A stretch of DNA of 64,000 bases from assembly GCA_964556325.1 (NCBI GenBank), contig CAZKVS010000003.1:4219-68218 (forward strand), in the 5' to 3' direction. The position numbers and the translations under genes were made by a program. This document shows, one piece after another, positions 1 through 64,000 of the stretch (positions within the stretch are counted from its first letter, which is position 1; each line of letters starts with the position of its first letter). The notes beneath the pieces were generated by a model that was not told the origin of the DNA, searched no databases, and saw only the letters and a list, made by a program, of their open reading frames with translations. This DNA is from an uncultured Candidatus Saccharibacteria bacterium. Lineage in GTDB: Bacteria > Patescibacteriota > Doudnabacteria > UBA920.

Positions 1-276
1 CGTAACCCTGATTTAATTATTTTTGACGAAGCCACTAGCGCACTCGACTCTCTCACCGAAGAAGAAATTACCCATACCATAAAGGAGATTAAAAAAGAAC
101 GGCCCAATCTTATAACCGTTCTGGTCGCTCACCGGTTGTCTACTATAGTACATAGCGATACCATCTTCGTGCTTGAAAAAGGAAAAATCGCTGAGTCAGG
201 CAACCATCAACAGCTCCTAGACAAAAAAGGATTGTATGCAGCGTTGTGGAGACAACAGATAGCAGCACGGGAATAA
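1..276 (+). CDS. ABC transporter ATP-binding protein, C-terminal fragment (5' end off-window)
   Basis: Frame 1 translates RNPDLIIFDEATSALD...LVAHRLSTI...(Walker B/D-loop/H-loop of ABC ATPase), stop TAA at 274-276. Confidence 0.7.
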   Translation, partial: RNPDLIIFDEATSALDSLTEEEITHTIKEIKKERPNLITVLVAHRLSTIVHSDTIFVLEKGKIAESGNHQQLLDKKGLYAALWRQQIAARE

Positions 277-393
277 CACGTTACATGAATTTATACATTT
301 TATACTTTGCACGGCCACTCAAAATATAAAATACAGAATATTGAACACCGGCACACTCCCGTGACCCCTTAACAAACTTAGCCCTCATAAAAC

Positions 394-428
394 AGACTCT
401 TCGTTTAAAACAAAGAGTCTCTTTTTTG
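394..428 (+). terminator. rho-independent terminator-like hairpin
   Basis: agactctt/aagagtct 8-bp stem, 10-nt loop, followed by cttttttg. Confidence 0.45.
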
Positions 429-838
429 TCTGAAGACTTTCCGCATGCTTGACAATTGACCCGGGAGCATTTAGCATACCAGGTTGCGCCTTCGTCATCC
501 GGCATAGCTGGCGCAATATATAAATCACCAACCGGAGAAAAAGCCGTGGAACCAAAAAAGTCGGCCAAGCCAAGGTCGAATGAAGTTAAAAAATACCACA
601 AGTGTCCTTGTGGCTTTAGCAAAGAAATTAGGGGTGGCCGAGTTAAAATCGGCGATAAAGCCCAAATGCCAAAACACTCAGCCGTGGACGGAGGAAATAA
701 CAGCCAGACAAATCTCTGCCGAAATGTCGGCAGTTTCTATTATGTCAAAGACAAGGATGGAAACCTCTAACGATGTCTGGTCAAAAACTTCAAGAGAATC
801 CACATGCTGGATTCTCTTGAATCATTTTATCGCGTTTT

Positions 839-1378
839 TTACTTCTGCGCTTTTATTTTTTCTATTTCATCAATCAACCGGGCAAGGGTAAGTTCAATTT
901 TGTCTAATGACTCTCGACTCATGCGATCCCGATGTTGCTCTGCTGTTTCGCCTTCGGTTATATCCTCCACATCTTCCGCAATTTCATCAACATCTTTTTG
1001 TACTTCATCAATATCAGCCTGAATTTCGTCCACGTCTTTTTGTACTTCTTCCACGTCTTCGGCAATCTCACCCACATCTTCTTGGACCTCATCAATGTCC
1101 TTCTGAATCTCATCTATATCTTCTTCCACTTCTTCCAAACTGGCCGTGTTCCGGTTCACCGTCATCTGAATAAAGATAGCTAAGTAAATAGCCTCTAAAG
1201 ACACGACTGTTGTGAGTACAAGCAACATTTTTTCAAATGAAACGCCGAATAATACTGACACAAAACAGGCAGCGAACAAAATAGTATGCACTATGAGCGA
1301 CGAAGTTGAGCCTACCCAATCGGTAAACCCTAACGCTAAACGTTCAAAACCTGCTTCTGGTTTTTGCTTCTTTACCAT
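839..1378 (-). CDS. two-TM membrane protein with acidic 10-residue tandem-repeat coiled-coil tail (hypothetical)
   Basis: ORF 179 aa; hydrophobic N-terminal segments then DIDEIQKDIDEVQEDVGEIAEDVEEVQKDVDEIQADIDEVQKDVDEIAEDVEDI. Confidence 0.5.
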   Translation of the reverse strand: MVKKQKPEAGFERLALGFTDWVGSTSSLIVHTILFAACFVSVLFGVSFEKMLLVLTTVVSLEAIYLAIFIQMTVNRNTASLEEVEEDIDEIQKDIDEVQEDVGEIAEDVEEVQKDVDEIQADIDEVQKDVDEIAEDVEDITEGETAEQHRDRMSRESLDKIELTLARLIDEIEKIKAQK

Positions 1379-1404
1379 AGTTATGCCTTTCTACCTACCA
1401 CATT

Positions 1405-1440
1405 AAAAACAGTATGTGTTTCCAAGAAACATACTGTTTT
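1405..1440. terminator. near-palindromic hairpin aaaacagtatgtgtttc..gaaacatactgtttt (bidirectional terminator)
   Basis: inverted repeat flanked by A/T runs between convergent/adjacent minus genes. Confidence 0.45.
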
Positions 1441-1648
1441 ACTATTTGTAAATTGCCATCCAGAACGTGGGTAAAGAATCTTTGAGAATTCCGCAAGAAA
1501 TACCTTGCCCCGTTCAATATGAACAACGTAACTATTATACTATAAACTAGTATAATTGTCCAGTATTGAGTGGCGTTTATAGCACCGCCCGGTCTTCTTG
1601 CTCTCCTCCTAGGATAGGAGGGGGATAAAACCCGTTGGAGAAGTACCA

Positions 1649-3079
1649 CTACACAAATAAAGCAATAATAGTGGCAACCCCGGCCACAGCCATGAGGCTC
1701 GTAATTATAAGTCCGAGTGTACGAGTAACTGGTTTACTCACATGCTCCCCCATTACTTTCTGGTTACTACTCAAACCCACAATCAAAACCAGCACTACCG
1801 GCGCTACTATACCATTGGCAACCGCTGAATAAATAAGCGCTTTAATCGGGTCTAACCCAATAAAATTCAGCAACAAGCCCACAAGCATGGAAACAATTAT
1901 TACCCCATAGAATGCATGAGCTTGTTGCCATTTACGGTACAATCCTTCTTTCCAGCCAAAACTTTCAGACATCGCGTAGGAAGCCGAACCCGCTAAGACT
2001 GGTACCGCAAGCAAGCCAGTACCTATAATACCTACCGCGAATAATAGGTAGGCTGCATTACCAGCTATGGGCTTCAGCGCAAGTACTGCATCTGCAGCGG
2101 TGTCAATATTTGTGATTCCGGCAGTAAACAAGGTCGCTGCGCAGGTCATAATAATAAAAAACATGACCACATTAGACAAAAACATACCCGACCACACGTC
2201 TACCCGCATTTGTTTTATTTCTCGTGGAGTTGTAATTTGCTGACGCGCCTCTATAGATGTCTTACCGTGTAAAATTTCTTCTTCTACTTCCTGGGAAGTC
2301 TGCCAGAAAAATAAATATGGAGAAATGGTGGTGCCCAAAATACCACAGACTAAAAATATTTGTTCTCGAGAAAAGCTAATGCTCGGTATGGTGGCGTGAC
2401 TCAGCACGGACTTCCAATCCACTGAGACACTCAATCCGGAAAATATATACGCTAAAAGCACGAGCGCTAAATATTTTAAAATACGTGCATAGCTCGCGTA
2501 GGTACTAAAAATTTGCAGCACCAAACAGAGCACTGTAAAGCCCACCACCAAAAGCGAAAAGCTTACAGAGGGTAAAAATAATTGAACACCCTTAGCCATG
2601 GCCCCTAAATCTGCTCCTATATTAAAGGCATTGGCGCCAAACAAGAGCGCAGTGCAGGTGTATAACACCCATCGCGGGTAGTGCATTCGGATGTTTGCTG
2701 CCAAGCCCCGACCGGTAACCAAACCAATGCGTGCGCACATTTCTTGGACCACGGCCATGAGCGGAAACGTAAAAACCGCCAACCACAAGAGTTGGTAACC
2801 ATACTGCGCACCGGTCTGGGAATAGGTTGCTATACCGGACGGATCATCATCCGATGCCCCTGTGGTCAGCCCTGGCCCGAGCATGTGCCAATATTCTTTT
2901 GTTTTTTCTAGCGGACTTGACGCAAACGAACTACTTCCAGTTTGTTTCATGACCGGCCCGACCGAAGAACGCTCTAAAGTTTCTCGCTCTTCAATCCTGC
3001 GGCGGAGTTTTGCCATAGATGCACTTAAACAACTACATACAGTATAACAAATTTCGAATCTCTTCACAGGTTGAAACAA
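1649..3079 (-). CDS. mntH: NRAMP-family divalent metal (Mn2+/Fe2+) transporter
   Basis: 476 aa multi-TM; GPGLTTGASDDDPSGIATYSQTGAQYGYQLLW motif typical of Nramp/MntH. Confidence 0.8.
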   Translation of the reverse strand: MFQPVKRFEICYTVCSCLSASMAKLRRRIEERETLERSSVGPVMKQTGSSSFASSPLEKTKEYWHMLGPGLTTGASDDDPSGIATYSQTGAQYGYQLLWLAVFTFPLMAVVQEMCARIGLVTGRGLAANIRMHYPRWVLYTCTALLFGANAFNIGADLGAMAKGVQLFLPSVSFSLLVVGFTVLCLVLQIFSTYASYARILKYLALVLLAYIFSGLSVSVDWKSVLSHATIPSISFSREQIFLVCGILGTTISPYLFFWQTSQEVEEEILHGKTSIEARQQITTPREIKQMRVDVWSGMFLSNVVMFFIIMTCAATLFTAGITNIDTAADAVLALKPIAGNAAYLLFAVGIIGTGLLAVPVLAGSASYAMSESFGWKEGLYRKWQQAHAFYGVIIVSMLVGLLLNFIGLDPIKALIYSAVANGIVAPVVLVLIVGLSSNQKVMGEHVSKPVTRTLGLIITSLMAVAGVATIIALFV

Positions 3080-3107
3080 AGCCCAGAAACTTTTATACTA
3101 TGAACTT

Positions 3108-4085
3108 ATGAATCGAGGCTTCTGGGACACGCTTCCTAAACCATTTTTTGTTCTCGCACCCATGTACGACGTCACGGACGTCGCTTTTCGGCAAGTGGTT
3201 GCCCAGTGCGGAAGGCCGGATGTTTTTTTCACTGAGTTTGTTTCTACCGATGGACTCATGAGCGCCGGACGAGAACGCTTAGCCCATCATCTTCTTAAAG
3301 AAAAATTTGAGTCTCCCCTCGTAGCCCAGGTATTTGGCGCAAAACCAGATAAATTTCGAGAAACCGCGACATACATACACAGTCTCGGTTTTGACGGCAT
3401 GGACATAAACATGGGCTGTCCGGACAAAAATATTATTAAAGGAGGCTCATGCGCGGCCTTATTTAGGACACCAGAATTGGCCCGGGATATTATATACGCG
3501 GCAAAAGAAGGCGCGGGCAATATGCCGGTCTCGGTTAAAATTCGAATTGGCGATACTAAGGTGGATTGGGAACACTGGATAGGCACACTGCTCGAAGCGA
3601 AACCGGTCGCCATTTCTATCCATTTACGTACCAGAAAAGAAATGTCCAAAGTTCCTGCTCACTGGGAACTCATGCCGAACATTGTACACGCCATTCATCA
3701 AAATACGACTCCGGAAGACAGACCTCTCATAATAGGCAACGGCGACGTACTAACGCTGGGAGAAGCAAAAGAAAAGATATCAACTTCCGACTGTGATGGC
3801 ATAATGATTGGTCGGGGGGTATTTCAAAACCCCTGGGTCTTTGCAGAAGACGAGCCCCTGGTGCACCCCCTGGAAGAAAAGGCTCAATTACTACTCACCC
3901 ACGCTCGCCTCTATGAACACTACTTTGCAGGCAAGAAGCCTTTTGAACCCCTCAAACGGTTTTATAAAATTTATATTAACGGAGTGCCCCAAGCAGCTGA
4001 GCTCCGGGAGGAGCTCTATAAAGCCAGCACGGCCGAAGAAATAGAAGCAATTCTCACCCAACACAAGCTTCTCCCCTCTCTCTAA
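3108..4085 (+). CDS. dus: tRNA-dihydrouridine synthase
   Basis: 325 aa; FVLAPMYDVTDVAFRQV N-terminus, TIM-barrel Dus family. Confidence 0.85.
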   Translation: MNRGFWDTLPKPFFVLAPMYDVTDVAFRQVVAQCGRPDVFFTEFVSTDGLMSAGRERLAHHLLKEKFESPLVAQVFGAKPDKFRETATYIHSLGFDGMDINMGCPDKNIIKGGSCAALFRTPELARDIIYAAKEGAGNMPVSVKIRIGDTKVDWEHWIGTLLEAKPVAISIHLRTRKEMSKVPAHWELMPNIVHAIHQNTTPEDRPLIIGNGDVLTLGEAKEKISTSDCDGIMIGRGVFQNPWVFAEDEPLVHPLEEKAQLLLTHARLYEHYFAGKKPFEPLKRFYKIYINGVPQAAELREELYKASTAEEIEAILTQHKLLPSL

Positions 4086-4153
4086 TACCCCTCCGAGCGC
4101 CCATCGCCGAAGGGGTTAAATTTTGGTATGATACAAACAATAATCACTATAAT

Positions 4154-4534
4154 ATGGCCACCCGGTTAGTTATTGATCACATTGTTATCTCGGTCTCCGA
4201 CCTTACTAAAAGCACCAAGTTCTATAGTGCTTTTTTAGGCAAGCCAAAGCAAGGAAAAGAAGATGTGCATTTTGTACTGGGGTCAACCAAACTCTTTCTC
4301 ACTTCGCCATACAAGCAATCTGCTAAAAAATTCGACAAGCACAATATTGGACTGAACCATATTGCCTTGCAAATGAAAAGCTTGCCCATGCTACGCAGCT
4401 ACGTGCAAAAGTTGGACAAGGCACGCATTGCTCACAGCAGCATTCAAATAGATACCTTTAGCCTCAAACAGTTTGTACATTTTGACGACCCCGATGGCAT
4501 GAGACTAGAACTATACATTCGTAAATTGATTTAA
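4154..4534 (+). CDS. VOC/glyoxalase-family protein
   Basis: 126 aa, VIDHIVISVSDLTKSTKFYSAFLG glyoxalase-like N-terminus. Confidence 0.55.
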   Translation: MATRLVIDHIVISVSDLTKSTKFYSAFLGKPKQGKEDVHFVLGSTKLFLTSPYKQSAKKFDKHNIGLNHIALQMKSLPMLRSYVQKLDKARIAHSSIQIDTFSLKQFVHFDDPDGMRLELYIRKLI

Positions 4535-4544
4535 ATATATACGT

Positions 4545-5240
4545 ATGCATGACAACCTGCACCCGGAACAACATTTTACTGCAAGTAAGACAGTTCGCGA
4601 CATAATTATTGGCATGGCCGATGGTTTAACAGTCCCCTTTGCTTTGGCGGCGGGACTTTCTGGCGCAGTAGACCACACCTCTATTATAGTAGTGGCGGGC
4701 TTAGCAGAAATTGCCGGAGGCTCTATCTCTATGGGCCTGGGTGGTTACTTGGCGGCAAAAAATGAAGTAGACCACTACAACCACGAAAAAAAGCGGGAAC
4801 ACGAAGAAATTGTGCATATGCCGGAAAGAGAACGGCAAGAAGTTGCGCATATATTTGCAGGATACGGCCTGAGCGATCAGGAGATTGCACCCATACTCAA
4901 CAAACTCACCCAAAATCCAGACACCTGGGTGGACTTTATGATGCGCTATGAATTAAACCTAGAAGAACCAGATAAGCATCGAGTATACAAAAGCGCCCTC
5001 ACTATAGCGGTATCATATCTTTTAGGAGGCATTGTACCGCTCCTTCCATACATGTTCACGAACTCTCCTCGTGCTGCGTTGTTGGATTCTGCGTTGTTAA
5101 CCCTTGCTGCTCTCTTTGTGTTTGGGTATGGCAAAGCCAGACTTATTGGTGCTCGCCCATTTGTTGGGGCCATACAAACTACAGCGCTGGGAGGCGTGGC
5201 AGCCAGTGCAGCCTACGGCCTGGCTCGATTATTTAGTTAA
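4545..5240 (+). CDS. VIT1/CCC1-family iron/manganese transporter
   Basis: 231 aa; GMADGLTVPFALAAGLSGA and C-terminal TM helices. Confidence 0.75.
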   Translation: MHDNLHPEQHFTASKTVRDIIIGMADGLTVPFALAAGLSGAVDHTSIIVVAGLAEIAGGSISMGLGGYLAAKNEVDHYNHEKKREHEEIVHMPERERQEVAHIFAGYGLSDQEIAPILNKLTQNPDTWVDFMMRYELNLEEPDKHRVYKSALTIAVSYLLGGIVPLLPYMFTNSPRAALLDSALLTLAALFVFGYGKARLIGARPFVGAIQTTALGGVAASAAYGLARLFS

Positions 5241-5251
5241 TAATACTTACT

Positions 5252-5851
5252 ATGAAAATTACATCCGCAGACTTCAAAAAAGGTATAACCGGAGAAGACG
5301 ACATTCTCTTCGAAGAAACTCCACAAGTGGCGTTTATTGGCCGTTCCAATGTAGGCAAGTCCAGTGTCATTAATTCCTTGGTGGAACGTCGTGACTTAGC
5401 ACACTCCAGCCCACGACCCGGCCGCACACGAGAGGTCAACTTTTTTTTAATAAATAAATCGTTCTATTTGGTAGACTTACCGGGCTATGGTTATGCCGAA
5501 GGCTCCTGGGAAAAGCGGGATGCGCTTATTCAGCTCATCCACTGGTACTTACAACACCCGGAAGCAAACATCCGTAAAGTGGTATTAATAATAGACGCGA
5601 AAGTTGGCTTAACGGAGAACGACCGCAACATGCTTGCGCTTTTGGAACAACACAAACGTCGCATAGTTGTCATTGCAAATAAAATAGACAAGCTAAAACC
5701 AAACGATCTTAAAAAAAGTTTGGCGGCCATACAAACTGAAGTTGGCGACCACAGGCTCATCCCCTACTCTGCAGAAAAGAAAATTGGCGTAGGGCTCCTA
5801 ACGGATGAGATTCAACGGAAAGAAAAAGCATTAGTAATTAGTAAGGAGTAA
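5252..5851 (+). CDS. engB: ribosome biogenesis GTPase EngB/YsxC
   Basis: FIGRSNVGKSSVINSL G1 motif, ~200 aa. Confidence 0.8.
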   Translation: MKITSADFKKGITGEDDILFEETPQVAFIGRSNVGKSSVINSLVERRDLAHSSPRPGRTREVNFFLINKSFYLVDLPGYGYAEGSWEKRDALIQLIHWYLQHPEANIRKVVLIIDAKVGLTENDRNMLALLEQHKRRIVVIANKIDKLKPNDLKKSLAAIQTEVGDHRLIPYSAEKKIGVGLLTDEIQRKEKALVISKE

Positions 5852-5896
5852 TTAGTAATAAGAGTTACGACATAAATACACAGTCTCTTATTCTCT

Positions 5897-7171
5897 TTGC
5901 TTCCTACTGATTACTATTTACTTATTACTACTATGACATTTGACGTAATCGTAATAGGCGGCGGCCCTGCGGGTATGATGGCTGCGGGCAGAGCGGCTGA
6001 GCTTGGTGCCAAAGTTTTGCTCTTGGAAAAAAACCCAAAGCTTGGCAAAAAACTGCTCATCACTGGCGGCGGCCGGTGTAACATTACCAATGCGGAACTT
6101 GATGTACGCAAAATGGTAGCCAAGTATGGACCTAAAGGTAAGGCTCTCTTTGGTTCGTTTAGCCGTTTTGGCGTGGCTGAATCTTTGGCGTTCTTCAATG
6201 AGCGAGGTCTCCCCACTAAAGTAGAGGCGGAGCAACGCGCGTTTCCGCAAAGCAATAAAGCCGAAGATGTATGGAAGACACTCGTGGCGTATTTAAAAAC
6301 CGGGAAAGTCACAATCCACTACGACTCTCCGGTATCGGAGATACTCACACACGATAAAACCATTATCGGCGTACGGGTTAAAAAAAATGTTCTAACTGCA
6401 AAAAAGTATATTATTGCCACCGGTGGCAAGTCTCGACCGGAAACCGGCTCCACCGGCGAAGGTTTTGTATGGATGAAAGATATCGGCCATACTGTGACTG
6501 AGCCAAACGCCGCCTTGGTCCCCGTTACCACCAAAGAACAATGGCAAAAAGAACTTTCCGGTTTAAGCTTTCCAAACGCTAAACTGACTATAGTACAAGA
6601 TGGTAAAAAGGTAGAAAGCAAAATTGGTAAATTGCTATTTACCCATTTCGGCTTAAGTGGACCACTAGTGCTCAATATGAGCAAAACCATTCGTGACTTG
6701 TATACCTACTCTCCGGTAAGTCTAGAGCTAGACCTGTACCCTCAGTTCGACGCGGTTGCATTAGATGCGCATATCTTGAGCATTCTGCAAGCCGGTGCTA
6801 ACAAAAAAATCCGCAACAATTTAGGAAACGTAGTGCCACCGAAAATGATCTCTGCGCTCCTTGCGCTAACCGGCATTAACCCGGAAAAAGAATGTAACGT
6901 AGTAACTAAAACAGAACGGAGTACACTAGTGAAGCAGCTTAAACAGTTCATGCTTACCGTAACCGGTTTTTTGGGCACTGACAAAGCCGTTACCACTTCA
7001 GGCGGAGTAAGTCTAAAAGAAATAGACTTTAAAACAATGCAGTCCAAACTGTACGCCAACCTCTATTTAGTTGGTGACATCTTGGACTTTGACCGTCCAT
7101 CCGGCGGCTTCTCTCTCCAAATTTGCTGGACCACAGGCTACCTGGCCGGGGAGAACGCCGCACGCTTTTAA
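5897..7171 (+). CDS. NAD(P)/FAD-dependent oxidoreductase, HI0933/BaiN-like flavoprotein
   Basis: FDVIVIGGGPAGMMAAGRAAELGAKVLLLEKNPKLGKKLLITGGGRCNITN. Confidence 0.8.
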   Translation: MLPTDYYLLITTMTFDVIVIGGGPAGMMAAGRAAELGAKVLLLEKNPKLGKKLLITGGGRCNITNAELDVRKMVAKYGPKGKALFGSFSRFGVAESLAFFNERGLPTKVEAEQRAFPQSNKAEDVWKTLVAYLKTGKVTIHYDSPVSEILTHDKTIIGVRVKKNVLTAKKYIIATGGKSRPETGSTGEGFVWMKDIGHTVTEPNAALVPVTTKEQWQKELSGLSFPNAKLTIVQDGKKVESKIGKLLFTHFGLSGPLVLNMSKTIRDLYTYSPVSLELDLYPQFDAVALDAHILSILQAGANKKIRNNLGNVVPPKMISALLALTGINPEKECNVVTKTERSTLVKQLKQFMLTVTGFLGTDKAVTTSGGVSLKEIDFKTMQSKLYANLYLVGDILDFDRPSGGFSLQICWTTGYLAGENAARF

Positions 7172-7204
7172 TTCCGCATTTTTCATAACTTAAATCCTCG
7201 CTAT

Positions 7205-7774
7205 ATGACAATCAAGCAAAAACTGTACACAGTGTGCGGAATAATTATTGCCATCGCAGTTGCGCATGTGGCGGTGTTTTGGTACGTGGGACTGCACGAC
7301 ACAACCCATAAAGCGGACGTGATAGTTGTTCTTGGCAACACCGTGAATCCGGACGGCAGTATGTCCGACCGACTAAAAGGTAGATTAGATAAAGGCTTGG
7401 AACTCTATCGAGCAAACTACGCTCCGCTTATTATGGTAAACGGCGGGATGGGCAAAGAGGGTTATAACGAAGCTCAGGTTATGCAGCAATATTTACTCAC
7501 TCAAAAAGTGCCAGCGGAAAAAATTATAGTAGACGACACCGGCATAAACACGCTCGCCACCGCGCAGCATGCCAAGGACCTACTAACCAAACGCAACTTA
7601 CACTCTACCATAGTGGTTACACAGTTCTTTCACATACTCCGCAGCGAGTACGCTTTCCATAAGGTAGGCATTACGGAAGTATACCGTGCCCACGCAAACT
7701 TTTACGAAATCCGCGACCTCTATGCTACCGCCCGGGAAATAATTGCTTTTTACGACTACCTCCTTTTCCGCTAA
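7205..7774 (+). CDS. DUF218/YdcF (ElyC/SanA-like) domain membrane-anchored protein
   Basis: N-terminal TM, VIVVLGNTVNPDGSMSDRLKGRLDKGLELYRANYAPLIMVNGG. Confidence 0.6.
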   Translation: MTIKQKLYTVCGIIIAIAVAHVAVFWYVGLHDTTHKADVIVVLGNTVNPDGSMSDRLKGRLDKGLELYRANYAPLIMVNGGMGKEGYNEAQVMQQYLLTQKVPAEKIIVDDTGINTLATAQHAKDLLTKRNLHSTIVVTQFFHILRSEYAFHKVGITEVYRAHANFYEIRDLYATAREIIAFYDYLLFR

Positions 7775-7783
7775 CATACCCAC

Positions 7784-8434
7784 ATGAAAAAGCTTAATGC
7801 TACGCCGTCAGAGTTTGTTAACTTACCCACCAACATCTCACCCGCTAATGCTGATATCGAAAGTGCCGGCGAGTATGAGGCAGTTCGGTTCACAGACATT
7901 GACCTCAAAAATATCGAACTCTATGACTTGCGGTTTGATGACTGCGCATTTGAGGGTGGGAGTTTAAGTTCGAGCAAAGTCACCGGCATTAGACTCAAAA
8001 ATGTTCGGCTCAACGAAGTTGACTTGGCAAACACAAAGTTTGATAAAGCTTCGCTGGAAAATATAAAGTTCATCAAGTGCCGCATGACGGGGTTCAAGCT
8101 CATAGAAGGAACTCTTCGCAACGTACTGTTTAAAAACTGCCAGCTCAAACTGTCCCAACTCCGCATGAGCAAGTTCAAAAACGTACGCTTTGAAAACTGC
8201 ATTCTAGAAGAAAGCGAATTTTATGGCGCTGACCTCACCGGTACAATATTTTCTGAATGCGATTTAACCAAAGCCGAACTCACTGCGACTAAACTCAAAG
8301 ACGCAGATTTTAGAACATCCAAAATTCCCGGTCTGACTATAAACATAGAAAGCCTCCAAGGTGCCATCATTGACCCCTCCCAAATACCCGACCTCGCCTG
8401 GCTCTTAGGCGTAACAATTGAATGGAAAGAATAA
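7784..8434 (+). CDS. pentapeptide-repeat protein
   Basis: tandem A(D/N)LxF-type pentapeptides through most of 216 aa. Confidence 0.75.
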   Translation: MKKLNATPSEFVNLPTNISPANADIESAGEYEAVRFTDIDLKNIELYDLRFDDCAFEGGSLSSSKVTGIRLKNVRLNEVDLANTKFDKASLENIKFIKCRMTGFKLIEGTLRNVLFKNCQLKLSQLRMSKFKNVRFENCILEESEFYGADLTGTIFSECDLTKAELTATKLKDADFRTSKIPGLTINIESLQGAIIDPSQIPDLAWLLGVTIEWKE

Positions 8435-8954
8435 TTATCCTATGAAAAAAATTATCATCGTATCAGGACTACCCGGCTCCGGCAAAAGCACTGTCGCTGA
8501 AGACATTGCAGCAAAGCTAAAACTACCTATCTTCTCCGTCGATCCGATTGAATCTTCTATCATTCAAAGCGGTATACAAAAGAGTTTTGAAACAGGCTTA
8601 GCGGCTTACTTAGTGGCCCAAACCCTTGCCTCCGAGCAACTTAGCCTTGGACTCTCTGTAATCATCGACGCGGTCAGCCCCGTCCAGGAGGCCCGGACGA
8701 TGTGGCAGGAGCTATCTGAACAGTACAAGACTCAGCTCATAATTATTGAGTGTACGCTGGATAGAGAATTGCACAGACAAAGAATAGAAGCCCGCATACG
8801 TAATATGCATGGCATACCGGAAGTTACGTGGGATGACGTCGAAGAAAGACGTAAAGAATATCTGCCATGGGCAGAAAAAAGACTAGTATTAGATACGGCC
8901 CATAGTCGTGAGGAAAACTTAAATAAAGCTCTTGACTATATTAATAAGCAATAA
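8418..8954 (+). CDS. P-loop kinase (AAA_33-like ATP-binding protein)
   Basis: IIIVSGLPGSGKSTVAEDIA Walker A, 178 aa. Confidence 0.6.
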   Translation: MNGKNNYPMKKIIIVSGLPGSGKSTVAEDIAAKLKLPIFSVDPIESSIIQSGIQKSFETGLAAYLVAQTLASEQLSLGLSVIIDAVSPVQEARTMWQELSEQYKTQLIIIECTLDRELHRQRIEARIRNMHGIPEVTWDDVEERRKEYLPWAEKRLVLDTAHSREENLNKALDYINKQ

Positions 8955-8987
8955 GTAACGCAACTAGTTTATTAAACTAATTTAGCC

Positions 8988-9548
8988 ATGGAGCTCTCAA
9001 CATACCATCAAAAATATGCGGCCCAACCGGACGCAGAAATAGATAAGAAGATTGCGGCAAAACGGTCGGAGCTAGAAGCCGTATTCAGCACCTTATCCCC
9101 CGCTTTTGAGCAGGCACCTCTTAAAGTTGCAGTACTTGGCTGTGGCGACAAACGCTTCGTAGAAAAACATAGAGAGCTATTTTCGTCACTCCTGCAACAA
9201 CCAATTGAACTAACCACGTTTGATATTACCACCGACCACTTGGGGGGAGCAGAAGGAGTAATACGTCACGACTGCGCACTCCCCCTACCCAACGGCCCGT
9301 ATGACATAACCTATGCACACGTACTGCTCAAATTTATAGAACCGACAAAGCAAGTAGATGTGCTTTATAATTCATACCAAGCCCTACACGAGCACGGACT
9401 TGCTATACATATCCTGGATACACAAGACTATGCAGAAAAGCACCCGCTCGTCGACTTAGTCACCCACAAAACTTTGCTCCGAGCTAAAAACATAGCATTT
9501 ACAGAAATCCCGGTGCACTACGGCCTCGCTTTAGTACTTCACAACTAA
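8988..9548 (+). CDS. hypothetical protein, possible class I SAM-methyltransferase-like fold
   Basis: LKVAVLGCGDKRF resembles motif I; otherwise unrecognised. Confidence 0.35.
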   Translation: MELSTYHQKYAAQPDAEIDKKIAAKRSELEAVFSTLSPAFEQAPLKVAVLGCGDKRFVEKHRELFSSLLQQPIELTTFDITTDHLGGAEGVIRHDCALPLPNGPYDITYAHVLLKFIEPTKQVDVLYNSYQALHEHGLAIHILDTQDYAEKHPLVDLVTHKTLLRAKNIAFTEIPVHYGLALVLHN

Positions 9549-9599
9549 CATCTCTACGGTGCCAAAGAGTGCCTTTGACACTTTGGCACAAGATAAAAT

Positions 9600-10064
9600 A
9601 TGAAAAGACTTATTCTGGTTCGGTACGGCAACTGGGAAAATGGACATTTGAATGAAGAAGGCAAGCAGGTCATGACTGCTGCCGCGTTAAAACTGGAACC
9701 GTTTGCCGTTGATTCGTTTACCGTAATAGCAGGCTCAGTAGACAGGGCTATAGAAAGTGCAAACATTATTGCCGCGCATTTTAATTTGCCTGCAGCGCAA
9801 TCTTTCCCCGAACTCTATGCCGCGGAAGAAGATGGGCACTTACCCAACCTCGCAGCGGCGACGCATGTAATTACAAAGCTCGGCTCACAGTATGACACCG
9901 TCATTGCCGTTGTGTCGCGTGAATACATAGAATCCTTACCGGGATATATCATGCGCAACACTATGGACGTGGAGGCGCCTACGGAGCCCGTTCACTTAGA
10001 CCGCGGAGAATTGCTGGTACTGGACTATGAAGCAAAAACCATAACAATACACCGCCATGATTAA
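9600..10064 (+). CDS. hypothetical protein
   Basis: 154-aa ORF with good coding character, no recognised motif. Confidence 0.35.
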   Translation: MKRLILVRYGNWENGHLNEEGKQVMTAAALKLEPFAVDSFTVIAGSVDRAIESANIIAAHFNLPAAQSFPELYAAEEDGHLPNLAAATHVITKLGSQYDTVIAVVSREYIESLPGYIMRNTMDVEAPTEPVHLDRGELLVLDYEAKTITIHRHD

Positions 10065-10659
10065 AGCTCTTATTTTCGATGTCAGCGGCGTACTCACATA
10101 CGCGCAATTCCCCCACGCATACGAGGTGTTTGCGCGTAAAATAAATTTACCGAGTGATTTAGTGGCAGACTACTTTAAAACTGACTTGGAAAAACAGTTA
10201 CTTGGCCAAAGTAACTTACATAACATATATGTAGGTTTATCGGAAAAAATTGAAGGAGTATCAGAAATAGCATTTACAGAAAAATGGGTAAGCACCATTG
10301 CTGAAATTACCACCATAAACGAAGAGCTGCTTACACAAATAGATACCTGGCGTAAAACGTACACCTGCGGAATACTGACTAACAACACAGAAGGCCGCGG
10401 TATTTTTGACGAATACATTCAGCTTCATGCTCACTTTGATTTTGTATTGGAGTCTTACAAGGAACATATTAAAAAACCCAATCCTGATTTTTTCAAACTA
10501 GGTTTACAGCACGCCAAGTGCGAGCCAAAAGAAGCTCTCTATGTGGACGACCAACAGCGCCACGTAGATGCTGCCATAAGTGTGGGCATGCACGGTATTG
10601 TATTTACGCACAATAGACAATTTAAACAAGATTTGATTCCGTACGGCATAACGGTATAA
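10057..10659 (+). CDS. HAD-family hydrolase
   Basis: MIKALIFDVSGVL (DxD nucleophile motif), ~200 aa. Confidence 0.7.
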   Translation: MIKALIFDVSGVLTYAQFPHAYEVFARKINLPSDLVADYFKTDLEKQLLGQSNLHNIYVGLSEKIEGVSEIAFTEKWVSTIAEITTINEELLTQIDTWRKTYTCGILTNNTEGRGIFDEYIQLHAHFDFVLESYKEHIKKPNPDFFKLGLQHAKCEPKEALYVDDQQRHVDAAISVGMHGIVFTHNRQFKQDLIPYGITV

Positions 10660-10663
10660 ACTC

Positions 10664-11035
10664 ATGCACACATTATTCAGCACTATTTTAAACACCCCTT
10701 GGACTCTAGCCGGCCTCCTCGTTGCTATTTTTTCCGTCCCCACGCATGTTAAAATTACCAATCACGCAATTATATGTAATGTAAAAAGTTTTTGGTGGCA
10801 GTTTGGGTACTTGAAAGGTGTACGAGCGGCAAACATTGGCCAGGTTGTCTTACTCGGTCCTAAACTAGACCCGCAAGATTTGACCCACGAACTAGTGCAT
10901 GTAGAACAATATATGCGCTATCCGTTTATATACCCCTTTCTTTACTACTACGAATTAGCTACGAAAGGGTATCGGAATAATAAATTTGAAAGCGAAGCCT
11001 ATACCCGAGCTGGGAATAGGTACGGGAAAATTTAA
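10664..11035 (+). CDS. hypothetical membrane-anchored protein with HExxH motif
   Basis: HELVHVEQY motif; N-terminal TM. Confidence 0.4.
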   Translation: MHTLFSTILNTPWTLAGLLVAIFSVPTHVKITNHAIICNVKSFWWQFGYLKGVRAANIGQVVLLGPKLDPQDLTHELVHVEQYMRYPFIYPFLYYYELATKGYRNNKFESEAYTRAGNRYGKI

Positions 11036-11058
11036 AACCGCACAGCGCGGTTTTTTTA
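11034..11058 (+). terminator. terminator hairpin ccgc-acagc-gcgg + T7
   Basis: short GC stem followed by ttttttt directly after stop. Confidence 0.5.
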
Positions 11059-11231
11059 GTTTAGCCAAACCTCTTTCAAAAGTCTCTCTCTGTCATTCCC
11101 GTGAAGACGGGAATCCAGTACCGCCTTTTGCGGTACAACTAAGCAATGCCCCCGTTATCGGCTGGTGGGCCGATATGGATCCCCGCCTGCGCGAGGACGA
11201 CAGAGTACGTATTGGTCTCTTTGAAAGAGCT

Positions 11232-12416
11232 TTAATGAATTATAGAGTCAACTTTATTTCGCTTAAAATACCAGGCAGCAAGTATAGTAGACAAAGGCAC
11301 GGCCACGATGAGCGCTATACTCCCCACGAGTGTACGTACAATTTCTTCAGCTATAAATTCACTGTTTAACGTAACCCAAAGGGGTTGATGACTGGTGAGC
11401 ACAATCAGCAAAAAAAGAGGAAAAAATGCACCGGCATACGCGAGCACCAAGGTATTAATAAGCGAGGCAATGTGCTCTCGGCCAATAGACATACCCTTTC
11501 GGTATAACTGGGTCAGCGTAAGCGCGGGGCTGGTATGGTGTAACTCATCTACCGCCGCAGTTTGTCCGGTGGTAACGTCATCCAGCACTCCTAAACAGCC
11601 AATAATTATGCCACCGAAAAGCAAACCTTGTAAGTTAAAAGCACCTAACGATCCCGCCTGCAACAAATACGCTTCTTCCGATCCGTTACCAAAGAGCCGT
11701 ACGCCGTGAATAGCAAGATATGCCAAACCCTGCGCCAGCCCAAGAGTAAGCAAGGTACTAATAACCGCTAAGCTCGTTCGCTCATTAAACCCATGCGCTA
11801 AAAACAACGAAACCACCGCAATTATAAACGCTCCCACCAAACTTATAACCACTGGGTTCTGCCCCGCTAATATGCTCGGAGCGATAAAATAAATGAGAAC
11901 AAATACACTAAACGCTAACCCCACAACAGACGTAACACCGCGCCAGCGCGCAAAATATACTGCGCATAGCAAAAAGACAAGAACCAATACACCCACATAC
12001 GGCAACCGATATAAGTCTACAATCACATACGGATTGTCATTATTATTACGCGCGTCAGACAGCTGCCCCACCACCACTGTATCCCCGACTTTCAATTTTT
12101 GTATAGCAGAAGTAGTCTGGTAGTCTACGCCTACTTCCTGCTTACTCATACTGCCATCCAAAAAACGAACCTGGAGCGTTTGCGTGTACAAACTAAAATG
12201 CTTGTTTACGGTACTATCTTCCTGGGCAATACTCACAACCCGGGCTTTACTGTATTCGCTTAACTGTGCCACACCCACTTCTGCAGCCTGTACATCAAAC
12301 CCAACCTGCTGAACTGTTTGTTTGCGCACCAAAACAAAAGCTGTGGTAAGCCCCAAAACTATAACCAAGATAAACAAATACATATACCATTTGCGCATGT
12401 ACTCAGTATGCAACAC
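11232..12416 (-). CDS. YibE/F-family membrane protein
   Basis: 394 aa; N-terminal TM + extracytoplasmic segment + polytopic C-terminal half characteristic of YibE/F. Confidence 0.55.
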   Translation of the reverse strand: MLHTEYMRKWYMYLFILVIVLGLTTAFVLVRKQTVQQVGFDVQAAEVGVAQLSEYSKARVVSIAQEDSTVNKHFSLYTQTLQVRFLDGSMSKQEVGVDYQTTSAIQKLKVGDTVVVGQLSDARNNNDNPYVIVDLYRLPYVGVLVLVFLLCAVYFARWRGVTSVVGLAFSVFVLIYFIAPSILAGQNPVVISLVGAFIIAVVSLFLAHGFNERTSLAVISTLLTLGLAQGLAYLAIHGVRLFGNGSEEAYLLQAGSLGAFNLQGLLFGGIIIGCLGVLDDVTTGQTAAVDELHHTSPALTLTQLYRKGMSIGREHIASLINTLVLAYAGAFFPLFLLIVLTSHQPLWVTLNSEFIAEEIVRTLVGSIALIVAVPLSTILAAWYFKRNKVDSIIH

Positions 12417-12462
12417 GTACTAGGGTAAGTAAAGACTCAATGCAACACACCTCACTCGGAAA

Positions 12463-13470
12463 TCATTTGACACTGATCTGTCTATATATTTCTTTTATTC
12501 TTTGAACTAAAATCTCGGAATCTTGTTGTGTAGGTATACTGATTCTTAATGCATCGTTAATCAATGGTTGGTCCGTTACCTGCACAAGAATACCCGCATT
12601 CTTCAAAAGTTTTTGCCACTCACCAATAGAACCATAGTGCGGTTTGATTAAAATAAAAAAAAGATTATGTCCAAATAGATCAAAAATGCCCAATTCGGCT
12701 AGACGGTCGTGCAAATACTTTCGCGCTACACGTAATTTACCCATACGGTTCAGTATGTGTTTTCTGTTATCCAAGGCGACTAGGCCTAAATGTTGTGCAA
12801 GAGAGTTGACGTTGTATGGCGGCTTAGCATCAATTACTTTTTTGATAACATCAGGTTGAGCTATCATGTACCCCAAACGCAAACCCGCCAACCCAGCCCA
12901 TTTACTGAAGCTTCTTATAACAATCAAGTTGCTATATGTACGAATAAGATTGGCATGCGTTACACCAGCCGATTCATAGTAAGCTTCGTCCAGTAGTACC
13001 AACTTTCCCAAAGAGAGCACTTGTATTAAATTTTCTCGGGAAATTATGTCTCCAGTTGGGTTATTAGGAGAGTCAATTACAATAAGATCTACAGCGTCAA
13101 GCGAAGAGGTCAAGACAGCCGCAAGGGGAAACGCATAAGTATCCACACTACGCACGACTTCCTGGCAAGATATGTGCCTCAAGCGAGCAAAGTGATAGTA
13201 CATATGAAATGTCGGCGGGCATATTAATATACTACGCCCGGGTGAGGTAAATAAGGAAAAAACAAGGTCAATAAGTTCATCAGCGCCGTTTCCACATGCA
13301 ATAAAAGAAGGTGCAAAACCTGTATATTCGGCAAGTCTGTCCCGTAGCGTAGTGGAAGCGGGATCGGGATACACACAGAACGGCAATCGGTGTAAGACCT
13401 CCCTGTCATATAAGTCGTCGACAAAGATATTTTGCGCTGTGTTCAGTTTTAATACGCTAGGTGTTTGCAT
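12463..13470 (-). CDS. class I/II PLP aminotransferase (HisC/CobD-like)
   Basis: IDSPNNPTG motif, SFSKWAGLAGLRLGY lysine motif. Confidence 0.75.
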   Translation of the reverse strand: MQTPSVLKLNTAQNIFVDDLYDREVLHRLPFCVYPDPASTTLRDRLAEYTGFAPSFIACGNGADELIDLVFSLFTSPGRSILICPPTFHMYYHFARLRHISCQEVVRSVDTYAFPLAAVLTSSLDAVDLIVIDSPNNPTGDIISRENLIQVLSLGKLVLLDEAYYESAGVTHANLIRTYSNLIVIRSFSKWAGLAGLRLGYMIAQPDVIKKVIDAKPPYNVNSLAQHLGLVALDNRKHILNRMGKLRVARKYLHDRLAELGIFDLFGHNLFFILIKPHYGSIGEWQKLLKNAGILVQVTDQPLINDALRISIPTQQDSEILVQRIKEIYRQISVK

Positions 13471-14473
13471 GTGTACATAGAATTACTGGCAGTGAGGGCA
13501 AAGTGGGGCCATCTTTATTCATGCGGACATGAACGAACTCCGGTCGCCTATGTGCCTGAGCATATTGCATACTGGACAAGATTTGAGTTGACCATTCGCC
13601 CGAAGTAGTAACAAAAACACATCCGGTGCCGACCCAGAACTGTACTATTGTTCCTTTAGCAGTAGCATAGTGTAAATAGTCACCATTACCTCGCCTGAAT
13701 ATAAGCGGAATACCATCCGTCATACAACTCGCAATATATGCTTTATCCGCCCGGAGAAATGCCATATCCCTTAGCAGCGAACGAGTTGATAACGCCCGCC
13801 TGTCCGATATAGACGCATGACTATCAGCCCAAAACCTATTTCTTTCAGATTTACGTAGCAAAACTTCTCGCTCTGCTTCAGACAACTTGTAAAAAGCATG
13901 AGTTACTTCGGGCACCAAAGAGTTAATTTCTGATTCTAGATGACCCACTGTACGAGAGGCGACCACATCTTCATACGAGATTTTTATAGGCAAGGACGCA
14001 AGACCCTTATTAAACCATGCAATATAGCTTAAAAAACGCTCCGCGTAGCTTCGCAGGCCTTCCGGCGGATAACCGTTAATATACTGTATAATTGGTCCGT
14101 CACTTCTATATACCAATTCCACACCTGGTGGATATGCGGCTGCAATGTGACACATTACCTCCGACATGTATCGTAAGTGAAAAAGTTCAGCCCAATCAGG
14201 ATATGGTGTGCTCGCAATACTCGACAGCTTATACCCACCGAACAAAGCCCAAAAGCGAAGGGGCTGGTTACCCTGCCAAATACGTGTTATGGCTGCGAGT
14301 AAGTCTCGTTTTGCCTGAATAGAGACGGGAGACTTTCTGAACCGTTTCGATAGCACCAATTGCAAAAGCTCAGCGGGACTCGAGACCGGAGCCTGCTTAC
14401 TAGCCACTTTTTCAAAGAAGGGCGTCAATGTGTTTAACGAAGTTAAATATGATACGCAGGCGTTATTCAGCAT
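13457..14473 (-). CDS. hypothetical protein (orphan, 338 aa)
   Basis: long ORF co-oriented and overlapping neighbours by a few codons; no recognisable motif. Confidence 0.5.
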   Translation of the reverse strand: MLNNACVSYLTSLNTLTPFFEKVASKQAPVSSPAELLQLVLSKRFRKSPVSIQAKRDLLAAITRIWQGNQPLRFWALFGGYKLSSIASTPYPDWAELFHLRYMSEVMCHIAAAYPPGVELVYRSDGPIIQYINGYPPEGLRSYAERFLSYIAWFNKGLASLPIKISYEDVVASRTVGHLESEINSLVPEVTHAFYKLSEAEREVLLRKSERNRFWADSHASISDRRALSTRSLLRDMAFLRADKAYIASCMTDGIPLIFRRGNGDYLHYATAKGTIVQFWVGTGCVFVTTSGEWSTQILSSMQYAQAHRRPEFVHVRMNKDGPTLPSLPVILCTHANT

Positions 14474-15761
14474 GGTGGTATGGCCTAGCCTTAACTTCCT
14501 CCAGATAATCCCGTTCTAAGTTCTCAGGATATGGCATATGATAATACACGCGAGCTTCATCCATTTGTCGTTTCACTTTATGCAAGTCAGCCTCCGCCAA
14601 AGAAATAACAAATCGCACCAGGTCTCTTAACTTCTTTCCATGAATAATAGCGGGGCGTACCCGAATACCTGCATACTTCAATAAATAGTAACTAAACAAC
14701 TCCCCTGCAGAAACATCTTTTGCGTATGTACAAAAACTGATTGGGGCAGGAACAAATAAATTAATACCGAAACCAGGAGTAGTAATAGGCCAGCCCAAAT
14801 CCCGCAGCATGCCTACACTCATGTGCATACGGTTTTCCAACTCTTTTTTAATCTCTGAAACAGACACATGCTCCAGCAATAACTTTGCGATATACTTGCT
14901 CGGAGTGGGAAAAATACATAAAGAATTATCTTGAAACTCCCTTACCGAAGCAGCCATATTGGGATGTGTAATACCGAACCCAAGTCGTAAACCGGGAGCA
15001 CCAAGTTCTTTTGACATATTGCATAAAACCATAACCTGAGTTCTCTCTTGTACGGCAATATCTCTCAATATAGTTAAAGGGTCAATAGTCTTTTTGTGCA
15101 CAGTAAACAAAGCATCGGCGTCATACAACAAAGTGACACTATACTTGTTTACCAACTTAACTAATTGGCCTATGTATTCTGAGGACAGACCGAGGCCGCG
15201 ATTATGGTTCAGGTAAATGAACGCAATATTACCCTGCTCTTGTAGTAAAATTTGCTCTAGGTCATCTAAAGCAAGCATGTCAGATTCGTCCTGACGTACT
15301 GTTCTCACTTCTTTTCCTTGAGATAAGAAACAGGCGACTTGGCCAGCATTCAAAACTTCAGGCACTAAAACCAACGACTCCTTCTTAAAAGTGCAAAAAG
15401 TAGTCAATGCATCATATACTCCACGAAATAAAACTACCTCATTCTTTTCTATCGCGATATGGAGCTTATCTTGCAAAAACGAAACGACTGAATGTTCGAC
15501 ATCAAAAGAACCCGATATATACCCCGGGTAAGCACTACAGGCTGATAACAGACTATCTAACGCCCGGGGGGCAAGCCGCAAGTGGTGTTGAGTTATATGC
15601 AAAGTATGCATATCACCAGCTGAACCGAAGTTCAGATATTGATCTGAACTCTTATAACGAGCTACCAGCAAATTATGCTCATGTTCGTGTCGTAATAGAT
15701 TATCTACCCGGGCAGAGAAACGTATCATAGAACTAATCCTTAAACACAAACTCAGGGTCAA
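14463..15761 (-). CDS. class I/II PLP aminotransferase with ~90-aa N-terminal extension
   Basis: CNMSKELGAPGLRLGFGITHP (SKxxxxPGxRxG) motif. Confidence 0.7.
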   Translation of the reverse strand: MTLSLCLRISSMIRFSARVDNLLRHEHEHNLLVARYKSSDQYLNFGSAGDMHTLHITQHHLRLAPRALDSLLSACSAYPGYISGSFDVEHSVVSFLQDKLHIAIEKNEVVLFRGVYDALTTFCTFKKESLVLVPEVLNAGQVACFLSQGKEVRTVRQDESDMLALDDLEQILLQEQGNIAFIYLNHNRGLGLSSEYIGQLVKLVNKYSVTLLYDADALFTVHKKTIDPLTILRDIAVQERTQVMVLCNMSKELGAPGLRLGFGITHPNMAASVREFQDNSLCIFPTPSKYIAKLLLEHVSVSEIKKELENRMHMSVGMLRDLGWPITTPGFGINLFVPAPISFCTYAKDVSAGELFSYYLLKYAGIRVRPAIIHGKKLRDLVRFVISLAEADLHKVKRQMDEARVYYHMPYPENLERDYLEEVKARPYHHAE

Positions 15762-16704
15762 TCTGCTGGCTCAAATCACCAAAAGCACTTACATTATGCG
15801 GCTTCTGTGAAATAATTTTATGCAATGCCTGCAATCTCTTAAGCTTCTTATTTTTATCAACTTTTATGGAACTCAAAACAAACTGTTGCACTTGATCGAA
15901 CATCTGCTGGATGGCTGGATATGACTTCACCTGGACTTCTAGCCCATCTCTCAACGATCTACGCAAATCTGGCAAATATGGCAAAGATGCAGCAATTGTA
16001 TCTCCATATTTTTGCAAATAAGCATGATCGGAATCAGTCTCAACCTTGTTTGCTATCGCCTTAATGCGATCTGCAATACCAAACTCCTGACCGAGCCGTA
16101 AGTAATCTTCCAATACGGAAGTACTTTCTACTGTTGGCTCTACCACCAAAAATAGCAAATCAAAGTGCGCATACATAGAAGTCGCAAACGCGTCTGCTCC
16201 GGCAGTCATATCAACTACAACATAATCATTACTGCCTTCATTCGTATGTGCAAGCAACGTTTCTGCAATTTCCATATTCACGTGATAACACCGAATTCCT
16301 AAATCGTATTGAATGGGTACCCCGACTTGCAGGAACGACAGCTTGTCTTTACGATATGCAATTTTATTTAATAGTTCATTTGATTCATCCAAGGTGACCA
16401 AGCGAGAACCCTTGCCGGGTGGGGTCGTGTTAATAATACTCTCCGGGCTTGTAATTCGTGGATTATCGCCTTGTACGTAAGTCTTAATAGCAGCAGACGC
16501 TGAGGAATCAGTGAGGCTACTGACCGAGTCTGTAATATGCAATAGTTTACTCAAATGCATATTTAAATCAGCATCAATGGCTAGTACACGACTACCCTGC
16601 TGTAAAGAATGCTTTATAAAAAGAGAGGCTATGGTGGACTTCCCACTTCCGCCTTTACCTACAAATGCAATTTTCATATTATCTATAATGCAAATTATTT
16701 GCAT
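15733..16704 (-). CDS. CooC/MinD/ParA-like P-loop ATPase (possible metallochaperone-type); likely true start at MKIAFVGKGG (~16677)
   Basis: KIAFVGKGGSGKSTIASL deviant Walker A, DADLNMHL, VVVDMTAGADAF. Confidence 0.65.
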   Translation of the reverse strand: MQIICIIDNMKIAFVGKGGSGKSTIASLFIKHSLQQGSRVLAIDADLNMHLSKLLHITDSVSSLTDSSASAAIKTYVQGDNPRITSPESIINTTPPGKGSRLVTLDESNELLNKIAYRKDKLSFLQVGVPIQYDLGIRCYHVNMEIAETLLAHTNEGSNDYVVVDMTAGADAFATSMYAHFDLLFLVVEPTVESTSVLEDYLRLGQEFGIADRIKAIANKVETDSDHAYLQKYGDTIAASLPYLPDLRRSLRDGLEVQVKSYPAIQQMFDQVQQFVLSSIKVDKNKKLKRLQALHKIISQKPHNVSAFGDLSQQIDPEFVFKD

Positions 16705-16705
16705 T
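16689..16705. promoter_or_regulatory. perfect 8-N-8 inverted repeat ATGCAAAT-t-ATTTGCAT (candidate Fur-family operator)
   Basis: read directly from sequence; lies in the divergent region between the ATPase gene and fur. Confidence 0.4.
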
Positions 16706-16740
16706 TATATTAACGCAACATAATCGCTTTTGTCAAATAG

Positions 16741-16769
16741 TTGCATATAACAGTTACACATGGTATAAT
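16741..16769 (+). promoter_or_regulatory. sigma70-like promoter TTGCAT-17-TATAAT ending 6 nt before fur ATG (leaderless?)
   Basis: TTGCAT 16741-16746, 17-nt spacer, TATAAT 16764-16769. Confidence 0.35.
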
Positions 16770-16775
16770 ACACAC

Positions 16776-17192
16776 ATGAGTGTACAGTTCATCCCTGAAA
16801 ACATACTCAAAGATGCTGGCTTCCGTGTAACTACAGGACGTGTAGCGGTTTTAGGCTTGCTGGCTGAGTCCCCTGCTCCCCTGGCCATTAAAGATATCTT
16901 GCACAAGATTAAGCACGTACGACTGGATCAAGCGACAGTCTATCGCATGCTCGATGCCATGCGGGAAAAAGGACTTGTTCAAATGGTGAACATGGAGCAC
17001 GACCATACTCACTGGGAGCTCACTAGTCACCATCACCATGCTATTTGCGAACAGTGCGGTAAGGTAATTGATATTTCTAAATGCGACCTACAAAAACTGG
17101 AAGCGGAGATAAAAAAAGTGAGCGGTTTTACCACCATACGCCGGCACTCTTTAGAGTTTTTTGGTCTCTGTAAGAGTTGCGGCAAAAAGTGA
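16776..17192 (+). CDS. fur: Fur-family metalloregulator (Fur/Zur/PerR)
   Basis: 138 aa; winged-helix N-terminus, HHHAICEQCGKVIDIS..CKSCGKK metal sites. Confidence 0.85.
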   Translation: MSVQFIPENILKDAGFRVTTGRVAVLGLLAESPAPLAIKDILHKIKHVRLDQATVYRMLDAMREKGLVQMVNMEHDHTHWELTSHHHHAICEQCGKVIDISKCDLQKLEAEIKKVSGFTTIRRHSLEFFGLCKSCGKK

Positions 17193-17243
17193 CTCGTTAT
17201 TAGTTTATCCGCTGACTGAATTCATATCCCTTTCATACGTGTT

Positions 17244-17429
17244 TTGTATCATTGCAATGTTAGATTTAAAGATATAAAAAATATGCTAGGAATACTTGCG
17301 TTAGTAGTGCTACTCTTTTGGATTGGCGGTTTCGCTTTCCATGTGCTGGGTGGATTTATCCATATATTCTTAGTTGTTGCTATTATTATGACAATTATGC
17401 ATTTTATCACGGGGAAAAAGGCCGTATAG
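17244..17429 (+). CDS. small two-TM membrane protein (hypothetical)
   Basis: 61 aa, strongly hydrophobic. Confidence 0.3.
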   Translation: MYHCNVRFKDIKNMLGILALVVLLFWIGGFAFHVLGGFIHIFLVVAIIMTIMHFITGKKAV

Positions 17430-17481
17430 CCACAAAAAATAATAAATCGCCGTGTGGCAATTTTTTTGTTAGACTAGTGTA

Positions 17482-18018
17482 ATGCCTTTAGATATAACAC
17501 TCTTTTATTTCTTTAACCATCTTCCACACACGAGCGTTCTCGATACTGTAGCTACGTGGATACACTACACTACCCGGTATGGTTTAATTTACTATCCTTT
17601 CCTTATTGCCTTACTTCTTTCAAAACAGAAACCAAAAGTAGTGCTCGGTAAACTCCTCGCTGTATCGGCTGCAGGCACATATATACTTACCGATCTTGTT
17701 CTTAAAAACATTGCACAGCGGCCTCGACCATTTCAAACGCTTATAGATGTCTTCTACCTCCCCCCTGCGCCGAGTAGTTACTCTTTTCCATCCGGCCAGG
17801 CAGCGGTGGCTTTTGCTCTCGCAACTACTATTTGGCTTCGGTATCCAAAATCAATACGTAGCTACAGTGCATATGCACTCGCCACACTCATAGCCATAGA
17901 CCGTATGTATATGGGCCATCACTATTTTTCCGATGTATTCGTCGGGGGGCTCATTGGTGCGCTCATAGCCTACATAACCAACTACTACTTTACTCACCAT
18001 AAAAAAACCTCTGCCTAG
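17482..18018 (+). CDS. PAP2-family phosphatase
   Basis: KNIAQRPRPF, PSGQ, DRMYMGHHYFSDV (KxxxxxxRP / PSG / SRxxxxxHxxxD motifs). Confidence 0.75.
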   Translation: MPLDITLFYFFNHLPHTSVLDTVATWIHYTTRYGLIYYPFLIALLLSKQKPKVVLGKLLAVSAAGTYILTDLVLKNIAQRPRPFQTLIDVFYLPPAPSSYSFPSGQAAVAFALATTIWLRYPKSIRSYSAYALATLIAIDRMYMGHHYFSDVFVGGLIGALIAYITNYYFTHHKKTSA

Positions 18019-18031
18019 GCAGAGGTTTTTA
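18001..18031. terminator. bidirectional terminator: perfect CCTCTGCCTAGGCAGAGG palindrome flanked by A7/T5
   Basis: between convergent PAP2 and multicopper oxidase genes, overlaps PAP2 stop. Confidence 0.65.
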
Positions 18032-18040
18032 ATTCGTACT

Positions 18041-19657
18041 TTACTGCACGCTAAAGTTAAACATCATCCCGCTTTCTAAATGCTCAGGTATGTGACAGTG
18101 CGCCATCCAGTCGCCCAGGTTAGACATATCAACCAAAAGATCTACAGTCGTACCGGCCGGAATAAGCACGGTGTCTTTCCAAGCCAAGTTAGTTTGTAAC
18201 TTGTCGTTCACGCTAGCTACCAAAAACCGCTGCCCGTGAAAATGGAACGGATGCTGCATAGGGTGCATGGAGTTCGCGTCGTTGGTAACTCGCACCTTTA
18301 CCATATCCCCTTTTTTAAACTGCCAATGAATATCCATATTACTTAAGTTGGTAGCCGTATCTACTACTTTCCAGGTAATTGTTTTAGAAGTAGAACCGGA
18401 GTTCATGGCGCCATGCTTATCTTCCCACTCAATACCGTCAGGACCCACCGGCGCCATGTTCATCATCATGCTATTGGACATAGCACTTCCATCCGACATA
18501 GTATGGGCGCCGCTCATACCACTCATGTTCATGGTATCACTCATACCACCCATAGCCACAGTCAGGTTTATAGTTTTATCGGGTGCCTTGTTCAAGCTGG
18601 TTCGAAACGGATCCATGCTTGCCACTACACTTTTGTGCGTATGAAGAATATCAAACTCTTTTTTGTAGGAAGCTGCTACTGGGTCACTGTTTACCGCTAC
18701 CTTACCCAAAATAACTGTCTCATCGGGCATACGGTTTTCTAAGTACGCTTGGCCCGCTTGCGCAAAATAAACATCTACAATTGCGCGTTCCGAAGGTCCA
18801 AGCGTCACCGTATCTACCATTTGCTCGCGTTCATATGCACCATTATCTGAACCCACCAGCTTGAGCTTTGCACCAGAAACACCAAACCGAAACACCCTAC
18901 TCCCGGCTGCATTGGTTATGTACATACGTACTACTTCACCGGCCTGAGCAGTGAGTATGTAGTCGCTACTTCCGTTTACCAACATTACGTTTCCATACCG
19001 GCCCATAAGTGCGTGGTCTACACTATCAGAAAAATACGGCGCCACCACGCCATTCTGCATGAGTATGTCATCAAGCACGAGCGGCACTTCCCTGTTTACC
19101 GGGGCGAACTCGTTTGCCTCTTTGGGCGCTACTATAAAGTTGCCATACAAACCCAAGTCCTGAGTGTAGTCTTCTCGCAAATGCGGATGGTACCAAAACA
19201 CTCCGCTGTCTGGAAAGGCAATTTTATAATCAAAACTTTCCCCCGGTTTTACTTCCGGCTGTGTTACGCCCGGCACGCCGTCAAAAGCGTTATTCAGGCG
19301 CACTCCGTGACTATGTATGGTGGTAGGAATATCAATTTTATTTGTAAAACGAATAGTGACCTCCGCACCCTGCGCAACTCGAATGGTCGGCCCCGGCACT
19401 GAGCCGTTGTAAGCCAACATGCGTACTTTGGTACCATTTATTTCTTTTACCACCGGCTCGGCAACCAAGTTATAGGTGTCACCATTTTTGAGCTCTGCTG
19501 TTTCCGTCTGCCTCGCTTCAGGGAGTCCTTGTACACTACTACTAAACTGTTTATCTGAAACAGACGATGCAGAATGATGTGTTTTATTTTGCGCATATAT
19601 CCATGCGCCACCTACCAGTACTATAACTGCTAATACTGACCCAATTTTCTTTGTCAT
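18041..19657 (-). CDS. multicopper oxidase (CueO/CopA-like) with Met-rich insert and N-terminal membrane anchor
   Basis: HPHLREDYTQDLGLYG, HCHIPEHLESGMMF copper sites; MGGMSDTMNMSGMSGAHTMSDGSAMSNSMMMNM. Confidence 0.8.
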   Translation of the reverse strand: MTKKIGSVLAVIVLVGGAWIYAQNKTHHSASSVSDKQFSSSVQGLPEARQTETAELKNGDTYNLVAEPVVKEINGTKVRMLAYNGSVPGPTIRVAQGAEVTIRFTNKIDIPTTIHSHGVRLNNAFDGVPGVTQPEVKPGESFDYKIAFPDSGVFWYHPHLREDYTQDLGLYGNFIVAPKEANEFAPVNREVPLVLDDILMQNGVVAPYFSDSVDHALMGRYGNVMLVNGSSDYILTAQAGEVVRMYITNAAGSRVFRFGVSGAKLKLVGSDNGAYEREQMVDTVTLGPSERAIVDVYFAQAGQAYLENRMPDETVILGKVAVNSDPVAASYKKEFDILHTHKSVVASMDPFRTSLNKAPDKTINLTVAMGGMSDTMNMSGMSGAHTMSDGSAMSNSMMMNMAPVGPDGIEWEDKHGAMNSGSTSKTITWKVVDTATNLSNMDIHWQFKKGDMVKVRVTNDANSMHPMQHPFHFHGQRFLVASVNDKLQTNLAWKDTVLIPAGTTVDLLVDMSNLGDWMAHCHIPEHLESGMMFNFSVQ

Positions 19658-19769
19658 ATATGTATATCGTTATGTTTTTAGTATGCCCGCAGAACGTACT
19701 CCTTGTAAAGTACTTACAACCAGAAACCTTACCTGCTATTATATACATATAAAACTAATCTTCATTTCC

Positions 19770-19976
19770 ATGGACGAACAAGAAAAAGCATATATAGACA
19801 AAAAGTTCTCGGAACTAGAGAACAAGCTCATAAACCCAGACCCTAAAGAACTCTGGGAACGCTCTAAAAAATACCGGAGCATGTCTTACTCGTACAGCCT
19901 CAAGGCAGGACTCATTGCCCTGGTAGTAGTCGGCCTCACAATTATAATCACTTTTCGCGTACTAGGACTTTTCTAA
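19770..19976 (+). CDS. small C-terminal-TM protein, paralog A (MDEQEKAYIDKKFSE...)
   Basis: 68 aa from ATG 19770; paralogous to 25573-25785. Confidence 0.5.
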   Translation: MDEQEKAYIDKKFSELENKLINPDPKELWERSKKYRSMSYSYSLKAGLIALVVVGLTIIITFRVLGLF

Positions 19977-20015
19977 TTTTTTTCAAACCAAGTTCACACT
20001 AGGCAAAAAAGCTCA

Positions 20016-20044
20016 TTGACTTAGCTAGGCCTTTTGTTTATAAT
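20016..20044 (+). promoter_or_regulatory. consensus sigma70 promoter TTGACT-17-TATAAT
   Basis: TTGACT 20016-20021, 17-nt spacer, TATAAT 20039-20044. Confidence 0.45.
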
Positions 20045-20051
20045 AGCCTAG

Positions 20052-20135
20052 CAATTACGCATTGCCCCACGCCTGACACAGCAGGTGCTGGACTAGTCTT
20101 TCCTACCCAAGCTGTGTAGGATTTTTTATTTGAAA
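20052..20135 (+). ncRNA. candidate ~80-nt sRNA/leader between consensus promoter and hairpin+U-tract
   Basis: promoter at 20016-20044, 5' hairpin gcaat-tacgc-attgc, 3' cctac..gtagg + attttttattt. Confidence 0.3.
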
Positions 20136-20169
20136 AGCATGGCGCTCGCGCTTAGCGCGAGTAATACCA

Positions 20170-20244
20170 CGCTTAGCGTGGTGCCCGTAGCTCAATGGTA
20201 GAGCACCGCTCTGTGGCAGCGGCTACGCGGGTCCGATTCCCGTC
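20170..20244 (+). tRNA. tRNA-His (GTG) with encoded G-1 and CCA
   Basis: hand-folded cloverleaf; anticodon loop CTGTGGC; acceptor GTGCCCG/CGGGCAC. Confidence 0.85.
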
Positions 20245-20246
20245 GG

Positions 20247-20277
20247 GCACCCCATCAAAATCACTAGTGAAGGCTAG
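20247..20277 (+). terminator. terminator aaatcactag-tgaagg-ctagtgattt + T-run
   Basis: 10-bp stem immediately after tRNA-His. Confidence 0.55.
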
Positions 20278-20299
20278 TGATTTTTGTTATCCTTAAGCC

Positions 20300-20815
20300 A
20301 TGAGAATTATCATGGACGATAAAGAAGTGGCTCAGTTAGTACCTGATAGTTTGCCTATACTCATTCACGGAGTGGAGGGCTCAGGTGCTTCTATGTATAC
20401 CATTGCCTTAGCGGCGCAGTGGTTCAAGCAGGGGTATAAAATATTATTTCTTTGCGGGTACCCAATGGCGGAAGAGGAATTTACAAGACTTGTCGGGGAA
20501 CATACATCGGCCGTCTTCTACACCAAAGATAATGTTGAGAATTTTAAAAAAGAAGTCGTAGATTCAGATACAATCGTTATAGTTAAAAACATCGAATTAT
20601 TCGGAGCCGATATTGTAAACTCTGTTACGACGAAGTGCCTCATCGTCTCTGGCAACCTTAACAAATGCAGCTTCAAAGAAGAATTACTTACACTGACTTT
20701 TGTATCGGAAGTATATTTTTCAGGGCTTGACGACAAAAGCTTCCCCGAACTAAAAAAATACGAGGGGTTAGTTATATCTGGAGAGCTTAAAGGCATAACA
20801 AAGCTTGAGCAATGA
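20300..20815 (+). CDS. hypothetical RecA/KaiC-like degenerate P-loop protein (Walker A lysine missing)
   Basis: ILIHGVEGSGASMYTIALAAQW (GxxGxGAS), DTIVIV Walker-B-like. Confidence 0.4.
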   Translation: MRIIMDDKEVAQLVPDSLPILIHGVEGSGASMYTIALAAQWFKQGYKILFLCGYPMAEEEFTRLVGEHTSAVFYTKDNVENFKKEVVDSDTIVIVKNIELFGADIVNSVTTKCLIVSGNLNKCSFKEELLTLTFVSEVYFSGLDDKSFPELKKYEGLVISGELKGITKLEQ

Positions 20816-20895
20816 GACTACTCTAACAAACTATACTATGCGAACACAGACAAAACACACTAGTTTGAACTAGTGTGTTTTGGTATGCTTAGGGC

Positions 20896-21660
20896 ATGGA
20901 AATTGGTACTCAAAAATTTACAATAGTAACCTACAATATTTTTGACGGAAGAAATACTGAGAGAATAATTACTAACATTCTGCAGCTCATTCAAAACGGC
21001 GCTTCGGTTATATGTTTACAAGAAGTTCGGCAGGTGTATCGCAACGTAGAATTTGCTACACTCTTAGCTGAACGCTTACCAAAACACTTTAGCTCCAAAT
21101 ATTTTCTAGAGGGCGACGCGCGTTGGTTTGACTACGGCTTGGGCATACTGTTGGACGACAATGTCTTTTCATCTTCCGCCTTTCATCAGCTCCCACTACC
21201 CGAACAAAGCCACCTCACGTTTTGGAATAAACTGTTTTACTGGATCTTGGGACTGGAGCCAAAAATTATTAAGCGCGGGGCGCTCATTGGAACTTTCACA
21301 TGTGGAACAAAGAAAATTCGCATTACTAACCTGCACTTAGACTTTCAGGGTGGTAATAGTCACAGAGCAAACCAACTTATATCTCTTACGGACTTTCTTG
21401 CAACCCAAGAACCAATGGAGTATGAAATAGTATGCGGAGACTTCAATACGCTGGGTCTCTTTGGTAAGAAAAATAAAGTCCTCACCCTTGAGCAACAACT
21501 GGGAAATAAATTTCAAAGCGCCCTGAGTGGGCCATACTCTAGTGCACTTATGCAACAATTAGATTATATATTCCTCAAAAACTTGGACGATCGTAAAGCA
21601 CAAATCTTAAAATTAAAAGGTTCAGATCATCGTCCCCTACTAGCGGAACTAAATCTATAA
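20896..21660 (+). CDS. endonuclease/exonuclease/phosphatase (EEP) family protein
   Basis: TYNIFDG..ICLQEV N-terminus, SDHRPLLAEL C-terminus. Confidence 0.75.
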   Translation: MEIGTQKFTIVTYNIFDGRNTERIITNILQLIQNGASVICLQEVRQVYRNVEFATLLAERLPKHFSSKYFLEGDARWFDYGLGILLDDNVFSSSAFHQLPLPEQSHLTFWNKLFYWILGLEPKIIKRGALIGTFTCGTKKIRITNLHLDFQGGNSHRANQLISLTDFLATQEPMEYEIVCGDFNTLGLFGKKNKVLTLEQQLGNKFQSALSGPYSSALMQQLDYIFLKNLDDRKAQILKLKGSDHRPLLAELNL

Positions 21661-21701
21661 ATCTTGATGGTAACCTTTGCGCAACTACCACACAATCACT
21701 C

Positions 21702-22388
21702 TTGTATATATTAGTAACAAGAGATTGTATTTGCTACTATGAGCCTATGCTATATATAAAAGAAAACTACGAACTACTGTACGGAAGGACTCCGGATGCA
21801 TCTGCATATGGAAAGCCGTCAGACTTAGCCGTAAAAATTACTGGCATATTGCCGGGTGGTAAAATTTTAGACTTAGGCGCCGGCGATGGCAGGCAGGCAT
21901 TGTACTTAGCAGCACAGGGCTTTGAAGTTACAGCAGTAGACTTGTCCGAAGCAGCATTGGAAAAACTGCAACGGCTTGCGGCACAACAAGGGTTAAAAAT
22001 TACCACAGAATTAGCTGACCTCAATTCCTGGTCAATGCACAATGAGTACGATGCTATTCTTGCCATAGCTGTTTTACAACACTTAAAACACGACTCGGCG
22101 CTACGAATATTAAACGAAATAAAGGCGCGTACAAATCCAGGTGGCGTGAACATAATTACCGCATTTACAAAGACTGGCGATAGGTATGTAGTGGACAGAG
22201 TAGAAGACCCGGAAGCGTTTTACCCCGAAGACAACTGGCTGCAAGAGTTCTATGGCGACTGGCACATAACAGAACACAGTTTCATTACCACCAAAGAAAA
22301 AAGAGTGTTGGAATCTACCGGCTTGCCAATGCAAAGCACAATTGAAAGAATGTTTGCTCAAAAGCCCTCGCCGGAAGAATCAAACTGA
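21702..22388 (+). CDS. class I SAM-dependent methyltransferase (TehB-like); start possibly 21747
   Basis: ILDLGAGDGRQALYLAAQGFEVTAVDLSEAAL motif I/II. Confidence 0.7.
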   Translation: MYILVTRDCICYYEPMLYIKENYELLYGRTPDASAYGKPSDLAVKITGILPGGKILDLGAGDGRQALYLAAQGFEVTAVDLSEAALEKLQRLAAQQGLKITTELADLNSWSMHNEYDAILAIAVLQHLKHDSALRILNEIKARTNPGGVNIITAFTKTGDRYVVDRVEDPEAFYPEDNWLQEFYGDWHITEHSFITTKEKRVLESTGLPMQSTIERMFAQKPSPEESN

Positions 22389-22405
22389 CATGAGGCCATA
22401 AGCGC

Positions 22406-22447
22406 ACTCCCCTATACAAAGGTGGCCATGGTATAGGGGAGTTTTAA
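22406..22447 (+). terminator. terminator with perfect 12-bp stem actcccctatac/gtataggggagt
   Basis: long stem + tttaaatt after methyltransferase stop. Confidence 0.5.
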
Positions 22448-22571
22448 ATTCCGGGTTTTAAGTTTGCTATATCCCCTTCTGTAGAAAACGTGTACACTGT
22501 ATAGACAGAGCTCGGAAGCACGTAGCTTTTGAGGTATAAACACTCTACATTAGCATATAATATATTTATAT

Positions 22572-23228
22572 ATGGCAGATTTTAAAAGACCCGGTGGTGG
22601 GTTTGGCGGTAACAAAGGCAGAGGCGGATTTGGCGATAAACGCGGTGGCGGACGCCCAAGCTTCGGTGGCAGGCCGTCATTTGGCGGAGGTCGCGATGAC
22701 CGACGTTCAGAAATGTTCACTGCTACCTGTAGCGACTGCGGTAACGAATGCCAAGTCCCCTTCCGTCCCAACGGCAGCAAGCCAGTGTACTGCGACAACT
22801 GCTTTAGCTCCAAACGTGACGGCTATTCCAACGACTTCGCTAACGGCGGCGCGCCAAAGCACCGATCCCAGCAACCAGACACCTTTTCTTTTGGCGCACC
22901 CGCACCTAAGCAAGCACCAGTTCAAGCTGCAACAACGGCCCTGAGCGATAAACGCATAGACGAGCTCAAAAAACAGGTAGACGCGCTGAGTGCGAAAATA
23001 GACAAGCTGTTACACATTGCACAGAACGGACCACAACCAAAAACAACTTCGTCCGCTCCCGCAGCTCCGACATCGCCCGCTCCTGTTGCTCTTAAGACTC
23101 TTACCCCAACACCGAAACCTGCAGAAAAAACAGTGGCACCCAAAGTTGCCAAACCAGCTACAGCTCAGGCCAAGAAGGCCCCTGCCAAGACTCCGGCTAA
23201 GAAAAAAGTAGCCGCGAAAAAGAAGTAG
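22572..23228 (+). CDS. RGG-rich / CxxC-x19-CxxC zinc-ribbon / Lys-Ala-Pro-rich histone-H1-like tail protein (putative nucleic-acid-binding)
   Basis: FGGNKGRGGFGDKRGGGRPSFGGRPSFGGGR; CSDCGNECQVPFRPNGSKPVYCDNC; KPAEKTVAPKVAKPATAQAKKAPAKTPAKKKVAAKKK. Confidence 0.55.
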   Translation: MADFKRPGGGFGGNKGRGGFGDKRGGGRPSFGGRPSFGGGRDDRRSEMFTATCSDCGNECQVPFRPNGSKPVYCDNCFSSKRDGYSNDFANGGAPKHRSQQPDTFSFGAPAPKQAPVQAATTALSDKRIDELKKQVDALSAKIDKLLHIAQNGPQPKTTSSAPAAPTSPAPVALKTLTPTPKPAEKTVAPKVAKPATAQAKKAPAKTPAKKKVAAKKK

Positions 23229-23335
23229 GGTTTACACTAGAAAGTTTTACTTATTTACGGATTATTTATTTTTGAGGTTTGTCGAACTTACAAAGATATC
23301 TAAGTTATTACTTTTACCATTAAACACGAAACACT

Positions 23336-23566
23336 ATGACTGGCGTAATAGACAAAATGATGGGCGAAGGTAAACTATTTGGCTTCATCAAACCAGACGG
23401 CGAAGCAAAAAACATTTTCTTCCATAAAGACAAGATGGTTGATACAACCGCCTTTGATTCTTTAAAAGAAGGCGTAAAAGTCTCGTTCGACACCGAACTA
23501 GACAACCAGGGACGCACCAACGCGATAAACGTTGCTGTTGTTACCGACGCTGCAGCAGTTGCCTAA
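23336..23566 (+). CDS. cold-shock-domain (OB-fold) protein, divergent
   Basis: GEGKLFGFIKPDG..IFFH resembles the CspA RNP1 region, 76 aa. Confidence 0.55.
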   Translation: MTGVIDKMMGEGKLFGFIKPDGEAKNIFFHKDKMVDTTAFDSLKEGVKVSFDTELDNQGRTNAINVAVVTDAAAVA

Positions 23567-23576
23567 AAACACTGTT

Positions 23577-23606
23577 AAAATCCCGACTCAGAGTCGGGAT
23601 TTTTTG
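23577..23606 (+). terminator. terminator atcccgact-cag-agtcgggat + T6 (core shared with 25814-25832)
   Basis: 9-bp stem + tttttt. Confidence 0.6.
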
Positions 23607-23619
23607 ATATTATATAGAC

Positions 23620-24417
23620 ATGCAAACTATCTCGGTTCTGAGTTGGAATATACAAGGTGACACAAATATTACCGGCCATACATCATTGGCAAAAATAAAA
23701 CCCCACCTACTGGAAACTACCGCGGATATACTTGTTCTCCAAGAAGCACTCCACGCTCAAACAATGCTTTCAAATATTGGTCTAGCGCGTGCATACAACA
23801 CATTTGTTCCGGAATCCAACACCAAACCCAAAACAGGTTTTAATCATTCAGTGGTGCTCAGCACATACCCCATAGAAGAAGCAAGCGAGATTATGTTTCC
23901 GAACTGGGGTCAGCAAAGGTATTTAGAAAGCGTTACAAAAGCGGACATACGTATAGATACGCATATACTCAGAATATATAATTGCCACTTTCCTATTTTC
24001 AGAGCCGGCATAGCTACTCGAGTCAAACTACTGGAATACATACTTGCAGACAGCCTTACACATACAGGCCCCATTATTATATGTGGCGACCTTAACACCA
24101 CCACACCAAAAGAAGGGTGGAGAAAAAAAATTATACAGACCTGGCATATGCAACCCAGTGCAGACAGAATGGTCTACGGCAAAGAAGTGACAGTGGATGA
24201 ACGCGAATTATTTAATACAATCCTAAGTACATATGGTTTTACAGAAGTGCTCAATCTGACCACTTCCACCTGGTCTCCATTTAAAACAAAACATTGGGAA
24301 CTCTTTAACCTCAAACTTGATTGGTTTATGATAAAAAACCTAACTCCTATAGACTACACGCTCGGTCGATACGTGTCCGACCATAGACCTATTGAGGTAC
24401 GATTAAGAGTTGGATAA
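23620..24417 (+). CDS. EEP family protein (second paralog)
   Basis: LSWNIQGD..ADILVLQEA, SDHRPIEVRL. Confidence 0.75.
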   Translation: MQTISVLSWNIQGDTNITGHTSLAKIKPHLLETTADILVLQEALHAQTMLSNIGLARAYNTFVPESNTKPKTGFNHSVVLSTYPIEEASEIMFPNWGQQRYLESVTKADIRIDTHILRIYNCHFPIFRAGIATRVKLLEYILADSLTHTGPIIICGDLNTTTPKEGWRKKIIQTWHMQPSADRMVYGKEVTVDERELFNTILSTYGFTEVLNLTTSTWSPFKTKHWELFNLKLDWFMIKNLTPIDYTLGRYVSDHRPIEVRLRVG

Positions 24418-24527
24418 CGGACCACACTCTCCTACGGCGGCGTTTGCCATGAATATATCCATTTCAAGAACCAAGGAGTATACTATATACAATATTTCCT
24501 TCCATACGTTCTATTCTATATTTTTCC

Positions 24528-25562
24528 ATGTATCATCATAAAATAATTACTCCCGCCCTACTCGTGTTTGCAGGATTTGGAGTTGGTGTGACCATAGCAT
24601 ATAGTACCTACCATAATCATAAACACCCGGATCGAAGCAGCGTGAATCGTAGCACTATTACCAATATTCGTCAGACCAATACTGCTTTTACGTTTATAAA
24701 GCCTCTGCTCAACAGCGAATACGCTTCAAAAGAAGAAAGCGCCCAACGGTACCCATACATCGAAGACATACAAACAACAGTGGAAGCTTACTTGCCCAAG
24801 CACCCAAAGGTCAACGTAGGGTTATTCTTTCTAGACCTTACAAACTCCGCCTGGACAGGCATTAACGAAACAGAACGTTTCGTACCCGCCAGCTTGCTCA
24901 AAGTACCCATGATTATCTCGTACTATAAGCTCCGCGAGACAGAACCTGGTTTGTTTGGAAATAAAATCATTTTTACAGGACCGGACTACAATTCGGTAAA
25001 AAATATAGGCCTCCGTGGCAGTATTAAACCCGGGCAAACGTACTCGGTGGAAGAATTGTTACGAGAAATGATTATTAACTCCGATAACAACGCGCTTGAA
25101 CTGCTCTATGCATACAGAAAAGATGCTCTTTCCACCATTTTCAAAGACCTGGACGCCCCACTGCCTGACAATCAAAAAGACATTGCGCTTACAGATTACC
25201 TTTCCCCCAAAGAAGACAGTAAATTTTTTCTGGTGCTCTATAACGCCTCCTACCTAGACCGACGCAGCTCAGAAGAGGTACTGCGCATTCTTTCCGAAAC
25301 AAATTTTAAAGACGGCATAGTCGCGGGCACTCCCCCCAATACACTGATCAGCCATAAGTTCGGAGAACGCGTCATAGAGGAAGATGGCGTGCCCACCGGG
25401 GAAGAATTTCATGACTGCGGTATTGTGTACTATCCTGGAAAGCCTTACTTTATATGCGTCATGACAAAAGGAAGTAATTTAGAAGAGCAACAGATAGTCG
25501 CAAAAGATATTTCACAGAAAACATTTGAAATTATTTCCACCACAAAGGTAGGCCTGCGCTAA
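24528..25562 (+). CDS. class A beta-lactamase-like serine hydrolase / PBP-like with N-terminal membrane anchor
   Basis: SLLK (SxxK), SDN, HKFG (KTG-like) motifs in order. Confidence 0.6.
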   Translation: MYHHKIITPALLVFAGFGVGVTIAYSTYHNHKHPDRSSVNRSTITNIRQTNTAFTFIKPLLNSEYASKEESAQRYPYIEDIQTTVEAYLPKHPKVNVGLFFLDLTNSAWTGINETERFVPASLLKVPMIISYYKLRETEPGLFGNKIIFTGPDYNSVKNIGLRGSIKPGQTYSVEELLREMIINSDNNALELLYAYRKDALSTIFKDLDAPLPDNQKDIALTDYLSPKEDSKFFLVLYNASYLDRRSSEEVLRILSETNFKDGIVAGTPPNTLISHKFGERVIEEDGVPTGEEFHDCGIVYYPGKPYFICVMTKGSNLEEQQIVAKDISQKTFEIISTTKVGLR

Positions 25563-25572
25563 GTAAATATAT

Positions 25573-25785
25573 ATGGACCAAGAAACGAAAAATTATATAG
25601 ACAGGAAATTTACAGAACAAGCTGCGCACACCGTCGCGGAGCAGCAAGCCGCGCATGACCTCATTGCCTCTAAAAAGAAAAAAGTGCTAGGTATGGTACT
25701 CGTGAGCGCGGGATTTATGCTTCTTCTTCTGTGTGGGATGTTATACCTCTTGTACAAGTTCCAATTGCGCGGATTTTTACAGTAG
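25573..25785 (+). CDS. small C-terminal-TM protein, paralog B (MDQETKNYIDRKFTE...)
   Basis: 70 aa, 10 nt after upstream gene; N-terminal homology to 19770-19976. Confidence 0.5.
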   Translation: MDQETKNYIDRKFTEQAAHTVAEQQAAHDLIASKKKKVLGMVLVSAGFMLLLLCGMLYLLYKFQLRGFLQ

Positions 25786-25800
25786 CTAGTTCATTTCCCC

Positions 25801-25843
25801 AACATAAAACCATCCCGACTCAAAGTCGGGATGGTTTTATGTT
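25801..25843 (+). terminator. terminator with perfect 20-bp inverted repeat around the tcccgactcaaagtcggga core
   Basis: aacataaaaccatcccgact-caa-agtcgggatggttttatgtt. Confidence 0.6.
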
Positions 25844-26438
25844 GACCTGCCTACTACTCCTCGTCCTCTTCATTTTCATCTATGCTTGCGTGTTTGGTTT
25901 TATAACCATAGTACACCGCAATAGCGAGGAGCAAGAAGGTAAACAGTAGAGAAGCGTATTCTTTCATATACATAATTGGTAGTTTACTTACTTATACAAA
26001 TAAGTCAGTAAATTACGAATCGTTACATGAGACGCTATACTGCAGGACCAAGTAGGTACGTATGTACTGCATGGACACCTCGCTTGGTATTTCACTCAGA
26101 AATACCACTTATGACTAAAGTGCGGGGAGTAACTCCGCATAGAGGTATTTTTGGATTTCACGAACCAGCATTACGCTGAATTATATTCCAAAAGTCGACG
26201 AGGTTAGCTGACGGGCTCGGTTATGGAATTTACTTAACATGTAGTTACCCACATGTACTCGCCCCGGCCCCACAAAGTATGGTAGGGAATTTGGTTCCCC
26301 CGCGTTACACTGCCCTATTACGATAGGCAGGTGGTAACTTAGACTTACCTTGAAAGGATTATACGCAGGGCTCCATAAGCTGTCAAACCTCATAAGTGGA
26401 TATCTTTTACCACATTTTTCAAAAAAAAATACCCGTAC

Positions 26439-27140
26439 TTACGGAGAAATATAGAAATACTCATGTGTCATTAAATGACCACCCAGGTCTTCTCCAAAGG
26501 CAATGTAAGGATTTAACCCCTGTAACTGGGAAGCATGGTGCTGCAGCAAGCTAGATTTAAACGCTGAGTCCGCCTGCACGCTGACACTCGGCTCACATAC
26601 ATTTTCATACTCTGCATACACCCCGTGTTTACGCTTCGCCCGCAATAAGCCCATAAGCTCTGTACGGTATGGCTCCGGTGGCAAAGCAAACGCTGCGTAC
26701 AATGCATTGTGCGTTTCTGCAGCTCGGACTGCTGCTGTATATGCAGCCACATGATCCATATGCCCTGTATATCCGTCAGGGCCATAGCCCAACACTATGT
26801 CTGGTTGGTAATTCTGAATTGCGTTCTCAATCTGGCGCATAAAACTTTCAACATGCTCTGATAAACTCCCGTCCGGATATCCGCCAATTTCTACCTGACT
26901 AATGCCAATGGCAGTGGCGGAGGCCAGCAGTTCAGCATGACGAATTCTCTGTAACTGGTCCGCCTCGCACTCATAGGCTAAATACGAACGACCATTCTCA
27001 CCCAAAGTACCGCACACAAGTCTTACCTCTCCCCCACTTTCCACCGCCTGGCGCAATGCGCCGGCAAAATACGTTTCATCGTCCGGATGAGCGGTTACCA
27101 CTAAAATCTTTTTACCGAGAAATGGATTATGATTAAGCAT
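26439..27140 (-). CDS. PIG-L/LmbE-family N-acetylglucosaminyl deacetylase
   Basis: ILVVTAHPDDETYFAG, HxDH region. Confidence 0.8.
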   Translation of the reverse strand: MLNHNPFLGKKILVVTAHPDDETYFAGALRQAVESGGEVRLVCGTLGENGRSYLAYECEADQLQRIRHAELLASATAIGISQVEIGGYPDGSLSEHVESFMRQIENAIQNYQPDIVLGYGPDGYTGHMDHVAAYTAAVRAAETHNALYAAFALPPEPYRTELMGLLRAKRKHGVYAEYENVCEPSVSVQADSAFKSSLLQHHASQLQGLNPYIAFGEDLGGHLMTHEYFYISP

Positions 27141-27360
27141 AGTACAGATAGTTTAAAATAAAAAAACCGCAAATGCGGTACATGCTGTTTGTGTCCAAAT
27201 ACGAACTTATCGACAACACAACACACCGCAGGAAAGCGGGTTACAACACACTATATTTATAGTAAATACTATCTGGCTCTTCATATAGTGCATTTATTAT
27301 ATCATTTTAGAGGTCAATTCACAAGTTTAATTTTTGCACTATATCGGCTAGTATTATTAT

Positions 27361-28371
27361 ATGAAATTACTCATTACTGGCGGGGCAGGGTTTATTGGTT
27401 CTAACTTTGCCCGCTATTGGACTACCAACCATCCGGAAGACCAGGTGGTTGTCTTGGATAAACTAACCTATGCCGGCAATATGCAAAATATCGCCGATAT
27501 TGGTTCACGCATTACGTTTATACATGGTGATATTTGCGACACAGATACCGTTCGCGCAGCCATGACTGACTGCACTACGGTTGTGCATTTTGCAGCAGAA
27601 ACTCATGTGGACCGATCCATAACAGGTCCAGATGTATTTATTCAAACAAACGTACTCGGCACTCACACCCTGCTTCGCATAGCTCGAGAACTCGGCGTAG
27701 AACGTTTTCATCATGTGTCCACCGACGAAGTGCTCGGACAACTTCCCTTAGAAACCAATGAACGATGGGACGAGAACTCTCCCTACAACCCCCGCAGTCC
27801 CTACTCAGCGAGCAAAGCCGCGAGCGACCACTTAGTACGGGCATACCATACTACCTACGACCTACCCGTTACCATAAGCAACTGTGCCAACAACTACGGA
27901 CCGTACCTGTATCCAGAAAAACTGCTTTCGCTCGCAATTACAAACCTACTTGAGGGCAAGAAAGTTCCCATATACGGTACCGGCGACCAAGTGCGCGAAT
28001 GGCTCTACGTTGAGGACCACTGCCGCGGCATTGAGGCCATACTCCAAAAAGGCACAGTGGGTGAAACCTATTTTATAGGACCCGGCGAACAACGAGTAAC
28101 CAACTTGGAACTTATATGGAAAGTCTTAAACCTCATGGGCAAAGACGAGAGCAGTTTGGAATTCGTTACAGACCGACCCGGCCATGACCAACGCTATGCC
28201 CTCTCTATAACAAAGATTGAACGAGAGCTTGGCTGGCACCCCGCTGTACAACTTGATGACGGACTGCGAAAAATGATTGACTGGTTCAGTGCGAACGAAG
28301 CCTGGTGGAGACCCATTAAGTCCGGCGAGTATAAAAAATATTACGAACAGCAATATGGCACTAGAGGCTAG
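27361..28371 (+). CDS. rmlB: dTDP-glucose 4,6-dehydratase
   Basis: MKLLITGGAGFIGSNF, YSASKAASDH. Confidence 0.9.
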   Translation: MKLLITGGAGFIGSNFARYWTTNHPEDQVVVLDKLTYAGNMQNIADIGSRITFIHGDICDTDTVRAAMTDCTTVVHFAAETHVDRSITGPDVFIQTNVLGTHTLLRIARELGVERFHHVSTDEVLGQLPLETNERWDENSPYNPRSPYSASKAASDHLVRAYHTTYDLPVTISNCANNYGPYLYPEKLLSLAITNLLEGKKVPIYGTGDQVREWLYVEDHCRGIEAILQKGTVGETYFIGPGEQRVTNLELIWKVLNLMGKDESSLEFVTDRPGHDQRYALSITKIERELGWHPAVQLDDGLRKMIDWFSANEAWWRPIKSGEYKKYYEQQYGTRG

Positions 28372-28403
28372 AATCACGAATTAGGAATTAAGTATTAAGA
28401 ATT

Positions 28404-28979
28404 ATGGCGAACTTACCAACAACAGAAATAGCTACTCGAACAACCGACATACCCGGATTACTTGTCTTCTCTGTAAGTCTCATGGGTGACGAACGAGGTT
28501 GGTTGCAAGAAAAGTTTCAAAAACAAAAGCTTGTCGCAGCCGGCTTACCTCAAGATTTTACACCCGTGCAACACAGTCTCTCTTATAACCAAAAACCTGG
28601 CGTGACCCGCGGCCTACATGCAGAACCCTGGCGCAAGTATGTAGGCGTTATTACCGGTAAAGTCTTTGGCGCGTATGTGGACTTGCGAGAAGGACCCACA
28701 TTCGGAAAAACCGCCTTTGTGACCATTGATCAAACCACAACGGTTTTTATACCGAAAGGCGTAGCCAACTCTTTTCAAAGCATTGAACCGGAGACGTATT
28801 ACTCGTACTTAGTGGACGACTACTGGAGTCAAGAACGCATGCCGGAATACAAATTCCTCAACCTTGCAGACCCCACAGTAGCCATCCCCTGGCCCGTGCC
28901 TCTAAGTGAAGCCATTATATCCGAACGCGATCGGAACCACCCCCTTCTTTCGTCAGTAACTCCTTTTCCGCATGTATAA
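28404..28979 (+). CDS. rmlC: dTDP-4-dehydrorhamnose 3,5-epimerase
   Basis: cupin-fold RmlC-like sequence, 191 aa. Confidence 0.85.
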   Translation: MANLPTTEIATRTTDIPGLLVFSVSLMGDERGWLQEKFQKQKLVAAGLPQDFTPVQHSLSYNQKPGVTRGLHAEPWRKYVGVITGKVFGAYVDLREGPTFGKTAFVTIDQTTTVFIPKGVANSFQSIEPETYYSYLVDDYWSQERMPEYKFLNLADPTVAIPWPVPLSEAIISERDRNHPLLSSVTPFPHV

Positions 28980-29820
28980 CCCCGAAGAAGTTTTAATAAT
29001 CGGTAAAACCGGCCAACTTGCGCAGAGCCTGCAGGAACTTATGCCGAAAGCCCACTGCGTTGGCAGGCCGGAATTCAATATAACTGACCCTCGCACGTAC
29101 GAGTCTATACCCTGGGCTCAATACAAAATTATTATTAATGCGAGCGCCTACAGCAGTGTGGACAATGCGGAAACCCCTGAGGGTAGAAAAGAAGCATGGA
29201 ATGTAAACGCATATGGCGTACGCAACCTTTGCGCCTACGCACTCCAGTACAACATCACCCTAGTTCATGTGTCGACCGACTATGTGTTTGACGGACTCAC
29301 CCCGAACCACCAAGAAACAGAAACAGTCGCGCCACTCAATGTGTACGGACAAAGTAAAGCTGCCGGTGAGTTGACTGTCTCGTTACTGCCAAAGCACTAC
29401 ATAGTTCGAACTCAGTGGCTTATTGGCAACGGCAAAAACTTTGTCCGAACCATGTATGAGCTCGGCAAGAAAGGCGTTTCCCCCACTGTAGTAAACGACC
29501 AGTTTGGCCGCCTTACTTTTACTAATTCGCTTGCAGATTTCATAGCACACCTCCTAGACAAGCAGCACGAATTTGGCACCTATCATTTTAGTAACACCGG
29601 CGCAGTTGCATCGTGGGCAGATATTGCCGCAGAAGTGTTTCGAATTGCAAACTTTAATTCCACCGTATTACCGGTTACGACTGATGAATTTAAAAAAGGC
29701 AAACAACCATTTGCCGACCGGCCTAGCCACTGCGACTTTGACCTGACCAAAATGCTTCAAACCGGCTTTGTGACCCGTGATTGGCAAACAAAGCTTAAGT
29801 TATATGTAGAAAATATATGA
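28972..29820 (+). CDS. rmlD: dTDP-4-dehydrorhamnose reductase
   Basis: VLIIGKTGQLAQSL, VSTDYVFDG. Confidence 0.85.
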   Translation: MYNPEEVLIIGKTGQLAQSLQELMPKAHCVGRPEFNITDPRTYESIPWAQYKIIINASAYSSVDNAETPEGRKEAWNVNAYGVRNLCAYALQYNITLVHVSTDYVFDGLTPNHQETETVAPLNVYGQSKAAGELTVSLLPKHYIVRTQWLIGNGKNFVRTMYELGKKGVSPTVVNDQFGRLTFTNSLADFIAHLLDKQHEFGTYHFSNTGAVASWADIAAEVFRIANFNSTVLPVTTDEFKKGKQPFADRPSHCDFDLTKMLQTGFVTRDWQTKLKLYVENI

Positions 29821-30548
29821 AAGGTATAATCCTCTCCGGCGGAAGCGCCACTCGACTCCGCCCCCTCTCCTATGTCACCAGCAAGCAGCTCATGCCGGTG
29901 TACAATAAACCAATGATTTTTTACCCGCTTCAGAAACTACTTGATGCAGGCATTACGGAAATCATGATTATTGTTGCGCCCGACCACTGTGGTGACTACA
30001 TGAAAGTACTCGGTAGTGGTAAAGACTTTGGCGCAAACGTTCGCTTCACCTATGAAATACAAGACAAGCCAGAAGGTTTGGCGCAAGCTCTCATAATAGC
30101 GGAAAACTTTTTGGATGACGGTGACAACGTAACGCTTTTACTAGGCGATAATATTTTTGAAGACGACCTGTCCACCGATATAAAATCATTTAAAAACGGG
30201 GCAAAAATATTTGTGAAAGAAGTGCCGGAGCAAGACCGCACCCGCTTTGGGATTGTTGAGCTAGATAACAACAACAAAGTTTTGAGCATTGAAGAAAAAC
30301 CGCAACAACCTAAGTCTTCATACGCGCAAACCGGCGCGTACATCTACGACAACCAAGCAGTGGGTGCAGCGAAAGCACAAAAACCTTCCCCGCGGGGCGA
30401 GCTTGAAATAACCGACCTTAACCTCTGGTATTTACAAAAGCAACAACTAGAGGCAGCCATTATTTCCGGTGAATGGATAGATGCAGGTACCTTTGAGTCC
30501 CTTTATCGAGCCAATACCTGGGCGCGAGAGCAAACTTTTAAATCCTAA
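29817..30548 (+). CDS. rmlA: glucose-1-phosphate thymidylyltransferase
   Basis: MKGIILSGGSATRLRPLSYVTSKQLMPVYNKPMIFYPL. Confidence 0.85.
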   Translation: MKGIILSGGSATRLRPLSYVTSKQLMPVYNKPMIFYPLQKLLDAGITEIMIIVAPDHCGDYMKVLGSGKDFGANVRFTYEIQDKPEGLAQALIIAENFLDDGDNVTLLLGDNIFEDDLSTDIKSFKNGAKIFVKEVPEQDRTRFGIVELDNNNKVLSIEEKPQQPKSSYAQTGAYIYDNQAVGAAKAQKPSPRGELEITDLNLWYLQKQQLEAAIISGEWIDAGTFESLYRANTWAREQTFKS

Positions 30549-30552
30549 ATAT

Positions 30553-30588
30553 AAAAAAACCACCACTGCACAGAGTGGTGGTTTTTTA
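30553..30588. terminator. bidirectional terminator aaccaccact-gcacag-agtggtggtt flanked by A7/T6
   Basis: between convergent rmlA and ZIP genes. Confidence 0.6.
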
Positions 30589-30598
30589 TACACGACAA

Positions 30599-31342
30599 CT
30601 AAGCACCATGCGCCAGCATGGCCAGATACCCTGTGAGTACCAGCCCAAGGAACAAGGAACCCAAAATCCTATACGAATACTTGTGTCCGGCTCGGTCTTG
30701 TACCTCCGGAATTAAATCGCAGGTCGCTATGTATATAAACACCCCTGCAACAATGGCCAACAGATATGGCAAATAGCCTGCCAACCAAGTGCCGCCATAG
30801 TATCCAATACCAATACCTACCAAACTGAGCAAAGAAGACGCTACGTTCACCCAAATAACTCTTGCCTTAGACCAGCCACGGTCCAACAAAATACTAAAAT
30901 CGCCAATCTCCTGAGGTAGCTCGTGCGCGGCAATAGCCAGCGCGGTAGGCAGTCCAAGCGCGGGGTTGGCTACATATACCAAAGCAATCACAATGCCGTC
31001 AAGCAGGTTGTGAAAACTATCACCTATCACTACCAACCAGGCAATGGCTTCCGTATGCTCACTATGTTCCGCTCCATGGACATGGAACTTTTGAATAAGA
31101 AAGCGCTCCAGGGCAAAAAACAGAAAAAAGCCAAACAGCACTGCTGCGAAAACCAAATGCGGCTCAGTTACCGCTTCCACCGCTTCCGGCAACAAATCCA
31201 AAAAACTTACTCCTAAAAAACTACCGGCGGCAAAAGCAAGTAGTGGAATCATTATTTTCTTAGCCAAGTCAGCCCGCCACACCAGCGCAATACCGCCAAC
31301 TAAAGAAAATAATCCTGCAATTAAACCATATACAATTAACAT
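30599..31342 (-). CDS. ZIP-family metal (Zn/Fe) transporter
   Basis: HELPQEIGDFSILL, His-rich loop. Confidence 0.8.
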   Translation of the reverse strand: MLIVYGLIAGLFSLVGGIALVWRADLAKKIMIPLLAFAAGSFLGVSFLDLLPEAVEAVTEPHLVFAAVLFGFFLFFALERFLIQKFHVHGAEHSEHTEAIAWLVVIGDSFHNLLDGIVIALVYVANPALGLPTALAIAAHELPQEIGDFSILLDRGWSKARVIWVNVASSLLSLVGIGIGYYGGTWLAGYLPYLLAIVAGVFIYIATCDLIPEVQDRAGHKYSYRILGSLFLGLVLTGYLAMLAHGA

Positions 31343-31425
31343 ACAATATACTATTAGACTATTGCTTATTATTGTACCAAAAAACTACCCAAATAAACAT
31401 ATTCCAAAAAATCACTGCCTCTGCC

Positions 31426-32283
31426 TCAAAATACAAACACTATGTGCCTCTTTCGGTACGCTTCAATAGCTTCACGAATGAGGTTCATAAGTTCATTCTC
31501 TACTTCAGATTTTAATTTTATAAGATCCTCACTTACCGATACATGCCTGTAAGCGGGATACCTACCGCCCTCACTACTGAGAACCTTGACTTGCCCGTTG
31601 AATAGCAAATCCATCTTTCGCGTCTGGCCGTCTATCTCTGTGGGGTGTAAGTGTATTTTGGTGAATTTGTTTAGCACTTCCTGCTGTTCTTTCGAGAGAA
31701 ACCGAAGTACAGCGTTGTTTACCCCGACTATTTTTTTTGAAAAAGCGTAATACTGTATGGCAACAGGTGGTATGTCATAATGCCACTCAAACCCATGATT
31801 TTCTGCAACCATAGTAAATACAACCCTATCCAACTTCTTATCTGCAGGCAATGCGCCAACCAAGAGTCGTGCAGATGCGCTGGCTGAGTTGGCTTGCCAT
31901 ATTTCATCGTCTACAAATAATACTCGGGAAGGTGCGCGCCCTGCCAATTGTTCCACCGCTGTGGGCAATAGCGCACTGTTATCAAATAAGCCCAGGCGCT
32001 CATTATTTGGGTCCACATAGCGCTGCACCGGAAGCAGCAACTTTGGTGGCACCTGTTTTTCTAAGACTTTATAAAAAAGCTCGGTAAAATAAACCATAAC
32101 CGCACCTGAGTCACCGGGGCCAACTAACAAATCATAGTCATTCCCTTCCTCAACGCATAAACGATACAGCAATGCTATATATCTTTTAAAAACATGTTGC
32201 GCAATTATGGGAGAAAAAGGCTGCCTCCCATGCACCACTTCTTTTAACAAACTGTCTCCGGATAAAACCGCTTGTTCACTCAT
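31426..32283 (-). CDS. hypothetical protein with phosphoribosyltransferase-like motif
   Basis: VLFVDDEIWQANSASAS resembles a PRTase PRPP-binding loop. Confidence 0.4.
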   Translation of the reverse strand: MSEQAVLSGDSLLKEVVHGRQPFSPIIAQHVFKRYIALLYRLCVEEGNDYDLLVGPGDSGAVMVYFTELFYKVLEKQVPPKLLLPVQRYVDPNNERLGLFDNSALLPTAVEQLAGRAPSRVLFVDDEIWQANSASASARLLVGALPADKKLDRVVFTMVAENHGFEWHYDIPPVAIQYYAFSKKIVGVNNAVLRFLSKEQQEVLNKFTKIHLHPTEIDGQTRKMDLLFNGQVKVLSSEGGRYPAYRHVSVSEDLIKLKSEVENELMNLIREAIEAYRKRHIVFVF

Positions 32284-32298
32284 ACCCTATACTCCTCG

Positions 32299-33600
32299 CT
32301 AAATAAATGAATACAATAACCAAAACAATAAAGCTAAATCGTTTTTAAAATATGGAATGTCCACCAAACCATGGACCACGAGCGCGATACAGGCAAGAGC
32401 CAAGCCAAGGGCAAGTTGGTTTTTCCTGTTTTGCCACCCTCGCTTAAGCGCCAGGACAATAAGCCCAAAGAAAGATACCAGTCCAAGCAAGCCAGTGTCT
32501 ACCCAAAAATTCAAAACAATATTATGCGGAGCCGGATAGTGCTCTAGGCCTGGGTCCGTGTTGTACTTAGTCCAGTTGTTACTGAACCCAAGTATGCCTT
32601 TACCTACAAGAGGACTATCTTCCACCATATGCCAACCCGTACGCCACAAAGAAAAACGCGCCACACTAGATTTTTCACCCTGGAAAGGAAGCAACACTCG
32701 ATACCGAAAATTCGGTACAGCTAATACAACTATCAGACTGCACGCAAAAAGGACGGCCGTCCCTTTTAAGTACCAACGATTTCCAGAAACTAATACGAAT
32801 ACACCAATGGCTGCAGCCAACCCTAACCAACCACCGCGTGATAAGGATAGTAAAAGACCGACGGCGCCGAGAAGCCACGCAGCCGTAGTGAACAGTGTAT
32901 AGTGTACAGTGGACAGCTTGGATTGAAAATTTGGTCTTGCATCTATTCTGTTCACTGACCACTGTTCACTGACCACTGGTATTAAAAATCCCAGCAATGG
33001 CGTAACGAACAGGGCGTAAAAATTTGGGTGCAAAAAGAACGCCACTGCCCGCTTTGGCTCCTGCGCATTTCCCCACCAGGCAGTTGGTACACCAATGAGA
33101 GTGAAATATTGGATAATGGCGTAGAGGCCGGCAACTGATACAAAGAGCAAGGCCGCTTGTGTCAGTAAATTTCCAATTTCTAACCTGCCTCGCCCGACGC
33201 GAGTCAAGGCGGGTTGCCAATTTCTAATGGAACCCAGGTAATGGACTATAACAAAGGTGCCGATGGGTTGCAGGAAGAGAACAATAAACTGGCCAAGTTT
33301 TTCTTGAGAGAAACCGCCCACGAAGAGAGAGGCCGTTCCCGCCAGAACAAATATAGTAAGCAGTAAGCAGTAAGCAGTAAGCAGCTCGGAACGAAGCCAA
33401 GCGAAAAATTCAAAAAATCGGGAGGTAGACGCAATCCATATAACAAACACTAACCACAGCAAAAAAAGCCAGACCATTAAAAGATTGGTAGGTAAACCAA
33501 GGAGGTTAAACCGCACCACATACGTGGGCGCGAGTAACAAGGTCAATGCTAACAAATACTGCATATACATAGAGTACCACGGGAAAACCCACTCCGCCAC
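32299..33600 (-). CDS. O-antigen ligase/polymerase (Wzy_C)-like polytopic membrane protein
   Basis: 433 aa, >10 TM; LLLSLSRGGWLGLAAAIGVFVL loop. Confidence 0.6.
   Translation of the reverse strand: MAEWVFPWYSMYMQYLLALTLLLAPTYVVRFNLLGLPTNLLMVWLFLLWLVFVIWIASTSRFFEFFAWLRSELLTAYCLLLTIFVLAGTASLFVGGFSQEKLGQFIVLFLQPIGTFVIVHYLGSIRNWQPALTRVGRGRLEIGNLLTQAALLFVSVAGLYAIIQYFTLIGVPTAWWGNAQEPKRAVAFFLHPNFYALFVTPLLGFLIPVVSEQWSVNRIDARPNFQSKLSTVHYTLFTTAAWLLGAVGLLLSLSRGGWLGLAAAIGVFVLVSGNRWYLKGTAVLFACSLIVVLAVPNFRYRVLLPFQGEKSSVARFSLWRTGWHMVEDSPLVGKGILGFSNNWTKYNTDPGLEHYPAPHNIVLNFWVDTGLLGLVSFFGLIVLALKRGWQNRKNQLALGLALACIALVVHGLVDIPYFKNDLALLFWLLYSFI
33355..33382. repeat. (AGTAAGC)x4 perfect heptanucleotide tandem repeat inside the Wzy-like CDS
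   Basis: read directly: agtaagcagtaagcagtaagcagtaagc. Confidence 0.85.
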
Positions 33601-33637
33601 ACTTGAAGAACTGTTCTATTTCCTATACGGTTACCTT

Positions 33638-34162
33638 ATGAATGAAGCGGCTTTTACTAAAATTTGCGGACTGTTCGACGCACTATCTATGCCCTACCAA
33701 GCCTGCGTACATGAAGTATGCAGAACAAGCGAAGAATCGGCCCGAGTACGTAAAGCAGCCGGACTGCCCGACGCCATTGGCGCCAAAGCCCTCCTTTGCA
33801 AAGTAGACTGGCGAGGAGACGCTCCAGCAGAATTTATTACCTTTGTCCTGCCGGGCACGCACACGCTCGATAAAATAAAACTCAAACAAGCCTTGCCGGA
33901 ATTGAAACAGTTCCGCTTTGCTACCGCGGAAGAACTTACGAACCTTGCCGGCGTAGTGCCCGGCTGCATGCCGCCGTTTGGCCAGCAAATATTTACCGGT
34001 ATTGCAAAACTCTACGTGAGCAGTCACATTCAAAACTTTGAACGCGTAGCGTTCAACGCCGCAAAACTTGATACCAGCATAGTGCTACTTACCACCGATT
34101 ACATACGAGCGGTTGCTGCGGATGCGATTTTTGACTTCTCTTCACCAAAACAGGCAACATAA
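33638..34162 (+). CDS. YbaK/ProX-type aminoacyl-tRNA deacylase domain protein
   Basis: VPGCMPPFG motif; start moved to ATG 33638 to avoid overlap with the Wzy-like gene. Confidence 0.55.
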   Translation: MNEAAFTKICGLFDALSMPYQACVHEVCRTSEESARVRKAAGLPDAIGAKALLCKVDWRGDAPAEFITFVLPGTHTLDKIKLKQALPELKQFRFATAEELTNLAGVVPGCMPPFGQQIFTGIAKLYVSSHIQNFERVAFNAAKLDTSIVLLTTDYIRAVAADAIFDFSSPKQAT

Positions 34163-34164
34163 AT

Positions 34165-34797
34165 CTACACCAGCTTTTTGCCGCCCTTCGTCCATTCCAA
34201 AATGGTACCCGCAGCTATTTCTATAGGCTCCGCCGGACGAAACCATTTTTCTTGCGTCTTGCTGAATAAAAAATAATGTCTTGCTTCATCTAACGCGACA
34301 GGAATTTCCCACACGTCCTCCACGCTAGTCTCCCACTTAACGGAGTCGAAGCGCGCTAAATTAAAGGGAACAGAGTATTCCCGCAGGTTCTTTTTTCCAG
34401 TTGTATTTTCAAAATATTCATGAAAAAAAGAAAGCGCTAGCTCGCGAAGAGTTTTATATATTGGTTCGCGATACCGAAGTACCGCATGGTTTGTCTTACT
34501 TATTGCACCCCAGTATCCACCGGCTTGGAATAACGCGACCACATGGTCTTGGTCCGGCCGCTTTGCGCGTAAATCCATAACCAATGGACGAGCACCGTGA
34601 AAACGTAACACACTTGCTGCAAACATTGCGCCCTCCATACAGTGCGCTGTCCCCGTCTCCACCACTCGCAACGGCGACATGCATGTCTCGCCGGTACGTT
34701 CAAAGTTGGCCGGTAATGTATTTAAATAGTCCTGAATTTTCGCAGGATTATTGAGCTTGGTATACAACCGAATTAAATGGTGCGGAAGAATAGACAT
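34165..34797 (-). CDS. hypothetical protein (possible Cys/His/Asp hydrolase fold)
   Basis: 210-aa ORF; conserved-looking CMEGAMF / DHVVALF segments. Confidence 0.4.
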   Translation of the reverse strand: MSILPHHLIRLYTKLNNPAKIQDYLNTLPANFERTGETCMSPLRVVETGTAHCMEGAMFAASVLRFHGARPLVMDLRAKRPDQDHVVALFQAGGYWGAISKTNHAVLRYREPIYKTLRELALSFFHEYFENTTGKKNLREYSVPFNLARFDSVKWETSVEDVWEIPVALDEARHYFLFSKTQEKWFRPAEPIEIAAGTILEWTKGGKKLV

Positions 34798-34822
34798 CTA
34801 CTTATACTATAGCAAACCCGAC

Positions 34823-36358
34823 ATGGTACAATACAGCAGTATGCAAATCTTTCACTCAAAAATATATTTCCTGAGCACAGGACTTTTAGTAGGTATGTGC
34901 AGCATGGGCCTAGAGCTCTGTGCGAGTAGGCTACTTGCTCCTCACTTTGGCACTTCCGTTGTGGTCTGGACAAACGTAATAGGAGTAGTCTTGCTTTCCT
35001 TAAGCCTCGGTTATTATTTAGGCGGTAAACTTGCCGAACGCCAAAGCAACACGCGGATACTTGCCTGGCTTCTCTACACAGGCAGTGTATTGACGCTTTT
35101 CATACCGCTTGTTGCCCCATTCTTGCTTCAATCGGTATTTATTCGTTATGGTTCACCTCATATTATACTCACCCTCTTACTTGGCCCACTTATAGCGAGC
35201 ATAGTGCTTTTTGGGTTACCGGTTTTTCTTATGGGTACTATAAGCCCTTACCTACTTACACTTCTGACCCAAAAATTTGGCCATGTAGGTAGCACTTCGG
35301 GCCAACTCTTTGCCTTATCTACTATAGGCGGACTACTGGGTACATTTCTGCCCACACTCCTACTCGTTCCTTGGCTCGGCACACGCGTAACTATTACACT
35401 CTTTGGCCTACTTCTCGGACTCATAAGCTTGCCACATCTAGGAGCAAAAAAGAGGATTATCCAGGCCGCCATTGCGTTAGCACTACTCACCGCAGCACAA
35501 ATACTCCTCCCCCAAAACACAACAGAAGTTGCGTCAGCAGAAACTGCCTACCAACGAGTGGCCATTAACAGCCCTCGCCAAGGCCTCCACTACTTACAGC
35601 TAGACGCCGGCTTCGGCGTCCAGTCTGTCTACGACCCTGAGTCCATACTCACCGGCTATTATTACGACTATGCATCCCTGCTTCCCTATCTTCTGAACCG
35701 AGATTTAAAAAAAGAGCCGGCACAGGTGCTCATTGTGGGCTTGGCCGGAGGAACCATTGCAAGACAAATGCATTATTTCTTTGACTCAGAAGTCTCACTC
35801 CATGGTGTTGAGCTAGATCCGGGAGTTACGCGTATGGCAAATGACTATATGGGTTTACGAGATACGCCAATACAAATCACCCATGGCGACGGCAGACAAG
35901 TACTCGCAGAAGACACAAACACATACGACATAATTATAGTTGACACCTATTTTAACGACCTACAAATACCCTGGACCATGACTACAGAGGAATTTTGGCG
36001 TGTCGTACAAAATCACTTAAAACCTGACGGTATTGCTGCCATGAACATAGCCGCACTCGGAGCAAGTAAAAGCGCATTGGCGGATGCGATAACAAACACT
36101 CAAGCCCATGTGTTCCCGTACGTGTACGAGGCCAAGTTAAAAGAAGGCAAAAATTCCAACCACTTAGTTATTTTAAGCAGCACCAATCCTAATGCTACAG
36201 TACGCTTCAGCGCTCTTCCACCTTCAGAGATTGCCCCGCTTGGAGAACTACTGGCGCATGAATTAACACGAATCAGTCCAAATTCAATAGTAGCCACGCT
36301 GACCGATGACAAAGCACCTATAGAATGGCTTATGGCACGCGACGGACTCTCTCACTAA
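34823..36358 (+). CDS. spermidine-synthase-like aminopropyltransferase fused to N-terminal polytopic membrane domain
   Basis: VLIVGLAGGTIARQM..GVELDPGV..IIIVDTY; start set at ATG 34823. Confidence 0.6.
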   Translation: MVQYSSMQIFHSKIYFLSTGLLVGMCSMGLELCASRLLAPHFGTSVVVWTNVIGVVLLSLSLGYYLGGKLAERQSNTRILAWLLYTGSVLTLFIPLVAPFLLQSVFIRYGSPHIILTLLLGPLIASIVLFGLPVFLMGTISPYLLTLLTQKFGHVGSTSGQLFALSTIGGLLGTFLPTLLLVPWLGTRVTITLFGLLLGLISLPHLGAKKRIIQAAIALALLTAAQILLPQNTTEVASAETAYQRVAINSPRQGLHYLQLDAGFGVQSVYDPESILTGYYYDYASLLPYLLNRDLKKEPAQVLIVGLAGGTIARQMHYFFDSEVSLHGVELDPGVTRMANDYMGLRDTPIQITHGDGRQVLAEDTNTYDIIIVDTYFNDLQIPWTMTTEEFWRVVQNHLKPDGIAAMNIAALGASKSALADAITNTQAHVFPYVYEAKLKEGKNSNHLVILSSTNPNATVRFSALPPSEIAPLGELLAHELTRISPNSIVATLTDDKAPIEWLMARDGLSH

Positions 36359-36368
36359 AATCTATACA

Positions 36369-36944
36369 CTATTTAAAACGGACCGGCACACGGACACTTG
36401 CGTCCAAATCAGACAACCCGGAAGGGTTGTCTTTTGCAAACTCAACAAAACCCGTCTCAGTCCGGAGTGCGGTAAATGAAAGCGTTACTGTAAACGGAAC
36501 ATAGTCTATGGTTTGCCAGTCTGCACCTGCACGCGCTTGGGTTTCCGCAATAACATTTCCCTGCGCGTCTAGTACACGCACCGGGAAACTCGCCTCAAAA
36601 AACCAGGTACCGAGTGCTTTACCATGCAACACGGTAGGACTTGTAACATACGCATTAGCCGGTAGAGCCTCTAGCACAACGGGCGTGCTCTCTGTAGCTA
36701 CCGGTACGTCCTCGGCATTTTCTACAAAAGCAATTTTACCTGCCTGACATCGACGCGGCTGACTCTCTTGTACCGGATAACCCTGTGTTACACATTCTGC
36801 AAAAGAATGTGGCCTTACTGCCAAGTTAACCGGTAAAGGGTCCGGCGTAACTACGGAACTTTGCCCTACACGCTGAGACGTGTACAAAGCAAGCGCGCCA
36901 ACCCCAACCAATACTATACCCGCAACCAGATAGTGTTTCTTCAT
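36369..36944 (-). CDS. secreted/membrane-anchored hypothetical protein
   Basis: N-terminal signal/TM MKKHYLVAGIVLVGVGALALY. Confidence 0.4.
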   Translation of the reverse strand: MKKHYLVAGIVLVGVGALALYTSQRVGQSSVVTPDPLPVNLAVRPHSFAECVTQGYPVQESQPRRCQAGKIAFVENAEDVPVATESTPVVLEALPANAYVTSPTVLHGKALGTWFFEASFPVRVLDAQGNVIAETQARAGADWQTIDYVPFTVTLSFTALRTETGFVEFAKDNPSGLSDLDASVRVPVRFK

Positions 36945-37360
36945 ACTCTACGTTTTCTACTACTGAAAGCGGTTGTTATAACCGAAACAAATCCGCACAA
37001 TATAACACCCCATACTACATCTACAACTGCCAATACCAAAGGCCATTGCCGCATGAGAGCTACGTTAGTGCCGTTATACACCCCATACACCACTAGACCA
37101 AACATCGCACCCCATACAAAAGACGAAAACAAAAAGCGACTCGCCCGCGGCACTACAAACATAACCATTCCCATCGCCAACAAAGTGTATGTAATGAGCG
37201 CTGGCATCCAATGTATTCCCGCCTGCATTGAACCAGCTGGCAACAAAAGGGACTCCAAGCGCGTCCGGTAAAATGTGCGCATGACCACTCCAAGCCACAA
37301 GTAATCCAAGGCTCCAAACGCTACTCCGGCTACTACAATACGCTTTACCAGTTCTAGCAT
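36941..37360 (-). CDS. small polytopic membrane protein (hypothetical)
   Basis: 139 aa, 4 predicted TM. Confidence 0.4.
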   Translation of the reverse strand: MLELVKRIVVAGVAFGALDYLWLGVVMRTFYRTRLESLLLPAGSMQAGIHWMPALITYTLLAMGMVMFVVPRASRFLFSSFVWGAMFGLVVYGVYNGTNVALMRQWPLVLAVVDVVWGVILCGFVSVITTAFSSRKRRV

Positions 37361-37362
37361 AT

Positions 37363-38508
37363 TTATCGGTTTAAAAATTCCTGGAACTCAGTTCGGTACA
37401 TTTCCACCATTGCTACAAACACAGCCATAATAATTGGCCCGAGCAATACACCAAGAAAGCCAAACACAGATACGCCCCCGAGCACGGCAAGTAGCATGAG
37501 CAACGGATGCACTTGCGTAGCCCGACCGAGCATGCGCGGACCGAGAATGTTATCAATCAAGCCCACAGCAACTGCGCCCCATATTAAAAGACCTATTGCT
37601 TGAGAGGTATGTCCAATAACGAATAAGTAAACTACCGCCGGTATAAGGACTAACGAAGTTCCCACCGTTGGCACGAGCGCCGCGATGGCCGTACACACGC
37701 CCCACAAAAATGGATTTTGTAAACCAAAGATAAGAAAACCAATAGTAGCTACTATACCTTGTATGAGTGCGGTTAGGAACGACCCTTTTACCACACCGGT
37801 GACTGCTGTAGCCACCTTAGTAAACAATATCTGCTCTTGGGCGTCTTCTATAGGAGATATATCTACGAGCGCTTGTTCAAACACATGCCCGTCTTTCAAC
37901 ATGTAATACGTAGTAAATAAGGTCAAGAAAAAGGATAAGGCAAATGTAGCCACGTTGGAAAGCAAGCTTCCAAACGTCTGGAGCGCATTCGCAGAAAGCT
38001 TAGAGGCAAAGGTGCTCAAGTCTTGCAAACCAGTTACCACAAAACTTTGCACATGAGCAGGCAAACTGGCTATGAGTTGAGTTTGATCAAACACAACCTC
38101 ACCACGGGAAAAACTATCGTAAAAACCAACGGCTTCGTTGAACACCAACAAGCTTATGAGCGCCAAGGGAACGAGCGCTAACAATAATATGGATGCAATG
38201 GTTGCGAGTGCCGCCAGCCCTCGAGCTTGCATGTGTTTATGAAAATGGTGAAAGACCGGGCGAAACAACACCGCCAAAATGAACCCAAGGACAAGCACTT
38301 GTAGAAATGGCCGCACCACCGCAAACACTAGGCCGGCCGTGACCAGCAAAACAAACAAAAAGCTCACTACTTGAATTCTTTTTTGCACACTCAATAACTT
38401 TGGTTCTATAGATTTTGATTTCATATATGTCTTATTTATTACAGTATAGCAACAAATTTTACGGCCAGTCGAATGCCCGCGCCCACAGATCAGACGCGCT
38501 AACCCCAT
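37363..38508 (-). CDS. AI-2E family transporter (PerM/YdiK-like)
   Basis: polytopic; VVKGSFLTALIQGIVATIGFLIFGLQNPFLWGV. Confidence 0.7.
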   Translation of the reverse strand: MGLARLICGRGHSTGRKICCYTVINKTYMKSKSIEPKLLSVQKRIQVVSFLFVLLVTAGLVFAVVRPFLQVLVLGFILAVLFRPVFHHFHKHMQARGLAALATIASILLLALVPLALISLLVFNEAVGFYDSFSRGEVVFDQTQLIASLPAHVQSFVVTGLQDLSTFASKLSANALQTFGSLLSNVATFALSFFLTLFTTYYMLKDGHVFEQALVDISPIEDAQEQILFTKVATAVTGVVKGSFLTALIQGIVATIGFLIFGLQNPFLWGVCTAIAALVPTVGTSLVLIPAVVYLFVIGHTSQAIGLLIWGAVAVGLIDNILGPRMLGRATQVHPLLMLLAVLGGVSVFGFLGVLLGPIIMAVFVAMVEMYRTEFQEFLNR

Positions 38509-38654
38509 GCATATAAGTAGGCAAAATAAGTTGACTTTATTATATTTTTATGGTAATATACCAAAGCCTTTTTCAAGGCTTTATTGTTCACGTTCCGTCA
38601 CATAACCAAAAAACGACAGCGCATGATACTACCATCAATATGAGGAGGAAACCT

Positions 38655-38822
38655 GATGGCAGACGAAAACGACAAGAATGCAACTAGCAGTAGCAAAAGC
38701 CGATTAGCCTTGCAGGCCAGATCCGCCGCGGGCGGAAAATGGGTGAAGAAAGATTCCCAAAAACCTTCTGCAGAACGGATCAAAATTCGGGATGCCCTAC
38801 GCAGGGCACAAAAAAGTGACTA
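38655..38822 (+). CDS. unannotated small basic protein (55 aa) with strong Shine-Dalgarno
   Basis: GAGGAGG 8 nt upstream of ATG; MADENDKNATSSSKSRLALQARSAAGGKWVKKDSQKPSAERIKIRDALRRAQKSD. Confidence 0.35.
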
Positions 38823-39074
38823 ATTTGCCACCAAAACTACCTGGGAGAAGAGACGGAACTTCTCCCATTTATTTAAAAATCAAATTTGCTCAATAATATA
38901 ATACATATTATACTTACCTAAGTTTTGAAGGGCCCGGTATGGGCGTTTTTTATTAATAAGCGATACAAATCAACAAATTCATGCGAATCTGTGAATGCAC
39001 TACGAACAGTTGGTTAGGTGCTTCGTAGGCTATTCGTAGATTCGAATCATTGGTAGTTTCGCATCGGTATACAT

Positions 39075-40907
39075 ATGAAGAGAGACAACATCCGCAACAT
39101 TGCCATTATTGCCCACGTTGACCATGGGAAAACCACTTTGGTGGACGCCATGCTCAAGCAGACCCACACCGTGAAAGATGATGGCGGGAGTTTAATTATG
39201 GACTCCGGGGACTTGGAGCGAGAGCGCGGTATTACTATTCGAGCAAAAAATGCATCTTTGGTTTACAAGGATGTAAAAATTAACATTGTAGACACTCCCG
39301 GTCACGCAGACTTTGGCGGTGAAGTAGAGCGCACCCTCCGCATGGCCGACGGTGTACTCTTGTTGGTGGACGCCAAAGAAGGCCCTATGCCTCAAACTAA
39401 GTTCGTACTTAAGAAGGCTTTGGAACTTGGACACCGGGCTATTGTGGTTATAAACAAAGTAGACAAGCCTGATGCGCAAATTGACCATACTATAAACAAA
39501 ACATTTGACCTGTTTGTACACTTGGGCGCGAACGATGAGCAGCTAGAATTTCCAATTATTTATGCCAGCGGCATCCGTGGTCTTACCAGTACTGATCCGG
39601 AAAAACTAAAGACACAAATTGCCGACCCTGCTACCCCACCGAACATAACCGATTTATTTGAAGCGGTTATTAAGTATATCCCCGCACCGGAAGTGCAAAG
39701 TGAAGAACCGTTCGGTATGCTAGTCTTGGCTATTTCTTACGACAACTACATTGGTAAAATTGGCGTAGGTAAAATTACTGCCGGTAAAGTAGTAAAAGGC
39801 CAACAACTCGCCAAAATTAAACACGATGGTAGCAAGACTGTCTCCAAAGTTACGGCGTTGCAAATGTACCAGGGCATGAAAGCCATTGATGCAGTAGAAG
39901 CAGAAGCCGGAGACATTGTGGCTATTGCTGGTTTTGATGATATTCAAATTGGCGAAACCTTAGCTGACGCACAAAACCCTGTACAAATTCCTCCGGTACA
40001 CGTAGAACCGCCAACAGTTAAGATGACCTTTGGCGTAAACTCCTCCCCCTTCGCCGGTAAAGAAGGTAAGCTCGTTACGTCTCGTAACATTCGAGATCGC
40101 CTCTACAAGGAGTTAGAAACCAATGTTGCCTTAAATGTAGAAGACACTGACCAAGGTGACACCTTCCTTGTGTCTGGCCGTGGCGAGCTGCACTTAGCGG
40201 TGCTAATTGAAACCATGCGCCGCGAAGGTTTTGAGCTCCAAGTTTCTCAGCCGCAGGTTATTTTCCACGAAGAAAACGGTACCAAAATGGAACCATACGA
40301 AATGGTTACTGTGGATGTTCCAAGCGAGTACCAAGGTACTATTATTGAAGAAATTGGCAAACGAGCAGGTACTATGCTGTCTATGGACACCACCCCGAAC
40401 GGCGATGTGCACTTGGAATACAATATGCCAACTCGCGGTTTAATTGGTCTTAAGAACTTATTACTTACCCGTACCCGCGGTACGGCAATAATCAATAACT
40501 TGTTCGATAGCTATAAAGCAGTCCACGACATGGACACCCATGCCAACGACCACGGTTCGCTTATTGCCTCAGAACCTGGCACTTCCAATGCCTATGGTCT
40601 TAACAACGCGCAAGAGCGTGGCATTATGTTCATTGGTCCTGCCGTAGATGTCTACGAAGGTATGGTAGTGGGTCAAAATGCGCTTGATAACGACATTGAG
40701 CTCAACGTCTGTAAAACCAAGAAGCTCACCAACATGCGTTCGAGTGGTGCGGATGACGCGATTATCCTCGTTCCCCCTCGCCCAATTGAACTAGACTTTG
40801 CCATGGAATACATTGGCCCTGATGAACTCGTAGAGGTCACACCAAAGTCCATCCGTATTCGCAAGCGCATTCTCAATGCCGGCGACCGCAAGCGAGCATC
40901 TCGCTAA
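39075..40907 (+). CDS. typA: translational GTPase TypA/BipA
   Basis: [16 protein letters not shown], 610 aa EF-G-like architecture. Confidence 0.9.
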
Positions 40908-40923
40908 TCCGATTACAAATACA

Positions 40924-40958
40924 AAAAGCCCTCCGGTAGACACCGGAGGGCTTTTAAG
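40924..40958 (+). terminator. terminator agccctccggt-agac-accggagggct + TTTT
   Basis: 11-bp GC-rich stem after typA stop. Confidence 0.65.
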
Positions 40959-41014
40959 TTTCATTGATTGACATTATTTAATCAATTAATTATTTTGTCT
41001 TCTCATTCCTCTTC

Positions 41015-41689
41015 CTACTTTGAACTTGCAGTTGTGGCGTTTCGGTACTTATCCCAAAGCGGCAGCCACTTATCGCGAAACACGGCGAGTAAAACTGTAT
41101 CCACGTAACCTCCGTTCTTCCAGTAGTCCTGTATAAGCCTCCCCTCCTCTACATATCCGCACTTAGCAGCATAGGCAAGGCTGCGTTCGTTAAAATTGTA
41201 GACCCGGGAACGGATTTTCCTGAGGTTGAGGATGTTAAAGGCATAATCCAGCAAAATCATTTTTGCATCTGTGCCATATCCTCCTCCCCAATACTCAGGC
41301 TCGCCGATAACCGTTCCGGTCGTAGCTGTACCACTGTGCTGGCTTATATCGTGCAAACCAATACTCCCAATGAGACGCTTATCACTCAAAGTCTCAATGC
41401 CAAATACTTTATGATTTGGTCGTTTTGGCAACCCTTCCAACCACTCCCGCTCCTCGGTTAAACTCAAAGGTGGGTTACGTTTAAGAAACTGAGTGACTAA
41501 TGGATTATTCATCCATTTACACAAGGTTTCTGCATCGGTCATTTCAAATAACCGAAGCCGAACCTTAAAGCCATACGGAAACCCAACTGGATATACTGCG
41601 TGTTCTGCTAACATGTTAATTCCTCCATACAGTTGTTTTTGCATCAAGACAACACAAAGCAAACAAAAATGCCTTGGCCATCTTGCCAA
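41015..41689 (-). CDS. GNAT N-acetyltransferase (RimJ/RimL-like); start may be 41614
   Basis: IGLHDISQHSGTATTGTVIGEPEYWGGGYGTDAKMILLDYAFNILNLRKI. Confidence 0.7.
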   Translation of the reverse strand: MARWPRHFCLLCVVLMQKQLYGGINMLAEHAVYPVGFPYGFKVRLRLFEMTDAETLCKWMNNPLVTQFLKRNPPLSLTEEREWLEGLPKRPNHKVFGIETLSDKRLIGSIGLHDISQHSGTATTGTVIGEPEYWGGGYGTDAKMILLDYAFNILNLRKIRSRVYNFNERSLAYAAKCGYVEEGRLIQDYWKNGGYVDTVLLAVFRDKWLPLWDKYRNATTASSK

Positions 41690-41901
41690 GGCAGCTCTTT
41701 ATTTTGGAATTAAAAGTATCTTAAATCCTAAACCACGTCGGCCTCGACCGACCTGGTAAACAAATGCCCAAGCAAAATAACCACCCGACTTCCATTTTGG
41801 GTAGCAGAAACGTACATAGTATGCTTAGGGATGTATAATTTAGGCATATAATTCAATATTAAATATATTATACTATAAAAACAATAATAAAGCAAATAAA
41901 A

Positions 41902-41930
41902 TAAAACGGCCCCGTAAAGGGCCGCTTTTT
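41902..41930. terminator. terminator cggccc-cgtaaa-gggccg flanked by A/T runs
   Basis: downstream of minus gene 41954-42961. Confidence 0.45.
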
Positions 41931-41953
41931 ACTATACCCACAAGAATATTTAC

Positions 41954-42961
41954 CTATTGCTGGGTCCCTGTTGCAGAGGTCGCGGTCTTGGCTGCATCTG
42001 CACATGCCTGCAACGCAGCTTTTCTTGTGTCCTGAGCTGCCTTAAGCGCAGTTTTCCTTGTTTCTATGGCCGTCTTCTTTGCAGTAGCGGACTTGTCTTG
42101 CGCCGCCTTTTTCGCTGCGGTATCGTTACCCGCAGCAGTTAAGTCTGACTTCAAAGTTTCTCGTGCGGTTTTAAGCGAAGCTTCGTAAGTGGTCTGGGTA
42201 GATTTATTTGCAGTCTTAAATGCGGTTTCCGCTGTTTTCCTGCACTCCTTCAACGTACTGGCCGCTGAAGTCTTTTTTTCACGCTTTTCTTGCTGTTCTT
42301 TTTTCTGTTGGTCAATCTTTGCTTTCCGTTCTTCTCGGGCAAGCTCGTTTTTATGATCCTGACTTTCGCTTGCCTCTCGCTGTTCAAGTTTTTGCACAAA
42401 GGCGTCAGGCAATGAAGATTTGTTTACCCCACCGGCCGGCTTTTGAAACTTATCCGTAAAATCACCGAGCACACTTGGATAGCCCGGTACGTGTACTTGG
42501 CTTACTACACATGGCTTATGAGCAGCTTGAACTGCAGCATCTTTTATCTTTAACGCTTCTGCGTTGGCTTTTATCTTTGCTGCCTTGGCGGTTTTTACAC
42601 TGGCCTGAAACTTTTCTCGCGCCAGCTTAGTTGCGGCAGCCTGTTGGTCTTTTGGTAACGCTGCGGCGGCCTTAAGCTCATCTGCCAATATTGTACGGGC
42701 AGACTTTACTGCGTCATTGTAAGTTTTCTCATTTAACTTTACTACAGTGGTAAAGGCATCCCGAGCTGCCTTACTGTCAGCGCGGCATTTGTCTAACTGC
42801 TTAATCCGCTGCTCTCTCAGAGCTTTTGCTTGGTCCTTAGAAACGCTTGTCGGGGCTGCTGTACCCGTACTCGCGGTTTCAGCACGCACAAACTGTGCCC
42901 CGCCGGCAAAAACCACCGTCGCGACTAAAAAACTAACACCTACTTTATTTATTTTTATCAT
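41954..42961 (-). CDS. secreted Lys/Ala-rich coiled-coil protein with internally duplicated halves
   Basis: signal peptide MIKINKVGVSFLVATVVFAGGAQFVRA; KxAK/TAxK repeats. Confidence 0.5.
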   Translation of the reverse strand: MIKINKVGVSFLVATVVFAGGAQFVRAETASTGTAAPTSVSKDQAKALREQRIKQLDKCRADSKAARDAFTTVVKLNEKTYNDAVKSARTILADELKAAAALPKDQQAAATKLAREKFQASVKTAKAAKIKANAEALKIKDAAVQAAHKPCVVSQVHVPGYPSVLGDFTDKFQKPAGGVNKSSLPDAFVQKLEQREASESQDHKNELAREERKAKIDQQKKEQQEKREKKTSAASTLKECRKTAETAFKTANKSTQTTYEASLKTARETLKSDLTAAGNDTAAKKAAQDKSATAKKTAIETRKTALKAAQDTRKAALQACADAAKTATSATGTQQ

Positions 42962-43029
42962 TGGTTTCCAGGCTAAACCACTCCGTTTAGCATCTTGTTA
43001 TTTAATACACATATTATACCACATTTCCT

Positions 43030-44040
43030 TTAAACCGCTTGTGCCAAAATTAACTCCAACACCACTCGCGCGGGTGTATTTGTAGTCTTCAACTCAAGGT
43101 CTAAACTTTCTAACTTAGACAACATCCCCTGCAGCATATCCGGTCTAAATGCATGTACATTCTTCTTGAGAACAAAAATACGGCCCGGTTTCCAGCCGGT
43201 AAGCGTCACTATCTCCCCTTCACTCATCCGGTGGTTCAGCGCGTCCTGTAGTAACAACAAACTACGAAATTGTTCTGCCAACAAACCCACCAGTTGTAAT
43301 GTACGGGTGGTTTCGTCTCCACCTTCAGTCTGAGCATAGTACTGCGCAAGTACCTGATATAAACGCGTGCGGTCTTTGCGCACTAAGGCATCAGAAACAG
43401 CCAGCCCAACTACCACCTGCTCTTCTGACACTAAGTGCTGCACTGCCTCAGCCGTGATAGTCTCGCCATTGCTGTACACAAGTAGTTTATTTAGCTCCTG
43501 GATGAGACGACCCAAGGAGACTTCAGCGGAAGCCCCGGGTAAACCCGACAGTTCAGAACCTAACCCTAGCCGCTGCAGCAACAACACAGCCTCTTGCCTA
43601 CAAAGTACTCCCCCACGCACTTTCGCCTGTGCAACAAGCCATTCAGGCAGCTGCTCCAAACCGGGAGCTAAAAATTCTTTGGCGTTTACCTGCGGATGAG
43701 CCAACAAATCTTTAGTAATCTTTAAACGCTTGTCTAGAGTAGACTCTGTAAATATAAGATGGTTGCTACTCGCCGCGAACTGCGGGATGGTTTTCTCTTG
43801 TAGCAAACTCGCTACCAACCCATCCAGTACAATAACCTGACCACCGGAAAATAAATCCTGAGCCAATAGCGCATCTATGCTTGCCGGTGGGTTGGACGCA
43901 CTAAAGTCTACCCGTACGAGACCGGTTTTTTTTATATGAGCCAAAATCTGTTCCTCTTTGGCGTATTCATTTGGCCCATACCAGACGTACAACATATTAC
44001 TTAGTATATCATTTCCTAAAATTCCTCTTGTGCTTGCCAA
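43030..44040 (-). CDS. holA: DNA polymerase III delta subunit
   Basis: N-terminal LYVWYGPNEYAKEE, C-terminal ELKTTNTPARVVLELIL pattern. Confidence 0.55.
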   Translation of the reverse strand: MASTRGILGNDILSNMLYVWYGPNEYAKEEQILAHIKKTGLVRVDFSASNPPASIDALLAQDLFSGGQVIVLDGLVASLLQEKTIPQFAASSNHLIFTESTLDKRLKITKDLLAHPQVNAKEFLAPGLEQLPEWLVAQAKVRGGVLCRQEAVLLLQRLGLGSELSGLPGASAEVSLGRLIQELNKLLVYSNGETITAEAVQHLVSEEQVVVGLAVSDALVRKDRTRLYQVLAQYYAQTEGGDETTRTLQLVGLLAEQFRSLLLLQDALNHRMSEGEIVTLTGWKPGRIFVLKKNVHAFRPDMLQGMLSKLESLDLELKTTNTPARVVLELILAQAV

Positions 44041-44074
44041 AAAAGCATTTTTTCGTTAAAATAATGTATATTTT

Positions 44075-44151
44075 GCACCTATAGCTCAACTGGATAGAGC
44101 ATCAGCCTTCGAAGCTGAGGGTTGCAGGTTCGACTCCTGCTGGGTGCACCA
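44075..44151 (+). tRNA. tRNA-Arg (TCG) with encoded CCA
   Basis: hand-folded 77-nt cloverleaf; anticodon loop CTTCGAA. Confidence 0.85.
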
Positions 44152-44166
44152 TTTTTACCAAAACTC

Positions 44167-44520
44167 ATGAATCTAGATAGCGCTGTCTTTTACACCAATG
44201 CACTCGAACCCAGCATCCGCTTCTATCGTGATATTTTGGGTTTTACCGTAGAGTACGTACAAGATGACAAATTTGTATCTTTTATTTTTCCCAATGGTGC
44301 CCGACTTGGAATAAAGAAAAAAGTTGAAGACAGAGAAGTTCCTGGCGCCCAAACAGTTTTTATATCTATTCATACCGGGATTGAAGAACTGTATCAATCA
44401 TACAAAGATAAACAACTTTTCATATATAAAGAGCTAGTTGTGCAAGAATGGGGTAAAAATTTTAGCATACTTGACCCTGATAATAACAAAGTGCAATTTG
44501 TAGAAAAATCAGCTGCCTAA
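44167..44520 (+). CDS. VOC/glyoxalase-family protein; start at ATG 44167 (ORF-track start overlaps tRNA)
   Basis: IRFYRDILGFTVEY... Confidence 0.55.
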   Translation: MNLDSAVFYTNALEPSIRFYRDILGFTVEYVQDDKFVSFIFPNGARLGIKKKVEDREVPGAQTVFISIHTGIEELYQSYKDKQLFIYKELVVQEWGKNFSILDPDNNKVQFVEKSAA

Positions 44521-44541
44521 GAGCACCTAATAATTTTTCCC

Positions 44542-45225
44542 ATGCAAGCAGTTATACTCGCCGCAGGACTGGGTTTACGACTTCGTCCATTTACCGAAAA
44601 ACACCCCAAAGGCCTTGTACCCATTGCTGGCAAGCCATTGCTTCTATGGACTTTGGACAGCCTACCCGACGCGATAACAGAAATAATTATTGTGACAGGC
44701 TGGTTGAGCGAACAAATTAAGATAGCACTCGGCACCTCCTACCAGGGCAAGCCTATACAGTACGTAGAGCAAATGCCACTGGATGGCACTGGCAGCGCGC
44801 TTCACCACGCGCGAACCTTGTTACACGACACTTTTTTGGTTGTAAACGGAGACGACATCTATACCAAAGAAGACCTAGCCAAATTAGCATCTTCACCCAA
44901 CTGGGCCATGCTGGCAAACACCACGACCAAACCACTAGCTGGCGCCCTGGCCGTGGACGCCTCAGGAGCTGTAACCGAGTTAGTCAACGACCAGAGTCAA
45001 AACGAAAAATGGATTAACTGCGGGGCATACCTGACAGATGTGCATTTCTTTGAGAGAACACTTGTAGGCATACCCGTTCGGGATAAAACCGAATACAGTC
45101 TCCCCCACACCCTCGTCCAAAACCCCGTGGAGCGCCACGTACGGCTCGTAGCGGCTACTAAATGGCTTCCTGTAGGCACCCCTGAAGAACTTGCCAAAGC
45201 CGAAAAAATACTAGATAATATATAG
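44542..45225 (+). CDS. sugar-phosphate nucleotidyltransferase
   Basis: MQAVILAAGLGLRLRPFTEKHPKGLVPIAGKPLL. Confidence 0.7.
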   Translation: MQAVILAAGLGLRLRPFTEKHPKGLVPIAGKPLLLWTLDSLPDAITEIIIVTGWLSEQIKIALGTSYQGKPIQYVEQMPLDGTGSALHHARTLLHDTFLVVNGDDIYTKEDLAKLASSPNWAMLANTTTKPLAGALAVDASGAVTELVNDQSQNEKWINCGAYLTDVHFFERTLVGIPVRDKTEYSLPHTLVQNPVERHVRLVAATKWLPVGTPEELAKAEKILDNI

Positions 45226-45250
45226 GCAATTTTACATTCTCGTCCCGTGC

Positions 45251-45302
45251 GCGCCCATAGCTCAGCTGGTAGATCCGCCGGCTGGCGGACTCTTAAGCAA
45301 AA
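45251..45302 (+). pseudogene. tRNA-Lys 5'-fragment copy (acceptor+D-arm identical for 23 nt, GC hairpin replaces 5' anticodon stem, then CTCTTAAGCAAA)
   Basis: direct comparison with the intact tRNA-Lys at 45557. Confidence 0.5.
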
Positions 45303-45305
45303 GAT

Positions 45306-45566
45306 ATGTACACCACATATGTTATTTGCAACCAAACTGGTAAGATATATATTGGGCAAACAGAAAATCTAGTTCTGCGTTTAAAAAGACATAATCAAGA
45401 ATTGCCAAGCAAGTCGTCTTCTTATACCCATAAGAATAAAGGTCCCTGGAAAGTTATACATACAGAAAACTTTCTGACTCGTGCAGATGCCGTGACCCGC
45501 GAGAAAGAACTTAAAAACTTTCAAGGCAGGCAGTATATTAAAAATTTACTCAACATGCGCCCATAG
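45306..45566 (+). CDS. GIY-YIG nuclease-family small protein (YhbQ/UPF0213-like), 3' end overlaps first 10 nt of tRNA-Lys
   Basis: MYTTYVICNQTGKIYIGQTENLVLRLKRHNQ (GIY..YIG + R..H/N core). Confidence 0.65.
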   Translation: MYTTYVICNQTGKIYIGQTENLVLRLKRHNQELPSKSSSYTHKNKGPWKVIHTENFLTRADAVTREKELKNFQGRQYIKNLLNMRP

Positions 45567-45632
45567 CTCAGCTGGTAGAGCAGTTGCCTCTTAAGCAAAC
45601 GGTCACAGGTTCGATCCCTGTTGGGCGCACCA
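45557..45632 (+). tRNA. tRNA-Lys (CTT) with encoded CCA
   Basis: hand-folded 76-nt cloverleaf; anticodon loop CTCTTAA; G27:A43 mismatch. Confidence 0.85.
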
Positions 45633-45634
45633 AT

Positions 45635-45659
45635 AAAACACTCCACTCGGAGTGTTTTT
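45635..45659 (+). terminator. terminator aacactcc-actc-ggagtgtt + TTTTTA
   Basis: after tRNA-Lys; near-duplicate at 45745-45772. Confidence 0.5.
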
Positions 45660-45662
45660 ATA

Positions 45663-45740
45663 TTAGCTCAGCTGGTAGATCCCGCTCAGCGGGACTTTAA
45701 ACGGACGGCCTCCCGGTGCCACACTACCATAGTTGCACCA
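45663..45740 (+). pseudogene. degenerate tRNA-like relic (TAGCTCAGCTGGTAGATC + GC hairpin + CTTTAAACGG ... GCACCA)
   Basis: same architecture as the 45251 fragment; no T-arm. Confidence 0.35.
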
Positions 45741-45744
45741 ATAC

Positions 45745-45772
45745 AAAAAACACTCACCAAGAGTGTTTTTAT
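45745..45772. terminator. terminator aaaaacactc-accaa-gagtgttttt (bidirectional)
   Basis: near-copy of the 45635 terminator including the TTTTTATATT tail. Confidence 0.5.
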
Positions 45773-45782
45773 ATTTACTTTT

Positions 45783-46106
45783 TTACTGACCTTGCTTCGG
45801 CACCTCTTTGAATGGATTTATAGTTGGGGTAGCAATGGGTGCATAGGTCTCTGCAGATTGCTTACGCTCAGTGGCTTTCTTAAAATTCTGAAAGTTCACT
45901 CGGGTAGATTCCACTTCCCGAGCGCCCACGTCTTCGAACCTCACCCGGTATACCGCCGAGAGCGAACCCTGTAAGGCCCATAAGTCAGCCAATAACAAAA
46001 CTATTGCCGCTATCCATAGAGCGGTGCTCTGACTTATTTTTAAACCCTTCTTAGGACCCGCGGCAGGCTTTGGTTTCAGTTTTGCAATTATACTTTTAAA
46101 GTCCAT
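45783..46106 (-). CDS. hypothetical single-TM protein at the distal end of the pilus operon (PilP-like position)
   Basis: 107 aa; TM ALWIAAIVLLLADLWAL. Confidence 0.4.
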   Translation of the reverse strand: MDFKSIIAKLKPKPAAGPKKGLKISQSTALWIAAIVLLLADLWALQGSLSAVYRVRFEDVGAREVESTRVNFQNFKKATERKQSAETYAPIATPTINPFKEVPKQGQ

Positions 46107-46110
46107 ACTA

Positions 46111-46671
46111 TTATTTCCTTAGATAAAACACACCCGCCATGCTTGAAGTTACGGCATCCGCATCAGTAGCGCTTGAAGTAGAAGTTACGTTTACCGATCG
46201 CACCGTAAGCACAAAGCCCGCATGTTCTAACGCATCCATAAACTGCACTACATGCCCAAAGCTGCCTTGCACTTGCATGCTAAACGGTATGGTCACCAAG
46301 TCACTCGTCACCTGAGCCTTGGACGCTTGCGCGATTGTACCGGCCACGGAGAGAGTTAGTGCAAGATTCAACTTAGTTGCCTGTGATTCTATTTGGCTTA
46401 TTTCTTCGACCAGGGTTTCGTCACGACTAAATAAATCATCGGGAGCTATTTTCTCGTCCGAAACCTGTTTCAAATCTTTTTTAGCCAACTGAATATTTTG
46501 TTGCTGCTGCCGGAGTTCCAAAACGTCTTTCTTTTGAGTCAAAATTTGCTCCAGCTGACCAGCTTGCAGCGAGTCCAGCCATTGGAAACCGTATGCAAAC
46601 AAAAGCAAAGTCCCCACTGCAAATAAGGCTACGGTTCCGACTATTTTATTTTGATATGATGTTTTAGACAT
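46111..46671 (-). CDS. pilO: type IV pilus assembly protein PilO-like
   Basis: N-terminal TM + coiled coil, position after pilN. Confidence 0.5.
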   Translation of the reverse strand: MSKTSYQNKIVGTVALFAVGTLLLFAYGFQWLDSLQAGQLEQILTQKKDVLELRQQQQNIQLAKKDLKQVSDEKIAPDDLFSRDETLVEEISQIESQATKLNLALTLSVAGTIAQASKAQVTSDLVTIPFSMQVQGSFGHVVQFMDALEHAGFVLTVRSVNVTSTSSATDADAVTSSMAGVFYLRK

Positions 46672-46673
46672 GT

Positions 46674-47231
46674 CTATTTTAAGGCCTCATCCTGCACCGT
46701 AAACGTATAATGGAATACAATATTAGTTGGCCGCGTCACATTTTCTAGAGGATAATCTAGTTTGGTAAAATATTCTGGCTTTGCGGCAATGTTATCGTGC
46801 AACTGTATAACTAACTCTCGGGTAGGAGCAAACCCATTCACGGCCACCTGTTTTTTATTGCTATCTACGGCGAAGCTTTGAATCTGCACCCCAGCCGGAA
46901 CGACCTCGGAAAACAACATGAGCAGTCTAGACCATCGGGGTGTACTCTTGGCAAGCGCATTATAATCGTTAATTCGGTTGTTTACCTGAGTAACCTGCTT
47001 TCTTACATCCGTACTTTCCTTGGCACTCGCGAACTGACGCAAGGTTTCCGTTTCAGCCTCTAAACTCTTTTCGTGCGCTCGCAAATACCACAAAATCCCA
47101 CCTTGCGTAAGTAACACTACACCAAAACTCACTCCCGCTATAACATACAACGAGAGCAGACCAAAAAACCAACTGCGCAAGTCCAATTGCTTCAGTTTCG
47201 CCTTGGGTAGTAAGTTAATCTGCTTTTCCAT
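46674..47231 (-). CDS. pilN: type IV pilus assembly protein PilN
   Basis: INLLP motif, single TM. Confidence 0.6.
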   Translation of the reverse strand: MEKQINLLPKAKLKQLDLRSWFFGLLSLYVIAGVSFGVVLLTQGGILWYLRAHEKSLEAETETLRQFASAKESTDVRKQVTQVNNRINDYNALAKSTPRWSRLLMLFSEVVPAGVQIQSFAVDSNKKQVAVNGFAPTRELVIQLHDNIAAKPEYFTKLDYPLENVTRPTNIVFHYTFTVQDEALK

Positions 47232-48295
47232 TATTGTAGTAAACCTCTCATGGCCAAACCTATTGTAGGGCCATAGGCTAAAATTTTATTCTCTGCAAGA
47301 CCTTCGGGAATATCCATATGTACGTTCACCGTCGCATCGGCTAATTGCACAACCAGCCCCTCCCTCTCAGCCAAAGACTCCTGCACAAACTCAACTATAT
47401 GCGCAAGACGGGCCGCACCACCAACTAACAGTATACGGGTTACTTTCTCTGTAGAATGCTGATCATGAAACGTCAGTACTTGTTTTATCTCGGTCACTAA
47501 GTTTTGCAATATGGGCAATAACAGCATTTTTAAATTGGGGTACTCTGTAGTATTAGCAAAGCCCGCCTGCGATTTTATTTCCTCCGCCCGCTTCGGCTGT
47601 AGCTCCAAGCCTTTGGCTATGGCTTCCGTCAGACTTTGCCCAGCAATAGGAATAGTGGAAGTAAACTGAATACTCCCCCGTTCGACCATTACTAAATCTG
47701 TTCGAGTCGCTTTCATGTCTGCAATTAGGAGAGTCTCCCGAGAGCCCAACGCAACAACCGCCCGCGCCAAGGCCTCAGATTGCACCTCCACTGAAACAGG
47801 AGTCAACCCTGCAAGCTCGACTGCTTTTAAAACACGGTCCACAAAATCCTTAGGTGAAGCCACGAGCAATAGCTCCACTCTTCCACCTGCTTCCCCAAGT
47901 CGTTTCCAATCTAAATAGACCTGGTCAACGGGTATTGGAATGTAACTCTCAGCCTCAAATGGTACTGCTGCATCTATTTCCGCATCGGTCATAGGAGCGA
48001 CATGGATGACACGGACAAAACAGTTGGACTCGGGTAAATTAATTGCCACATCTCGCGTAGTAAACTGCCCATACTCCTGCCTACCAAACAGCTGTTCAAG
48101 CACATGCGCTAAACCCTCGCTGTCCACGCCGCCATCACCCCCAAACACTGCTTTCGGTAATTCTGCTTCGGCAAATCCAACCACGTGAGCCGATGAAAGC
48201 GTCCCCGCCAATTGTAAACCGCGAATGTGCGTATCGCCCAAAGCGACACCCACAATTTCCGTCTGTGGGGCAAAAATGTGTTTAGAAAACTTCAT
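47231..48295 (-). CDS. pilM: type IV pilus assembly protein PilM (actin-like ATPase fold)
   Basis: 354 aa, position and size between pilC and pilN. Confidence 0.65.
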   Translation of the reverse strand: MKFSKHIFAPQTEIVGVALGDTHIRGLQLAGTLSSAHVVGFAEAELPKAVFGGDGGVDSEGLAHVLEQLFGRQEYGQFTTRDVAINLPESNCFVRVIHVAPMTDAEIDAAVPFEAESYIPIPVDQVYLDWKRLGEAGGRVELLLVASPKDFVDRVLKAVELAGLTPVSVEVQSEALARAVVALGSRETLLIADMKATRTDLVMVERGSIQFTSTIPIAGQSLTEAIAKGLELQPKRAEEIKSQAGFANTTEYPNLKMLLLPILQNLVTEIKQVLTFHDQHSTEKVTRILLVGGAARLAHIVEFVQESLAEREGLVVQLADATVNVHMDIPEGLAENKILAYGPTIGLAMRGLLQ

Positions 48296-49506
48296 TGAAT
48301 ATTGGTACCAATGTTATATATAGGAATAATAAGTGCATACGCCAAAGCACCGACAGCTCCACCTATAATTAATAGCAGTAACGGCTCAATAATGGAAGAC
48401 ATGTTTTTAAGCGTTGCATCAATTTGTGCTTCCATGTGCGTCGCGATTTGCTCTAATATAGTTTCCAACGTACCTGTTTCCTCGCCCACTTGCAACATTT
48501 GTACAATTAAAAATGGAAATAACTTCTCGTGTTCTGTGAGCACTTCAGTCAAAGGCTTTCCTACCTTCACACGCTCTGCGGAAGAGGCTATAGCTTCTTG
48601 ATACAAGGTATTAGGAATAGATTTACCCGCCACACCCAAACTTTCAACAATGGGAATACCACTCTTGAGCAAACTCGATAACACACGAGTAAAGCGAGCA
48701 ATGTTAATTTTAACGGTCAACGGACCAATACCCGGCATCACCAACGAGAGGCGGTACAACGCCTGTTTACCCATATCTGTCCGCACCAATGCCATAAAGG
48801 CCGGACCCGCCATAATCAACGCAAAGATAACCAAAACTGCGTGACCAGACATAAAATCGCTCAACCCAATAACAACCTTTGTAGCCGCTGGCATTTCCCC
48901 TCCAAAATCCTTAAAAGTGGCAGTAAGCTTTGGCAGCACAAAAATGGACATGAGCACTCCAATGGTAATCATGGCTATAAGAATAACCGAAGGATACATC
49001 ATGGCACCGCGGACACGGCTTCGTAAATCAGCCTCACGCTCAAGCTGTATCCCTAACTGACCCAAGCTCTCTTCCAGGTTCCCTGACATTTCCCCTACCT
49101 TTATCATGTTCACAAAGATATCGGAAAATACTTTGGGGTACTCTGCCATGACTTCATTGAGCTGTCGCCCGTTTTCTACACCATGCTGCAATGCAGACAA
49201 TATAGCTATAAACCTTCTGTTCTTTGTCTGCTTTGCGAGAATTTGCATAGACCGGGAAACAGGCACACCCGATTTCAACATGAGCTGCAAGTTCTCAACA
49301 AACACCAATTTTTCACCTAATGGTATAGACCGTAGACTCATGACAAAAGCGAGCGGATTCCACGCCTCTTTTGTCTCAATTAACTCTATCGGCGCCAAGC
49401 CTTGTTCCTTCAACTGATGACTCGCCACAGACAACGAACTAGCAGTTACCACACCCTGTTCTTTTTGGCCGTTATTCTTTAAAATTGTATAAGTAAATTT
49501 TGGCAA
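48292..49506 (-). CDS. pilC: type IV pilus platform protein PilC (GspF family); apparent TTG start
   Basis: 404 aa, two GspF-like halves, 3 TM. Confidence 0.8.
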   Translation of the reverse strand: MPKFTYTILKNNGQKEQGVVTASSLSVASHQLKEQGLAPIELIETKEAWNPLAFVMSLRSIPLGEKLVFVENLQLMLKSGVPVSRSMQILAKQTKNRRFIAILSALQHGVENGRQLNEVMAEYPKVFSDIFVNMIKVGEMSGNLEESLGQLGIQLEREADLRSRVRGAMMYPSVILIAMITIGVLMSIFVLPKLTATFKDFGGEMPAATKVVIGLSDFMSGHAVLVIFALIMAGPAFMALVRTDMGKQALYRLSLVMPGIGPLTVKINIARFTRVLSSLLKSGIPIVESLGVAGKSIPNTLYQEAIASSAERVKVGKPLTEVLTEHEKLFPFLIVQMLQVGEETGTLETILEQIATHMEAQIDATLKNMSSIIEPLLLLIIGGAVGALAYALIIPIYNIGTNIQ

Positions 49507-49512
49507 TCAGTT

Positions 49513-49552
49513 AGCTTCTGCAGCTTCGGAAGCTTCTACAGCTTCGGAAGCT
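49513..49552. repeat. 2.2 tandem copies of 18-nt unit AGCTTCT(G/A)CAGCTTCGGA, self-complementary
   Basis: read directly in the pilB-pilC spacer. Confidence 0.7.
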
Positions 49553-49558
49553 AATTAG

Positions 49559-51343
49559 TTACTCTTTAGACACTCTCAATACTTCATCAATGGTGGTAAC
49601 GCCTTGTAACGCTTTGATAAATCCATCCTGCCACATTAAAATCATGCCGTTGTTTTGGGCTGTTTCCTGAATCTCCTGCGCAGTCTTCTTCTGCACAATT
49701 TCTGCAGCAATATCTGTAGTAACTTCAAGCAATTCATGAAGGCCAATACGGCCTTTATACCCCGTAGGCCCACACTTATCACACCCTTGTGGCTTGCGGA
49801 AGGTTAAGTCTTCAAAACGGGTGGCATCTTTGGGGAGCAATTTGAGGTGTGTAAAGAGTTCCATCATTTTTTCTAAATTAAACTCTTTAGAAATAACTTC
49901 AATAAAGCCGGCATCCGGTTTGTAGGGCTGGTTACAATCGGGACACAAAACCCGCACTAACCGCTGAGCCATTACTCCGTTCGTGGTTGAAGCAATGAGG
50001 TAAGGCTCTACGCCAATATCCAATAAACGGGCAGGCGCACCAGCGGCGGAGTTAGTGTGCAAAGTAGACAACACAATATGCCCCGTCATGGCAGCATGAA
50101 CCGCTTCTTCTGCCGTTTCCTGATCACGAATTTCTCCAATCATAATAATGTTTGGGTCTTGCCGAAGCAGTGCGCGCAAACCTATGGCGAAGGTCAAGCC
50201 AATTTTAGGGTTAACCTGCATTTGATTGGCCCGTTCAATGCGGTATTCTACCGGATCTTCAATGGAAGAGATGTTAACACTTGCGGTATTGAGCAACGTA
50301 AGCAGCGCATACAGCGTGGTAGACTTACCGCTTCCGGTAGGACCGGTAACCAAAAGCATACCGTGAGACTTATGAATAATGCGCTGCACTATTTCTAACT
50401 GTTCGGGCAAAAAGCCCAACTGCTCTAAAGTCATAGCTTTACTGGACTCATCGAGCAAACGCATAACCACTTTTTCGCCATCAAAGACCGGAATGGTAGA
50501 TACACGCAAAGAAAACCGGTATCCGTCTTTCTCTACCTTAAAACGACCATCTTGCGGTAACCGATGTTCATCAATCTTCAAATCTGACAACACTTTAATA
50601 CGTGCGACTAAAGCCGGTTGAATCATTTTAGGCAGCGTCATCACGTCGTGAAGAATACCATCTATACGATATCGAACAGTGACTGCATTCTCTTGAGGCT
50701 CAATATGAATATCAGAGGCTTTCTCAAAAATAGCGTACTCAAGTAACGTATCCACCACCCGGATGACTGGAATTTCTCCAGCCATCTTTTTTAAACCTTC
50801 TACTTCGTCTGGTTTAGTCGTACTTGTAGCAGATTCCGTTTTAATGGTTGGTTCACCCCCGACCAAATGCTTAATTTCACCCTCTAAGTTAGAGTGGTAC
50901 TTAGCCAAGCCAAAATCTAAACTGGTTTTACCAATGAGAAACAAGAGAATAGGTAGCCCGGTCTTCTTTTGAATAAATTCTCTGGTTTGTAAATCGGTTG
51001 GGTCTACCATTGCCAAATGCAACCCCTCTTTGGTTTTGGCAAAGCTGATTATTTTATGCCTATGCGCTATGGGCTCTGGTACAAGTTGTAGCACTTCCTG
51101 ATCTATGCGTTCAGTTCGTAAATCCACCACCGGAATAGCCAACATTTCGCCCTTTACCTGTAGCAGCTGTTCCTCAGTTATACCCCCTTTTTCCAATAAT
51201 AAATCTTCCCAGTTGCCTCGTACGGCTTGTGGGTCATTTTGTAAACTCGCGACAACGTCAGCGGTAATTATTTTTTTTTGTTTCAGTACTTTTACGAGTT
51301 CTGGAGTATCCATAGCATATAAGGGCCTATTGCCGAATATCAT
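49559..51343 (-). CDS. pilB: type IV pilus assembly ATPase PilB (GspE family)
   Basis: LLVTGPTGSGKSTTLYALL Walker A, CxxC-x-CxxC tetracysteine, N-terminal GspE_N. Confidence 0.9.
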   Translation of the reverse strand: MIFGNRPLYAMDTPELVKVLKQKKIITADVVASLQNDPQAVRGNWEDLLLEKGGITEEQLLQVKGEMLAIPVVDLRTERIDQEVLQLVPEPIAHRHKIISFAKTKEGLHLAMVDPTDLQTREFIQKKTGLPILLFLIGKTSLDFGLAKYHSNLEGEIKHLVGGEPTIKTESATSTTKPDEVEGLKKMAGEIPVIRVVDTLLEYAIFEKASDIHIEPQENAVTVRYRIDGILHDVMTLPKMIQPALVARIKVLSDLKIDEHRLPQDGRFKVEKDGYRFSLRVSTIPVFDGEKVVMRLLDESSKAMTLEQLGFLPEQLEIVQRIIHKSHGMLLVTGPTGSGKSTTLYALLTLLNTASVNISSIEDPVEYRIERANQMQVNPKIGLTFAIGLRALLRQDPNIIMIGEIRDQETAEEAVHAAMTGHIVLSTLHTNSAAGAPARLLDIGVEPYLIASTTNGVMAQRLVRVLCPDCNQPYKPDAGFIEVISKEFNLEKMMELFTHLKLLPKDATRFEDLTFRKPQGCDKCGPTGYKGRIGLHELLEVTTDIAAEIVQKKTAQEIQETAQNNGMILMWQDGFIKALQGVTTIDEVLRVSKE

Positions 51344-51484
51344 TTGGACTGCAATTTCAAAATTTCGGCACCTTGTCCCAAAAATTTTTCTACCGTAACT
51401 ACTATTACGCTCTCAAAATTTTTGCGCCAATCTGCTCGAAATTTTTTAGTTTCGTCTACAAAGCATATTCGGCAATCGACCCGT

Positions 51485-51508
51485 CAGACCTGCGTGCCGC
51501 AGGTCTTT
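51485..51508. other. hairpin agacctgcg-tgcc-gcaggtct
   Basis: 9-bp stem in pilB upstream region. Confidence 0.4.
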
Positions 51509-51531
51509 CTTATATCTATAGTATACCATAA

Positions 51532-51622
51532 ATGCAGAATTATGAATTTAGAATTATGAAGCATGAAAGTTACACCTGTGGCCCACAATTCATAATTCCT
51601 GATTCATAATTCATTATTCTGC
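51532..51622. promoter_or_regulatory. ~90-bp imperfect palindrome built from AATTATGAA / TTCATAATT repeats (candidate operator or RNA stem-loop)
   Basis: cagaattatgaatttagaattatgaag ... caattcataattcctgattcataattcattattctg. Confidence 0.45.
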
Positions 51623-51629
51623 GTTCCGC

Positions 51630-52943
51630 CTATCGGCCTTTCCAAGCCAACACATAGTATAAAGTCTTTAAGATTATCTCCACATCAAACAGTAATGACC
51701 GGTGTTTGATGTAGTACAAGTCATATTGCAACTTCCGCCGTGTCTCGGCCACGGAAGATGCATAAGAATCATTGATTTGCGCCCAACCAGTTAAGCCCGG
51801 CTTAACCCAATGACGTTCGTCATAAAATGGTATAGTCTGGTTCAGACTTTCAACTATATGCGGCTGTTCCGGCCGCGGACCTACCAAGCTCATATTTCCC
51901 CGCAATAAGTTTAAACATTGAGGGAGTTCATCTAAACGACTGCGCCGCAAAATCTTACCGACCGGAGTAATTCTGCTGTCGTTTCGTGCGGTCCATGTAT
52001 TGGTTACAGTCCCCTGCATGGTCCGGTATTTATACACGAAAAAGCGCTTATTCCCCTCTCCCACTCGCTCCTGAATAAATAAAATATTCCCCCGCGAACT
52101 TAATTTTATTAAGAGAGCAATAAGCGGAAAAGTGAACACAAATACCCCCAAGCCCACGAGCCCTGCCACTATGTCCATACCCCGTTTAACAATAGTATAC
52201 AGTCGCTTTTCTTTATAACTCACATTCTCTAAAAACCACGTTTCTGTCACTTCCGAAAGGTACACCTTGCGAAGTAATCTTTCATAAAACAACGTATGAC
52301 TATAAAATACCACTCCGCGCTTCCGGAGCCGATAGAGCTGGCTCAGCACATCAGGCTTGAGGTGCAAATTATCTGGTACAATTATACCTGCATTTTTTAT
52401 AATCTCCGTGGTATCCAAGTTGTCTTCATGCAAGTGAGCTACAATGCGATATCCTAAAAAATCATGCTTTCGGATTTCACCCACAAGCTCGGCTAATTCA
52501 TTTTGAAAAGAAAACGCATATAAATATTCCACCATCCGATTCTTTAAAAAATACTTCACCACTAAATGCCAACCGAGGATTAGAACCGAAGCTATGCCAA
52601 GTATAATCAAAAGAAACCTACGGGGGGTAATAATAAGTCCGGGTTGCGAGTAAAAATACAGCACAGCAACTAACCCGTTAGTCGCCATAGCTGAAAACAA
52701 ATTTCGCAGAAGCACAGAGTAACGTCGAAAGGTAGAAACTTCAAATAAGTTATAGACGAAGAAAATAACCACCCAAGCCACAAACACCACGGAAAAAGCT
52801 CGGAGATGCGTAGCCCAACTATGTGTATCCAACCCGCCTTCATACCGTAATGTGACGGCGAGCCAGAGACTTACATACAAGAGTATGATGTCTGGAACTA
52901 GCACTAACCACAGAATGACATATTTTCGTACCATAAAAAACAA
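51630..52943 (-). CDS. polyprenyl-phosphate sugar phosphotransferase (WbaP/WcaJ-type bacterial sugar transferase)
   Basis: C-terminal LVGPRPE...GLTGWAQI sugar-transferase domain. Confidence 0.8.
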   Translation of the reverse strand: MFFMVRKYVILWLVLVPDIILLYVSLWLAVTLRYEGGLDTHSWATHLRAFSVVFVAWVVIFFVYNLFEVSTFRRYSVLLRNLFSAMATNGLVAVLYFYSQPGLIITPRRFLLIILGIASVLILGWHLVVKYFLKNRMVEYLYAFSFQNELAELVGEIRKHDFLGYRIVAHLHEDNLDTTEIIKNAGIIVPDNLHLKPDVLSQLYRLRKRGVVFYSHTLFYERLLRKVYLSEVTETWFLENVSYKEKRLYTIVKRGMDIVAGLVGLGVFVFTFPLIALLIKLSSRGNILFIQERVGEGNKRFFVYKYRTMQGTVTNTWTARNDSRITPVGKILRRSRLDELPQCLNLLRGNMSLVGPRPEQPHIVESLNQTIPFYDERHWVKPGLTGWAQINDSYASSVAETRRKLQYDLYYIKHRSLLFDVEIILKTLYYVLAWKGR

Positions 52944-52946
52944 AAT

Positions 52947-53705
52947 CTAGAAGTTCAAGTATAACCGTACTCGGAGGAACGCACTCGCCAGCCGCAGCCA
53001 TGGATAGCGCCCTGAATACGCCCGGATAAGACGTAACTGTTTGCGCAAAAAACTCTGAAATCTACCCTTAGTATACAAAGACTGCCGATATCGCACAAAA
53101 ACCTCAGGAAAATTGTACATGCGCCCCCGCAAACCCAATCGTAGCCATAAATCATAGTCTTCAGCAAAGTCTTCGCCATCAGACTTAAAGCCGCCAACCG
53201 CTAGAGCTACTTCCCGCCGAAACATAACAGTCGAAGTAAAAAAGTTGTTCCGAAATAACATTGTCCGTCGAATGGTCTGGTCCGATTCCGGTCGAAAAAC
53301 TTTTTTAGACTGCTCCATTATAGTTTTACCATCCGCTATTTCCATTGCACCTCCAAGCAATACAGTGTCTGGGTGCTCGTCCAAATACTGGACTTGTTTT
53401 TGGAGTTTACGAGTATCAAGCCATATATCATCGTCATCAAGCAGAGCCACGTATGTACCGGTAGAAGCCTGCAATGCTTCCTGCCTACTTCGAGTTATAC
53501 CAATAGACGTTGGGTGCGTAATAATTTTTACAGTGGGAACTACCTCTCGCAATCTGGCCAAGACAGCAGAAGTGGCATCGGATGAGCCGTCATTGACGAC
53601 GACTAGTTCTACGTCACTGAAAGTTTGGTTTGTAATGGACGTTAAAGCAGCAGGAAGCTGTGCTTCCCTATTTTTGGTAAGAATGATAACAGAAACAATA
53701 TGCAT
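52947..53705 (-). CDS. family 2 glycosyltransferase
   Basis: VIILTKNREAQL..VVNDGSSD..LDDDD. Confidence 0.75.
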   Translation of the reverse strand: MHIVSVIILTKNREAQLPAALTSITNQTFSDVELVVVNDGSSDATSAVLARLREVVPTVKIITHPTSIGITRSRQEALQASTGTYVALLDDDDIWLDTRKLQKQVQYLDEHPDTVLLGGAMEIADGKTIMEQSKKVFRPESDQTIRRTMLFRNNFFTSTVMFRREVALAVGGFKSDGEDFAEDYDLWLRLGLRGRMYNFPEVFVRYRQSLYTKGRFQSFLRKQLRLIRAYSGRYPWLRLASAFLRVRLYLNF

Positions 53706-53726
53706 AGAATGTACCGACCGACCCCC

Positions 53727-54461
53727 CTACTTTGTAAATACAAAACACCCGCAGGCGTACCGAGACTCAGCGAGGTCAGCGGGCTGCATAGCCGAATGAA
53801 AATGCCCCGCGTCGTCCACCCCCGCAAATTCTTCTAAGCGCAATTGGTCAAAATACTCTAAAATAGCCCCAGGATTATGAACACGGTGAGCATTAAAATA
53901 AGTTACTGACTGACCAACCGGCAGGGCAAAATACAACCTCCCGCCAGGTGCCAATACTCGCTGTAATTCTTTGCAGGCCTTCTTTGTACCTTCAGCATCC
54001 AACGGATCCCCGTACCTCCCGAGACCAATATGCTCAGCCACATGCAAACACGACAATGAATCTAACGAGTTATCCGCAAACGGCAACTCTAATATACTTC
54101 CCGGCTTGCAGGTAAAATTATTAAAGTCTAATGCAATGGGACGGATATCAACAAATGTCACAGGCACGACAGTTGTCGCCATGGATAAAAACCGGATGGA
54201 AGATCCCACGTCCACATGCTCCTTGGGTAGCCGTTGTTGTATGTGTTTAAAAGCCCAACGGTCCATGTACACGTAATGCTTATCAAACGTGTGCGCCGCA
54301 CTTGCTTTATCCCATAATTGAGGAAACAGGAGCAACTTCTGGGGGCTGCGTTGAGTACTAGTCAGATGCCGATACCGATATACATCTCGCACATACCAAA
54401 AAATTCCGCCACATAATTGGGTGCTCCATCTCCATATTTTTTTCAAAACTCTATAAGCCAT
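53727..54461 (-). CDS. class I SAM-dependent methyltransferase (putative sugar methyltransferase)
   Basis: VDVGSSIRF, LHVAEHIGLGRYGD, GGRLYFALP. Confidence 0.5.
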   Translation of the reverse strand: MAYRVLKKIWRWSTQLCGGIFWYVRDVYRYRHLTSTQRSPQKLLLFPQLWDKASAAHTFDKHYVYMDRWAFKHIQQRLPKEHVDVGSSIRFLSMATTVVPVTFVDIRPIALDFNNFTCKPGSILELPFADNSLDSLSCLHVAEHIGLGRYGDPLDAEGTKKACKELQRVLAPGGRLYFALPVGQSVTYFNAHRVHNPGAILEYFDQLRLEEFAGVDDAGHFHSAMQPADLAESRYACGCFVFTK

Positions 54462-55071
54462 GGGGGGTTATTCTAATAATATCTCCGGACACGTGCACCG
54501 ATAAATCCGGACGCGCCGTATGTAAGGTCTCCCGCAACCAATCTATGCGGGGATACCCTCCCTCACCCACGAATAAACGAGCATCGTCAATTAAAATGGC
54601 AAAAGGCACGTTGCATTGTTCAATAATGGCCCTTACTTCTGCCACCACTGGAGTGTCAATTTCTGCTCTAGCGGTTACACCACCAGAGTAGTGACCATCC
54701 AACCAAAACAACGTAGGTGCATGAAGTTGTGAAATGACATTCGGAAGCACGACTGCGCTATCCCCCTGCCATAGAACCACCGTCTGGTTCTCGCTAAATC
54801 GGGAGCGCGCGCGTCTGTAAAACTCAGTGCTTAGCTCTACCGAATGAATGCGCTCGAATACATCTTTCATGGCAAAAACCATATCACCCATATACGTACC
54901 CGTCTCGACTAAAACACCTAGCTTAAACTCCGCGGCGTACTGATGTATGGTCCGCTGCTTGTATAGATGCGGTGAAGGACCCACAGCAGGCAAGACCCTC
55001 CAACGGGCATAGTCAAGATACTGTCGGGTCCGCGATACAAGTGGGTTATACTTAATAAAATCTCGAATCAT
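54451..55071 (-). CDS. TylF/CmcI-like O-methyltransferase
   Basis: LVETGTYMGD SAM motif, LDGHYS. Confidence 0.5.
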   Translation of the reverse strand: MIRDFIKYNPLVSRTRQYLDYARWRVLPAVGPSPHLYKQRTIHQYAAEFKLGVLVETGTYMGDMVFAMKDVFERIHSVELSTEFYRRARSRFSENQTVVLWQGDSAVVLPNVISQLHAPTLFWLDGHYSGGVTARAEIDTPVVAEVRAIIEQCNVPFAILIDDARLFVGEGGYPRIDWLRETLHTARPDLSVHVSGDIIRITPHGL

Positions 55072-55072
55072 A

Positions 55073-55981
55073 CTATATGATAACTGCTAAAAACTTCTGA
55101 GCCGCCGCCTCGGGAGTAAAATTGTGCAAATGATAACTTCTGGGAGCATATTGCTCTAAACGACTCCAAAATACATCCCACTGAGCCGGTAAATCGAGCC
55201 CACTCGTGAAAGTCATACCACACTGGTCGGTTAAATAAGGCGCCGGACTACTGCCCGCATAGGCATACCTTTTGTGCTCCATTTTACCACCATCCCAAAC
55301 CAAAGTTGGGACATCCATCATCCATGCTTCATGCACTGCAAGACCCTGACTCTCAGAAGTAGATAAAACTATCATAGCATGCGCTTTAGATAAATCTGCA
55401 AGATACTCTGAACGCGCATACGATCCGTATGTATAGACTTTAGATGCAACTCCCCGACCGCTTAAAAAACTCAAAACATCGTTATATATATTCTCCGGAG
55501 CGTTCTTTTGATAGACCAAAACCAAGTTCTTTTCTGAAGAAACCGCCAACGGCAGAGTGGAAACACCTGCGGCCCACACTACAATACGGGTCCGAGCCGT
55601 GGGCATATACGTTAGACAGAAGTCTAGCACCCACTGAGACGGGACCAAAAACCGGTCAATGACCGGATGGAATATTATACCCCCATGCTCGTTGGGCATG
55701 GCTATGTTCGGCCCCGCAATTAAACTACCTATTCGTCCTCTCTGTTTTTGTTTAATAGCCCAGCGCAATGTTCCAACTCCGCTCAGGACACAGACGGTAA
55801 CTCCTAATGGTATATGACGAGCGTTCACTCGATAATCCTGACCAATGGCCGTCAACCCCTGACAAAGACTGTCAAATACCATTGCAGGTCCGCGAACTTG
55901 GCGGTGTATAATTCGCTTTATCCAAACCTTAACGCGCCGCGCCAAAGTAAATTCTTCATTATACAAATATATAGTTTGCAT
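55073..55981 (-). CDS. GT4-like glycosyltransferase (divergent)
   Basis: ESQGLAVHEAWMMDVPTLV resembles the GT-B E-x7-E region. Confidence 0.5.
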   Translation of the reverse strand: MQTIYLYNEEFTLARRVKVWIKRIIHRQVRGPAMVFDSLCQGLTAIGQDYRVNARHIPLGVTVCVLSGVGTLRWAIKQKQRGRIGSLIAGPNIAMPNEHGGIIFHPVIDRFLVPSQWVLDFCLTYMPTARTRIVVWAAGVSTLPLAVSSEKNLVLVYQKNAPENIYNDVLSFLSGRGVASKVYTYGSYARSEYLADLSKAHAMIVLSTSESQGLAVHEAWMMDVPTLVWDGGKMEHKRYAYAGSSPAPYLTDQCGMTFTSGLDLPAQWDVFWSRLEQYAPRSYHLHNFTPEAAAQKFLAVII

Positions 55982-56010
55982 ACCTAACCAAAATTTCCGA
56001 ACTGCTTGTT

Positions 56011-56688
56011 CTATAGCCGAATTTGTTCGCCTGTTGCTATATTATCCCACCACAACTCTAAAAATGGAACGTCTGTATAGTGAATGCCCCGCGACCGAAT
56101 AAACTTATATAAATCACGCTCTATGCTTAACTCTTGGGACACCAACTTTTGTGGACTAGCCTGTTCAGCGTAATCTCTTAACACGTGTGTTTCAGCCGCT
56201 ACCATACCTGTAGCGATAGTGGTCACATGCCACGGAAGTACCCCCCCTCGCATAACCCAGTCTTTCATTACCCTAAAATAGTTACCTGGCTGTGCGAGAA
56301 ATCTTTCAAAAAAAGAAAAGTTAATCAAATTCTGCCGGGGCTCGAAATGAACAACATGCCTATACTCTGTGGGTAACTTACGAAGTACGTGTTTCCATTG
56401 AATAGCAAGCCCTGCTCCTTTATTCTTTTTACCGAGTTCGTTGTCCCAAAAAAAATCGGTCCACTTAAAATTGGGAATATCTTGCATCGCGCGAATCAGT
56501 CTCCCGTCGAGCAGCTCAGGATGTTCAACGGTGTTGTCTACAGCAAAAACGTCAAACTCTGAATGCAAATCAACCAATTCTTTTATTTGCATTAAGCCAT
56601 TCACATATTGTGCAATTCTTGCTTCCCTGTTTGGAAATGAAGGCAAGGTCGTAACATACGCCGTAGAAATTAACAAAGCATATTTCAT
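56011..56688 (-). CDS. hypothetical protein in glycan cluster (start set at MKYALLI, 4 nt after degT stop)
   Basis: Trp-rich 225 aa; longer ORF-track version would overlap the DegT gene by 160 nt. Confidence 0.4.
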   Translation of the reverse strand: MKYALLISTAYVTTLPSFPNREARIAQYVNGLMQIKELVDLHSEFDVFAVDNTVEHPELLDGRLIRAMQDIPNFKWTDFFWDNELGKKNKGAGLAIQWKHVLRKLPTEYRHVVHFEPRQNLINFSFFERFLAQPGNYFRVMKDWVMRGGVLPWHVTTIATGMVAAETHVLRDYAEQASPQKLVSQELSIERDLYKFIRSRGIHYTDVPFLELWWDNIATGEQIRL

Positions 56689-56692
56689 TTTT

Positions 56693-57796
56693 TTACCAAC
56701 CCTGCTTAATAGACGCAACGATATATTCTCTATCCTCCGGGGTGACCCACCACCCAACCGGTATACACACCATCTCAGTAATAAACTTATCCAGCTCAGG
56801 AAGGGGCCTCTTATATGCTGCCACGGTCGTATGCTTGTCGTTTCGCTCATGTACACGAGATGCCATAATCCCCCGCTCTTTCATGGTCGCTATAAAGCGT
56901 TCTCTCTCTCGCACTTTAATCGTGTAAATCCAATATACACTCTCCCGATCAGGCTCTTCGGCAAGCAAAGCGAGGCCGGGTACTCCAGCCAACTGTTGAT
57001 TGTAAAATGCCGCATTCTCTTTATGTTTTGCGATATTGCCGTCTATATACTTCAACTGCTCAATCCCAATGGTGGCGGCGACATCGTTCATGTGATACTT
57101 AAGCCCCCACTCCAAAACGTCATTCTCACACCGAAAATCAGCTCTAGGGGTTTCTCGGTCAATACCGTACCAGCGTAGCAGTTTTGCACGTTTGTAATCA
57201 GCTTCGCTCTTTGTGACTACCAACCCCCCATCTACCGTGGTCATATGCTTAATAGCTTGAAAACTAAATACACCAAAATCAGACTGAGTTCCAACTGGCA
57301 CACCACGGTACGTTGAGCCAAAGGCATGAGCAGCATCTTCTATCACCTTTAAATTATGCTTTTTCGCAATTGACCATATAGCTTCCATGTCACATGGATA
57401 CCCACCCCAATGCACAACCATGATAGCTTTCGTTTTGTTAGTAATCAGCTGCTCAATACTAAGCGGATTTATATTGGCAGTTTGCTCATCGACATCGGCC
57501 CATACTGGAATAGCCCCTTGCGCCAAGATTGGCCAATTGGTCGCAGTGCAGGTTAATGCGGTTGTAATAACTTCATCGCCCGGCCCCACGTCTGCCAAAC
57601 GAAGCGCAAGCTGCAAGCCCGAGGTCGCTGAATTAACCGTAACCGTGTACGGGGTATGGAGCCGCTCGCTCAACGCGTGCTCAAACTGATCAACCTTAGG
57701 ACCCTGTCCAATGTAACCACTCATAAGAGTCTCGCGTAAAGGTTCCATAACGGACTCAGGCATAAATACTTTAAACAATACAATATTCTGTTTCAT
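56693..57796 (-). CDS. DegT/DnrJ/EryC1/StrS-family sugar aminotransferase (PseC-like)
   Basis: 367 aa; VNSATSGLQLALRL, internal lysine region. Confidence 0.85.
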   Translation of the reverse strand: MKQNIVLFKVFMPESVMEPLRETLMSGYIGQGPKVDQFEHALSERLHTPYTVTVNSATSGLQLALRLADVGPGDEVITTALTCTATNWPILAQGAIPVWADVDEQTANINPLSIEQLITNKTKAIMVVHWGGYPCDMEAIWSIAKKHNLKVIEDAAHAFGSTYRGVPVGTQSDFGVFSFQAIKHMTTVDGGLVVTKSEADYKRAKLLRWYGIDRETPRADFRCENDVLEWGLKYHMNDVAATIGIEQLKYIDGNIAKHKENAAFYNQQLAGVPGLALLAEEPDRESVYWIYTIKVRERERFIATMKERGIMASRVHERNDKHTTVAAYKRPLPELDKFITEMVCIPVGWWVTPEDREYIVASIKQGW

Positions 57797-57843
57797 AAAA
57801 ATCTGTGAATGCTATTTAAGGATTATATTCTAAGCCCACCAGT

Positions 57844-58698
57844 CTAGCCTGCATAAAAACTTGTACCAGATATGAACCCGCCAGGGGCGGCTGGATGAGG
57901 TATGTAAGAAAAATCATATTTATATCCTTTCTCCGCAAGCAAACGAGGAACGTTGTAATGCGTGTACCCTGGATGTTCCCGAGCAATTACAAGAGGTTTG
58001 TCCAGCAGCTCTACTTTATTTTCGCATGTCTGATAGAACCAAACAATATATTGCATTTTTAATTCTAACAGGTCTTGTACCGCGGATAATTCCAAGAAAT
58101 TCACCACCCCATTCAATACCAATATACAATGCTCGCGGCCATACTGAGCAATAATGCTTTCAAGCGCTGCCGTTGGCGACCAGTGAATATCAGGTCTTAG
58201 TTCTGCATTATAGCTCAACGTTTCTGGGCGAATTTCAAGACCATATACACCTGAAACTCGGGAGCCGTATCTATTGGCAAGCTCTTCTGTTAAAAGACCA
58301 GCCCCACAGCCGTAGTCTATAAGCACACACCTATGCGAATCACCAGCCTTGTCGAGCACGTTCCCAACCCGTTCCAAAGCACGACGATAGTTCTGTTCAT
58401 ACATCCCTCGCTTTGCGTTACCTCCGGCCAGGCGCTGTTTGAGGTCATATAAAAATCCTTCCGTTTCTGAGTATCCTGGACGGGTATAGCCAGCTAAGGA
58501 CTTCAAGTATAAACGATCCACAACATAGTAACTCAATCTCCGGGCTACCCATAGATACCGCGCATGCAAGTATAGCCACCGCCTGCCTTTTCCGCGGCGA
58601 AGCACATACTTATACATAGTCGCATACAAAGGATACAGAGGCAGTTCTACGAGTAGTACTAATCGGCTGAATAGCCTAGGCAACTTATTTCTATTCAT
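57844..58698 (-). CDS. class I SAM-dependent methyltransferase (start trimmed to MNRNK)
   Basis: VLIDYGCGAGLLTEEL motif I. Confidence 0.65.
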   Translation of the reverse strand: MNRNKLPRLFSRLVLLVELPLYPLYATMYKYVLRRGKGRRWLYLHARYLWVARRLSYYVVDRLYLKSLAGYTRPGYSETEGFLYDLKQRLAGGNAKRGMYEQNYRRALERVGNVLDKAGDSHRCVLIDYGCGAGLLTEELANRYGSRVSGVYGLEIRPETLSYNAELRPDIHWSPTAALESIIAQYGREHCILVLNGVVNFLELSAVQDLLELKMQYIVWFYQTCENKVELLDKPLVIAREHPGYTHYNVPRLLAEKGYKYDFSYIPHPAAPGGFISGTSFYAG

Positions 58699-60379
58699 GA
58701 GATAACCACTTAGTCGTATACAGAGGATTCTGCCATGCCGGGTTCCCTTCGTCCATAAAATCAACACTGGTGTAATCGTAGCCGGTTATCCGGTAGTTTA
58801 CCCAGTCAGCGAAGAAAGGACGATCTTGACATACAATACCAGCCAAGGCATCAACACCACATCCTACATCAATAAATACTGCATCTGTATATTCCTTAAG
58901 GAGAGGCAATAAAGCTAACTTCGCACTACCTGCTCCAACCAAGAAAATTTTGGCCTTGCTTTTCCGTAGTTGCGGGCCAATCGTTCGGGCTACTTGCTCA
59001 ACATCATCAGCCGCTCCCCGCTGTGGAACTTCTATGTAGTCAGTAAATTGTTCACATCCAATATATGCTTGATATTCCGAAGAACGCATTAACACCTGTA
59101 TAAGGTCAAGCTTCGGCTTGGCGGCAATAATCCCTATCTCGCCCGGAAAGTTTTTGAATATCCACTTAGTCCCGACCAATGCATATACCGCGTCCATGGG
59201 TGGCAAATCTTTTGCCAAAAGACGCTCTGCTTGTCTCTTATAGGCTCCTCGTTCTCGCATTGCAGCTACTGGAATCCAGACTTTCAAGAAAAACCAATTT
59301 CCCGCTATCCATCCAAACAGAGCGTCGAACGCATATTGCATATACAAAGTTGCCCTGGGCCGTTTCAGCTTTCGCCCCATATGTCGAAATATGCTGTCGG
59401 TAAACGTGTAAAATAGGAACTTCTTCCAACGGACAAACATGGGTCGCTCAAAGCTCAGGGCAAGCACATCATTCAGCCACACCAACTTGTAATATAAGTC
59501 CATCTGAATATGGCCATACTCTTTCGTAATTGCTCTTTTACCCGGCTTGGCACTCCCAATAGGTATCTGGCGAAGAAAATAATAATCACCGTCCGATATC
59601 CTTACTATACTTGCGCTCTTCTTTCCATCAACCAAAGCACGAACGTCCGTGCACAACTTCATAAACGATTGCTGAAACGACTTCGGGTATAACCCACGAC
59701 GCGTATAATTCTTTCTGTGGCCCGCATCGTCGGTATGTATTTTTTGTATAAAATAGGTTGTCTGAACGGGTAAGAAACTCAGTTTTCGAAAAACCATTAT
59801 ATCATCCTCCCACCACGGGTAACCAAACCTGCCTATATGCTCGCTCAAAGCCGCCGCGAGACTCGCCGTTGCTTCGGGCCAATAGACCAAACCTCGCTTA
59901 GCTAATTTGCCCTGGATATATTTCTTTGGCCTCGGGTTTTGATGTTGGTCATTATCGTGAGAAATTGCGTTTGACCAAGTTAATACAAGAATATCTTCCA
60001 CAGGTTTAGATACGTTATCCAAAAACACCTCTTCAGATGCTTTCTCAATGTGCTCTCCCACTTCGCTGCAATTTACTATGCTGTAGGTGCGGCCAAGGTC
60101 CTGGGGCTGGGCGAGATCCGTCAAGGTAATAGCATCCCGTACGGAAGGGTCGGCGTATTCTTGCGCCCACTTAAAATAGTCACATCCTTGCAACTGAACA
60201 TGGGGATGACGTTTTTTAATACTCTCTAAAAGCCTGCCGTTGCTACACCCAATGTCTAAAAAGCTATCAACCAGAGAAAAATCAAACACCGTCTCTAGGG
60301 AATCTAAATAAAACTTGTACGGCAACAAGCTACGATCATATTCCTGTTCTGTATACTCTTTTTCCAACTTAGTGTTCAT
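58691..60379 (-). CDS. fusion protein: N-terminal class I SAM methyltransferase + ~350-aa C-terminal domain of unknown function
   Basis: FLDIGCSNGRLLESI motif I; C-terminal IFLVGAGSAKLALLPLL..VFIDVGCG Rossmann-like. Confidence 0.5.
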   Translation of the reverse strand: MNTKLEKEYTEQEYDRSLLPYKFYLDSLETVFDFSLVDSFLDIGCSNGRLLESIKKRHPHVQLQGCDYFKWAQEYADPSVRDAITLTDLAQPQDLGRTYSIVNCSEVGEHIEKASEEVFLDNVSKPVEDILVLTWSNAISHDNDQHQNPRPKKYIQGKLAKRGLVYWPEATASLAAALSEHIGRFGYPWWEDDIMVFRKLSFLPVQTTYFIQKIHTDDAGHRKNYTRRGLYPKSFQQSFMKLCTDVRALVDGKKSASIVRISDGDYYFLRQIPIGSAKPGKRAITKEYGHIQMDLYYKLVWLNDVLALSFERPMFVRWKKFLFYTFTDSIFRHMGRKLKRPRATLYMQYAFDALFGWIAGNWFFLKVWIPVAAMRERGAYKRQAERLLAKDLPPMDAVYALVGTKWIFKNFPGEIGIIAAKPKLDLIQVLMRSSEYQAYIGCEQFTDYIEVPQRGAADDVEQVARTIGPQLRKSKAKIFLVGAGSAKLALLPLLKEYTDAVFIDVGCGVDALAGIVCQDRPFFADWVNYRITGYDYTSVDFMDEGNPAWQNPLYTTKWLSHE

Positions 60380-60391
60380 GGGTAAATAGTT

Positions 60392-61927
60392 TCAATATCG
60401 CTTAATAAAAGACAGAATATAATTCTTTACTAACAGACTGTCTTCTTGTTCGAAAAAACCAAATACTTTATATAACCCTAAAAAGATCAGCACAGCAAGC
60501 GGGCCCAGAACCACCACCTCAACCAAGCCATTAAGCAGAGGCGCCAGTCCCCAATGATACACTACCCAAAAAACCGCGCTCGTACATACCGCTTTACATA
60601 TGAACTGTATATAAAAACGCGCTCTGTGTGGCAACTTCAATATGCGCTGTTCTGTCCACACAATACACCCTATGACAGGTAAAACGGCAAAAAGATACGC
60701 CCACGCGGCCCCTGTGATCCCATATCGAGGTACTGCTATTAGCAACAATCCCACATTCAACACGGCCATGGCACAGGACCACTTCATAAGCTGGGAAATG
60801 TACCCATAACCCGACAAAAAGTTTTGTAAAACTCCGTACAGAGCTAAGAAAAAGTTAGTCCCAACCAACAACACTAAGACGCGCGCACCCTGTTCAGCAA
60901 ATTGTGGTCCAAGCCAAAAACGGAGAAGCGGATCAGCGAACAGCGCGAGCGGCACTGCCATTGCCAGAGTTATGACCAGCATATTTCTCATAACCCGAGT
61001 GTAGACCACTTTGGCTTTTTCGATAGAGCTAACCCCCTGGAGCGAACTCATGAGAGGAAACAACACGCTAGTTGTGCTAGATCCAACTCCATTAATCTTT
61101 TCCGCAACATTGCCGGGCAAACTATAGTAAGACAGCTGTACCGGACTTAAATACAAAGGAATGATAAGTCGGTCAAATTGAGCCAAAGTGTTGTTGGATA
61201 AGTTTGTTATAAAAAACTGGATACCATATCTAAAAGAGCTCTTTATTTCCATTGAATCCCAGCTGAAATGGAATGAATAGTGGGGCAATATATGAGTAAG
61301 ACGCCAACTATATACCACCATACAAACTGTCGCGATGATCATGTTTGAGATGAGTAAAGCCTGTAGGCCAAAACCCTGCACCACCAGGAGTAAACTCACT
61401 AAACTTGCGACTATGTTTTGGACCAAGCCCATACTGACCGTAATGTCATACCGCTGTAACGATTTTAAAACATAGACCGCTACTAAACTCACTGAAGTAG
61501 CCACGTAGGCCAACCCACTATATATAAACGCCTTAAGCACATAGGCGTGCTGATCAGCGGCAACGTGAAACCAATTCAGCCCTACTAGTCCCAACACTAA
61601 AAAGATTAGAAAACCCACTAGTCCCAATATGAAAAAAATAGTGTAGGCCGATCCAAGTAAACGTCTCTGTCCCAACAGGTCTTGCTTCGCAACATACTCC
61701 GCCATCTTTTTTACAATGGCCATCCCCACTCCAAAGTCCATGAGGTTTAAAAAGCCCATAATGGTAGCTGTGAGAAGTAATATACCATAATCGCGAACCC
61801 CAAGCCGGTGAACAATTATCGGGGTAATAAGGATCGTAAATACTAACGGAAAGATATAGCCAAAAAAAGAATAGCCAAAGTTCTTAAGCGTCCGCGCGGA
61901 AAGTGTTTTTGGGTCATCCATTGTCAT
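60392..61927 (-). CDS. Wzx-type oligosaccharide flippase (MOP superfamily)
   Basis: 511 aa, ~12-14 TM. Confidence 0.65.
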   Translation of the reverse strand: MTMDDPKTLSARTLKNFGYSFFGYIFPLVFTILITPIIVHRLGVRDYGILLLTATIMGFLNLMDFGVGMAIVKKMAEYVAKQDLLGQRRLLGSAYTIFFILGLVGFLIFLVLGLVGLNWFHVAADQHAYVLKAFIYSGLAYVATSVSLVAVYVLKSLQRYDITVSMGLVQNIVASLVSLLLVVQGFGLQALLISNMIIATVCMVVYSWRLTHILPHYSFHFSWDSMEIKSSFRYGIQFFITNLSNNTLAQFDRLIIPLYLSPVQLSYYSLPGNVAEKINGVGSSTTSVLFPLMSSLQGVSSIEKAKVVYTRVMRNMLVITLAMAVPLALFADPLLRFWLGPQFAEQGARVLVLLVGTNFFLALYGVLQNFLSGYGYISQLMKWSCAMAVLNVGLLLIAVPRYGITGAAWAYLFAVLPVIGCIVWTEQRILKLPHRARFYIQFICKAVCTSAVFWVVYHWGLAPLLNGLVEVVVLGPLAVLIFLGLYKVFGFFEQEDSLLVKNYILSFIKRY

Positions 61928-62796
61928 GCACGATTATATATTCGACCATAGTGTTTTGATATATTTTCAAAACTAACAGTATCCAAACGTTCCTTTAAAA
62001 TGTCCATGGAGAACGTATTCCGAAAATCTAAAAAAGCGGGAGGGGTAGACTCTGTCCACATGCCGTACTGTAACTGTTCTGGATTGAGCATGCCCTTCTC
62101 AATGCAATATTCTACATCTGACGGGTGCATACCCAGGACGTTTATACGGCCGGGCCAACGACCGGAAAGCGCGCTCTCCTCAACCCAATCAAAGGACAAT
62201 GGATTTTTCGCCCCAATAATCTCCCATCCGTCATGTTTTGCCCACCAGGAACCCCGAAGCTCCAACTGCCAGGGCGTCCACCAGTGCCAAAAGTATTTCA
62301 AAAAGTACTCTCGATTCCATACGGATGTCTGGCACACCAGACGATACGAAGCCTGGGGCAAAAGGGCATAGACTGTCCCCTTCTCGGTTTTTTCTATTTC
62401 CGTAAAGCCTGCAAGAGGTGACCACCCCAGGCCTATCCTACCCACTTTTTTGTGAGCTCGAGCATACGCAAGTAGCCGCTCAAGCACCTCTTCGTTTAAA
62501 GCCTGATTCGGCAAATAATCATCCAGGGTTAAAATAAAATACTCACTCGTTTCATGGTGTTTAATATACTGGTATATATCTCTTGTCCACCTGCGAACAT
62601 CGTTTTTCTGCCTAATAGAAACAAAGTTAAAATTGTTTGGCAGCACGACCGACAATTGCGATTGCCCTAAAATGGTGAAAGACTGCTCCTCTTTTCTGTG
62701 CCAATACTTATTATATAAATAAGCAACTGTAGGCAGGATATGCGCGGTCGCGTCAGAAGTGACAATATAAAATGGTAAGTTCTGTGACATATACAC
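61924..62796 (-). CDS. hypothetical protein, possible GT-A-like glycosyltransferase
   Basis: FILTLDDYLP DXD-like motif, Trp-rich. Confidence 0.35.
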   Translation of the reverse strand: MYMSQNLPFYIVTSDATAHILPTVAYLYNKYWHRKEEQSFTILGQSQLSVVLPNNFNFVSIRQKNDVRRWTRDIYQYIKHHETSEYFILTLDDYLPNQALNEEVLERLLAYARAHKKVGRIGLGWSPLAGFTEIEKTEKGTVYALLPQASYRLVCQTSVWNREYFLKYFWHWWTPWQLELRGSWWAKHDGWEIIGAKNPLSFDWVEESALSGRWPGRINVLGMHPSDVEYCIEKGMLNPEQLQYGMWTESTPPAFLDFRNTFSMDILKERLDTVSFENISKHYGRIYNRA

Positions 62797-62800
62797 CCAA

Positions 62801-63757
62801 TTATCGCACCGAGGGTTGATTGACTATCAAATCCGATATATCAACAGCCGTCATAGGTATGGCATTGGCCGTAGAATAGCAAACTAACACAGGCTCTACA
62901 GCCGGTTGATTAAACGTAATAATAAAATGATCAATGTCATTATATTTTTTTGCTTCTGTATACGGAAGTTCTAAGTCACCAATAAGAAACTCGTCAACCC
63001 GCTCACCAGGACGCTGACCCGTGTACTCCACACTCCCACCTTTAGCCTGCACCCACGTAGTAGCAATATCACCAAGCCTCGCCACCTTCATTGCCCGAGA
63101 CAATACCCGACCGTGTAATTCGTCAATGTGAGTAATGGCAGTTTCAATAAGCTTTACTGCGTCTCCTACAGTGAAGAAGAAACGTCGCATGTCTGGATCA
63201 GTCACCGTAATGGTATTGGTTTGTGCGTGTCGCTCTTTCCACACGGGCAACACAGAACCCGTTGACCACGCCACATTTCCATAACGGACACATACAAACT
63301 GCGTCGAGGCTTTACTATCAAGCCCGCAGAATATCTTTTCCATGACCGCCTTGGACATACCATACATATTGCGCACCGGCGGCGCTGCTTTATCAGTAGA
63401 AATACCTACCACCACTTCTACATTTTGATCCAAAGCGACGCGGGCAACATTCTGAGAACCAAGTACGTTAATATCCACACATTCCATCGGATACTTTTCC
63501 GACAAATCTACATATTTGGTTGCCGCAGCATGAATGATAATATGGGGACGAAACTCATTGACCACGTCGCGAACAGACTCAATGTTTGTAACATCAAGTG
63601 GCGCGACAACACAACCGGTTGCTTTACCGGCTTCCAACATTTGTTTATTATTTCTTGCGCCCAATATTACTGTGTAGCGGTCTTTAAGCGAAACGGCCAA
63701 ATTTCTGCCCAAAAAACCAGTGCCGCCGGTAATCAATATTGTCTTTTTTTCACTCAT
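62801..63757 (-). CDS. UDP-GlcNAc 4,6-dehydratase-like NAD-dependent epimerase/dehydratase (PseB/CapD-like)
   Basis: ILITGGTGFLG, YGMSK, VRYGNVAWSTGSVLPVW, TVTDPDMRRFF. Confidence 0.75.
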   Translation of the reverse strand: MSEKKTILITGGTGFLGRNLAVSLKDRYTVILGARNNKQMLEAGKATGCVVAPLDVTNIESVRDVVNEFRPHIIIHAAATKYVDLSEKYPMECVDINVLGSQNVARVALDQNVEVVVGISTDKAAPPVRNMYGMSKAVMEKIFCGLDSKASTQFVCVRYGNVAWSTGSVLPVWKERHAQTNTITVTDPDMRRFFFTVGDAVKLIETAITHIDELHGRVLSRAMKVARLGDIATTWVQAKGGSVEYTGQRPGERVDEFLIGDLELPYTEAKKYNDIDHFIITFNQPAVEPVLVCYSTANAIPMTAVDISDLIVNQPSVR

Positions 63758-63767
63758 AAAATATAAT

Positions 63768-64000
63768 TTACCACTCTTTAACGGTATCGCGGGTCTTTGC
63801 CTTTACTACCTGATACGCGTCGGTTGCCTTCTTGTCCAAGCTGGGCGATACCAATTTCAGGATGTCGTGACCTAAAATACGATATTGCTTGCCTATCTTA
63901 TTGGCATTCAATAAACCGCTTTTTAATATACGCTTCATGGTACTATTACTTATTTTAAGTAATTCCTGAGTTTCTTTGGTCGTATATACTTCATTTGGAC
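63768..64000 (-). CDS. excisionase/MerR-type helix-turn-helix protein, C-terminal part (5' end off-window)
   Basis: minus-strand translation ...ISNSTMKRILKSGLLNANKIGKQYRI...; stop at 63768-63770. Confidence 0.4.
   Translation of the reverse strand, partial: PNEVYTTKETQELLKISNSTMKRILKSGLLNANKIGKQYRILGHDILKLVSPSLDKKATDAYQVVKAKTRDTVKEW

Follow-up and report, generated by a model that had tools for sequence, protein, structure and literature searches.

A Fur-linked gene cluster encoding a CooC-like ATPase, two aminotransferases and a distant IsnA/PvcA-like protein, with a possible role in metal limitation

The stretch of DNA analysed here (the window; 64 kb) carries four minus-strand open reading frames in a row (12463-16704, before correction of gene starts) and a divergent gene for a Fur-family regulator (16776-17192, plus strand), an arrangement noted in a first-pass annotation and plainly present in the sequence. 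The four genes encode a 314-aa CooC-like deviant-Walker-A P-loop ATPase (15733-16677), a 421-aa divergent class I/II PLP aminotransferase (AT1; 14463-15728), a 338-aa protein (13457-14473) and a 335-aa HisC-family PLP aminotransferase (AT2; 12463-13470), followed on the same strand by a YibE/F-family integral membrane protein (11232-12416; Pfam YibE_F 7.8e-69). The comparison set comprised 121 loci (1.68 Mb). Because all 35 aligned ATPase homologues begin with MK[IV]AF, the true ATPase start is M10 at 16677 (MKIAFVGKGG), which lengthens the spacing to the Fur gene from the 70 bp first given to 98 bp. The cluster had also been described as having overlaps of 11-29 nt; those between AT1 and the 338-aa gene (11 nt) and between the latter and AT2 (14 nt) hold, and as sequence features they point to co-translation, whereas the 29-nt ATPase/AT1 overlap depends on a TTG start for AT1. 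If AT1 instead begins with the ATG at 15728, which follows AAGGA and is the start chosen in an independent gene call for this contig, a 4-nt gap separates it from the ATPase gene and the product has 421 aa. The N-terminal extension of AT1, put at 90 aa, is present at a length of only ~30-40 residues; the Pfam match begins at profile position 41, and AT1 relatives are 408-426 aa long. The YibE/F gene is separated from AT2 by 46 nt when measured from its longest open reading frame start and by 79 nt from an independently called ATG (12383); no convincing terminator was found between the two, and the YibE/F gene probably closes the operon.

The ATPase (Pfam CbiA 3.8e-9) contains the deviant Walker A motif KIAFVGKGGSGKST and the segment DADLNMHL, as first reported. 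Its closest relative among solved structures is CooC1 (3kje; full-length alignment, E 4e-9), CooC being the nickel-insertion ATPase for CO dehydrogenase, and the two share the GKGGxGKS/T signature, a DxD switch and a metal-binding motif at the same position of the predicted dimer interface. The metal-binding CYC of CooC is, however, aligned with an invariant Cys130-Tyr131-His132, and the family has two further invariant residues (His144 and His286) as well as an extension of ~60 aa at the C terminus. Among the ATPase loci with listed genes, none had a called CO dehydrogenase gene; the ATPase is accompanied instead by Fur-family regulators and neighbours of zinc type. As it has neither the Cys-x-Cys motif nor an adjoining CO dehydrogenase, we regard it as CooC-like rather than as CooC; it is a member of a widespread CooC-like subfamily that has Cys-Tyr-His in place of Cys-x-Cys. 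NCBIfam matches to ArsA and Get3-fold families are weak.

AT1 (Pfam Aminotran_1_2 2.8e-15) has its PLP lysine within NMSKELGAPGLR, and its profile matches Asp/aromatic aminotransferases. AT2 (Pfam 2.8e-43; SFSK lysine motif) resembles HisC (PDB 8bj1, 1.1e-42), with a TIGR01141 hisC score of 243 bits, under the cut-off of 276.55. The 338-aa protein between them, previously considered an unrecognisable orphan and a candidate novel enzyme, is on profile and predicted-fold comparisons a distant homologue of the IsnA/PvcA/Dit1 isonitrile synthases and has no new fold. Its PF05141 score (22.7 bits) is under the cut-off of 26.4, 26 of its 61 relatives match PF05141, and the family profile matches PIsnA (9dhm, 9.5e-9) and PvcA (6.6e-5). 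Structure prediction gave an AF2 model with a pLDDT of 92.6, for which Foldseek returned PIsnA/PvcA with E 5e-12 to 1e-11 and TM 0.60-0.70. The protein shares the fold of solved members (3E59, 9DH4 and 9DHM) and keeps their common N-terminal motif of Lys, PD-x-AE, Y-x-PG and SDG (K82...P92-D93-x-A95-E96...Y114-x-P116-G117...S124-D125-G126), but it falls in a distinct family, marked by the motifs FGGYK and VQFWVG-G, and has just 14-16% identity to solved isonitrile synthases. A PvcB/IsnB-type Fe/2OG oxygenase partner and a recognisable metallophore import system are absent at the locus. In 27 of the 29 loci with PvcA-like relatives the gene is stand-alone, with the other operon genes missing and unrelated neighbours, mostly in small genomes of the candidate-phyla-radiation type, and this distribution is no less compatible with a housekeeping role than with secondary metabolism.

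The regulator is a 138-aa protein (Pfam FUR 3.8e-25) with HHHH-xx-CxxC and a C-terminal CxxC. Bacillus subtilis PerR is its best solved relative (6.6e-20), followed by Fur proteins, and PerR His37 is replaced by Val. Alignment places Glu at the position of the Zur sensing Cys in all seven ATPase-linked Fur proteins from outside the Actinobacteria, and Cys at this position in the regulator neighbouring a Micromonospora ATPase; we take the position from the Zur structures of Mtb and S. coelicolor. In the window, L002, L012, L115, L119 and L120 the Fur and ATPase genes are divergent, and in L036 the Fur gene is part of the operon. A separate Fur paralogue occurs within a thioredoxin-reductase/glutaredoxin operon in L002, and multicopper oxidase and superoxide dismutase/peroxiredoxin genes are found near the locus in the window and L115.

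Boxes of the Fur family take the form of 7-1-7 or 9-1-9 inverted repeats and overlap promoter elements. The perfect palindrome reported over the ATPase start, ATGCAAATTATTTGCAT, is real, but with the start at 16677 it lies elsewhere. This candidate operator, an 8-1-8 repeat ATGCAAAT-T-ATTTGCAT (16688-16704; core TGCAA-N5-TTGCA at 16689-16703), lies between the best -10 box, which is 3 nt upstream of it, and the ATPase start codon, 11 nt downstream. It abuts a minus-strand promoter-like site (16707-16736) consisting of TTGACA (16736-16731), an 18-nt spacer and TAATAT (16712-16707), the best match to consensus in 11000-17600 (10/12). Reading of the sequence suggests an imperfect second candidate site, TGTCAAATAGTTGCA (16731-16745; two mismatches in the left arm, right arm perfect), overlapping the -35 regions of both the ATPase operon and fur; extra or paired sites also occur in L012, L034, L119 and L120. 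A probable fur promoter (16741-16769, plus strand), likewise read from the sequence, comprises TTGCAT, 17 nt and TG-n-TATAAT. Its -35 matches at just three of six positions, which accounts for its absence from the consensus scan, and its -10 box stops 6 nt short of the ATG, so that the fur mRNA may be leaderless or nearly so.

Five perfect 8-1-8 palindromes are present in the window against ~1 expected, so the palindrome alone is weak evidence. ATGCAAATTATTTGCAT is also the sole match in the window, even at three mismatches; no second operator copy was found in the 64 kb and therefore no wider regulon is visible there. Its significance derives from conservation across genomes. A motif scan of all 121 loci (1.68 Mb) for the core TGCRA-N5-TYGCA gave 14 matches; 12 fall 11-60 nt upstream of the true starts of ATPase orthologues (window/L001, L002/3, L004, L012, L034 with two sites, L036, L115/6 and L120/1), and L119 has a site with one mismatch. 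The core thus recurs upstream of ATPase orthologues in at least eight other distinct loci, and the lineages that bear it differ at phylum level. In the L036 operator both arms are altered symmetrically (TGCGA...TCGCA), which would be expected of a dimer-bound site, and in L115 a -10 box read by eye (TATAGT) lies within the operator spacer. Compared with the published actinobacterial Zur-box consensus (PMC5472717), the window palindrome differs only at symmetric positions 3 and 13. Within the Actinobacteria, matches to this consensus reach a density of 1.65 per kb upstream of the ATPase versus 0.11 per kb elsewhere, and 25 of the 79 scanned ATPase loci (nearly all actinobacterial) contain one.

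Conservation of the cluster as a unit was a check set in the first-pass annotation. Fur, the ATPase, AT1, the PvcA-like gene and YibE/F recur in one independent genome (L115), where YibE/F-Fur faces ATPase-AT1-PvcA-like-CobW with 35-44% protein identity to the window genes (AT1 35%, YibE/F 43%), but the four-gene set is not widely conserved, given the stand-alone PvcA-like genes. In L004 the ATPase is found with a 2-hydroxyacid dehydrogenase, an adjoining AT1 homologue (30% identity), a PALP enzyme and CobW; L036 has a ZIP transporter and YibE/F beside its Fur and ATPase genes. ArsP_1+DUF1980 adjoin the ATPase in L005 and L012, which represent two phyla, and a 101-aa ribosomal protein S14 gene lies beside it in L005. 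The link to metals suggested earlier is strengthened by these CobW, ZIP, ArsP_1/DUF1980 and S14 neighbours and by the Zur-box-like sites elsewhere. Genes 3' of the ATPase vary (an SDR-like gene, a decarboxylase with PALP-rhodanese, or AT1 sets), and the ATPase may therefore act independently of the enzymes. Most Streptomyces ATPase loci had no Fur, AT1, AT2, PvcA-like or YibE/F homologue within 8 kb, in a search confined to those five families because naive open reading frame calls were too noisy at high GC.

We lean, at somewhat better than even confidence, towards a Fur-family-repressed metal-limitation operon, probably responding to zinc, that makes an amino-acid-derived ligand. The first-pass annotation had suggested a metal-regulated pathway, perhaps for a metallophore; a unit under a divergent Fur gene with a conserved core stands, and the metallophore is still inferred, as are the metal and the role of the ATPase. 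A metal-bound regulator dimer would bind the 7-1-7-type palindrome TGCAAAT-T-ATTTGCA, just 3' of the -10 box, and block transcription of the ATPase operon, so that metal shortage would lead to expression of the Cys-x-His ATPase, AT1, the IsnA/PvcA-like enzyme, AT2 and probably YibE/F, in that order. The aminotransferases may form an alpha-amino acid from the corresponding 2-oxo acid or interconvert the two, and the IsnA-like enzyme could condense the amino group with a sugar phosphate to give an isonitrile or N-formyl type metal-binding derivative. A Cys2His2 site at the interface of the ATPase dimer might hold a metal, the ATPase working either as a metallochaperone or by energising a membrane permease, for instance YibE/F; YibE/F would carry the product or the metal over the membrane. 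The sensed metal is most likely zinc. The locus resembles Zur regulons with COG0523 metallochaperones in having its target next to a Fur-family repressor, a promoter overlapped by a 7-1-7-type palindrome, CobW-like, ZIP and S14 genes at related loci and Zur-box-like sites at actinobacterial orthologues; it differs in that the NTPase is a CooC-type ATPase rather than a COG0523 GTPase, the box has TGCAA/TTGCA arms and the regulator presumably has no Zur-type sensing Cys. Isonitriles are used in metal acquisition (PMC12946266; PMC8872721), including kupyaphores, which are isonitrile zinc metallophores (PMC8872721), and the pseudopaline and staphylopine clusters are Zur-controlled (PMC5719457, PMC5666155). 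The proposed product would share with these a small amino-acid-derived ligand made under metal limitation and, if it is an isonitrile, the use of that group to bind metal, although neither nicotianamine-synthase-like nor opine dehydrogenase enzymes are encoded at the locus, nor a ScoE-type Fe/2OG isonitrile enzyme or an NRPS.

A regulator that senses iron, manganese, nickel or peroxide instead of zinc, in a Fur, Mur, Nur or PerR-type response, is rather unlikely. It would agree with the ranking of PerR and then Fur among solved relatives, with a predicted sensing site of Glu and two His as in Fur/PerR without the Zur-type Cys, and with the nearby multicopper oxidase and superoxide dismutase/peroxiredoxin genes; CooC relatives also handle nickel, and zinc specificity is not strict among CobW-family and ZIP proteins. 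The Val at PerR His37 argues against it, the L002 paralogue is a better fit to PerR, and actinobacterial ATPases lie behind Zur-box-like sites, next to the S14 gene and a Cys-containing Zur-type regulator. We also consider it unlikely that the same regulation serves metal sparing or metabolic adaptation with no metallophore pathway, the aminotransferases and IsnA-like enzyme replacing or bypassing a metal-dependent step or salvaging amino acids while the ATPase, as a COG0523-like chaperone, re-allocates scarce metal to essential clients. We know of no metal-dependent enzyme replaced by an IsnA-like protein or by such aminotransferases; moreover, the cassettes of a PALP enzyme and an Orn/DAP-type decarboxylase resemble precursor steps in the biosynthesis of known metallophores (staphyloferrin B and EDDS), and the co-occurrence of YibE/F in three genomes suggests a transport step. 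Sparing would nevertheless suit the mostly stand-alone IsnA-like relatives in small genomes without biosynthetic neighbours, the constancy of the ATPase while downstream cassettes change, the absence of an importer and a PvcB-like tailoring enzyme, and the metal-independent paralogues and chaperones typical of Zur regulons (PMC6103462).

The repeated adjacency of ATPase and permease genes, namely ArsP_1+DUF1980 (L005 and L012) and YibE/F (window, L115 and L036), would also be explained by an ArsA-like ATPase that energises the permease for ATP-driven metal uptake, the enzymes being accessory passengers of the same regulon. ArsA and Get3 are of the same deviant-Walker-A fold class and bind metal(loid)s at the dimer interface, in keeping with the weak NCBIfam matches to both families. 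Unlike ArsA of the ArsA-ArsB system, the ATPase is single-domain, with weak similarity in sequence; its closest solved relative, CooC, is a soluble chaperone, and most Streptomyces loci have no detected YibE/F within 8 kb of the ATPase, YibE/F being the one permease family covered by that search. We judge this role distinctly unlikely. Finally, a coincidental AT-rich inverted repeat beside functionally unrelated genes is very improbable. The excess of 8-1-8 palindromes and the lack of a second motif copy in the window would allow it, but the L115 synteny and the placement of the motif upstream of orthologues (12 of 14 matches within 60 nt, in different phylum-level lineages) effectively refute chance, and the 11- and 14-nt overlaps, which point to co-translation, likewise speak against it.

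The four minus-strand ORFs, the divergent Fur-family gene (16776-17192) and the perfect palindrome between them reported in the first-pass annotation were all confirmed. In transcription order the ORFs encode a P-loop ATPase (15733-16704), a class I/II PLP aminotransferase (AT1; 14463-15761), a 338-aa protein (13457-14473) and an aminotransferase of the HisC family (AT2; 12463-13470). They are followed on the same strand by a gene for a YibE/F membrane protein (11232-12416; Pfam, 7.8e-69), 46 nt from AT2 at the start of its longest ORF or 79 nt at the called ATG (12383), which is probably part of the operon. Since MK[IV]AFVGKGG opens every one of the 35 aligned ATPase homologues, the ATPase start was reassigned to 16677, so that the palindrome lies 11 nt upstream of the gene and not over its start, as had been proposed. 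The most likely AT1 start is the ATG at 15728, which is preceded by AAGGA and is also where an independent gene call for this contig places the start. Overlaps of 11-29 nt, read initially as translational coupling, are retained between AT1 and the 338-aa gene (11 nt) and between the latter and AT2 (14 nt), but the ATPase/AT1 junction becomes a 4-nt gap after the ATPase stop. The supposed 90-aa N-terminal extension of AT1 shrinks to approximately 30-40 residues, which are common to AT1 relatives. Both aminotransferases carry the PLP lysine and are apparently intact. Judged by its sequence, AT2 belongs to the HisC family, scoring 243 bits against TIGR01141 (hisC equivalog; cut-off 276.55), with the SFSK lysine present and a PDB HisC match at 1e-42. 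Two copies of a 9-nt direct repeat, GTGTTGCAT, stand in the AT2-YibE/F spacer (12408-12416 and 12440-12448, minus strand); the repeat includes the half-site TTGCAT of the palindrome, its second copy takes in the GTG of the longest YibE/F ORF, and it may be an internal regulatory site.

The palindrome, ATGCAAATTATTTGCAT (16688-16704), begins 3 nt downstream of the -10 box of the best sigma-70-like match in 11000-17600, on the minus strand (TTGACA at 16736-16731, an 18-nt spacer and TAATAT at 16712-16707). Taken alone it is weak evidence, because five perfect 8-1-8 palindromes were observed in the window against about one expected, and the case for an operator rests on its position and on conservation across genomes. 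Of the further copies that the first-pass annotation proposed to seek, none lies in the 64-kb window. The core TGCRA-N5-TYGCA (here TGCAA-N5-TTGCA) was matched 14 times in the 1.68 Mb of 121 fetched loci, and 12 of the matches sit 11-60 nt upstream of an ATPase start (window/L001, L002/3, L004, L012, L034 twice, L036, L115/6 and L120/1). The other two are a site in L013, 477 nt upstream and ahead of a small ORF, and a single unrelated one. An operator-like site with one mismatch is present in L119, the L036 operator is a symmetric variant (TGCGA...TCGCA), and in L115 the -10 box TATAGT (read by eye) falls within the operator spacer. In type the palindrome matches the 7-1-7 Fur-family boxes of the literature, and it departs from the published actinobacterial Zur-box consensus TGaNAANNNTTNtCA (PMC5472717) at just two positions, 3 and 13, which are symmetric. 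A leader RNA hairpin sequestering the ribosome-binding site was rejected, because the predicted transcription start lies within the palindrome. Further along the window are two adjacent GC-rich perfect 8-1-8 palindromes (20145-20161 and 20166-20182) with the common core CGCTTAGCG, the latter abutting or overlapping the 5' end of a tRNA-His gene at 20181.

The regulator matches Pfam FUR (3.8e-25), with the structural CxxC...CxxC cysteines (C91/C94 and C132/C135) invariant, and shares HHHH-xx-CxxC with all ATPase-linked regulators. A Fur gene is divergent from the ATPase gene in six distinct genomes and lies inside the operon in a seventh. The closest solved relative is B. subtilis PerR, the His37 position of which is Val here. 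At the alignment position of the sensing Cys of the Mtb and S. coelicolor Zur structures, Glu is found in all seven ATPase-linked Fur proteins from outside the Actinobacteria, and Cys only in a Micromonospora neighbour. Owing to the PerR-like match without His37 and to this Glu/Cys split, the metal is not readable from the regulator sequence. Set against known Zur regulons, the structural cysteines and the promoter-overlapping palindromic box fit, whereas the sensing site does not, and COG0523, ZIP and ribosomal paralogues adjoin the ATPase orthologues of L004, L005, L036 and L115, but not the ATPase of the window itself. Identity with PerR was rejected given the missing His37 and a separate PerR-like paralogue in L002. 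That second paralogue lies in a string of thioredoxin-reductase-like, Fur, rhodanese and glutaredoxin genes (2478-4447 of L002), and is probably the PerR-type regulator of its genome, distinct from the ATPase-linked Fur.

The ATPase (Walker A, GKGGSGKST) aligns over its full length with CooC1 (3kje; E 4e-9), its best solved relative, and has the signature-lysine deviant Walker A and overall SIMIBI fold in common with CooC. In CooC, however, a nickel-binding Cys-x-Cys motif occupies the dimer interface, where the window protein has Cys130-Tyr131-His132, a triplet invariant in 36 of 36 family members. Also conserved in the family are His144, His286 and an extension of the C-terminus by about 60 residues. 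No CO dehydrogenase/acetyl-CoA synthase genes were called in the ATPase loci with listed genes. The original label of CooC-like ATPase holds, but a true CooC was rejected on metal-binding motif and genomic context. The best 120 matches of the protein search are all 308-369 aa long with E below 1e-54, and a scan of species-representative genomes returned at least 499 matching stretches; loci of the best 80 of these belong mostly to Streptomyces and other Actinobacteria, the remainder coming from a few Patescibacteria, a Ktedonobacteraceae (Chloroflexota) MAG and other MAGs. Saccharimonadales and other Patescibacteria MAGs have the regulator/ATPase arrangements closest to that of the window. Together with the NRAMP-family transporter, fused MFS/spermidine-synthase protein and type IV pilus gene set encoded elsewhere in the window, these relatives fit an organism of small genome resembling Saccharibacteria.

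Gene neighbourhoods of the ATPase vary. Saccharibacteria-type loci consist of Fur, ATPase and an SDR-like gene, L012 has ArsP_1+DUF1980, Fur and ATPase, and L005 (Nocardia) a 101-aa ribosomal protein S14 gene, ATPase and ArsP_1+DUF1980. The ATPase of L004 is accompanied by a 2-hydroxyacid dehydrogenase, an AT1 homologue, PALP and CobW. An Orn/DAP-type PLP decarboxylase and a PALP-rhodanese fusion form a recurring cassette downstream of ATPase and operator in L013, L036 and L119, with an Aminotran_5 (class V aminotransferase) gene in L036 and L119, and additionally Fur, a ZIP transporter and YibE/F in L036; this cassette resembles precursor steps of EDDS or staphyloferrin-type ligands. Matches to the actinobacterial Zur-box consensus number 1.65 per kb upstream of the ATPase versus 0.11 per kb elsewhere in the loci, and occur in 25 of the 79 scanned ATPase loci, nearly all of which are actinobacterial. 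No clear Zur box was seen upstream of the ATPase in the main Streptomyces group (L018-L091). In S. coelicolor, a Zur ChIP peak (peak_035) maps 24 nt ahead of SCO3560 ('ATP-binding protein'), and its distance to the divergent SCO3559 is 79 nt (PMC5472717 supplement). This geometry is shared by the Streptomyces ATPase loci, where an ORF approximately 102-103 nt upstream is divergent and has no Pfam match, and SCO3560 is a candidate S. coelicolor member of the family.

The 338-aa protein, which had been thought an unrecognisable orphan and a candidate novel enzyme, could be placed by profile searches and structure prediction. It scores 22.7 bits against Pfam DIT1_PvcA (PF05141), under the gathering cut-off of 26.4, and has no NCBIfam match. 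A word-indexed homologue search with it found nothing, and its family was found only by exhaustive HMMER search, which yielded 285 cluster representatives (50% identity), 160 of them at E <= 1e-10. PF05141 is matched by 26 of 61 aligned members, and the family profile matches the solved structures of PIsnA (9dhm; 9.5e-9) and PvcA (6.6e-5). A single-sequence structure model had a pLDDT of 36 and an AlphaFold (AF2) model built with the family alignment one of 92.6. Foldseek ranked PIsnA and PvcA first by far for the model (E 5e-12 to 1e-11, TM 0.60-0.70), followed by tyrosyl-tRNA synthetases (E above 3e-4). The protein retains the superfamily motif K82, P92-D93, A95-E96, Y114, P116-G117 and S124-D125-G126, and its family has motifs of its own (FGGYK and VQFWVG-G). 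On these profile matches, the predicted fold and the core motif, it is a distant member of the isonitrile-synthase (IsnA/PvcA) superfamily, in a separate family. Fold and core motif are common to IsnA, PvcA and Dit1, from which it differs in falling below the PF05141 cut-off and in lacking a PvcB/IsnB partner; neither such an Fe/2OG oxygenase nor a P450 tailoring partner was found in the window cluster or in L115.

Conservation of the cluster as a unit is partial. In 27 of 29 loci with relatives of the IsnA-like gene the neighbours are unrelated; L115, which holds one of its two closest relatives (P0123), is the exception. There, the ATPase, AT1, the PvcA-like gene and the gene for a CobW-like protein of 509 aa share one strand and are faced by YibE/F and Fur on the opposite strand, with the same operator and with proteins 35-44% identical to those of the window. 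AT1 accompanies the ATPase in three genomes, and the IsnA-like gene does so in two; AT2 is peculiar to the window genome, CobW taking its place in L115. Elsewhere the IsnA/PvcA-like family (L007-L011, L092-L114 and L118) consists mostly of stand-alone genes in variable contexts in candidate-phyla-radiation-type genomes. No conserved neighbour emerged for these: L008 and L118 have HAD phosphatase genes next to the IsnA-like gene, and in L009 the gene upstream, for an EamA transporter, overlaps it.

Comparative evidence thus shows that a distinctive CooC-like ATPase is conserved along with a Fur-family regulator and a palindromic operator overlapping the promoter, the three forming the old core, and that in the window lineage the putative operon comprises the ATPase, two PLP aminotransferases, an IsnA-like enzyme and probably YibE/F. 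The signal would be metal limitation. Zinc appears the best-supported metal because in other genomes the ATPase occurs beside CobW, ZIP and ribosomal protein S14 genes and behind Zur-box-like sites; with Glu in the sensing site, iron, manganese and nickel stay in consideration, and we regard a non-zinc signal sensed by the regulator as rather unlikely. The enzymes may make an N-modified amino acid, for which an isonitrile or formamide is a natural guess; metals are known to be bound by isonitriles, among them the kupyaphores, which are zinc metallophores (PMC12946266; PMC8872721). A metal-sparing metabolic role for the operon, in place of ligand synthesis, seems unlikely. The ATPase would bind metal at a Cys2His2 dimer site and serve as a chaperone or energise a permease. 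That its role is mainly an ArsA-like one in transport is, in our estimate, unlikely.

Every part comes from a known superfamily, and a Fur-family repressor over a metal-limitation operon follows familiar logic. What appears undescribed in the searchable literature is the Cys-Tyr-His subfamily of CooC-like ATPases and its association across phyla with control of the Fur/Zur type, the operator TGCAA-N5-TTGCA, and the recruitment of an IsnA-like clade into an operon under such control. To our knowledge, COG0523 GTPases are the only established zinc metallochaperone family, and here operators of the Fur/Zur type recurrently precede a second, CooC-type NTPase family, in organisms that range from very small uncultivated bacteria to Streptomyces. 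A speculative proposal, to which we give a low probability, is that the Cys-Tyr-His ATPases are a widespread but hitherto unrecognised class of zinc-handling NTPases under Fur/Zur control, the second beside COG0523, acting as metallochaperones or permease energisers from candidate-phyla-radiation-type bacteria to Streptomyces, and that one heads the window operon, where a new IsnA-like clade would make a zinc-binding amino-acid derivative of the isonitrile type. Most open to testing is the ATPase family, a new metal-homeostasis candidate amenable to genetics in actinomycetes, and the operator provides a starting point for predicting the metal regulons of uncultivated lineages without a characterised regulator. 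The IsnA-like family carries the isonitrile-synthase superfamily into genomes thought nearly devoid of secondary metabolism, raising the question of whether isonitrile or formamide ligands for metals are made there or the IsnA-like fold performs other chemistry.

Directly beyond the Fur gene, 17482-19657 contains a PAP2 phosphatase gene (plus strand) and a three-domain multicopper oxidase gene (minus strand), with no operator copy in that interval; a copper link to isonitrile chemistry via the oxidase is conceivable but unsupported. Other features of the window include an NRAMP-family metal transporter (1649-3079, minus strand), a c-di-AMP riboswitch (RF00379; 26178-26325, minus strand; 40.4 bits, gathering score 38), a fused MFS/spermidine-synthase protein (34751-36358, plus strand) and a type IV pilus gene set with PilB- and PilC-like members at about 47-51 kb (minus strand).

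Follow-up and report, generated by a model that had tools for sequence, protein, structure and literature searches.

Several described systems share parts of the locus reported here, in which a small GIY-YIG ORF and partial tRNA copies adjoin a tRNA-Lys gene. In phage T4, the gene for the GIY-YIG enzyme SegB lies in a tRNA cluster; the enzyme cleaves tRNA genes, is capable of homing and promotes the amplification of segments through recombination (PMC2330249, PMC13096335). The likeness to SegB of T4 and T6 lies in a GIY-YIG gene among tRNA genes and in tRNA-gene DNA as a potential recombination substrate and source of homology; SegB spreads by double-strand-break repair, with nuclease-dependent tandem amplification of tRNA segments via short homologies (PMC2330249, PMC13096335). 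SegB, however, is a member of the I-TevI/UvrC lineage, has about 220 aa and includes a DNA-binding domain, whereas the protein in our window (the whole 64-kb stretch of DNA that was analysed) is an 86-aa SLX1-like catalytic domain only. SegB loci are also without hairpin-substituted partial tRNA copies, and working tRNAs are amplified there rather than the disabled fragments of window-type loci. Finally, SegB belongs to phage, whereas the window's type of element sits in bacterial chromosomes and did not turn up in the viral contigs that we scanned.

The stand-alone UPF0213/Slx1-like proteins (EF2693, 1ywl; BH0048, 1zg2; COG2827) share the size, fold and sequence family of the window protein. 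SLX1 itself cleaves branched DNA (PDB entry 6seh; PMC6902002). The UPF0213/Slx1-like family has been described as the minimal form of the GIY-YIG domain, lacking auxiliary domains, and was treated as having no known function and as being passed on mostly by vertical descent (PMC1564403); that survey reports no tRNA-gene linkage, partial tRNA copies or palindrome for the family, unlike what we observed for the window's clade. In CPR bacteria, the same host group, insertions in stable-RNA genes also encode GIY-YIG ORFs and are neither group I nor group II introns, but these interrupt rRNA genes, are sparse, were judged to lie outside homing, and have no reported tRNA linkage or hairpin module (PMC11270868). 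Integrative elements that leave a duplicated piece of a tRNA gene as attL and attR differ from the window's cassette, which has no integrase, a single 86-aa ORF as its insert, duplication of either the 5′ or the 3′ part of the tRNA, and a partial copy that always bears an internal hairpin substitution.

REP/REPIN elements with RAYT, Rickettsia palindromic elements and the GC clusters of yeast mitochondria are short palindromic repeat systems. They resemble our locus in combining a short, GC-rich, hairpin-forming sequence with a single associated protein gene, and in that their hairpins can land inside RNA or protein genes. REPINs exemplify such a palindromic repeat system (PMC8049555). Repeats of this type, however, have many dispersed copies and simply insert, whereas the cassette hairpin lies only inside tRNA copies and replaces nucleotides, and its protein partner is a GIY-YIG nuclease rather than the HUH transposase of REP/RAYT. 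The 64-kb window has only three hairpins of the type, two at the tRNA-Lys locus and one at 38722, which lies within a small coding ORF and was rejected as a chance match unrelated to the system. With so few copies and no HUH transposase, a dispersed palindromic repeat (REP/RAYT or MITE-like) was rejected.

The tRNA-Lys locus and its nuclease gene

The locus occupies positions 45251-45775 of the window and runs from a 5′ partial tRNA-Lys copy through the GIY-YIG ORF and the intact tRNA-Lys with its terminator to a degenerate 3′ partial copy and a duplicated terminator. The features are as follows.

45191..45219 (+): promoter-like site TTGCCA-17-GATAAT (consensus scan only, 10/12 matches)
45251..45301 (+): 5′ partial tRNA-Lys copy, positions 1-23, a hairpin replacing 24-31, then 32-43 (23/23 and 12/12 identity with the intact tRNA)
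45274..45289 (+): palindromic hairpin TCCGCCGGCTGGCGGA, conserved, with a stem of 6 bp and a loop of 4 nt (−10.2 kcal/mol, z −2.85)
45306..45566 (+): 86-aa GIY-YIG ORF of minimal SLX1/UPF0213 type (PF01541 profile)
45557..45632 (+): intact tRNA-Lys(CTT) with encoded CCA (ARAGORN; Rfam RF00005, 68.9 bits)
45635..45664 (+): terminator-like hairpin 1 (AAAACACTCC/GGAGTGTTTT) and T run (inverted and direct repeat search)
45664..45740 (+): degenerate 3′ partial tRNA-Lys copy, from position 8, ending GCACCA (exact 16-nt D-arm match)
45746..45775 (+): terminator-like hairpin 2, near-duplicate of terminator 1 (inverted and direct repeat search; terminator scan)

The sequence-only reading had described a 23-nt direct repeat of the tRNA-Lys 5′ end, and this was confirmed: GCGCCCATAGCTCAGCTGGTAGA occurs at 45251-45273 and 45557-45579 with 100% identity, and its last 16 nt are found in a third copy from 45664. 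The intact tRNA-Lys(CTT) that it placed at the second repeat was called by both ARAGORN and Rfam, and the genuine anticodon-loop and 3′-stem sequence with which it had the first copy resume, CTCTTAAGCAAA, is present at both 45290 and 45588. The hairpin between these blocks does stand in place of the 5′ anticodon stem as proposed, but the 8 nt that it replaces, GCAGTTGC, are tRNA positions 24-31 and so include the D stem end and position 26 as well as the 5′ strand of the anticodon stem. Likewise, the ORF ends in the tRNA, its last 10 nt (stop included) overlapping the gene, but not in the acceptor stem, where the stop had been placed: the TAG (45564-45566) is U8-A9-G10, just past it. A third copy with D arm and hairpin had been correctly recognized, but it is of 3′ type, with a variant hairpin (TCCCGCTCAGCGGGA, 45680-45694) and a decayed T arm. 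The near-duplication of the terminators held (15 nt identical at 45650 and 45761, with a 10-bp stem each).

The fragments are without one acceptor strand. Neither ARAGORN nor Rfam called a tRNA in the partial copies of the window, where only 45557-45632 was called, or in those at four other loci. In the close relative L083, the intact tRNA-Lys is 100% identical, terminator-like hairpin 1 is conserved, and the counterpart of the third copy is well preserved, comprising tRNA-Lys positions 8-76 with the canonical hairpin. The site at 45191..45219 is a candidate promoter for a transcript of fragment, ORF and tRNA, known from sequence alone and with no function shown. The 16-mer has three matches within the window against 0.65 expected by chance, which is a weak argument; the decisive evidence is recurrence of the architecture in ~90 other genomes.

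The gap-filling ORF had been assigned to the GIY-YIG family, and it passed the PF01541 profile (E 7.6e-15, 55.4 bits against a cut-off of 22.6, residues 1-72) and matched UPF0213 structures with phmmer and Foldseek. The catalytic set, made up of Y5 and Y15 (the tyrosines of GIY and YIG), R25, H29 and the metal-binding E66, is invariant in 20 and in 52 homologues. The AlphaFold model (pLDDT 93.5) has the secondary-structure order E-E-H-H-E-H-H, in keeping with the family's sheet of three strands between helices, and its top nine Foldseek matches were all SLX1 or UPF0213, with the SLX1 nuclease domain at TM 0.64-0.71. By phmmer against the PDB we recovered 1ywl (1.3e-5), 1zg2 (8e-4) and SLX1 (5e-3), and no I-TevI or UvrC match. 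The NCBIfam group I intron endonuclease model gave a weak 23 bits against a cut-off of 56, the UvrC model scored far below its cut-off, and the protein is wholly one GIY-YIG domain, a DNA-binding domain being absent. Judged by these comparisons and by the predicted structure, the ORF belongs to the minimal SLX1/UPF0213 lineage and not to the I-TevI/Seg homing-endonuclease lineage; cleavage activity has not been shown. The homing background invoked by the sequence-only reading needs adjusting as to lineage, and cleavage of an empty tRNA site has not been shown.

Compared with L083, the ORF has a dN of 0.19 and a pS of 0.84, with synonymous sites saturated, and the 51-nt fragment with its hairpin differs by one transition only; the substitution pattern indicates that the ORF is under purifying selection. 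Its ends coincide with tRNA processing sites, the stop being U8A9G10 in 17/28 upstream-type loci and the ATG lying 0-3 nt past the tRNA 3′ end in downstream-type loci. The family comprises 1,897 clusters at E≤1e-3 in a library of 1.8 billion proteins. Many of its database entries have translated tRNA or hairpin sequence at their ends. The PADLOC defence-system library gave weak generic matches only.

Recurrence and apparent mobility across genomes

A single scan was run with a Lys-biased pattern, GGTARATCCGNCNNNNGNCGGACT, and the counts are of the matches listed. The pattern matched at least 119 loci, about 88 of which are in tRNA-Lys context in distinct species genomes, and the same design was present in at least ~90 genomes at species level, most of them Patescibacteria (the scan's host labels for other groups are unverified). 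A GIY-YIG ORF was found at 63 of 127 loci, in most cases at a distance of 10-50 nt from the hairpin; contig ends cut into many of the ORF-less loci among the 127. Near 80 tRNA-Lys genes, 93 of 97 extra D-arm copies carried the hairpin; of the remaining four, two were real tRNAs, one had a mutated hairpin and one a different palindrome. The design was also present in 7/7 contexts picked by protein alone (the window's own locus and six fetched via protein homologues), tRNA-His included. In every context examined, homologous ORFs (36-69% identity) were flush to tRNA genes with hairpin-substituted partial copies, and homologues at 36-46% identity showed the design at tRNA-Asn and tRNA-Met. These distant homologues come from a Planctomycetota MAG, from a chromosome of Arcticibacter (Bacteroidota), which carries the tRNA-Met version, and from a separate 991-kb contig. 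The targets of the conserved hairpin are tRNA-Lys(CTT), tRNA-Lys(UUU), tRNA-His, tRNA-Asn, tRNA-Met and tRNA-Cys, and the fragment flanks match the local tRNA perfectly.

The tRNA that adjoins the ORF is always intact and unaltered, whereas the hairpin alters the partial copies, which lie across the ORF from the tRNA, past the tRNA, or in both places. Fragments occur as arrays in which the copies are identical. Some loci hold fragments with perfect hairpins and no nearby ORF (L013, L036, L049, L076 and L125), which suggests that fragments could be functional in themselves. A 27-43 mismatch in the intact tRNA was rejected as a mark of ORF carriage, being found in 57/80 tRNAs irrespective of the ORF. 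The homologues support the proposal, first made from the window alone, that a GIY-YIG cassette was inserted or duplicated with the tRNA as its target; the alternative offered with it, a family of tRNA-derived repeats, also holds, but these repeats and the cassette form one system.

Viral contigs scanned with a protein profile yielded just seven distant matches, and the five that were checked had no tRNA nearby; a scan for the hairpin pattern in viral contigs returned nothing beyond chance hits, which lay in GC-rich DNA and had random loops. A phage origin was rejected on these two scans. Rfam searches at E up to 10 in the window region, where no intron family appeared, and at E up to 0.1 in four related loci gave nothing beyond the real tRNAs and a sub-threshold tmRNA match to a 3′ fragment; a group I intron, a tmRNA and any other Rfam family were rejected on these searches. 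We found no description of the cassette in full-text literature (hairpin sequences included) or Rfam, and the hairpin-bearing tRNA fragment, which had been presumed undescribed, has no Rfam family or paper that we could find. The three-part tRNA, hairpin and nuclease design appears to be undescribed.

Searching metagenome contigs via the neighbouring NTP-transferase gave best matches that were 48-51% identical, the syntenic L127 among them; the closer relatives L083, L010 and L125 came from the pattern scan. L083 has the same arrangement as the window, with the ORF upstream of the tRNA, L010 is syntenic with the ORF downstream of the tRNA, and L125 and L127 are syntenic with no ORF. That syntenic relatives vary in the place and presence of the ORF shows that it is not part of a fixed tRNA leader, and the outcome that would have refuted an insertion, namely the same arrangement in all sisters, was not met. 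Filled and empty pairs (L073 and L049; L010 and L125) have boundaries within the repeats, and ORF clusters combine members from CTT, TTT and His targets, placed in either orientation with respect to the tRNA. At L123 a tandem duplication was followed by deletion of the ORF, of which a remnant is left, and frameshifted or truncated ORFs occur at L019, L047, L048, L065 and L154, for example. Comparison of these loci shows that close relatives have gained, lost and repositioned the ORF, and presence/absence polymorphism with ORF decay and loss is also seen in free-standing homing endonuclease genes. The clade with the ORF appears to behave as a mobile, locus-specific element, although no transfer event has been shown.

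The palindromic hairpin

The 16-nt hairpin replaces exactly 8 nt in the window and in all ~115 copies of the pattern-scan set. Its site is always positions 24-31 in tRNA-Lys and tRNA-His, is 25-34 in Asn, and lies in the D loop in fMet and Cys; extra hairpins sit on other conserved tRNA motifs, the T loop included. The palindrome has the general form TCCGCC-(2-4 nt)-GGCGGA, and the TCCGCC/GGCGGA stem is common to copies beside tRNA-His, tRNA-Asn and tRNA-Met, including those in other phyla. Because the search pattern itself dictated five of the six stem pairs, stem conservation in the large set is partly ascertainment, and the case for it rests on the smaller protein-selected set. The unconstrained pair is Watson-Crick in 91/94 tRNA-context copies as against 15/33 chance hits, and 12 double compensatory changes were counted in the stem. 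Loops in tRNA-context copies are only AGCT or its single transitions, as against random loops in viral or GC-rich chance hits. The stem of TCCCGCTCAGCGGGA, in the third copy of the window, is perfect and of different sequence, pairing being kept via compensated changes, which points to structure, not sequence, as the object of selection. Leaving the hairpin aside, the 55-nt leader folds no better than shuffles (z −0.73). At the level of loci, the loop showed no correlation with native positions 26-29 (p 0.79), and local derivation of the hairpin from the native 8-mer was rejected on this basis.

How the cassette may spread

The reading that we favor, and hold to be somewhat probable, is that the locus is one copy of a widespread, selfish, recombination-driven nuclease cassette at tRNA genes, with the palindrome as its cis element; movement is inferred. 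The cassette is best read as a minimal nuclease gene flush to an intact tRNA, partial copies of the same tRNA, and the palindrome in every partial copy. The ORF would be co-transcribed with the tRNA from the tRNA promoter, and RNase P or 3′ processing would separate mRNA from tRNA, in the window's arrangement by a cut that removes the stop codon. The nuclease, probably a symmetric dimer or a structure-specific enzyme, would recognize the palindrome as duplex, hairpin or cruciform and break the dispensable tRNA copy beside its own gene, leaving broken ends that bear tRNA homology. Repair against an intact tRNA gene (on the sister chromosome, on incoming DNA or of another isoacceptor) would copy ORF and hairpin beside that tRNA, and unequal exchange would yield tandem fragment arrays, for which identical copies within arrays are as expected. 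The hairpin would disable the extra copy as a tRNA and, as it splits the direct repeat into blocks of no more than 23 nt, should slow loss of the ORF. Against this reading, no cleavage activity, substrate or transfer event has been shown, and cutting beside one's own gene is unlike classical homing. The precise 24-31 placement in tRNA-Lys and tRNA-His, which have no shared 3′-side homology, is unexplained; an 86-aa domain that has no DNA-binding module may not manage to recognize a 16-bp site; and fragment-only loci exist without a nearby ORF, while the stem of the third copy points to structure.

Unlikely, but still to be reckoned with, is a classical free-standing homing endonuclease that cuts the intact tRNA genes of ORF-less genomes, around positions 24-31 for tRNA-Lys and tRNA-His, the hairpin being an immunity patch that removes the target from the homology-arm copy. 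Such an enzyme would fit the one fixed place of the hairpin in these two tRNAs, the extra hairpins on other conserved motifs, among them the T loop, the motif that SegB recognizes (PMC2330249), the filled and empty pairs, and the usual homing cycle of ORF gain, decay and loss. However, the tRNA beside the ORF is always intact and presumably cleavable, and self-cutting between direct repeats would delete the ORF. Nor does an immunity patch need an AGCT-like loop or a stem conserved from Patescibacteria to Bacteroidota, the hairpin position differs among isotypes (Asn, fMet and Cys), and the protein is without the Seg/I-Tev DNA-binding domain.

We give little credence to a stable, host-beneficial RNA feature, in which the fragments would serve as leader, processing or decoy RNAs, either controlling expression of the tRNA or the ORF or soaking up tRNA-directed nucleases, with the ORF as a domesticated partner. 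The persistence of perfect hairpins in fragments without a nearby ORF, the position of the 5′ fragment between the promoter-like site and the ORF, the match of ORF ends to tRNA processing sites, and the compensated changes that keep the third copy paired are all in its favor, but the arrangement differs among close syntenic relatives, where the ORF can be missing. The fragments, without one acceptor strand, are moreover not tRNA-like to ARAGORN or Rfam, the leader folds no better than shuffles besides the hairpin, and array copies are identical, as unequal exchange predicts.

It is a long shot that the fragments act as homology guides, RNA or ssDNA pairing with the intact tRNA gene via the flanks and an SLX1-like nuclease cutting the branch. 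Flanks of 23 nt and 12-25 nt would pair, and the 16-nt hairpin against the 8-nt native segment would give a branched heteroduplex, with target choice set by the flanks and changeable by flank swap. Guides of this kind would account for one hairpin serving many isotypes, the perfect flank match, the absence of a DNA-binding domain and the arrays.

Ordinary att-site duplications of an integrase-borne island or prophage are virtually ruled out by the anatomy of the locus: partial tRNA copies flanking an insert are the usual signature of integrative elements (PMC9897764), but this insert is 255 nt (45302-45556) with the 86-aa ORF only, no integrase was found near the locus, the duplicated 5′ tRNA end has an internal substitution where att copies are exact 3′ ends, and neither scan of viral contigs gave such an element. 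A tRNA group I intron with a GIY-YIG homing endonuclease is refuted just as firmly. GIY-YIG genes are common in such introns and the NCBIfam endonuclease model did match weakly, but at 23 bits it fell far under its 56-bit cut-off, the tRNA is intact and uninterrupted (ARAGORN, Rfam), Rfam gave no intron match, and the ORF takes up the interval so fully that a ribozyme core could not fit.

If the locus is indeed one copy of a mobile nuclease cassette, the stand-alone SLX1/UPF0213 family, which has no assigned function, would include widespread and unnoticed selfish elements specialized on tRNA genes, and these would explain recurrent pseudo-tRNA fragments, broken assemblies and mis-called proteins. 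The 86-aa protein and 16-nt palindrome would be a small, tractable pair for the study of locus specificity without a DNA-binding domain. In Patescibacteria, tRNA genes are presumably single-copy, and elements of this kind would bear on the dynamics of their reduced genomes.

Anatomy of the tRNA-Lys(CTT) locus

As the sequence-only reading had described, an 86-aa GIY-YIG ORF lies between a first tRNA fragment and an intact tRNA-Lys(CTT), and segments of that tRNA recur around it. The ORF's match to the GIY-YIG profile is well over the cut-off.

45251: first copy of the 23-nt 5' end of tRNA-Lys(CTT), opening the 5' fragment
45290 and 45588: the two copies of the 12-nt anticodon-loop segment CTCTTAAGCAAA
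45306-45566: 86-aa GIY-YIG ORF
45557-45632: intact tRNA-Lys(CTT), opening with the second 23-nt copy; the single tRNA called at the locus by ARAGORN and Rfam
45664: start of the third copy of the D-arm 16-mer

Two terminator-like hairpins are, as claimed, near-duplicates of each other. The hairpin said to replace the 5' anticodon stem in the fragment is real, although its exact extent is TCCGCCGGCTGGCGGA, which stands in place of the 8 nt GCAGTTGC at tRNA positions 24-31. The ORF does run into the tRNA, and its stop codon, which had been put in the acceptor stem, is formed by tRNA positions 8-10. The third copy, thought to repeat the architecture of the first, does carry a hairpin, but one of different sequence, TCCCGCTCAGCGGGA, and it is of the 3' type, a decayed partial copy of positions 8-76.

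AlphaFold models the ORF product with a pLDDT of 93.5, and the only significant structural matches of this model were the SLX1 nuclease domain (TM 0.64-0.71, ~30% identity) and UPF0213 proteins, in agreement with a PDB sequence search. Scores of the product against group I intron endonuclease and UvrC models were far under the cut-offs. Since all of 52 homologues retain the catalytic Tyr, Tyr, Arg, His and Glu, and dN is 0.19 with saturated synonymous sites between the window and the relative L083, the ORF is maintained and encodes a probably active minimal nuclease without a DNA-binding domain, its cleavage activity being inferred.

A tRNA-Arg(TCG) (44075-44151) lies shortly upstream of tRNA-Lys(CTT), an arrangement that recurs in many related loci. 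The listed TTG start of a glyoxalase-like ORF (44122-44520) overlaps this tRNA-Arg, so that the ORF probably begins further downstream. Elsewhere in the window, a ydaO/yuaA-type c-di-AMP riboswitch (RF00379) was found at 26178-26325 (-), scoring 40.4 bits against a gathering score of 38. A hairpin of similar general form, TCCGCCGCGGGCGGA, at 38722-38736 has neither a tRNA context nor an Rfam match, and is judged unrelated to the cassette, a chance occurrence; it lies within a small ORF (38656-38823 (+), MADENDKN...) that has a Shine-Dalgarno sequence upstream and occupies a 570-nt gap between larger genes.

Recurrence at tRNA genes across isotypes and phyla

Every ORF homologue of ~60% identity found by protein search adjoins a tRNA-Lys, CTT or UUU, and at these loci partial tRNA copies have the same 8 nt swapped for TCCGCCAACTGGCGGA, TCCGCCAGCTGGCGGA or TCCGTCAGCTGACGGA. 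A pattern scan for GGTARATCCGNCNNNNGNCGGACT, with one genome per species, returned at least 119 loci. Among the matches listed, about 88 have a tRNA-Lys context, nearly all of them labelled Patescibacteria (Moran-, Shapiro-, Doudna-, Sung-, Jorgensen-, Kerfeld-, Buchanan- and Saccharibacteria), and the remaining listed matches are chance occurrences in GC-rich coding DNA. The hairpin replaces exactly 8 nt in all ~115 copies checked. Near 80 tRNA-Lys genes, the hairpin comes next in 93 of the 97 extra D-arm copies; of the four exceptions, two are genuine neighbouring tRNAs, one has a point-mutated hairpin and one has a different GC palindrome.

Layouts at tRNA-Lys
Type A: 5' fragment with hairpin, ORF, intact tRNA (the window's layout, and the commonest)
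Type B: one to five 5' fragments, intact tRNA, ORF, 3' fragment with hairpin
Type C: fragment(s) and tRNA, without ORF

The ORF is flush with the tRNA, its stop codon being U8-A9-G10 of the tRNA in 17 of 28 type A loci. In type B the ATG lies 0-3 nt past the tRNA 3' end, and the stop codon is either the TAG of the D-loop GGTAGA or a TGA within the hairpin. Given a promoter-like site located 5' of the window's 5' fragment, the simplest reading is that ORF and tRNA are co-transcribed, expression being inferred. RNase P cleavage would then strip the stop codon from a type A ORF, and 3' processing would leave a nearly leaderless type B mRNA.

Twelve tRNA-Lys loci (L012, L024, L033, L035, L036, L053, L060, L067, L072, L075, L076 and L086) belong to MAGs with the labels Gammaproteobacteria, Pseudomonadales, Clostridia or Bdellovibrionales. 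In GC content (0.33-0.44) and tRNA neighbourhood they are similar to the Patescibacteria loci, and these unverified labels may therefore reflect mis-binning. The short-read Logan contig L001, which carries the window's ORF at 100% identity, ends in repeated tRNA-Lys sequence 27 nt past the ORF; such repeats are probable points of assembly breakage or collapse, and array copy numbers in MAGs may thus be underestimates. The intact tRNA-Lys genes (L002-L126 and the window) have a non-standard 27-43 anticodon-stem pair, mostly G.A, in 57 of 80 cases regardless of an adjacent ORF, and the window's own tRNA-Lys, flagged in the Rfam alignment, is one of them.

The design was present in all loci picked by protein similarity alone. 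One of these, L156, has it at tRNA-His(GTG), with the window's hairpin in place of the corresponding 8 nt GCATCAGC; hairpin-bearing fragments were found next to the intact genes of both tRNA-His and tRNA-Cys. A distant clade, with ORFs 36-46% identical to the window's, was also examined.

Cassettes of the distant clade
L158 (Planctomycetota MAG): tRNA-Asn, ORF, 3' fragment with hairpin
L159 (991-kb contig): three tandem tRNA-Asn 5' fragments with TCCGCCG(T/C)GGCGGA, intact tRNA-Asn, ORF, 3' fragment with hairpin
L160 (Arcticibacter, Bacteroidota, 2.99-Mb chromosome): initiator-like tRNA-Met, then three tandem units, each of ORF, hairpin TCCGCCCTAGGCGGA, 3' fragment and terminator

The same stem occurs at the tRNA-His, tRNA-Asn and tRNA-Met loci (L156, L158-L160), and TCCGCC/GGCGGA is thus retained across phyla and isotypes. 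Its location in the tRNA copy is 24-31 in Lys and His, 25-34 in Asn and the D loop in fMet and Cys, with additional hairpin copies in the T loop or D arm. The ORF family comprises 1,897 clusters at E<=1e-3 and 122 at <=1e-10. In many of its database proteins the N or C terminus is extended by translated sequence of the tRNA D arm, the T arm or the hairpin, which suggests that the tRNA linkage reaches further into the family. The 655-aa homologue P0101 has two GIY-YIG domains of this family in-frame inside a protein that by eye is HsdS-like (type I restriction specificity), suggesting that the ORF can also invade protein-coding genes.

Hairpin constraint and change among relatives

The search pattern fixed five of the six stem pairs, and the evidence for their conservation comes from the protein-selected loci. 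The pair left free is Watson-Crick in 91 of 94 tRNA-context copies (77 C-G, 14 T-A; 12 double changes by formal count) against 15 of 33 chance matches (Fisher, 3e-10). Copies not selected by pattern have compensated changes at other stem pairs (TCCGGC/GCCGGA, TCCCGC/GCGGGA and TTCGCC/GGCGAA). The loop is AGCT, giving a perfect 16-bp palindrome, or a single transition from it, whereas loops of chance matches in viral DNA are random. Between the window and L083 the 51-nt fragment with its hairpin differs by one transition, but ORF pS is 0.84, with synonymous sites saturated. By these sequence comparisons, the hairpin is under constraint.

The native 8-mer that it replaces has the form GC-RNNN-GC, most commonly GCAGTTGC and in five loci the palindrome GCAGCTGC. 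Because this 8-mer is similar to the hairpin core GCC-AGCT-GGC, the hairpin may have originated as a palindromic extension of native tRNA-Lys sequence; no correlation was found when hairpin and native 8-mer were compared locus by locus.

The window's synteny (NTP-transferase, tRNA-Lys, pilus genes) is found in four further genomes, with differences at the tRNA site.

Syntenic relatives of the window
L083: layout as in the window, ORF only 69% identical
L010: ORF on the downstream side of the tRNA, 57% identical
L125: syntenic, without ORF
L127: more distant; tRNA inverted, without ORF, hairpin-rich relic

The L127 relic (4140-4330 (-)) lies 3' of tRNA-Lys and its terminator. Its closing helix GCGTGGGACG...CGTCCCACGC surrounds two hairpins, TTCCACCGTAGGTGGAA and TCCGCCTAAGGCGGA, after which come GTCGCCAGCAGGCGAC and a terminal GTCCCACCA; the whole resembles a tRNA-Lys remnant with several arms swapped for hairpins. 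L073 and L049 form a second filled and empty pair. In both this pair and L010/L125 the indel ends lie within repeated tRNA segments, where recombination between tRNA copies would be expected to put them. At L123 fragment and ORF are tandemly duplicated, the second ORF being reduced to its last 45 nt, and several other loci have a frameshifted or truncated ORF. Within clusters of closely related ORFs, targets vary among CTT, UUU and His, and the layout is of either kind.

A nuclease unit at tRNA genes

Rfam holds no family matching the hairpin-bearing element in the window region or related loci, and a full-text literature search, including the hairpin sequences themselves, found no description of it. 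In a 2006 survey of the GIY-YIG superfamily (PMC1564403), the prokaryotic Slx1-like proteins are minimal domains without a known role, and tRNA linkage goes unmentioned. A 2024 study of rRNA insertions in CPR bacteria (PMC11270868) does mention GIY-YIG ORFs but says nothing of tRNAs. Selfish nuclease genes that stand free at conserved RNA genes are known, and we rate the cassette as one of them; it differs by two features that we rate as undescribed, a conserved palindrome and obligatory hairpin-substituted partial copies of the target tRNA.

The main rival reading is that of classical homing, in which the hairpin would be an immunity patch. This accounts for the fixed 24-31 position of the hairpin, but leaves unexplained both the conserved palindrome and the intact tRNA that is always present next to the ORF. 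We favour the palindrome as a cognate cis element of the nuclease, because its conservation far exceeds the need of mere disruption, because it accompanies the ORF family across phyla and isotypes, and because the protein fold is that of a structure-specific nuclease. The mode of movement is inferred, without cleavage data: the nuclease would break a dispensable tRNA copy and expose ends with tRNA homology, repair on an intact tRNA gene would copy ORF and hairpin next to that gene, and unequal exchange would generate the fragment arrays. This mechanism leaves unexplained the exact hairpin placement in tRNA-Lys and tRNA-His. SegB of T4 and T6 offers a precedent both for homing driven by a nuclease and for tandem amplification within tRNA clusters (PMC2330249, PMC13096335). 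That the cassette is a selfish, recombination-driven nuclease unit specialised on tRNA genes is well supported.

What the first reader, a model, noticed from the sequence alone, without database searches (positions are those of the whole stretch)
51630..63757. Twelve-gene glycan island with four methyltransferases and PseB/PseC-like amino-deoxy-sugar enzymes, co-directional with and running into the type IV pilus operon
From the sequence, all genes between 63757 and 45783 are on the minus strand with tiny or overlapping spacers. In order they are: a PseB-like 4,6-dehydratase (RYGNV..GSV, TVTDPDMRRFF), a putative GT-A protein, a Wzx flippase, a methyltransferase fused to an unknown 350-aa domain, a methyltransferase, a DegT/PseC-like aminotransferase, an unknown protein, a GT4, a TylF/CmcI-like O-methyltransferase, a methyltransferase, a GT2, a WbaP-like priming transferase, and then pilB-pilC-pilM-pilN-pilO. 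By inference the pathway builds an undecaprenyl-linked oligosaccharide containing a 4-amino-4,6-dideoxy-hexose plus rhamnose (rmlBCDA lies at 27361-30548), heavily O- and/or N-methylated. It would be flipped by Wzx and ligated by the Wzy/WaaL-like protein at 32299. Physical coupling to the pilus assembly genes suggests pilin or surface-protein O-glycosylation. Four methyltransferases in one glycan cluster is unusual, and the composition does not match a canonical pseudaminic acid, legionaminic acid or bacillosamine locus. PseH, PseG and PseI equivalents are absent.
Basis: partly seen in the sequence, partly recalled or inferred. Interest (0 to 1): 0.65.

Follow-up and report, generated by a model that had tools for sequence, protein, structure and literature searches.

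The report
Variable surface-glycan gene cluster beside pilus operon
An ultra-small (Candidatus Doudnabacteria) bacterium carries a real twelve-gene cluster for a methylated amino-sugar surface glycan, built partly from uncharacterised enzyme families; it sits next to the type IV pilus operon but is probably transcribed separately from it.

Summary
The twelve minus-strand genes (51630-63757) exist as described, followed by pilB-C-M-N-O. The window is from a Candidatus Doudnabacteria (CPR/Patescibacteria) genome.

Gene calls mostly hold:
- A large priming phosphoglycosyltransferase, a GT2, a Wzx-type flippase, a DegT aminotransferase and a PseB/CapE-family dehydratase are supported.
- Four methyltransferase domains are present: three supported, one weak.
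- The "unknown 350-aa domain" models confidently and resembles GT-D/GT-E glycosyltransferases (DUF1792, TagA/WecG).
- The "putative GT-A" and the unknown protein stay unassigned.
- No pseudaminic-acid equivalog cut-off is met.

Four methyltransferases are not unusual here. The module of methyltransferase-glycosyltransferase fusion, DegT and unknown 225-aa protein, plus a short GT4-like protein and a DUF268 methyltransferase, recurs in glycan clusters of other CPR contigs with no pilus genes within 10 kb.

The pilus link is partly real. A homologous priming transferase lies directly upstream of pilB in two Doudnabacteria clades, and a Wzy_C-TPR protein does in a basal clade. A third clade has neither.

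The 286-bp spacer holds long hairpins and an extended -10 element present before pilB in all seven clade relatives. So the pilus operon probably has its own promoter. Pilin glycosylation remains untested.

The parts
62801..63757 (-). P1: short-chain dehydrogenase of the PseB/CapE/FnlA UDP-HexNAc 4,6-dehydratase family
   Evidence: Polysacc_synt_2 at 203.7 bits. PseB scores 160.7 bits and FnlA 119.8, both far below the equivalog cut-offs. Best PDB matches are CapE at 4e-36 and FlaA1 at 4e-31.
61924..62796 (-). P2: protein of unknown function; small family whose only source-named member is from Candidatus Paceibacterota
   Evidence: No Pfam, NCBIfam or PDB hit. Only 32 clusters in 5.8 billion proteins, none with a Pfam domain. 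No relation to a GT2 profile. Invariant L-D-D-Y at residues 91-94.
60392..61927 (-). P3: Wzx-type (MOP superfamily) flippase
   Evidence: Polysacc_synt_3 at 84 bits and Polysacc_synt at 69 bits, both above cut-off.
59768..60379 (-). P4 N-terminal domain (about residues 1-204): class I SAM-dependent methyltransferase
   Evidence: Methyltransf_23 at 26.8 bits against a cut-off of 27. 40-42 of 46 family members hit methyltransferase models. The AF2 model has pLDDT 91, and Foldseek matches DnrK/RdmB-type methyltransferases at E 3e-7.
58691..59767 (-). P4 C-terminal domain (residues 205-562): GT-D/GT-E-like glycosyltransferase domain with a helical insert of about 100 residues
   Evidence: AF2 pLDDT 86. 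Best PDB folds are DUF1792 (4phr, 4pfx; E 0.01, probability 0.99, TM 0.32-0.42), then TagA/TarA. 32 of 46 members weakly hit WecG/TagA/CpsF and 13 of 46 hit GT-D-like. Invariant D263-G-D265, K423, D504, R520.
57844..58698 (-). P5: probable class I methyltransferase (divergent)
   Evidence: Methyltransf_31, _25 and _32 at E 1.6e-4 to 2.3e-3, all below cut-off. Motif I LIDYGCGAG is present. Weak PDB hits are to UbiG-type methyltransferases only.
56693..57796 (-). P6: DegT/PseC-family PLP sugar aminotransferase
   Evidence: DegT_DnrJ_EryC1 at 326 bits. PseC scores 253.9, ArnB 218.5 and LegC 214.9, all below the equivalog cut-offs.
56011..56688 (-). P7: 225-aa protein of unknown function that follows DegT in related clusters
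   Evidence: No Pfam or PDB hit, even with a 45-member profile. 170 representatives in 1.84 billion proteins. It sits directly after DegT in L001, L003, L086 and L089.
55073..55981 (-). P8: short GT4-like (GT-B) glycosyltransferase
   Evidence: GT4-conflict and EpsE hits are weak. The family profile against a bona fide GT4 profile gives probability 88%, E 3e-6, over the E-x7-E half.
54451..55071 (-). P9: class I methyltransferase of Methyltransf_24 (COMT/TylF/CmcI-clan) type
   Evidence: More than 7,500 homologous clusters. 13 of 32 members hit PF13578. Profile hits in the PDB are all SAM methyltransferases.
53727..54461 (-). P10: DUF268/Methyltransf_11 methyltransferase
   Evidence: DUF268 at 46.1 bits and Methyltransf_11 at 35 bits, both above cut-off.
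52947..53705 (-). P11: GT2 glycosyltransferase
   Evidence: Glycos_transf_2 at 106.7 bits.
51630..52943 (-). P12: large polyprenyl-phosphate glycosyl-1-phosphate transferase (priming enzyme)
   Evidence: Bac_transf at 199.9 bits. TIGR03025 EPS_sugtrans at 303.6 bits, above the 295.55 cut-off. The WbaP and WcaJ equivalog cut-offs are not met.
51344..51629 (-). Structured spacer between P12 and pilB. It holds an AT-rich inverted repeat (51531-51625), an extended -10 TGGTATACT (51520-51528), a perfect 9-bp hairpin (51486-51506) and a second inverted repeat (51359-51444).
   Evidence: RNA fold z-score is -6.0. The -10 element is invariant in 8 of 8 clade loci. It is found in 58 of 74 pilB loci against 4.6 expected.
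45783..51343 (-). Type IV pilus assembly operon: pilB (49559-51343), pilC (48292-49506), pilM (47231-48295), pilN (46674-47231), pilO (46111-46671) and a 107-aa ORF
   Evidence: T2SSE at 433 bits, T2SSF at 187 bits, and PilM TIGR01175 at 169.9 against a cut-off of 133. PilN and PilO hits are weak. The gene order is conserved in 80 related loci.
27361..30548 (+). rmlB-C-D-A: dTDP-rhamnose genes, also a possible source of dTDP-4-keto-6-deoxyglucose
32299..33600 (-). Wzy_C-domain membrane protein: candidate polymerase, ligase or oligosaccharyltransferase
   Evidence: Wzy_C at 82 bits. No NCBIfam cut-off is met.
63771..64000 (-). HTH_17 DNA-binding protein gene, cut by the window end, directly upstream of P1
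   Evidence: HTH_17 at 39.4 bits; sequence.

Best explanation
This is a surface-glycan biosynthesis locus of a Candidatus Doudnabacteria (CPR) bacterium.

Inferred pathway:
- P12 primes a polyprenyl phosphate with a sugar-1-phosphate.
- The chain is extended by GT2 (P11), the short GT4-like P8 and the GT-D/GT-E-like domain of P4. P2 and P7 may also contribute.
- P1 and P6 make a 4-amino-4,6-dideoxy-hexose. The substrate is either UDP-HexNAc via P1, or dTDP-4-keto-6-deoxyglucose from RmlB.
- No N-acetyltransferase is present. The four methyltransferase domains (P4 N-terminus, P5, P9, P10) therefore probably methylate sugar hydroxyls and possibly the amino group.
- Wzx (P3) flips the finished unit. 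A Wzy_C protein encoded elsewhere polymerises or ligates it to an unknown acceptor.

Shown: the gene content and the family assignments. Inferred: the substrates, the order of steps and the acceptor.

The locus has two parts. The pilB-proximal part (P12, P11, P10, P9, P8) is shared with other Doudnabacteria. The distal part (P7 to P1) is shared in part with other CPR contigs (two are labelled Parcubacteria/Paceibacterota).

The pilus operon next door is probably a separate transcription unit. The adjacency most likely reflects an inherited neighbourhood of cell-surface genes whose glycan content turns over quickly. It does not look like a dedicated pilin-glycosylation operon.
For: - Family assignments.
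- P4 structure and folds.
- P8 is GT4-like and P9 is Methyltransf_24-like.
- The P4 family is full-length in 55 clusters; the four named by a source are all CPR.
- In seven P4 contexts, DegT lies within three genes in six (five genes away in L087). P7 homologues occur in six, P8 homologues in six and DUF268 in five. Wzy_C-TPR occurs in five. None has pilus genes within 10 kb.
- The island upstream of P12 differs almost completely between species whose PilB is 75-94% identical.
- Two or three methyltransferase families recur in sister islands, including FkbM-type.
- The spacer carries hairpins and the conserved -10 element.
- The window holds no pilin.
Against: - The adjacency of pilB to a glycan-assembly gene is far more frequent than chance. 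29 of 49 loci with at least 5 kb upstream carry the priming transferase or Wzy_C-TPR within 10 kb. The arrangement differs between clades, which could reflect selection for linkage.
- The closest relative (L004) also has a GT2 gene directly after pilC.
- No transcript data exist, so read-through from P12 into pilB is not excluded. The hairpin after P12 lacks a clear U-tract.
- Sugar identities, methylation sites and acceptor are all inferred.
- P2 and P7 have no assignable function.
Confidence: 0.62

Rival explanations
1. The island supplies the glycan for O-glycosylation of type IV pilins or other pilus proteins. The lipid-linked oligosaccharide would be flipped by Wzx and transferred by a Wzy_C-type oligosaccharyltransferase. 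That enzyme would be the 433-aa protein at 32299-33600 here, or Wzy_C-TPR in relatives. The linkage to pilB would be maintained because the two systems work together.
For: - The priming transferase lies directly upstream of pilB in 8 of 8 loci of the window's clade and in most of a second clade.
- Wzy_C-TPR lies directly upstream of pilB in seven basal loci, with the priming transferase divergent in six of them.
- L004 has a GT2 after pilC.
- The island has no polymerase or chain-length regulator, which fits a short oligosaccharide.
- The known pilin O-oligosaccharyltransferases PglL and TfpO carry Wzy_C domains (established knowledge).
- Pilin O-glycosylation has been predicted in silico for Saccharibacteria (PMC12206443).
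Against: - Neither the window nor the pil operons of the two linked clades hold a pilin gene.
- A whole clade with the same pil operon lacks any glycan gene upstream.
- The same gene set occurs without pilus genes in seven other CPR loci.
- pilB has its own conserved promoter.
- The Wzy_C protein has no PglL-specific hit.
- holA downstream is conserved to a similar degree, so synteny is generally stable in this group.
Confidence: 0.17
2. The distal half (P1 to P7, with the HTH_17 gene at its end) is a horizontally acquired cassette. It would have been swapped into a resident glycan locus from another CPR lineage, and the locus would behave like a hypervariable O-antigen or capsule locus under diversifying selection. 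This is compatible with the best explanation. It concerns origin rather than function.
For: - P1 to P5 have no homologue in any of the 80 Doudnabacteria pilB loci.
- Their relatives (45-55% identity) sit in other CPR contigs, those with a source name being Parcubacteria, Paceibacterota or Gracilibacteria.
- Island content differs between close species.
- An HTH_17 (excisionase-type fold) gene flanks the island.
Against: - There is no GC or skew discontinuity across 51-64 kb.
- No integrase, tRNA target or direct repeats were seen at the borders.
- The distal flank lies outside the window.
Confidence: 0.3
3. The cluster decorates a non-carbohydrate product, such as a small-molecule natural product, rather than a cell-surface glycan. 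The methyltransferases and the aminotransferase would tailor a deoxy-amino sugar, as in macrolide pathways.
For: DegT plus N- and O-methyltransferases are typical of deoxy-amino-sugar tailoring. The closest folds of the P4 N-terminal domain are anthracycline methyltransferases.
Against: - A polyprenyl-phosphate priming transferase and a Wzx flippase are present, which are hallmarks of lipid-linked export.
- No PKS, NRPS or aglycone genes appear in the window.
- CPR genomes are small.
Confidence: 0.03

Closest known systems
Wzx/Wzy-dependent O-antigen, capsule and exopolysaccharide loci primed by large phosphoglycosyltransferases (WbaP/WcaJ/CpsE type)
   Same: Both have a large Bac_transf priming enzyme (TIGR03025 cut-off met), a Wzx-type flippase, GT2 and GT4-type transferases, and sugar-modifying enzymes in one co-directional block. 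Both show hypervariable content between close relatives next to conserved flanking genes.
   Different: The island has no Wzy polymerase and no chain-length regulator; the only Wzy_C protein is 18 kb away. The WbaP and WcaJ equivalog cut-offs are not met. The host is a CPR bacterium for which no outer membrane/LPS or capsule has been shown (general knowledge, not tested here), so the acceptor is unknown.
Pseudaminic acid (PseB/PseC) and bacillosamine (PglF/PglE/PglD) pathways
   Same: Both pair a Polysacc_synt_2-family 4,6-dehydratase with a DegT aminotransferase, which predicts a 4-amino-4,6-dideoxy-HexNAc intermediate.
   Different: PseB and PseC score far below their equivalog cut-offs. There is no PseH/PglD acetyltransferase and no PseG, PseI or PseF. 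Methyltransferases stand where an N-acetyltransferase would be expected.
Pilin O-glycosylation systems (Neisseria pgl/PglL, Pseudomonas TfpO/PilO, Acinetobacter TfpO)
   Same: Lipid-linked oligosaccharide genes are present, and a Wzy_C-domain protein is encoded in the same genome region. Relatives show physical association with type IV pilus genes.
   Different: In the known systems the oligosaccharyltransferase sits beside the pilin gene. Here the neighbour is the assembly ATPase pilB, no pilin is nearby, and no PglL-specific domain is detected.
GT-D (DUF1792 of Streptococcus parasanguinis dGT1) and GT-E (TagA/TarA/WecG, GT26) glycosyltransferases
   Same: These are the best structural matches of the P4 C-terminal domain. 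Weak Pfam hits to GT-D-like and WecG/TagA/CpsF occur across the family. An invariant acidic D-G-D follows the first strand. GT-E enzymes act on polyprenyl-linked acceptors, which fits this pathway (PMC6493773).
   Different: The similarity is marginal (E 0.01, TM 0.32-0.42). The P4 domain has a helical insert of about 100 residues and is fused to an N-terminal methyltransferase, an architecture not described for either family. No activity has been tested.

Membership tests
Wzx/Wzy-dependent lipid-linked glycan assembly locus | Polyprenyl-phosphate phosphoglycosyltransferase (priming enzyme) | tested here: met
   P12: Bac_transf at 199.9 bits; TIGR03025 at 303.6 against a cut-off of 295.55.
Wzx/Wzy-dependent lipid-linked glycan assembly locus | Wzx (MOP-family) flippase | tested here: met
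   P3: Polysacc_synt_3 at 84.1 and Polysacc_synt at 69.2 bits, both above cut-off.
Wzx/Wzy-dependent lipid-linked glycan assembly locus | Wzy polymerase or ligase and a chain-length regulator in the locus | tested here: not met
   None among P1 to P12. One Wzy_C protein lies 18 kb away at 32299-33600. No Wzz-type hit in the scanned ORFs.
Pseudaminic acid biosynthesis (PseB, C, H, G, I, F) | PseB and PseC equivalogs | tested here: not met
   TIGR03589 at 160.7 against 407.75; TIGR03588 at 253.9 against 423.5.
Pseudaminic acid biosynthesis (PseB, C, H, G, I, F) | PseH, PseG, PseI (NeuB-type synthase) and PseF present | tested here: not met
   No such family among the ORFs scanned. The only GNAT (41015-41689) is Acetyltransf_3 and lies outside the island.
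Bacillosamine (Pgl) pathway | PglD-type N-acetyltransferase following the aminotransferase | tested here: not met
   No acetyltransferase domain in P1 to P12.
Pilin O-glycosylation system (PglL/TfpO type) | O-oligosaccharyltransferase with PglL-specific features, adjacent to a pilin gene | tested here: not met
   The Wzy_C protein hits only PF04932 and lies 18 kb from the pil genes. No prepilin motif in any frame of the window.
Pilin O-glycosylation system (PglL/TfpO type) | Pilin carries the glycan | not testable with these tools
   This needs glycoproteomics. No pilin sequence from this genome is available.
GT-D glycosyltransferases (DUF1792) | GT-D fold | tested here: inconclusive
   Top Foldseek hits are 4phr and 4pfx at E 0.01, probability 0.99, but TM is only 0.32-0.42. 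PF22882 scores 15.8 against a 27-bit cut-off, and 13 of 46 members hit it. A profile search of PDB sequences found nothing.
GT-D glycosyltransferases (DUF1792) | Asp-X-Glu metal-binding motif (PMC6493773) | tested here: inconclusive
   An invariant D263-G-D265 follows the first strand of the domain. Structural equivalence to the DXE motif was not verified.
GT-E glycosyltransferases (WecG/TagA/CpsF, GT26) | Match to the family profile and fold | tested here: inconclusive
   32 of 46 family members hit PF03808 at E up to 0.1, best 9.9e-5. The window protein itself does not hit. Foldseek gives TagA at E 0.029, probability 0.99, over 173 columns.
Class I SAM-dependent methyltransferases (four domains claimed) | Profile or fold match with a SAM-binding motif | tested here: met
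   P10 is above Pfam cut-offs. The P4 N-terminal domain matches by fold at E 3e-7, and 40-42 of 46 members hit methyltransferase models. The P9 family gives 13 of 32 Methyltransf_24 hits. P5 has only sub-threshold hits plus motif I, so three are firm and one is probable.
Type IV pilus assembly operon | PilB ATPase, PilC platform and PilM/N/O alignment proteins in order | tested here: met
   T2SSE at 433.5 bits, T2SSF at 186.8, and PilM TIGR01175 at 169.9 against a cut-off of 133. PilN and PilO are weak. The order is conserved in relatives.

The most novel reading that the evidence does not exclude
Doudnabacteria, and possibly CPR bacteria more widely, O-glycosylate their type IV pili or other host-contact surface proteins with a heavily methylated amino-sugar oligosaccharide. 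A CPR-specific enzyme set would make it: the methyltransferase/GT-D-E-like fusion, the P7 and P2 families, and Wzy_C(-TPR) as the transferase. The recurrent placement of the priming transferase or Wzy_C-TPR directly upstream of pilB would reflect that functional coupling.
Probability: 0.15. Interest if true: 0.65.

Novelty: new variant of a known kind. Interest (0 to 1): 0.4.

Why it matters
All cultivated CPR bacteria are episymbionts that live attached to host cells (PMC12206443), and their type IV pili have been shown to mediate host contact in Saccharibacteria (PMC12206443). Their surface glycans are essentially uncharacterised.

This locus shows three things:
- A recurring, CPR-wide gene set for a methylated amino-sugar glycan. 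It includes two families with no annotation at all, and a conserved fusion of a methyltransferase to a GT-D/GT-E-like domain.
- Content that turns over rapidly between close species, as expected for a surface antigen under selection.
- A repeated, though not universal, placement next to the pilus assembly operon.

The locus gives concrete candidates for biochemical work (P4, P7, P2). It also sets up a testable question: are CPR pili or other surface proteins glycosylated? It does not reveal a new mechanism.

Tried and rejected
- Exact look-up of the window's contig failed for P4 and returned only 1-2 kb contigs for P2. The sequence beyond the window end, and the genome's pilins, could not be read.
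- The full-length P4 fold search was swamped by methyltransferase hits, so the C-terminal domain was modelled separately.
- P2 and P7 stayed unassigned after every test tried: Pfam scans of all family members, profile searches of PDB sequences and hhalign against a GT2 profile, all negative. The 'GT-A' label for P2 is therefore dropped.
- P9 shows no pairwise similarity to a CmcI-family protein from L001. P5 does not match the syntenic methyltransferase of L086.
- The metagenome scan with P12 returned only nine distant relatives (42% identity or less). None has pilB, so it says nothing about linkage.
- I looked for a recombination breakpoint at the P12-pilB junction between the window and L004. 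DNA identity is about 76% in pilB and pilC and 60-70% in P12, which fits weaker constraint, so I make no replacement claim.
- Generic sigma-70 and terminator scans over the region were at background level. The promoter argument rests on the comparative alignment instead.
- An rRNA or tRNA methyltransferase reading was rejected (RlmA at 24 bits against a cut-off of 303).

Full report
**What is in the sequence**

The region 45783-63757 is one uninterrupted run of minus-strand ORFs. Profile searches give the following:
- P1, 62801-63757: an SDR of the Polysacc_synt_2 family.
- P2, 61924-62796: no hit.
- P3, 60392-61927: a Wzx-type flippase.
- P4, 58691-60379: an N-terminal methyltransferase plus about 350 further residues.
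- P5, 57844-58698: weak methyltransferase hits.
- P6, 56693-57796: DegT, 326 bits.
- P7, 56011-56688: no hit.
- P8, 55073-55981: a weak hit to the C-terminal half of GT4.
- P9, 54451-55071: no hit.
- P10, 53727-54461: DUF268 and Methyltransf_11.
- P11, 52947-53705: GT2.
- P12, 51630-52943: Bac_transf. It passes the TIGR03025 cut-off for exopolysaccharide-type polyprenyl glycosylphosphotransferases but not the WbaP or WcaJ equivalog cut-offs.

pilB, pilC, pilM, pilN, pilO and a 107-aa ORF follow. rmlBCDA (27361-30548) and a Wzy_C protein (32299-33600) are also confirmed.

Spacers within the island run from an 11-bp overlap to 47 bp. The P12-pilB spacer is 286 bp, the largest in the run.

**Organism**

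The 80 closest PilB loci in the species-representative genome collection are mostly Candidatus Doudnabacteria MAGs; many others carry an 'uncultured Candidatus Saccharibacteria' label. The best has 94% PilB identity. The window is therefore from a CPR/Patescibacteria genome.

**The fused protein, P4**

P4 has 55 full-length homologues at 31-53% identity. The four that carry a source-given name are Candidatus Parcubacteria, Paceibacterota or Gracilibacteria, plus one JGI functional label.
- The AlphaFold model built on 46 sequences is confident (pLDDT 91, pTM 0.92).
- The N-terminal domain matches class I methyltransferases at E 3e-7.
- The C-terminal domain was modelled alone (pLDDT 86). Its best solved-structure matches are DUF1792, the founding GT-D enzyme, at E 0.01 and probability 0.99 but TM only 0.32-0.42. 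TagA/TarA, the GT-E fold, comes next.
- Scanning all 46 family members gives weak hits to WecG/TagA/CpsF in 32 and to GT-D-like in 13.
- An invariant D263-G-D265 follows the first strand of the domain.

I read this as a divergent glycosyltransferase of the GT-D/GT-E structural class carrying a helical insert of about 100 residues. Membership of either family is not established. According to the TagA paper, GT-E enzymes work on polyprenyl-linked acceptors and GT-D uses an Asp-X-Glu metal site (PMC6493773).

**The other weak calls**

- P9 belongs to a very large family of more than 7,500 clusters. 13 of 32 sampled members hit Methyltransf_24, and the profile finds only SAM methyltransferases in the PDB.
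- P8's family matches a true GT4 profile over the E-x7-E Rossmann half (probability 88%, E 3e-6).
- P5 has motif I (LIDYGCGAG) and three sub-threshold Pfam methyltransferase hits, so it is a probable methyltransferase only.
- P2 belongs to a family of 32 clusters, the only named one being Candidatus Paceibacterota. P7 has 170 representatives. Neither has any Pfam or PDB relative, nor any relation to a GT2 profile. The 'putative GT-A' label for P2 is unsupported.
- P1 and P6 fall well below the PseB and PseC equivalog cut-offs. P1 is about equally similar to CapE, FnlA-type and FlaA1 structures.
- No PseH, PseG, PseI or PseF, and no acetyltransferase, is in the island.

**A recurring CPR gene set**

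I read seven contigs that carry a P4 homologue; the two with a source name are Candidatus Parcubacteria and Paceibacterota (L001-L003 and L086-L089). Profile searches of their ORFs show:
- DegT within three genes of P4 in six of the seven (five genes away in L087).
- A P7 homologue in six, directly after DegT in four, as in the window.
- P8 homologues in six and DUF268 in five.
- Wzy_C-TPR fusion proteins in five.
- Three or four methyltransferase genes per cluster in L086, L087 and L088.

None of the seven has a pilus gene within 10 kb. Four methyltransferases are therefore typical of this cluster type, not unusual. The P4-(methyltransferase)-DegT-P7 module is the conserved core of an uncharacterised pathway.

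**Is the pilus linkage conserved?**

I compared all 80 PilB loci with the window and mapped the result onto a PilB tree.
- The P12-type priming transferase lies directly upstream of pilB, on the same strand with a gap of 60-450 bp, in all eight loci of the window's clade. The same holds in most of a second clade.
- A third clade, nested between these two, has instead ABC/MacB transporters, a small TPR protein or large surface proteins with no family match.
- In seven basal loci the upstream neighbour is a Wzy_C-TPR protein of 715-840 aa. In six of the seven the priming transferase is divergent just beyond it.
- Overall, 29 of 49 loci with at least 5 kb of upstream sequence carry one of these two genes within 10 kb. 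That is far above what a few such genes in a genome of about 1 Mb would give by chance. However, these loci represent only a handful of independent lineages, and downstream synteny (holA) is conserved to a similar degree.
- Only the proximal genes (P12, P11, P10, sometimes P9, and P8) are shared.
- The rest of the island differs almost completely, even between species with 75-94% PilB identity. This is the pattern of a hypervariable surface-antigen locus.

**The junction**

The 286-bp spacer holds four elements, in order from P12 to pilB:
- a 37-nt-arm AT-rich inverted repeat built from the motif GAATTATGAAT, starting immediately after the P12 stop;
- an extended -10 element, TGGTATACT;
- a perfect 9-bp hairpin;
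- a second long inverted repeat.

The spacer RNA folds much better than shuffled controls (z = -6.0). Aligning the eight loci of the clade shows that the TGnTATAnT element is invariant in position, while the upstream palindromes are species-specific. An extended -10 of this form lies within 250 nt upstream of pilB in 58 of 74 loci, against 4.6 expected, whatever gene lies upstream. The simplest reading is that the pilus operon has its own promoter and the island ends with a hairpin. This rests on sequence comparison, not on transcript data.

**Pilins**

No prepilin motif exists in any frame of the window. Relatives in the basal clade carry pilin-like genes between pilC and pilM; the linked clades do not. 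In the literature held here, CPR pilin glycosylation has only been predicted in silico (PMC12206443). I found nothing on CPR glycan clusters of this type.

**Conclusion**

The locus is best explained as a Wzx-dependent surface-glycan locus that makes a methylated oligosaccharide containing an amino-dideoxy sugar. It combines ordinary enzymes with several uncharacterised CPR families. Its adjacency to the pilus operon is an old and recurrent feature of Doudnabacteria genomes, but it is not universal and probably not transcriptional. Pilin glycosylation remains a minority possibility, which I put at roughly one in six. The finding is a new variant of a known kind and of moderate interest.

Noticed in passing
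window 51531-51625 and the equivalent spacers in L004-L008 and L051: Each species in the clade has a different long AT-rich palindrome or tandem repeat right after the priming-transferase stop codon and just upstream of the pilB -10 element. The window has GAATTATGAAT five times. L051 has about 18 copies of (A/G)AAACAT. L008 has an unrelated palindrome. The structure is conserved but the sequence is not, so this could be a terminator or insulator, or an operator.
   Followed up: partly
window 26178-26325 (-): There is a c-di-AMP (ydaO-type) riboswitch hit just above the gathering score (40.4 against 38 bits). No convincing ORF lies downstream on the same strand.
   Followed up: partly
window 12463-16704 (-): A compact minus-strand cluster holds two class I/II aminotransferases, a protein with a weak DIT1/PvcA-like hit and a CbiA/ParA-like ATPase. 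It may be a small amino-acid-derived metabolite pathway.
   Followed up: no
window 63771-64000 (-): An HTH_17 (excisionase/MerR-like) gene runs off the window end, directly upstream of the first island gene. It could be a regulator of the island or a remnant of a mobile element.
   Followed up: partly
L055, L060, L061, L066, L070, L072, L077 (upstream of pilB at 10001): In basal Doudnabacteria a Wzy_C-TPR fusion protein of 715-840 aa lies directly upstream of pilB. In six of the seven loci (all but L066) a Bac_transf gene is divergent just beyond it. The same Wzy_C-TPR architecture accompanies P4-type clusters in other CPR contigs (L001-L003, L088, L089).
   Followed up: partly
L004 4372-5200 (+): In the closest relative (PilB 94% identical), pilC is followed by a GT2 glycosyltransferase gene instead of pilM.
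   Followed up: partly
L001, L087, L089: Several P4-type clusters have no Bac_transf gene within the ±10 kb read. They carry instead a UbiA-family prenyltransferase, an unannotated protein of 515-640 aa and a small GtrA/EamA-like membrane protein. This is reminiscent of decaprenyl-phosphate sugar donor pathways.
   Followed up: no
window 34751-36358 (+): A fused MFS/spermidine-synthase-like membrane protein (NF037959, 235.7 bits) lies near the Wzy_C gene.
   Followed up: no
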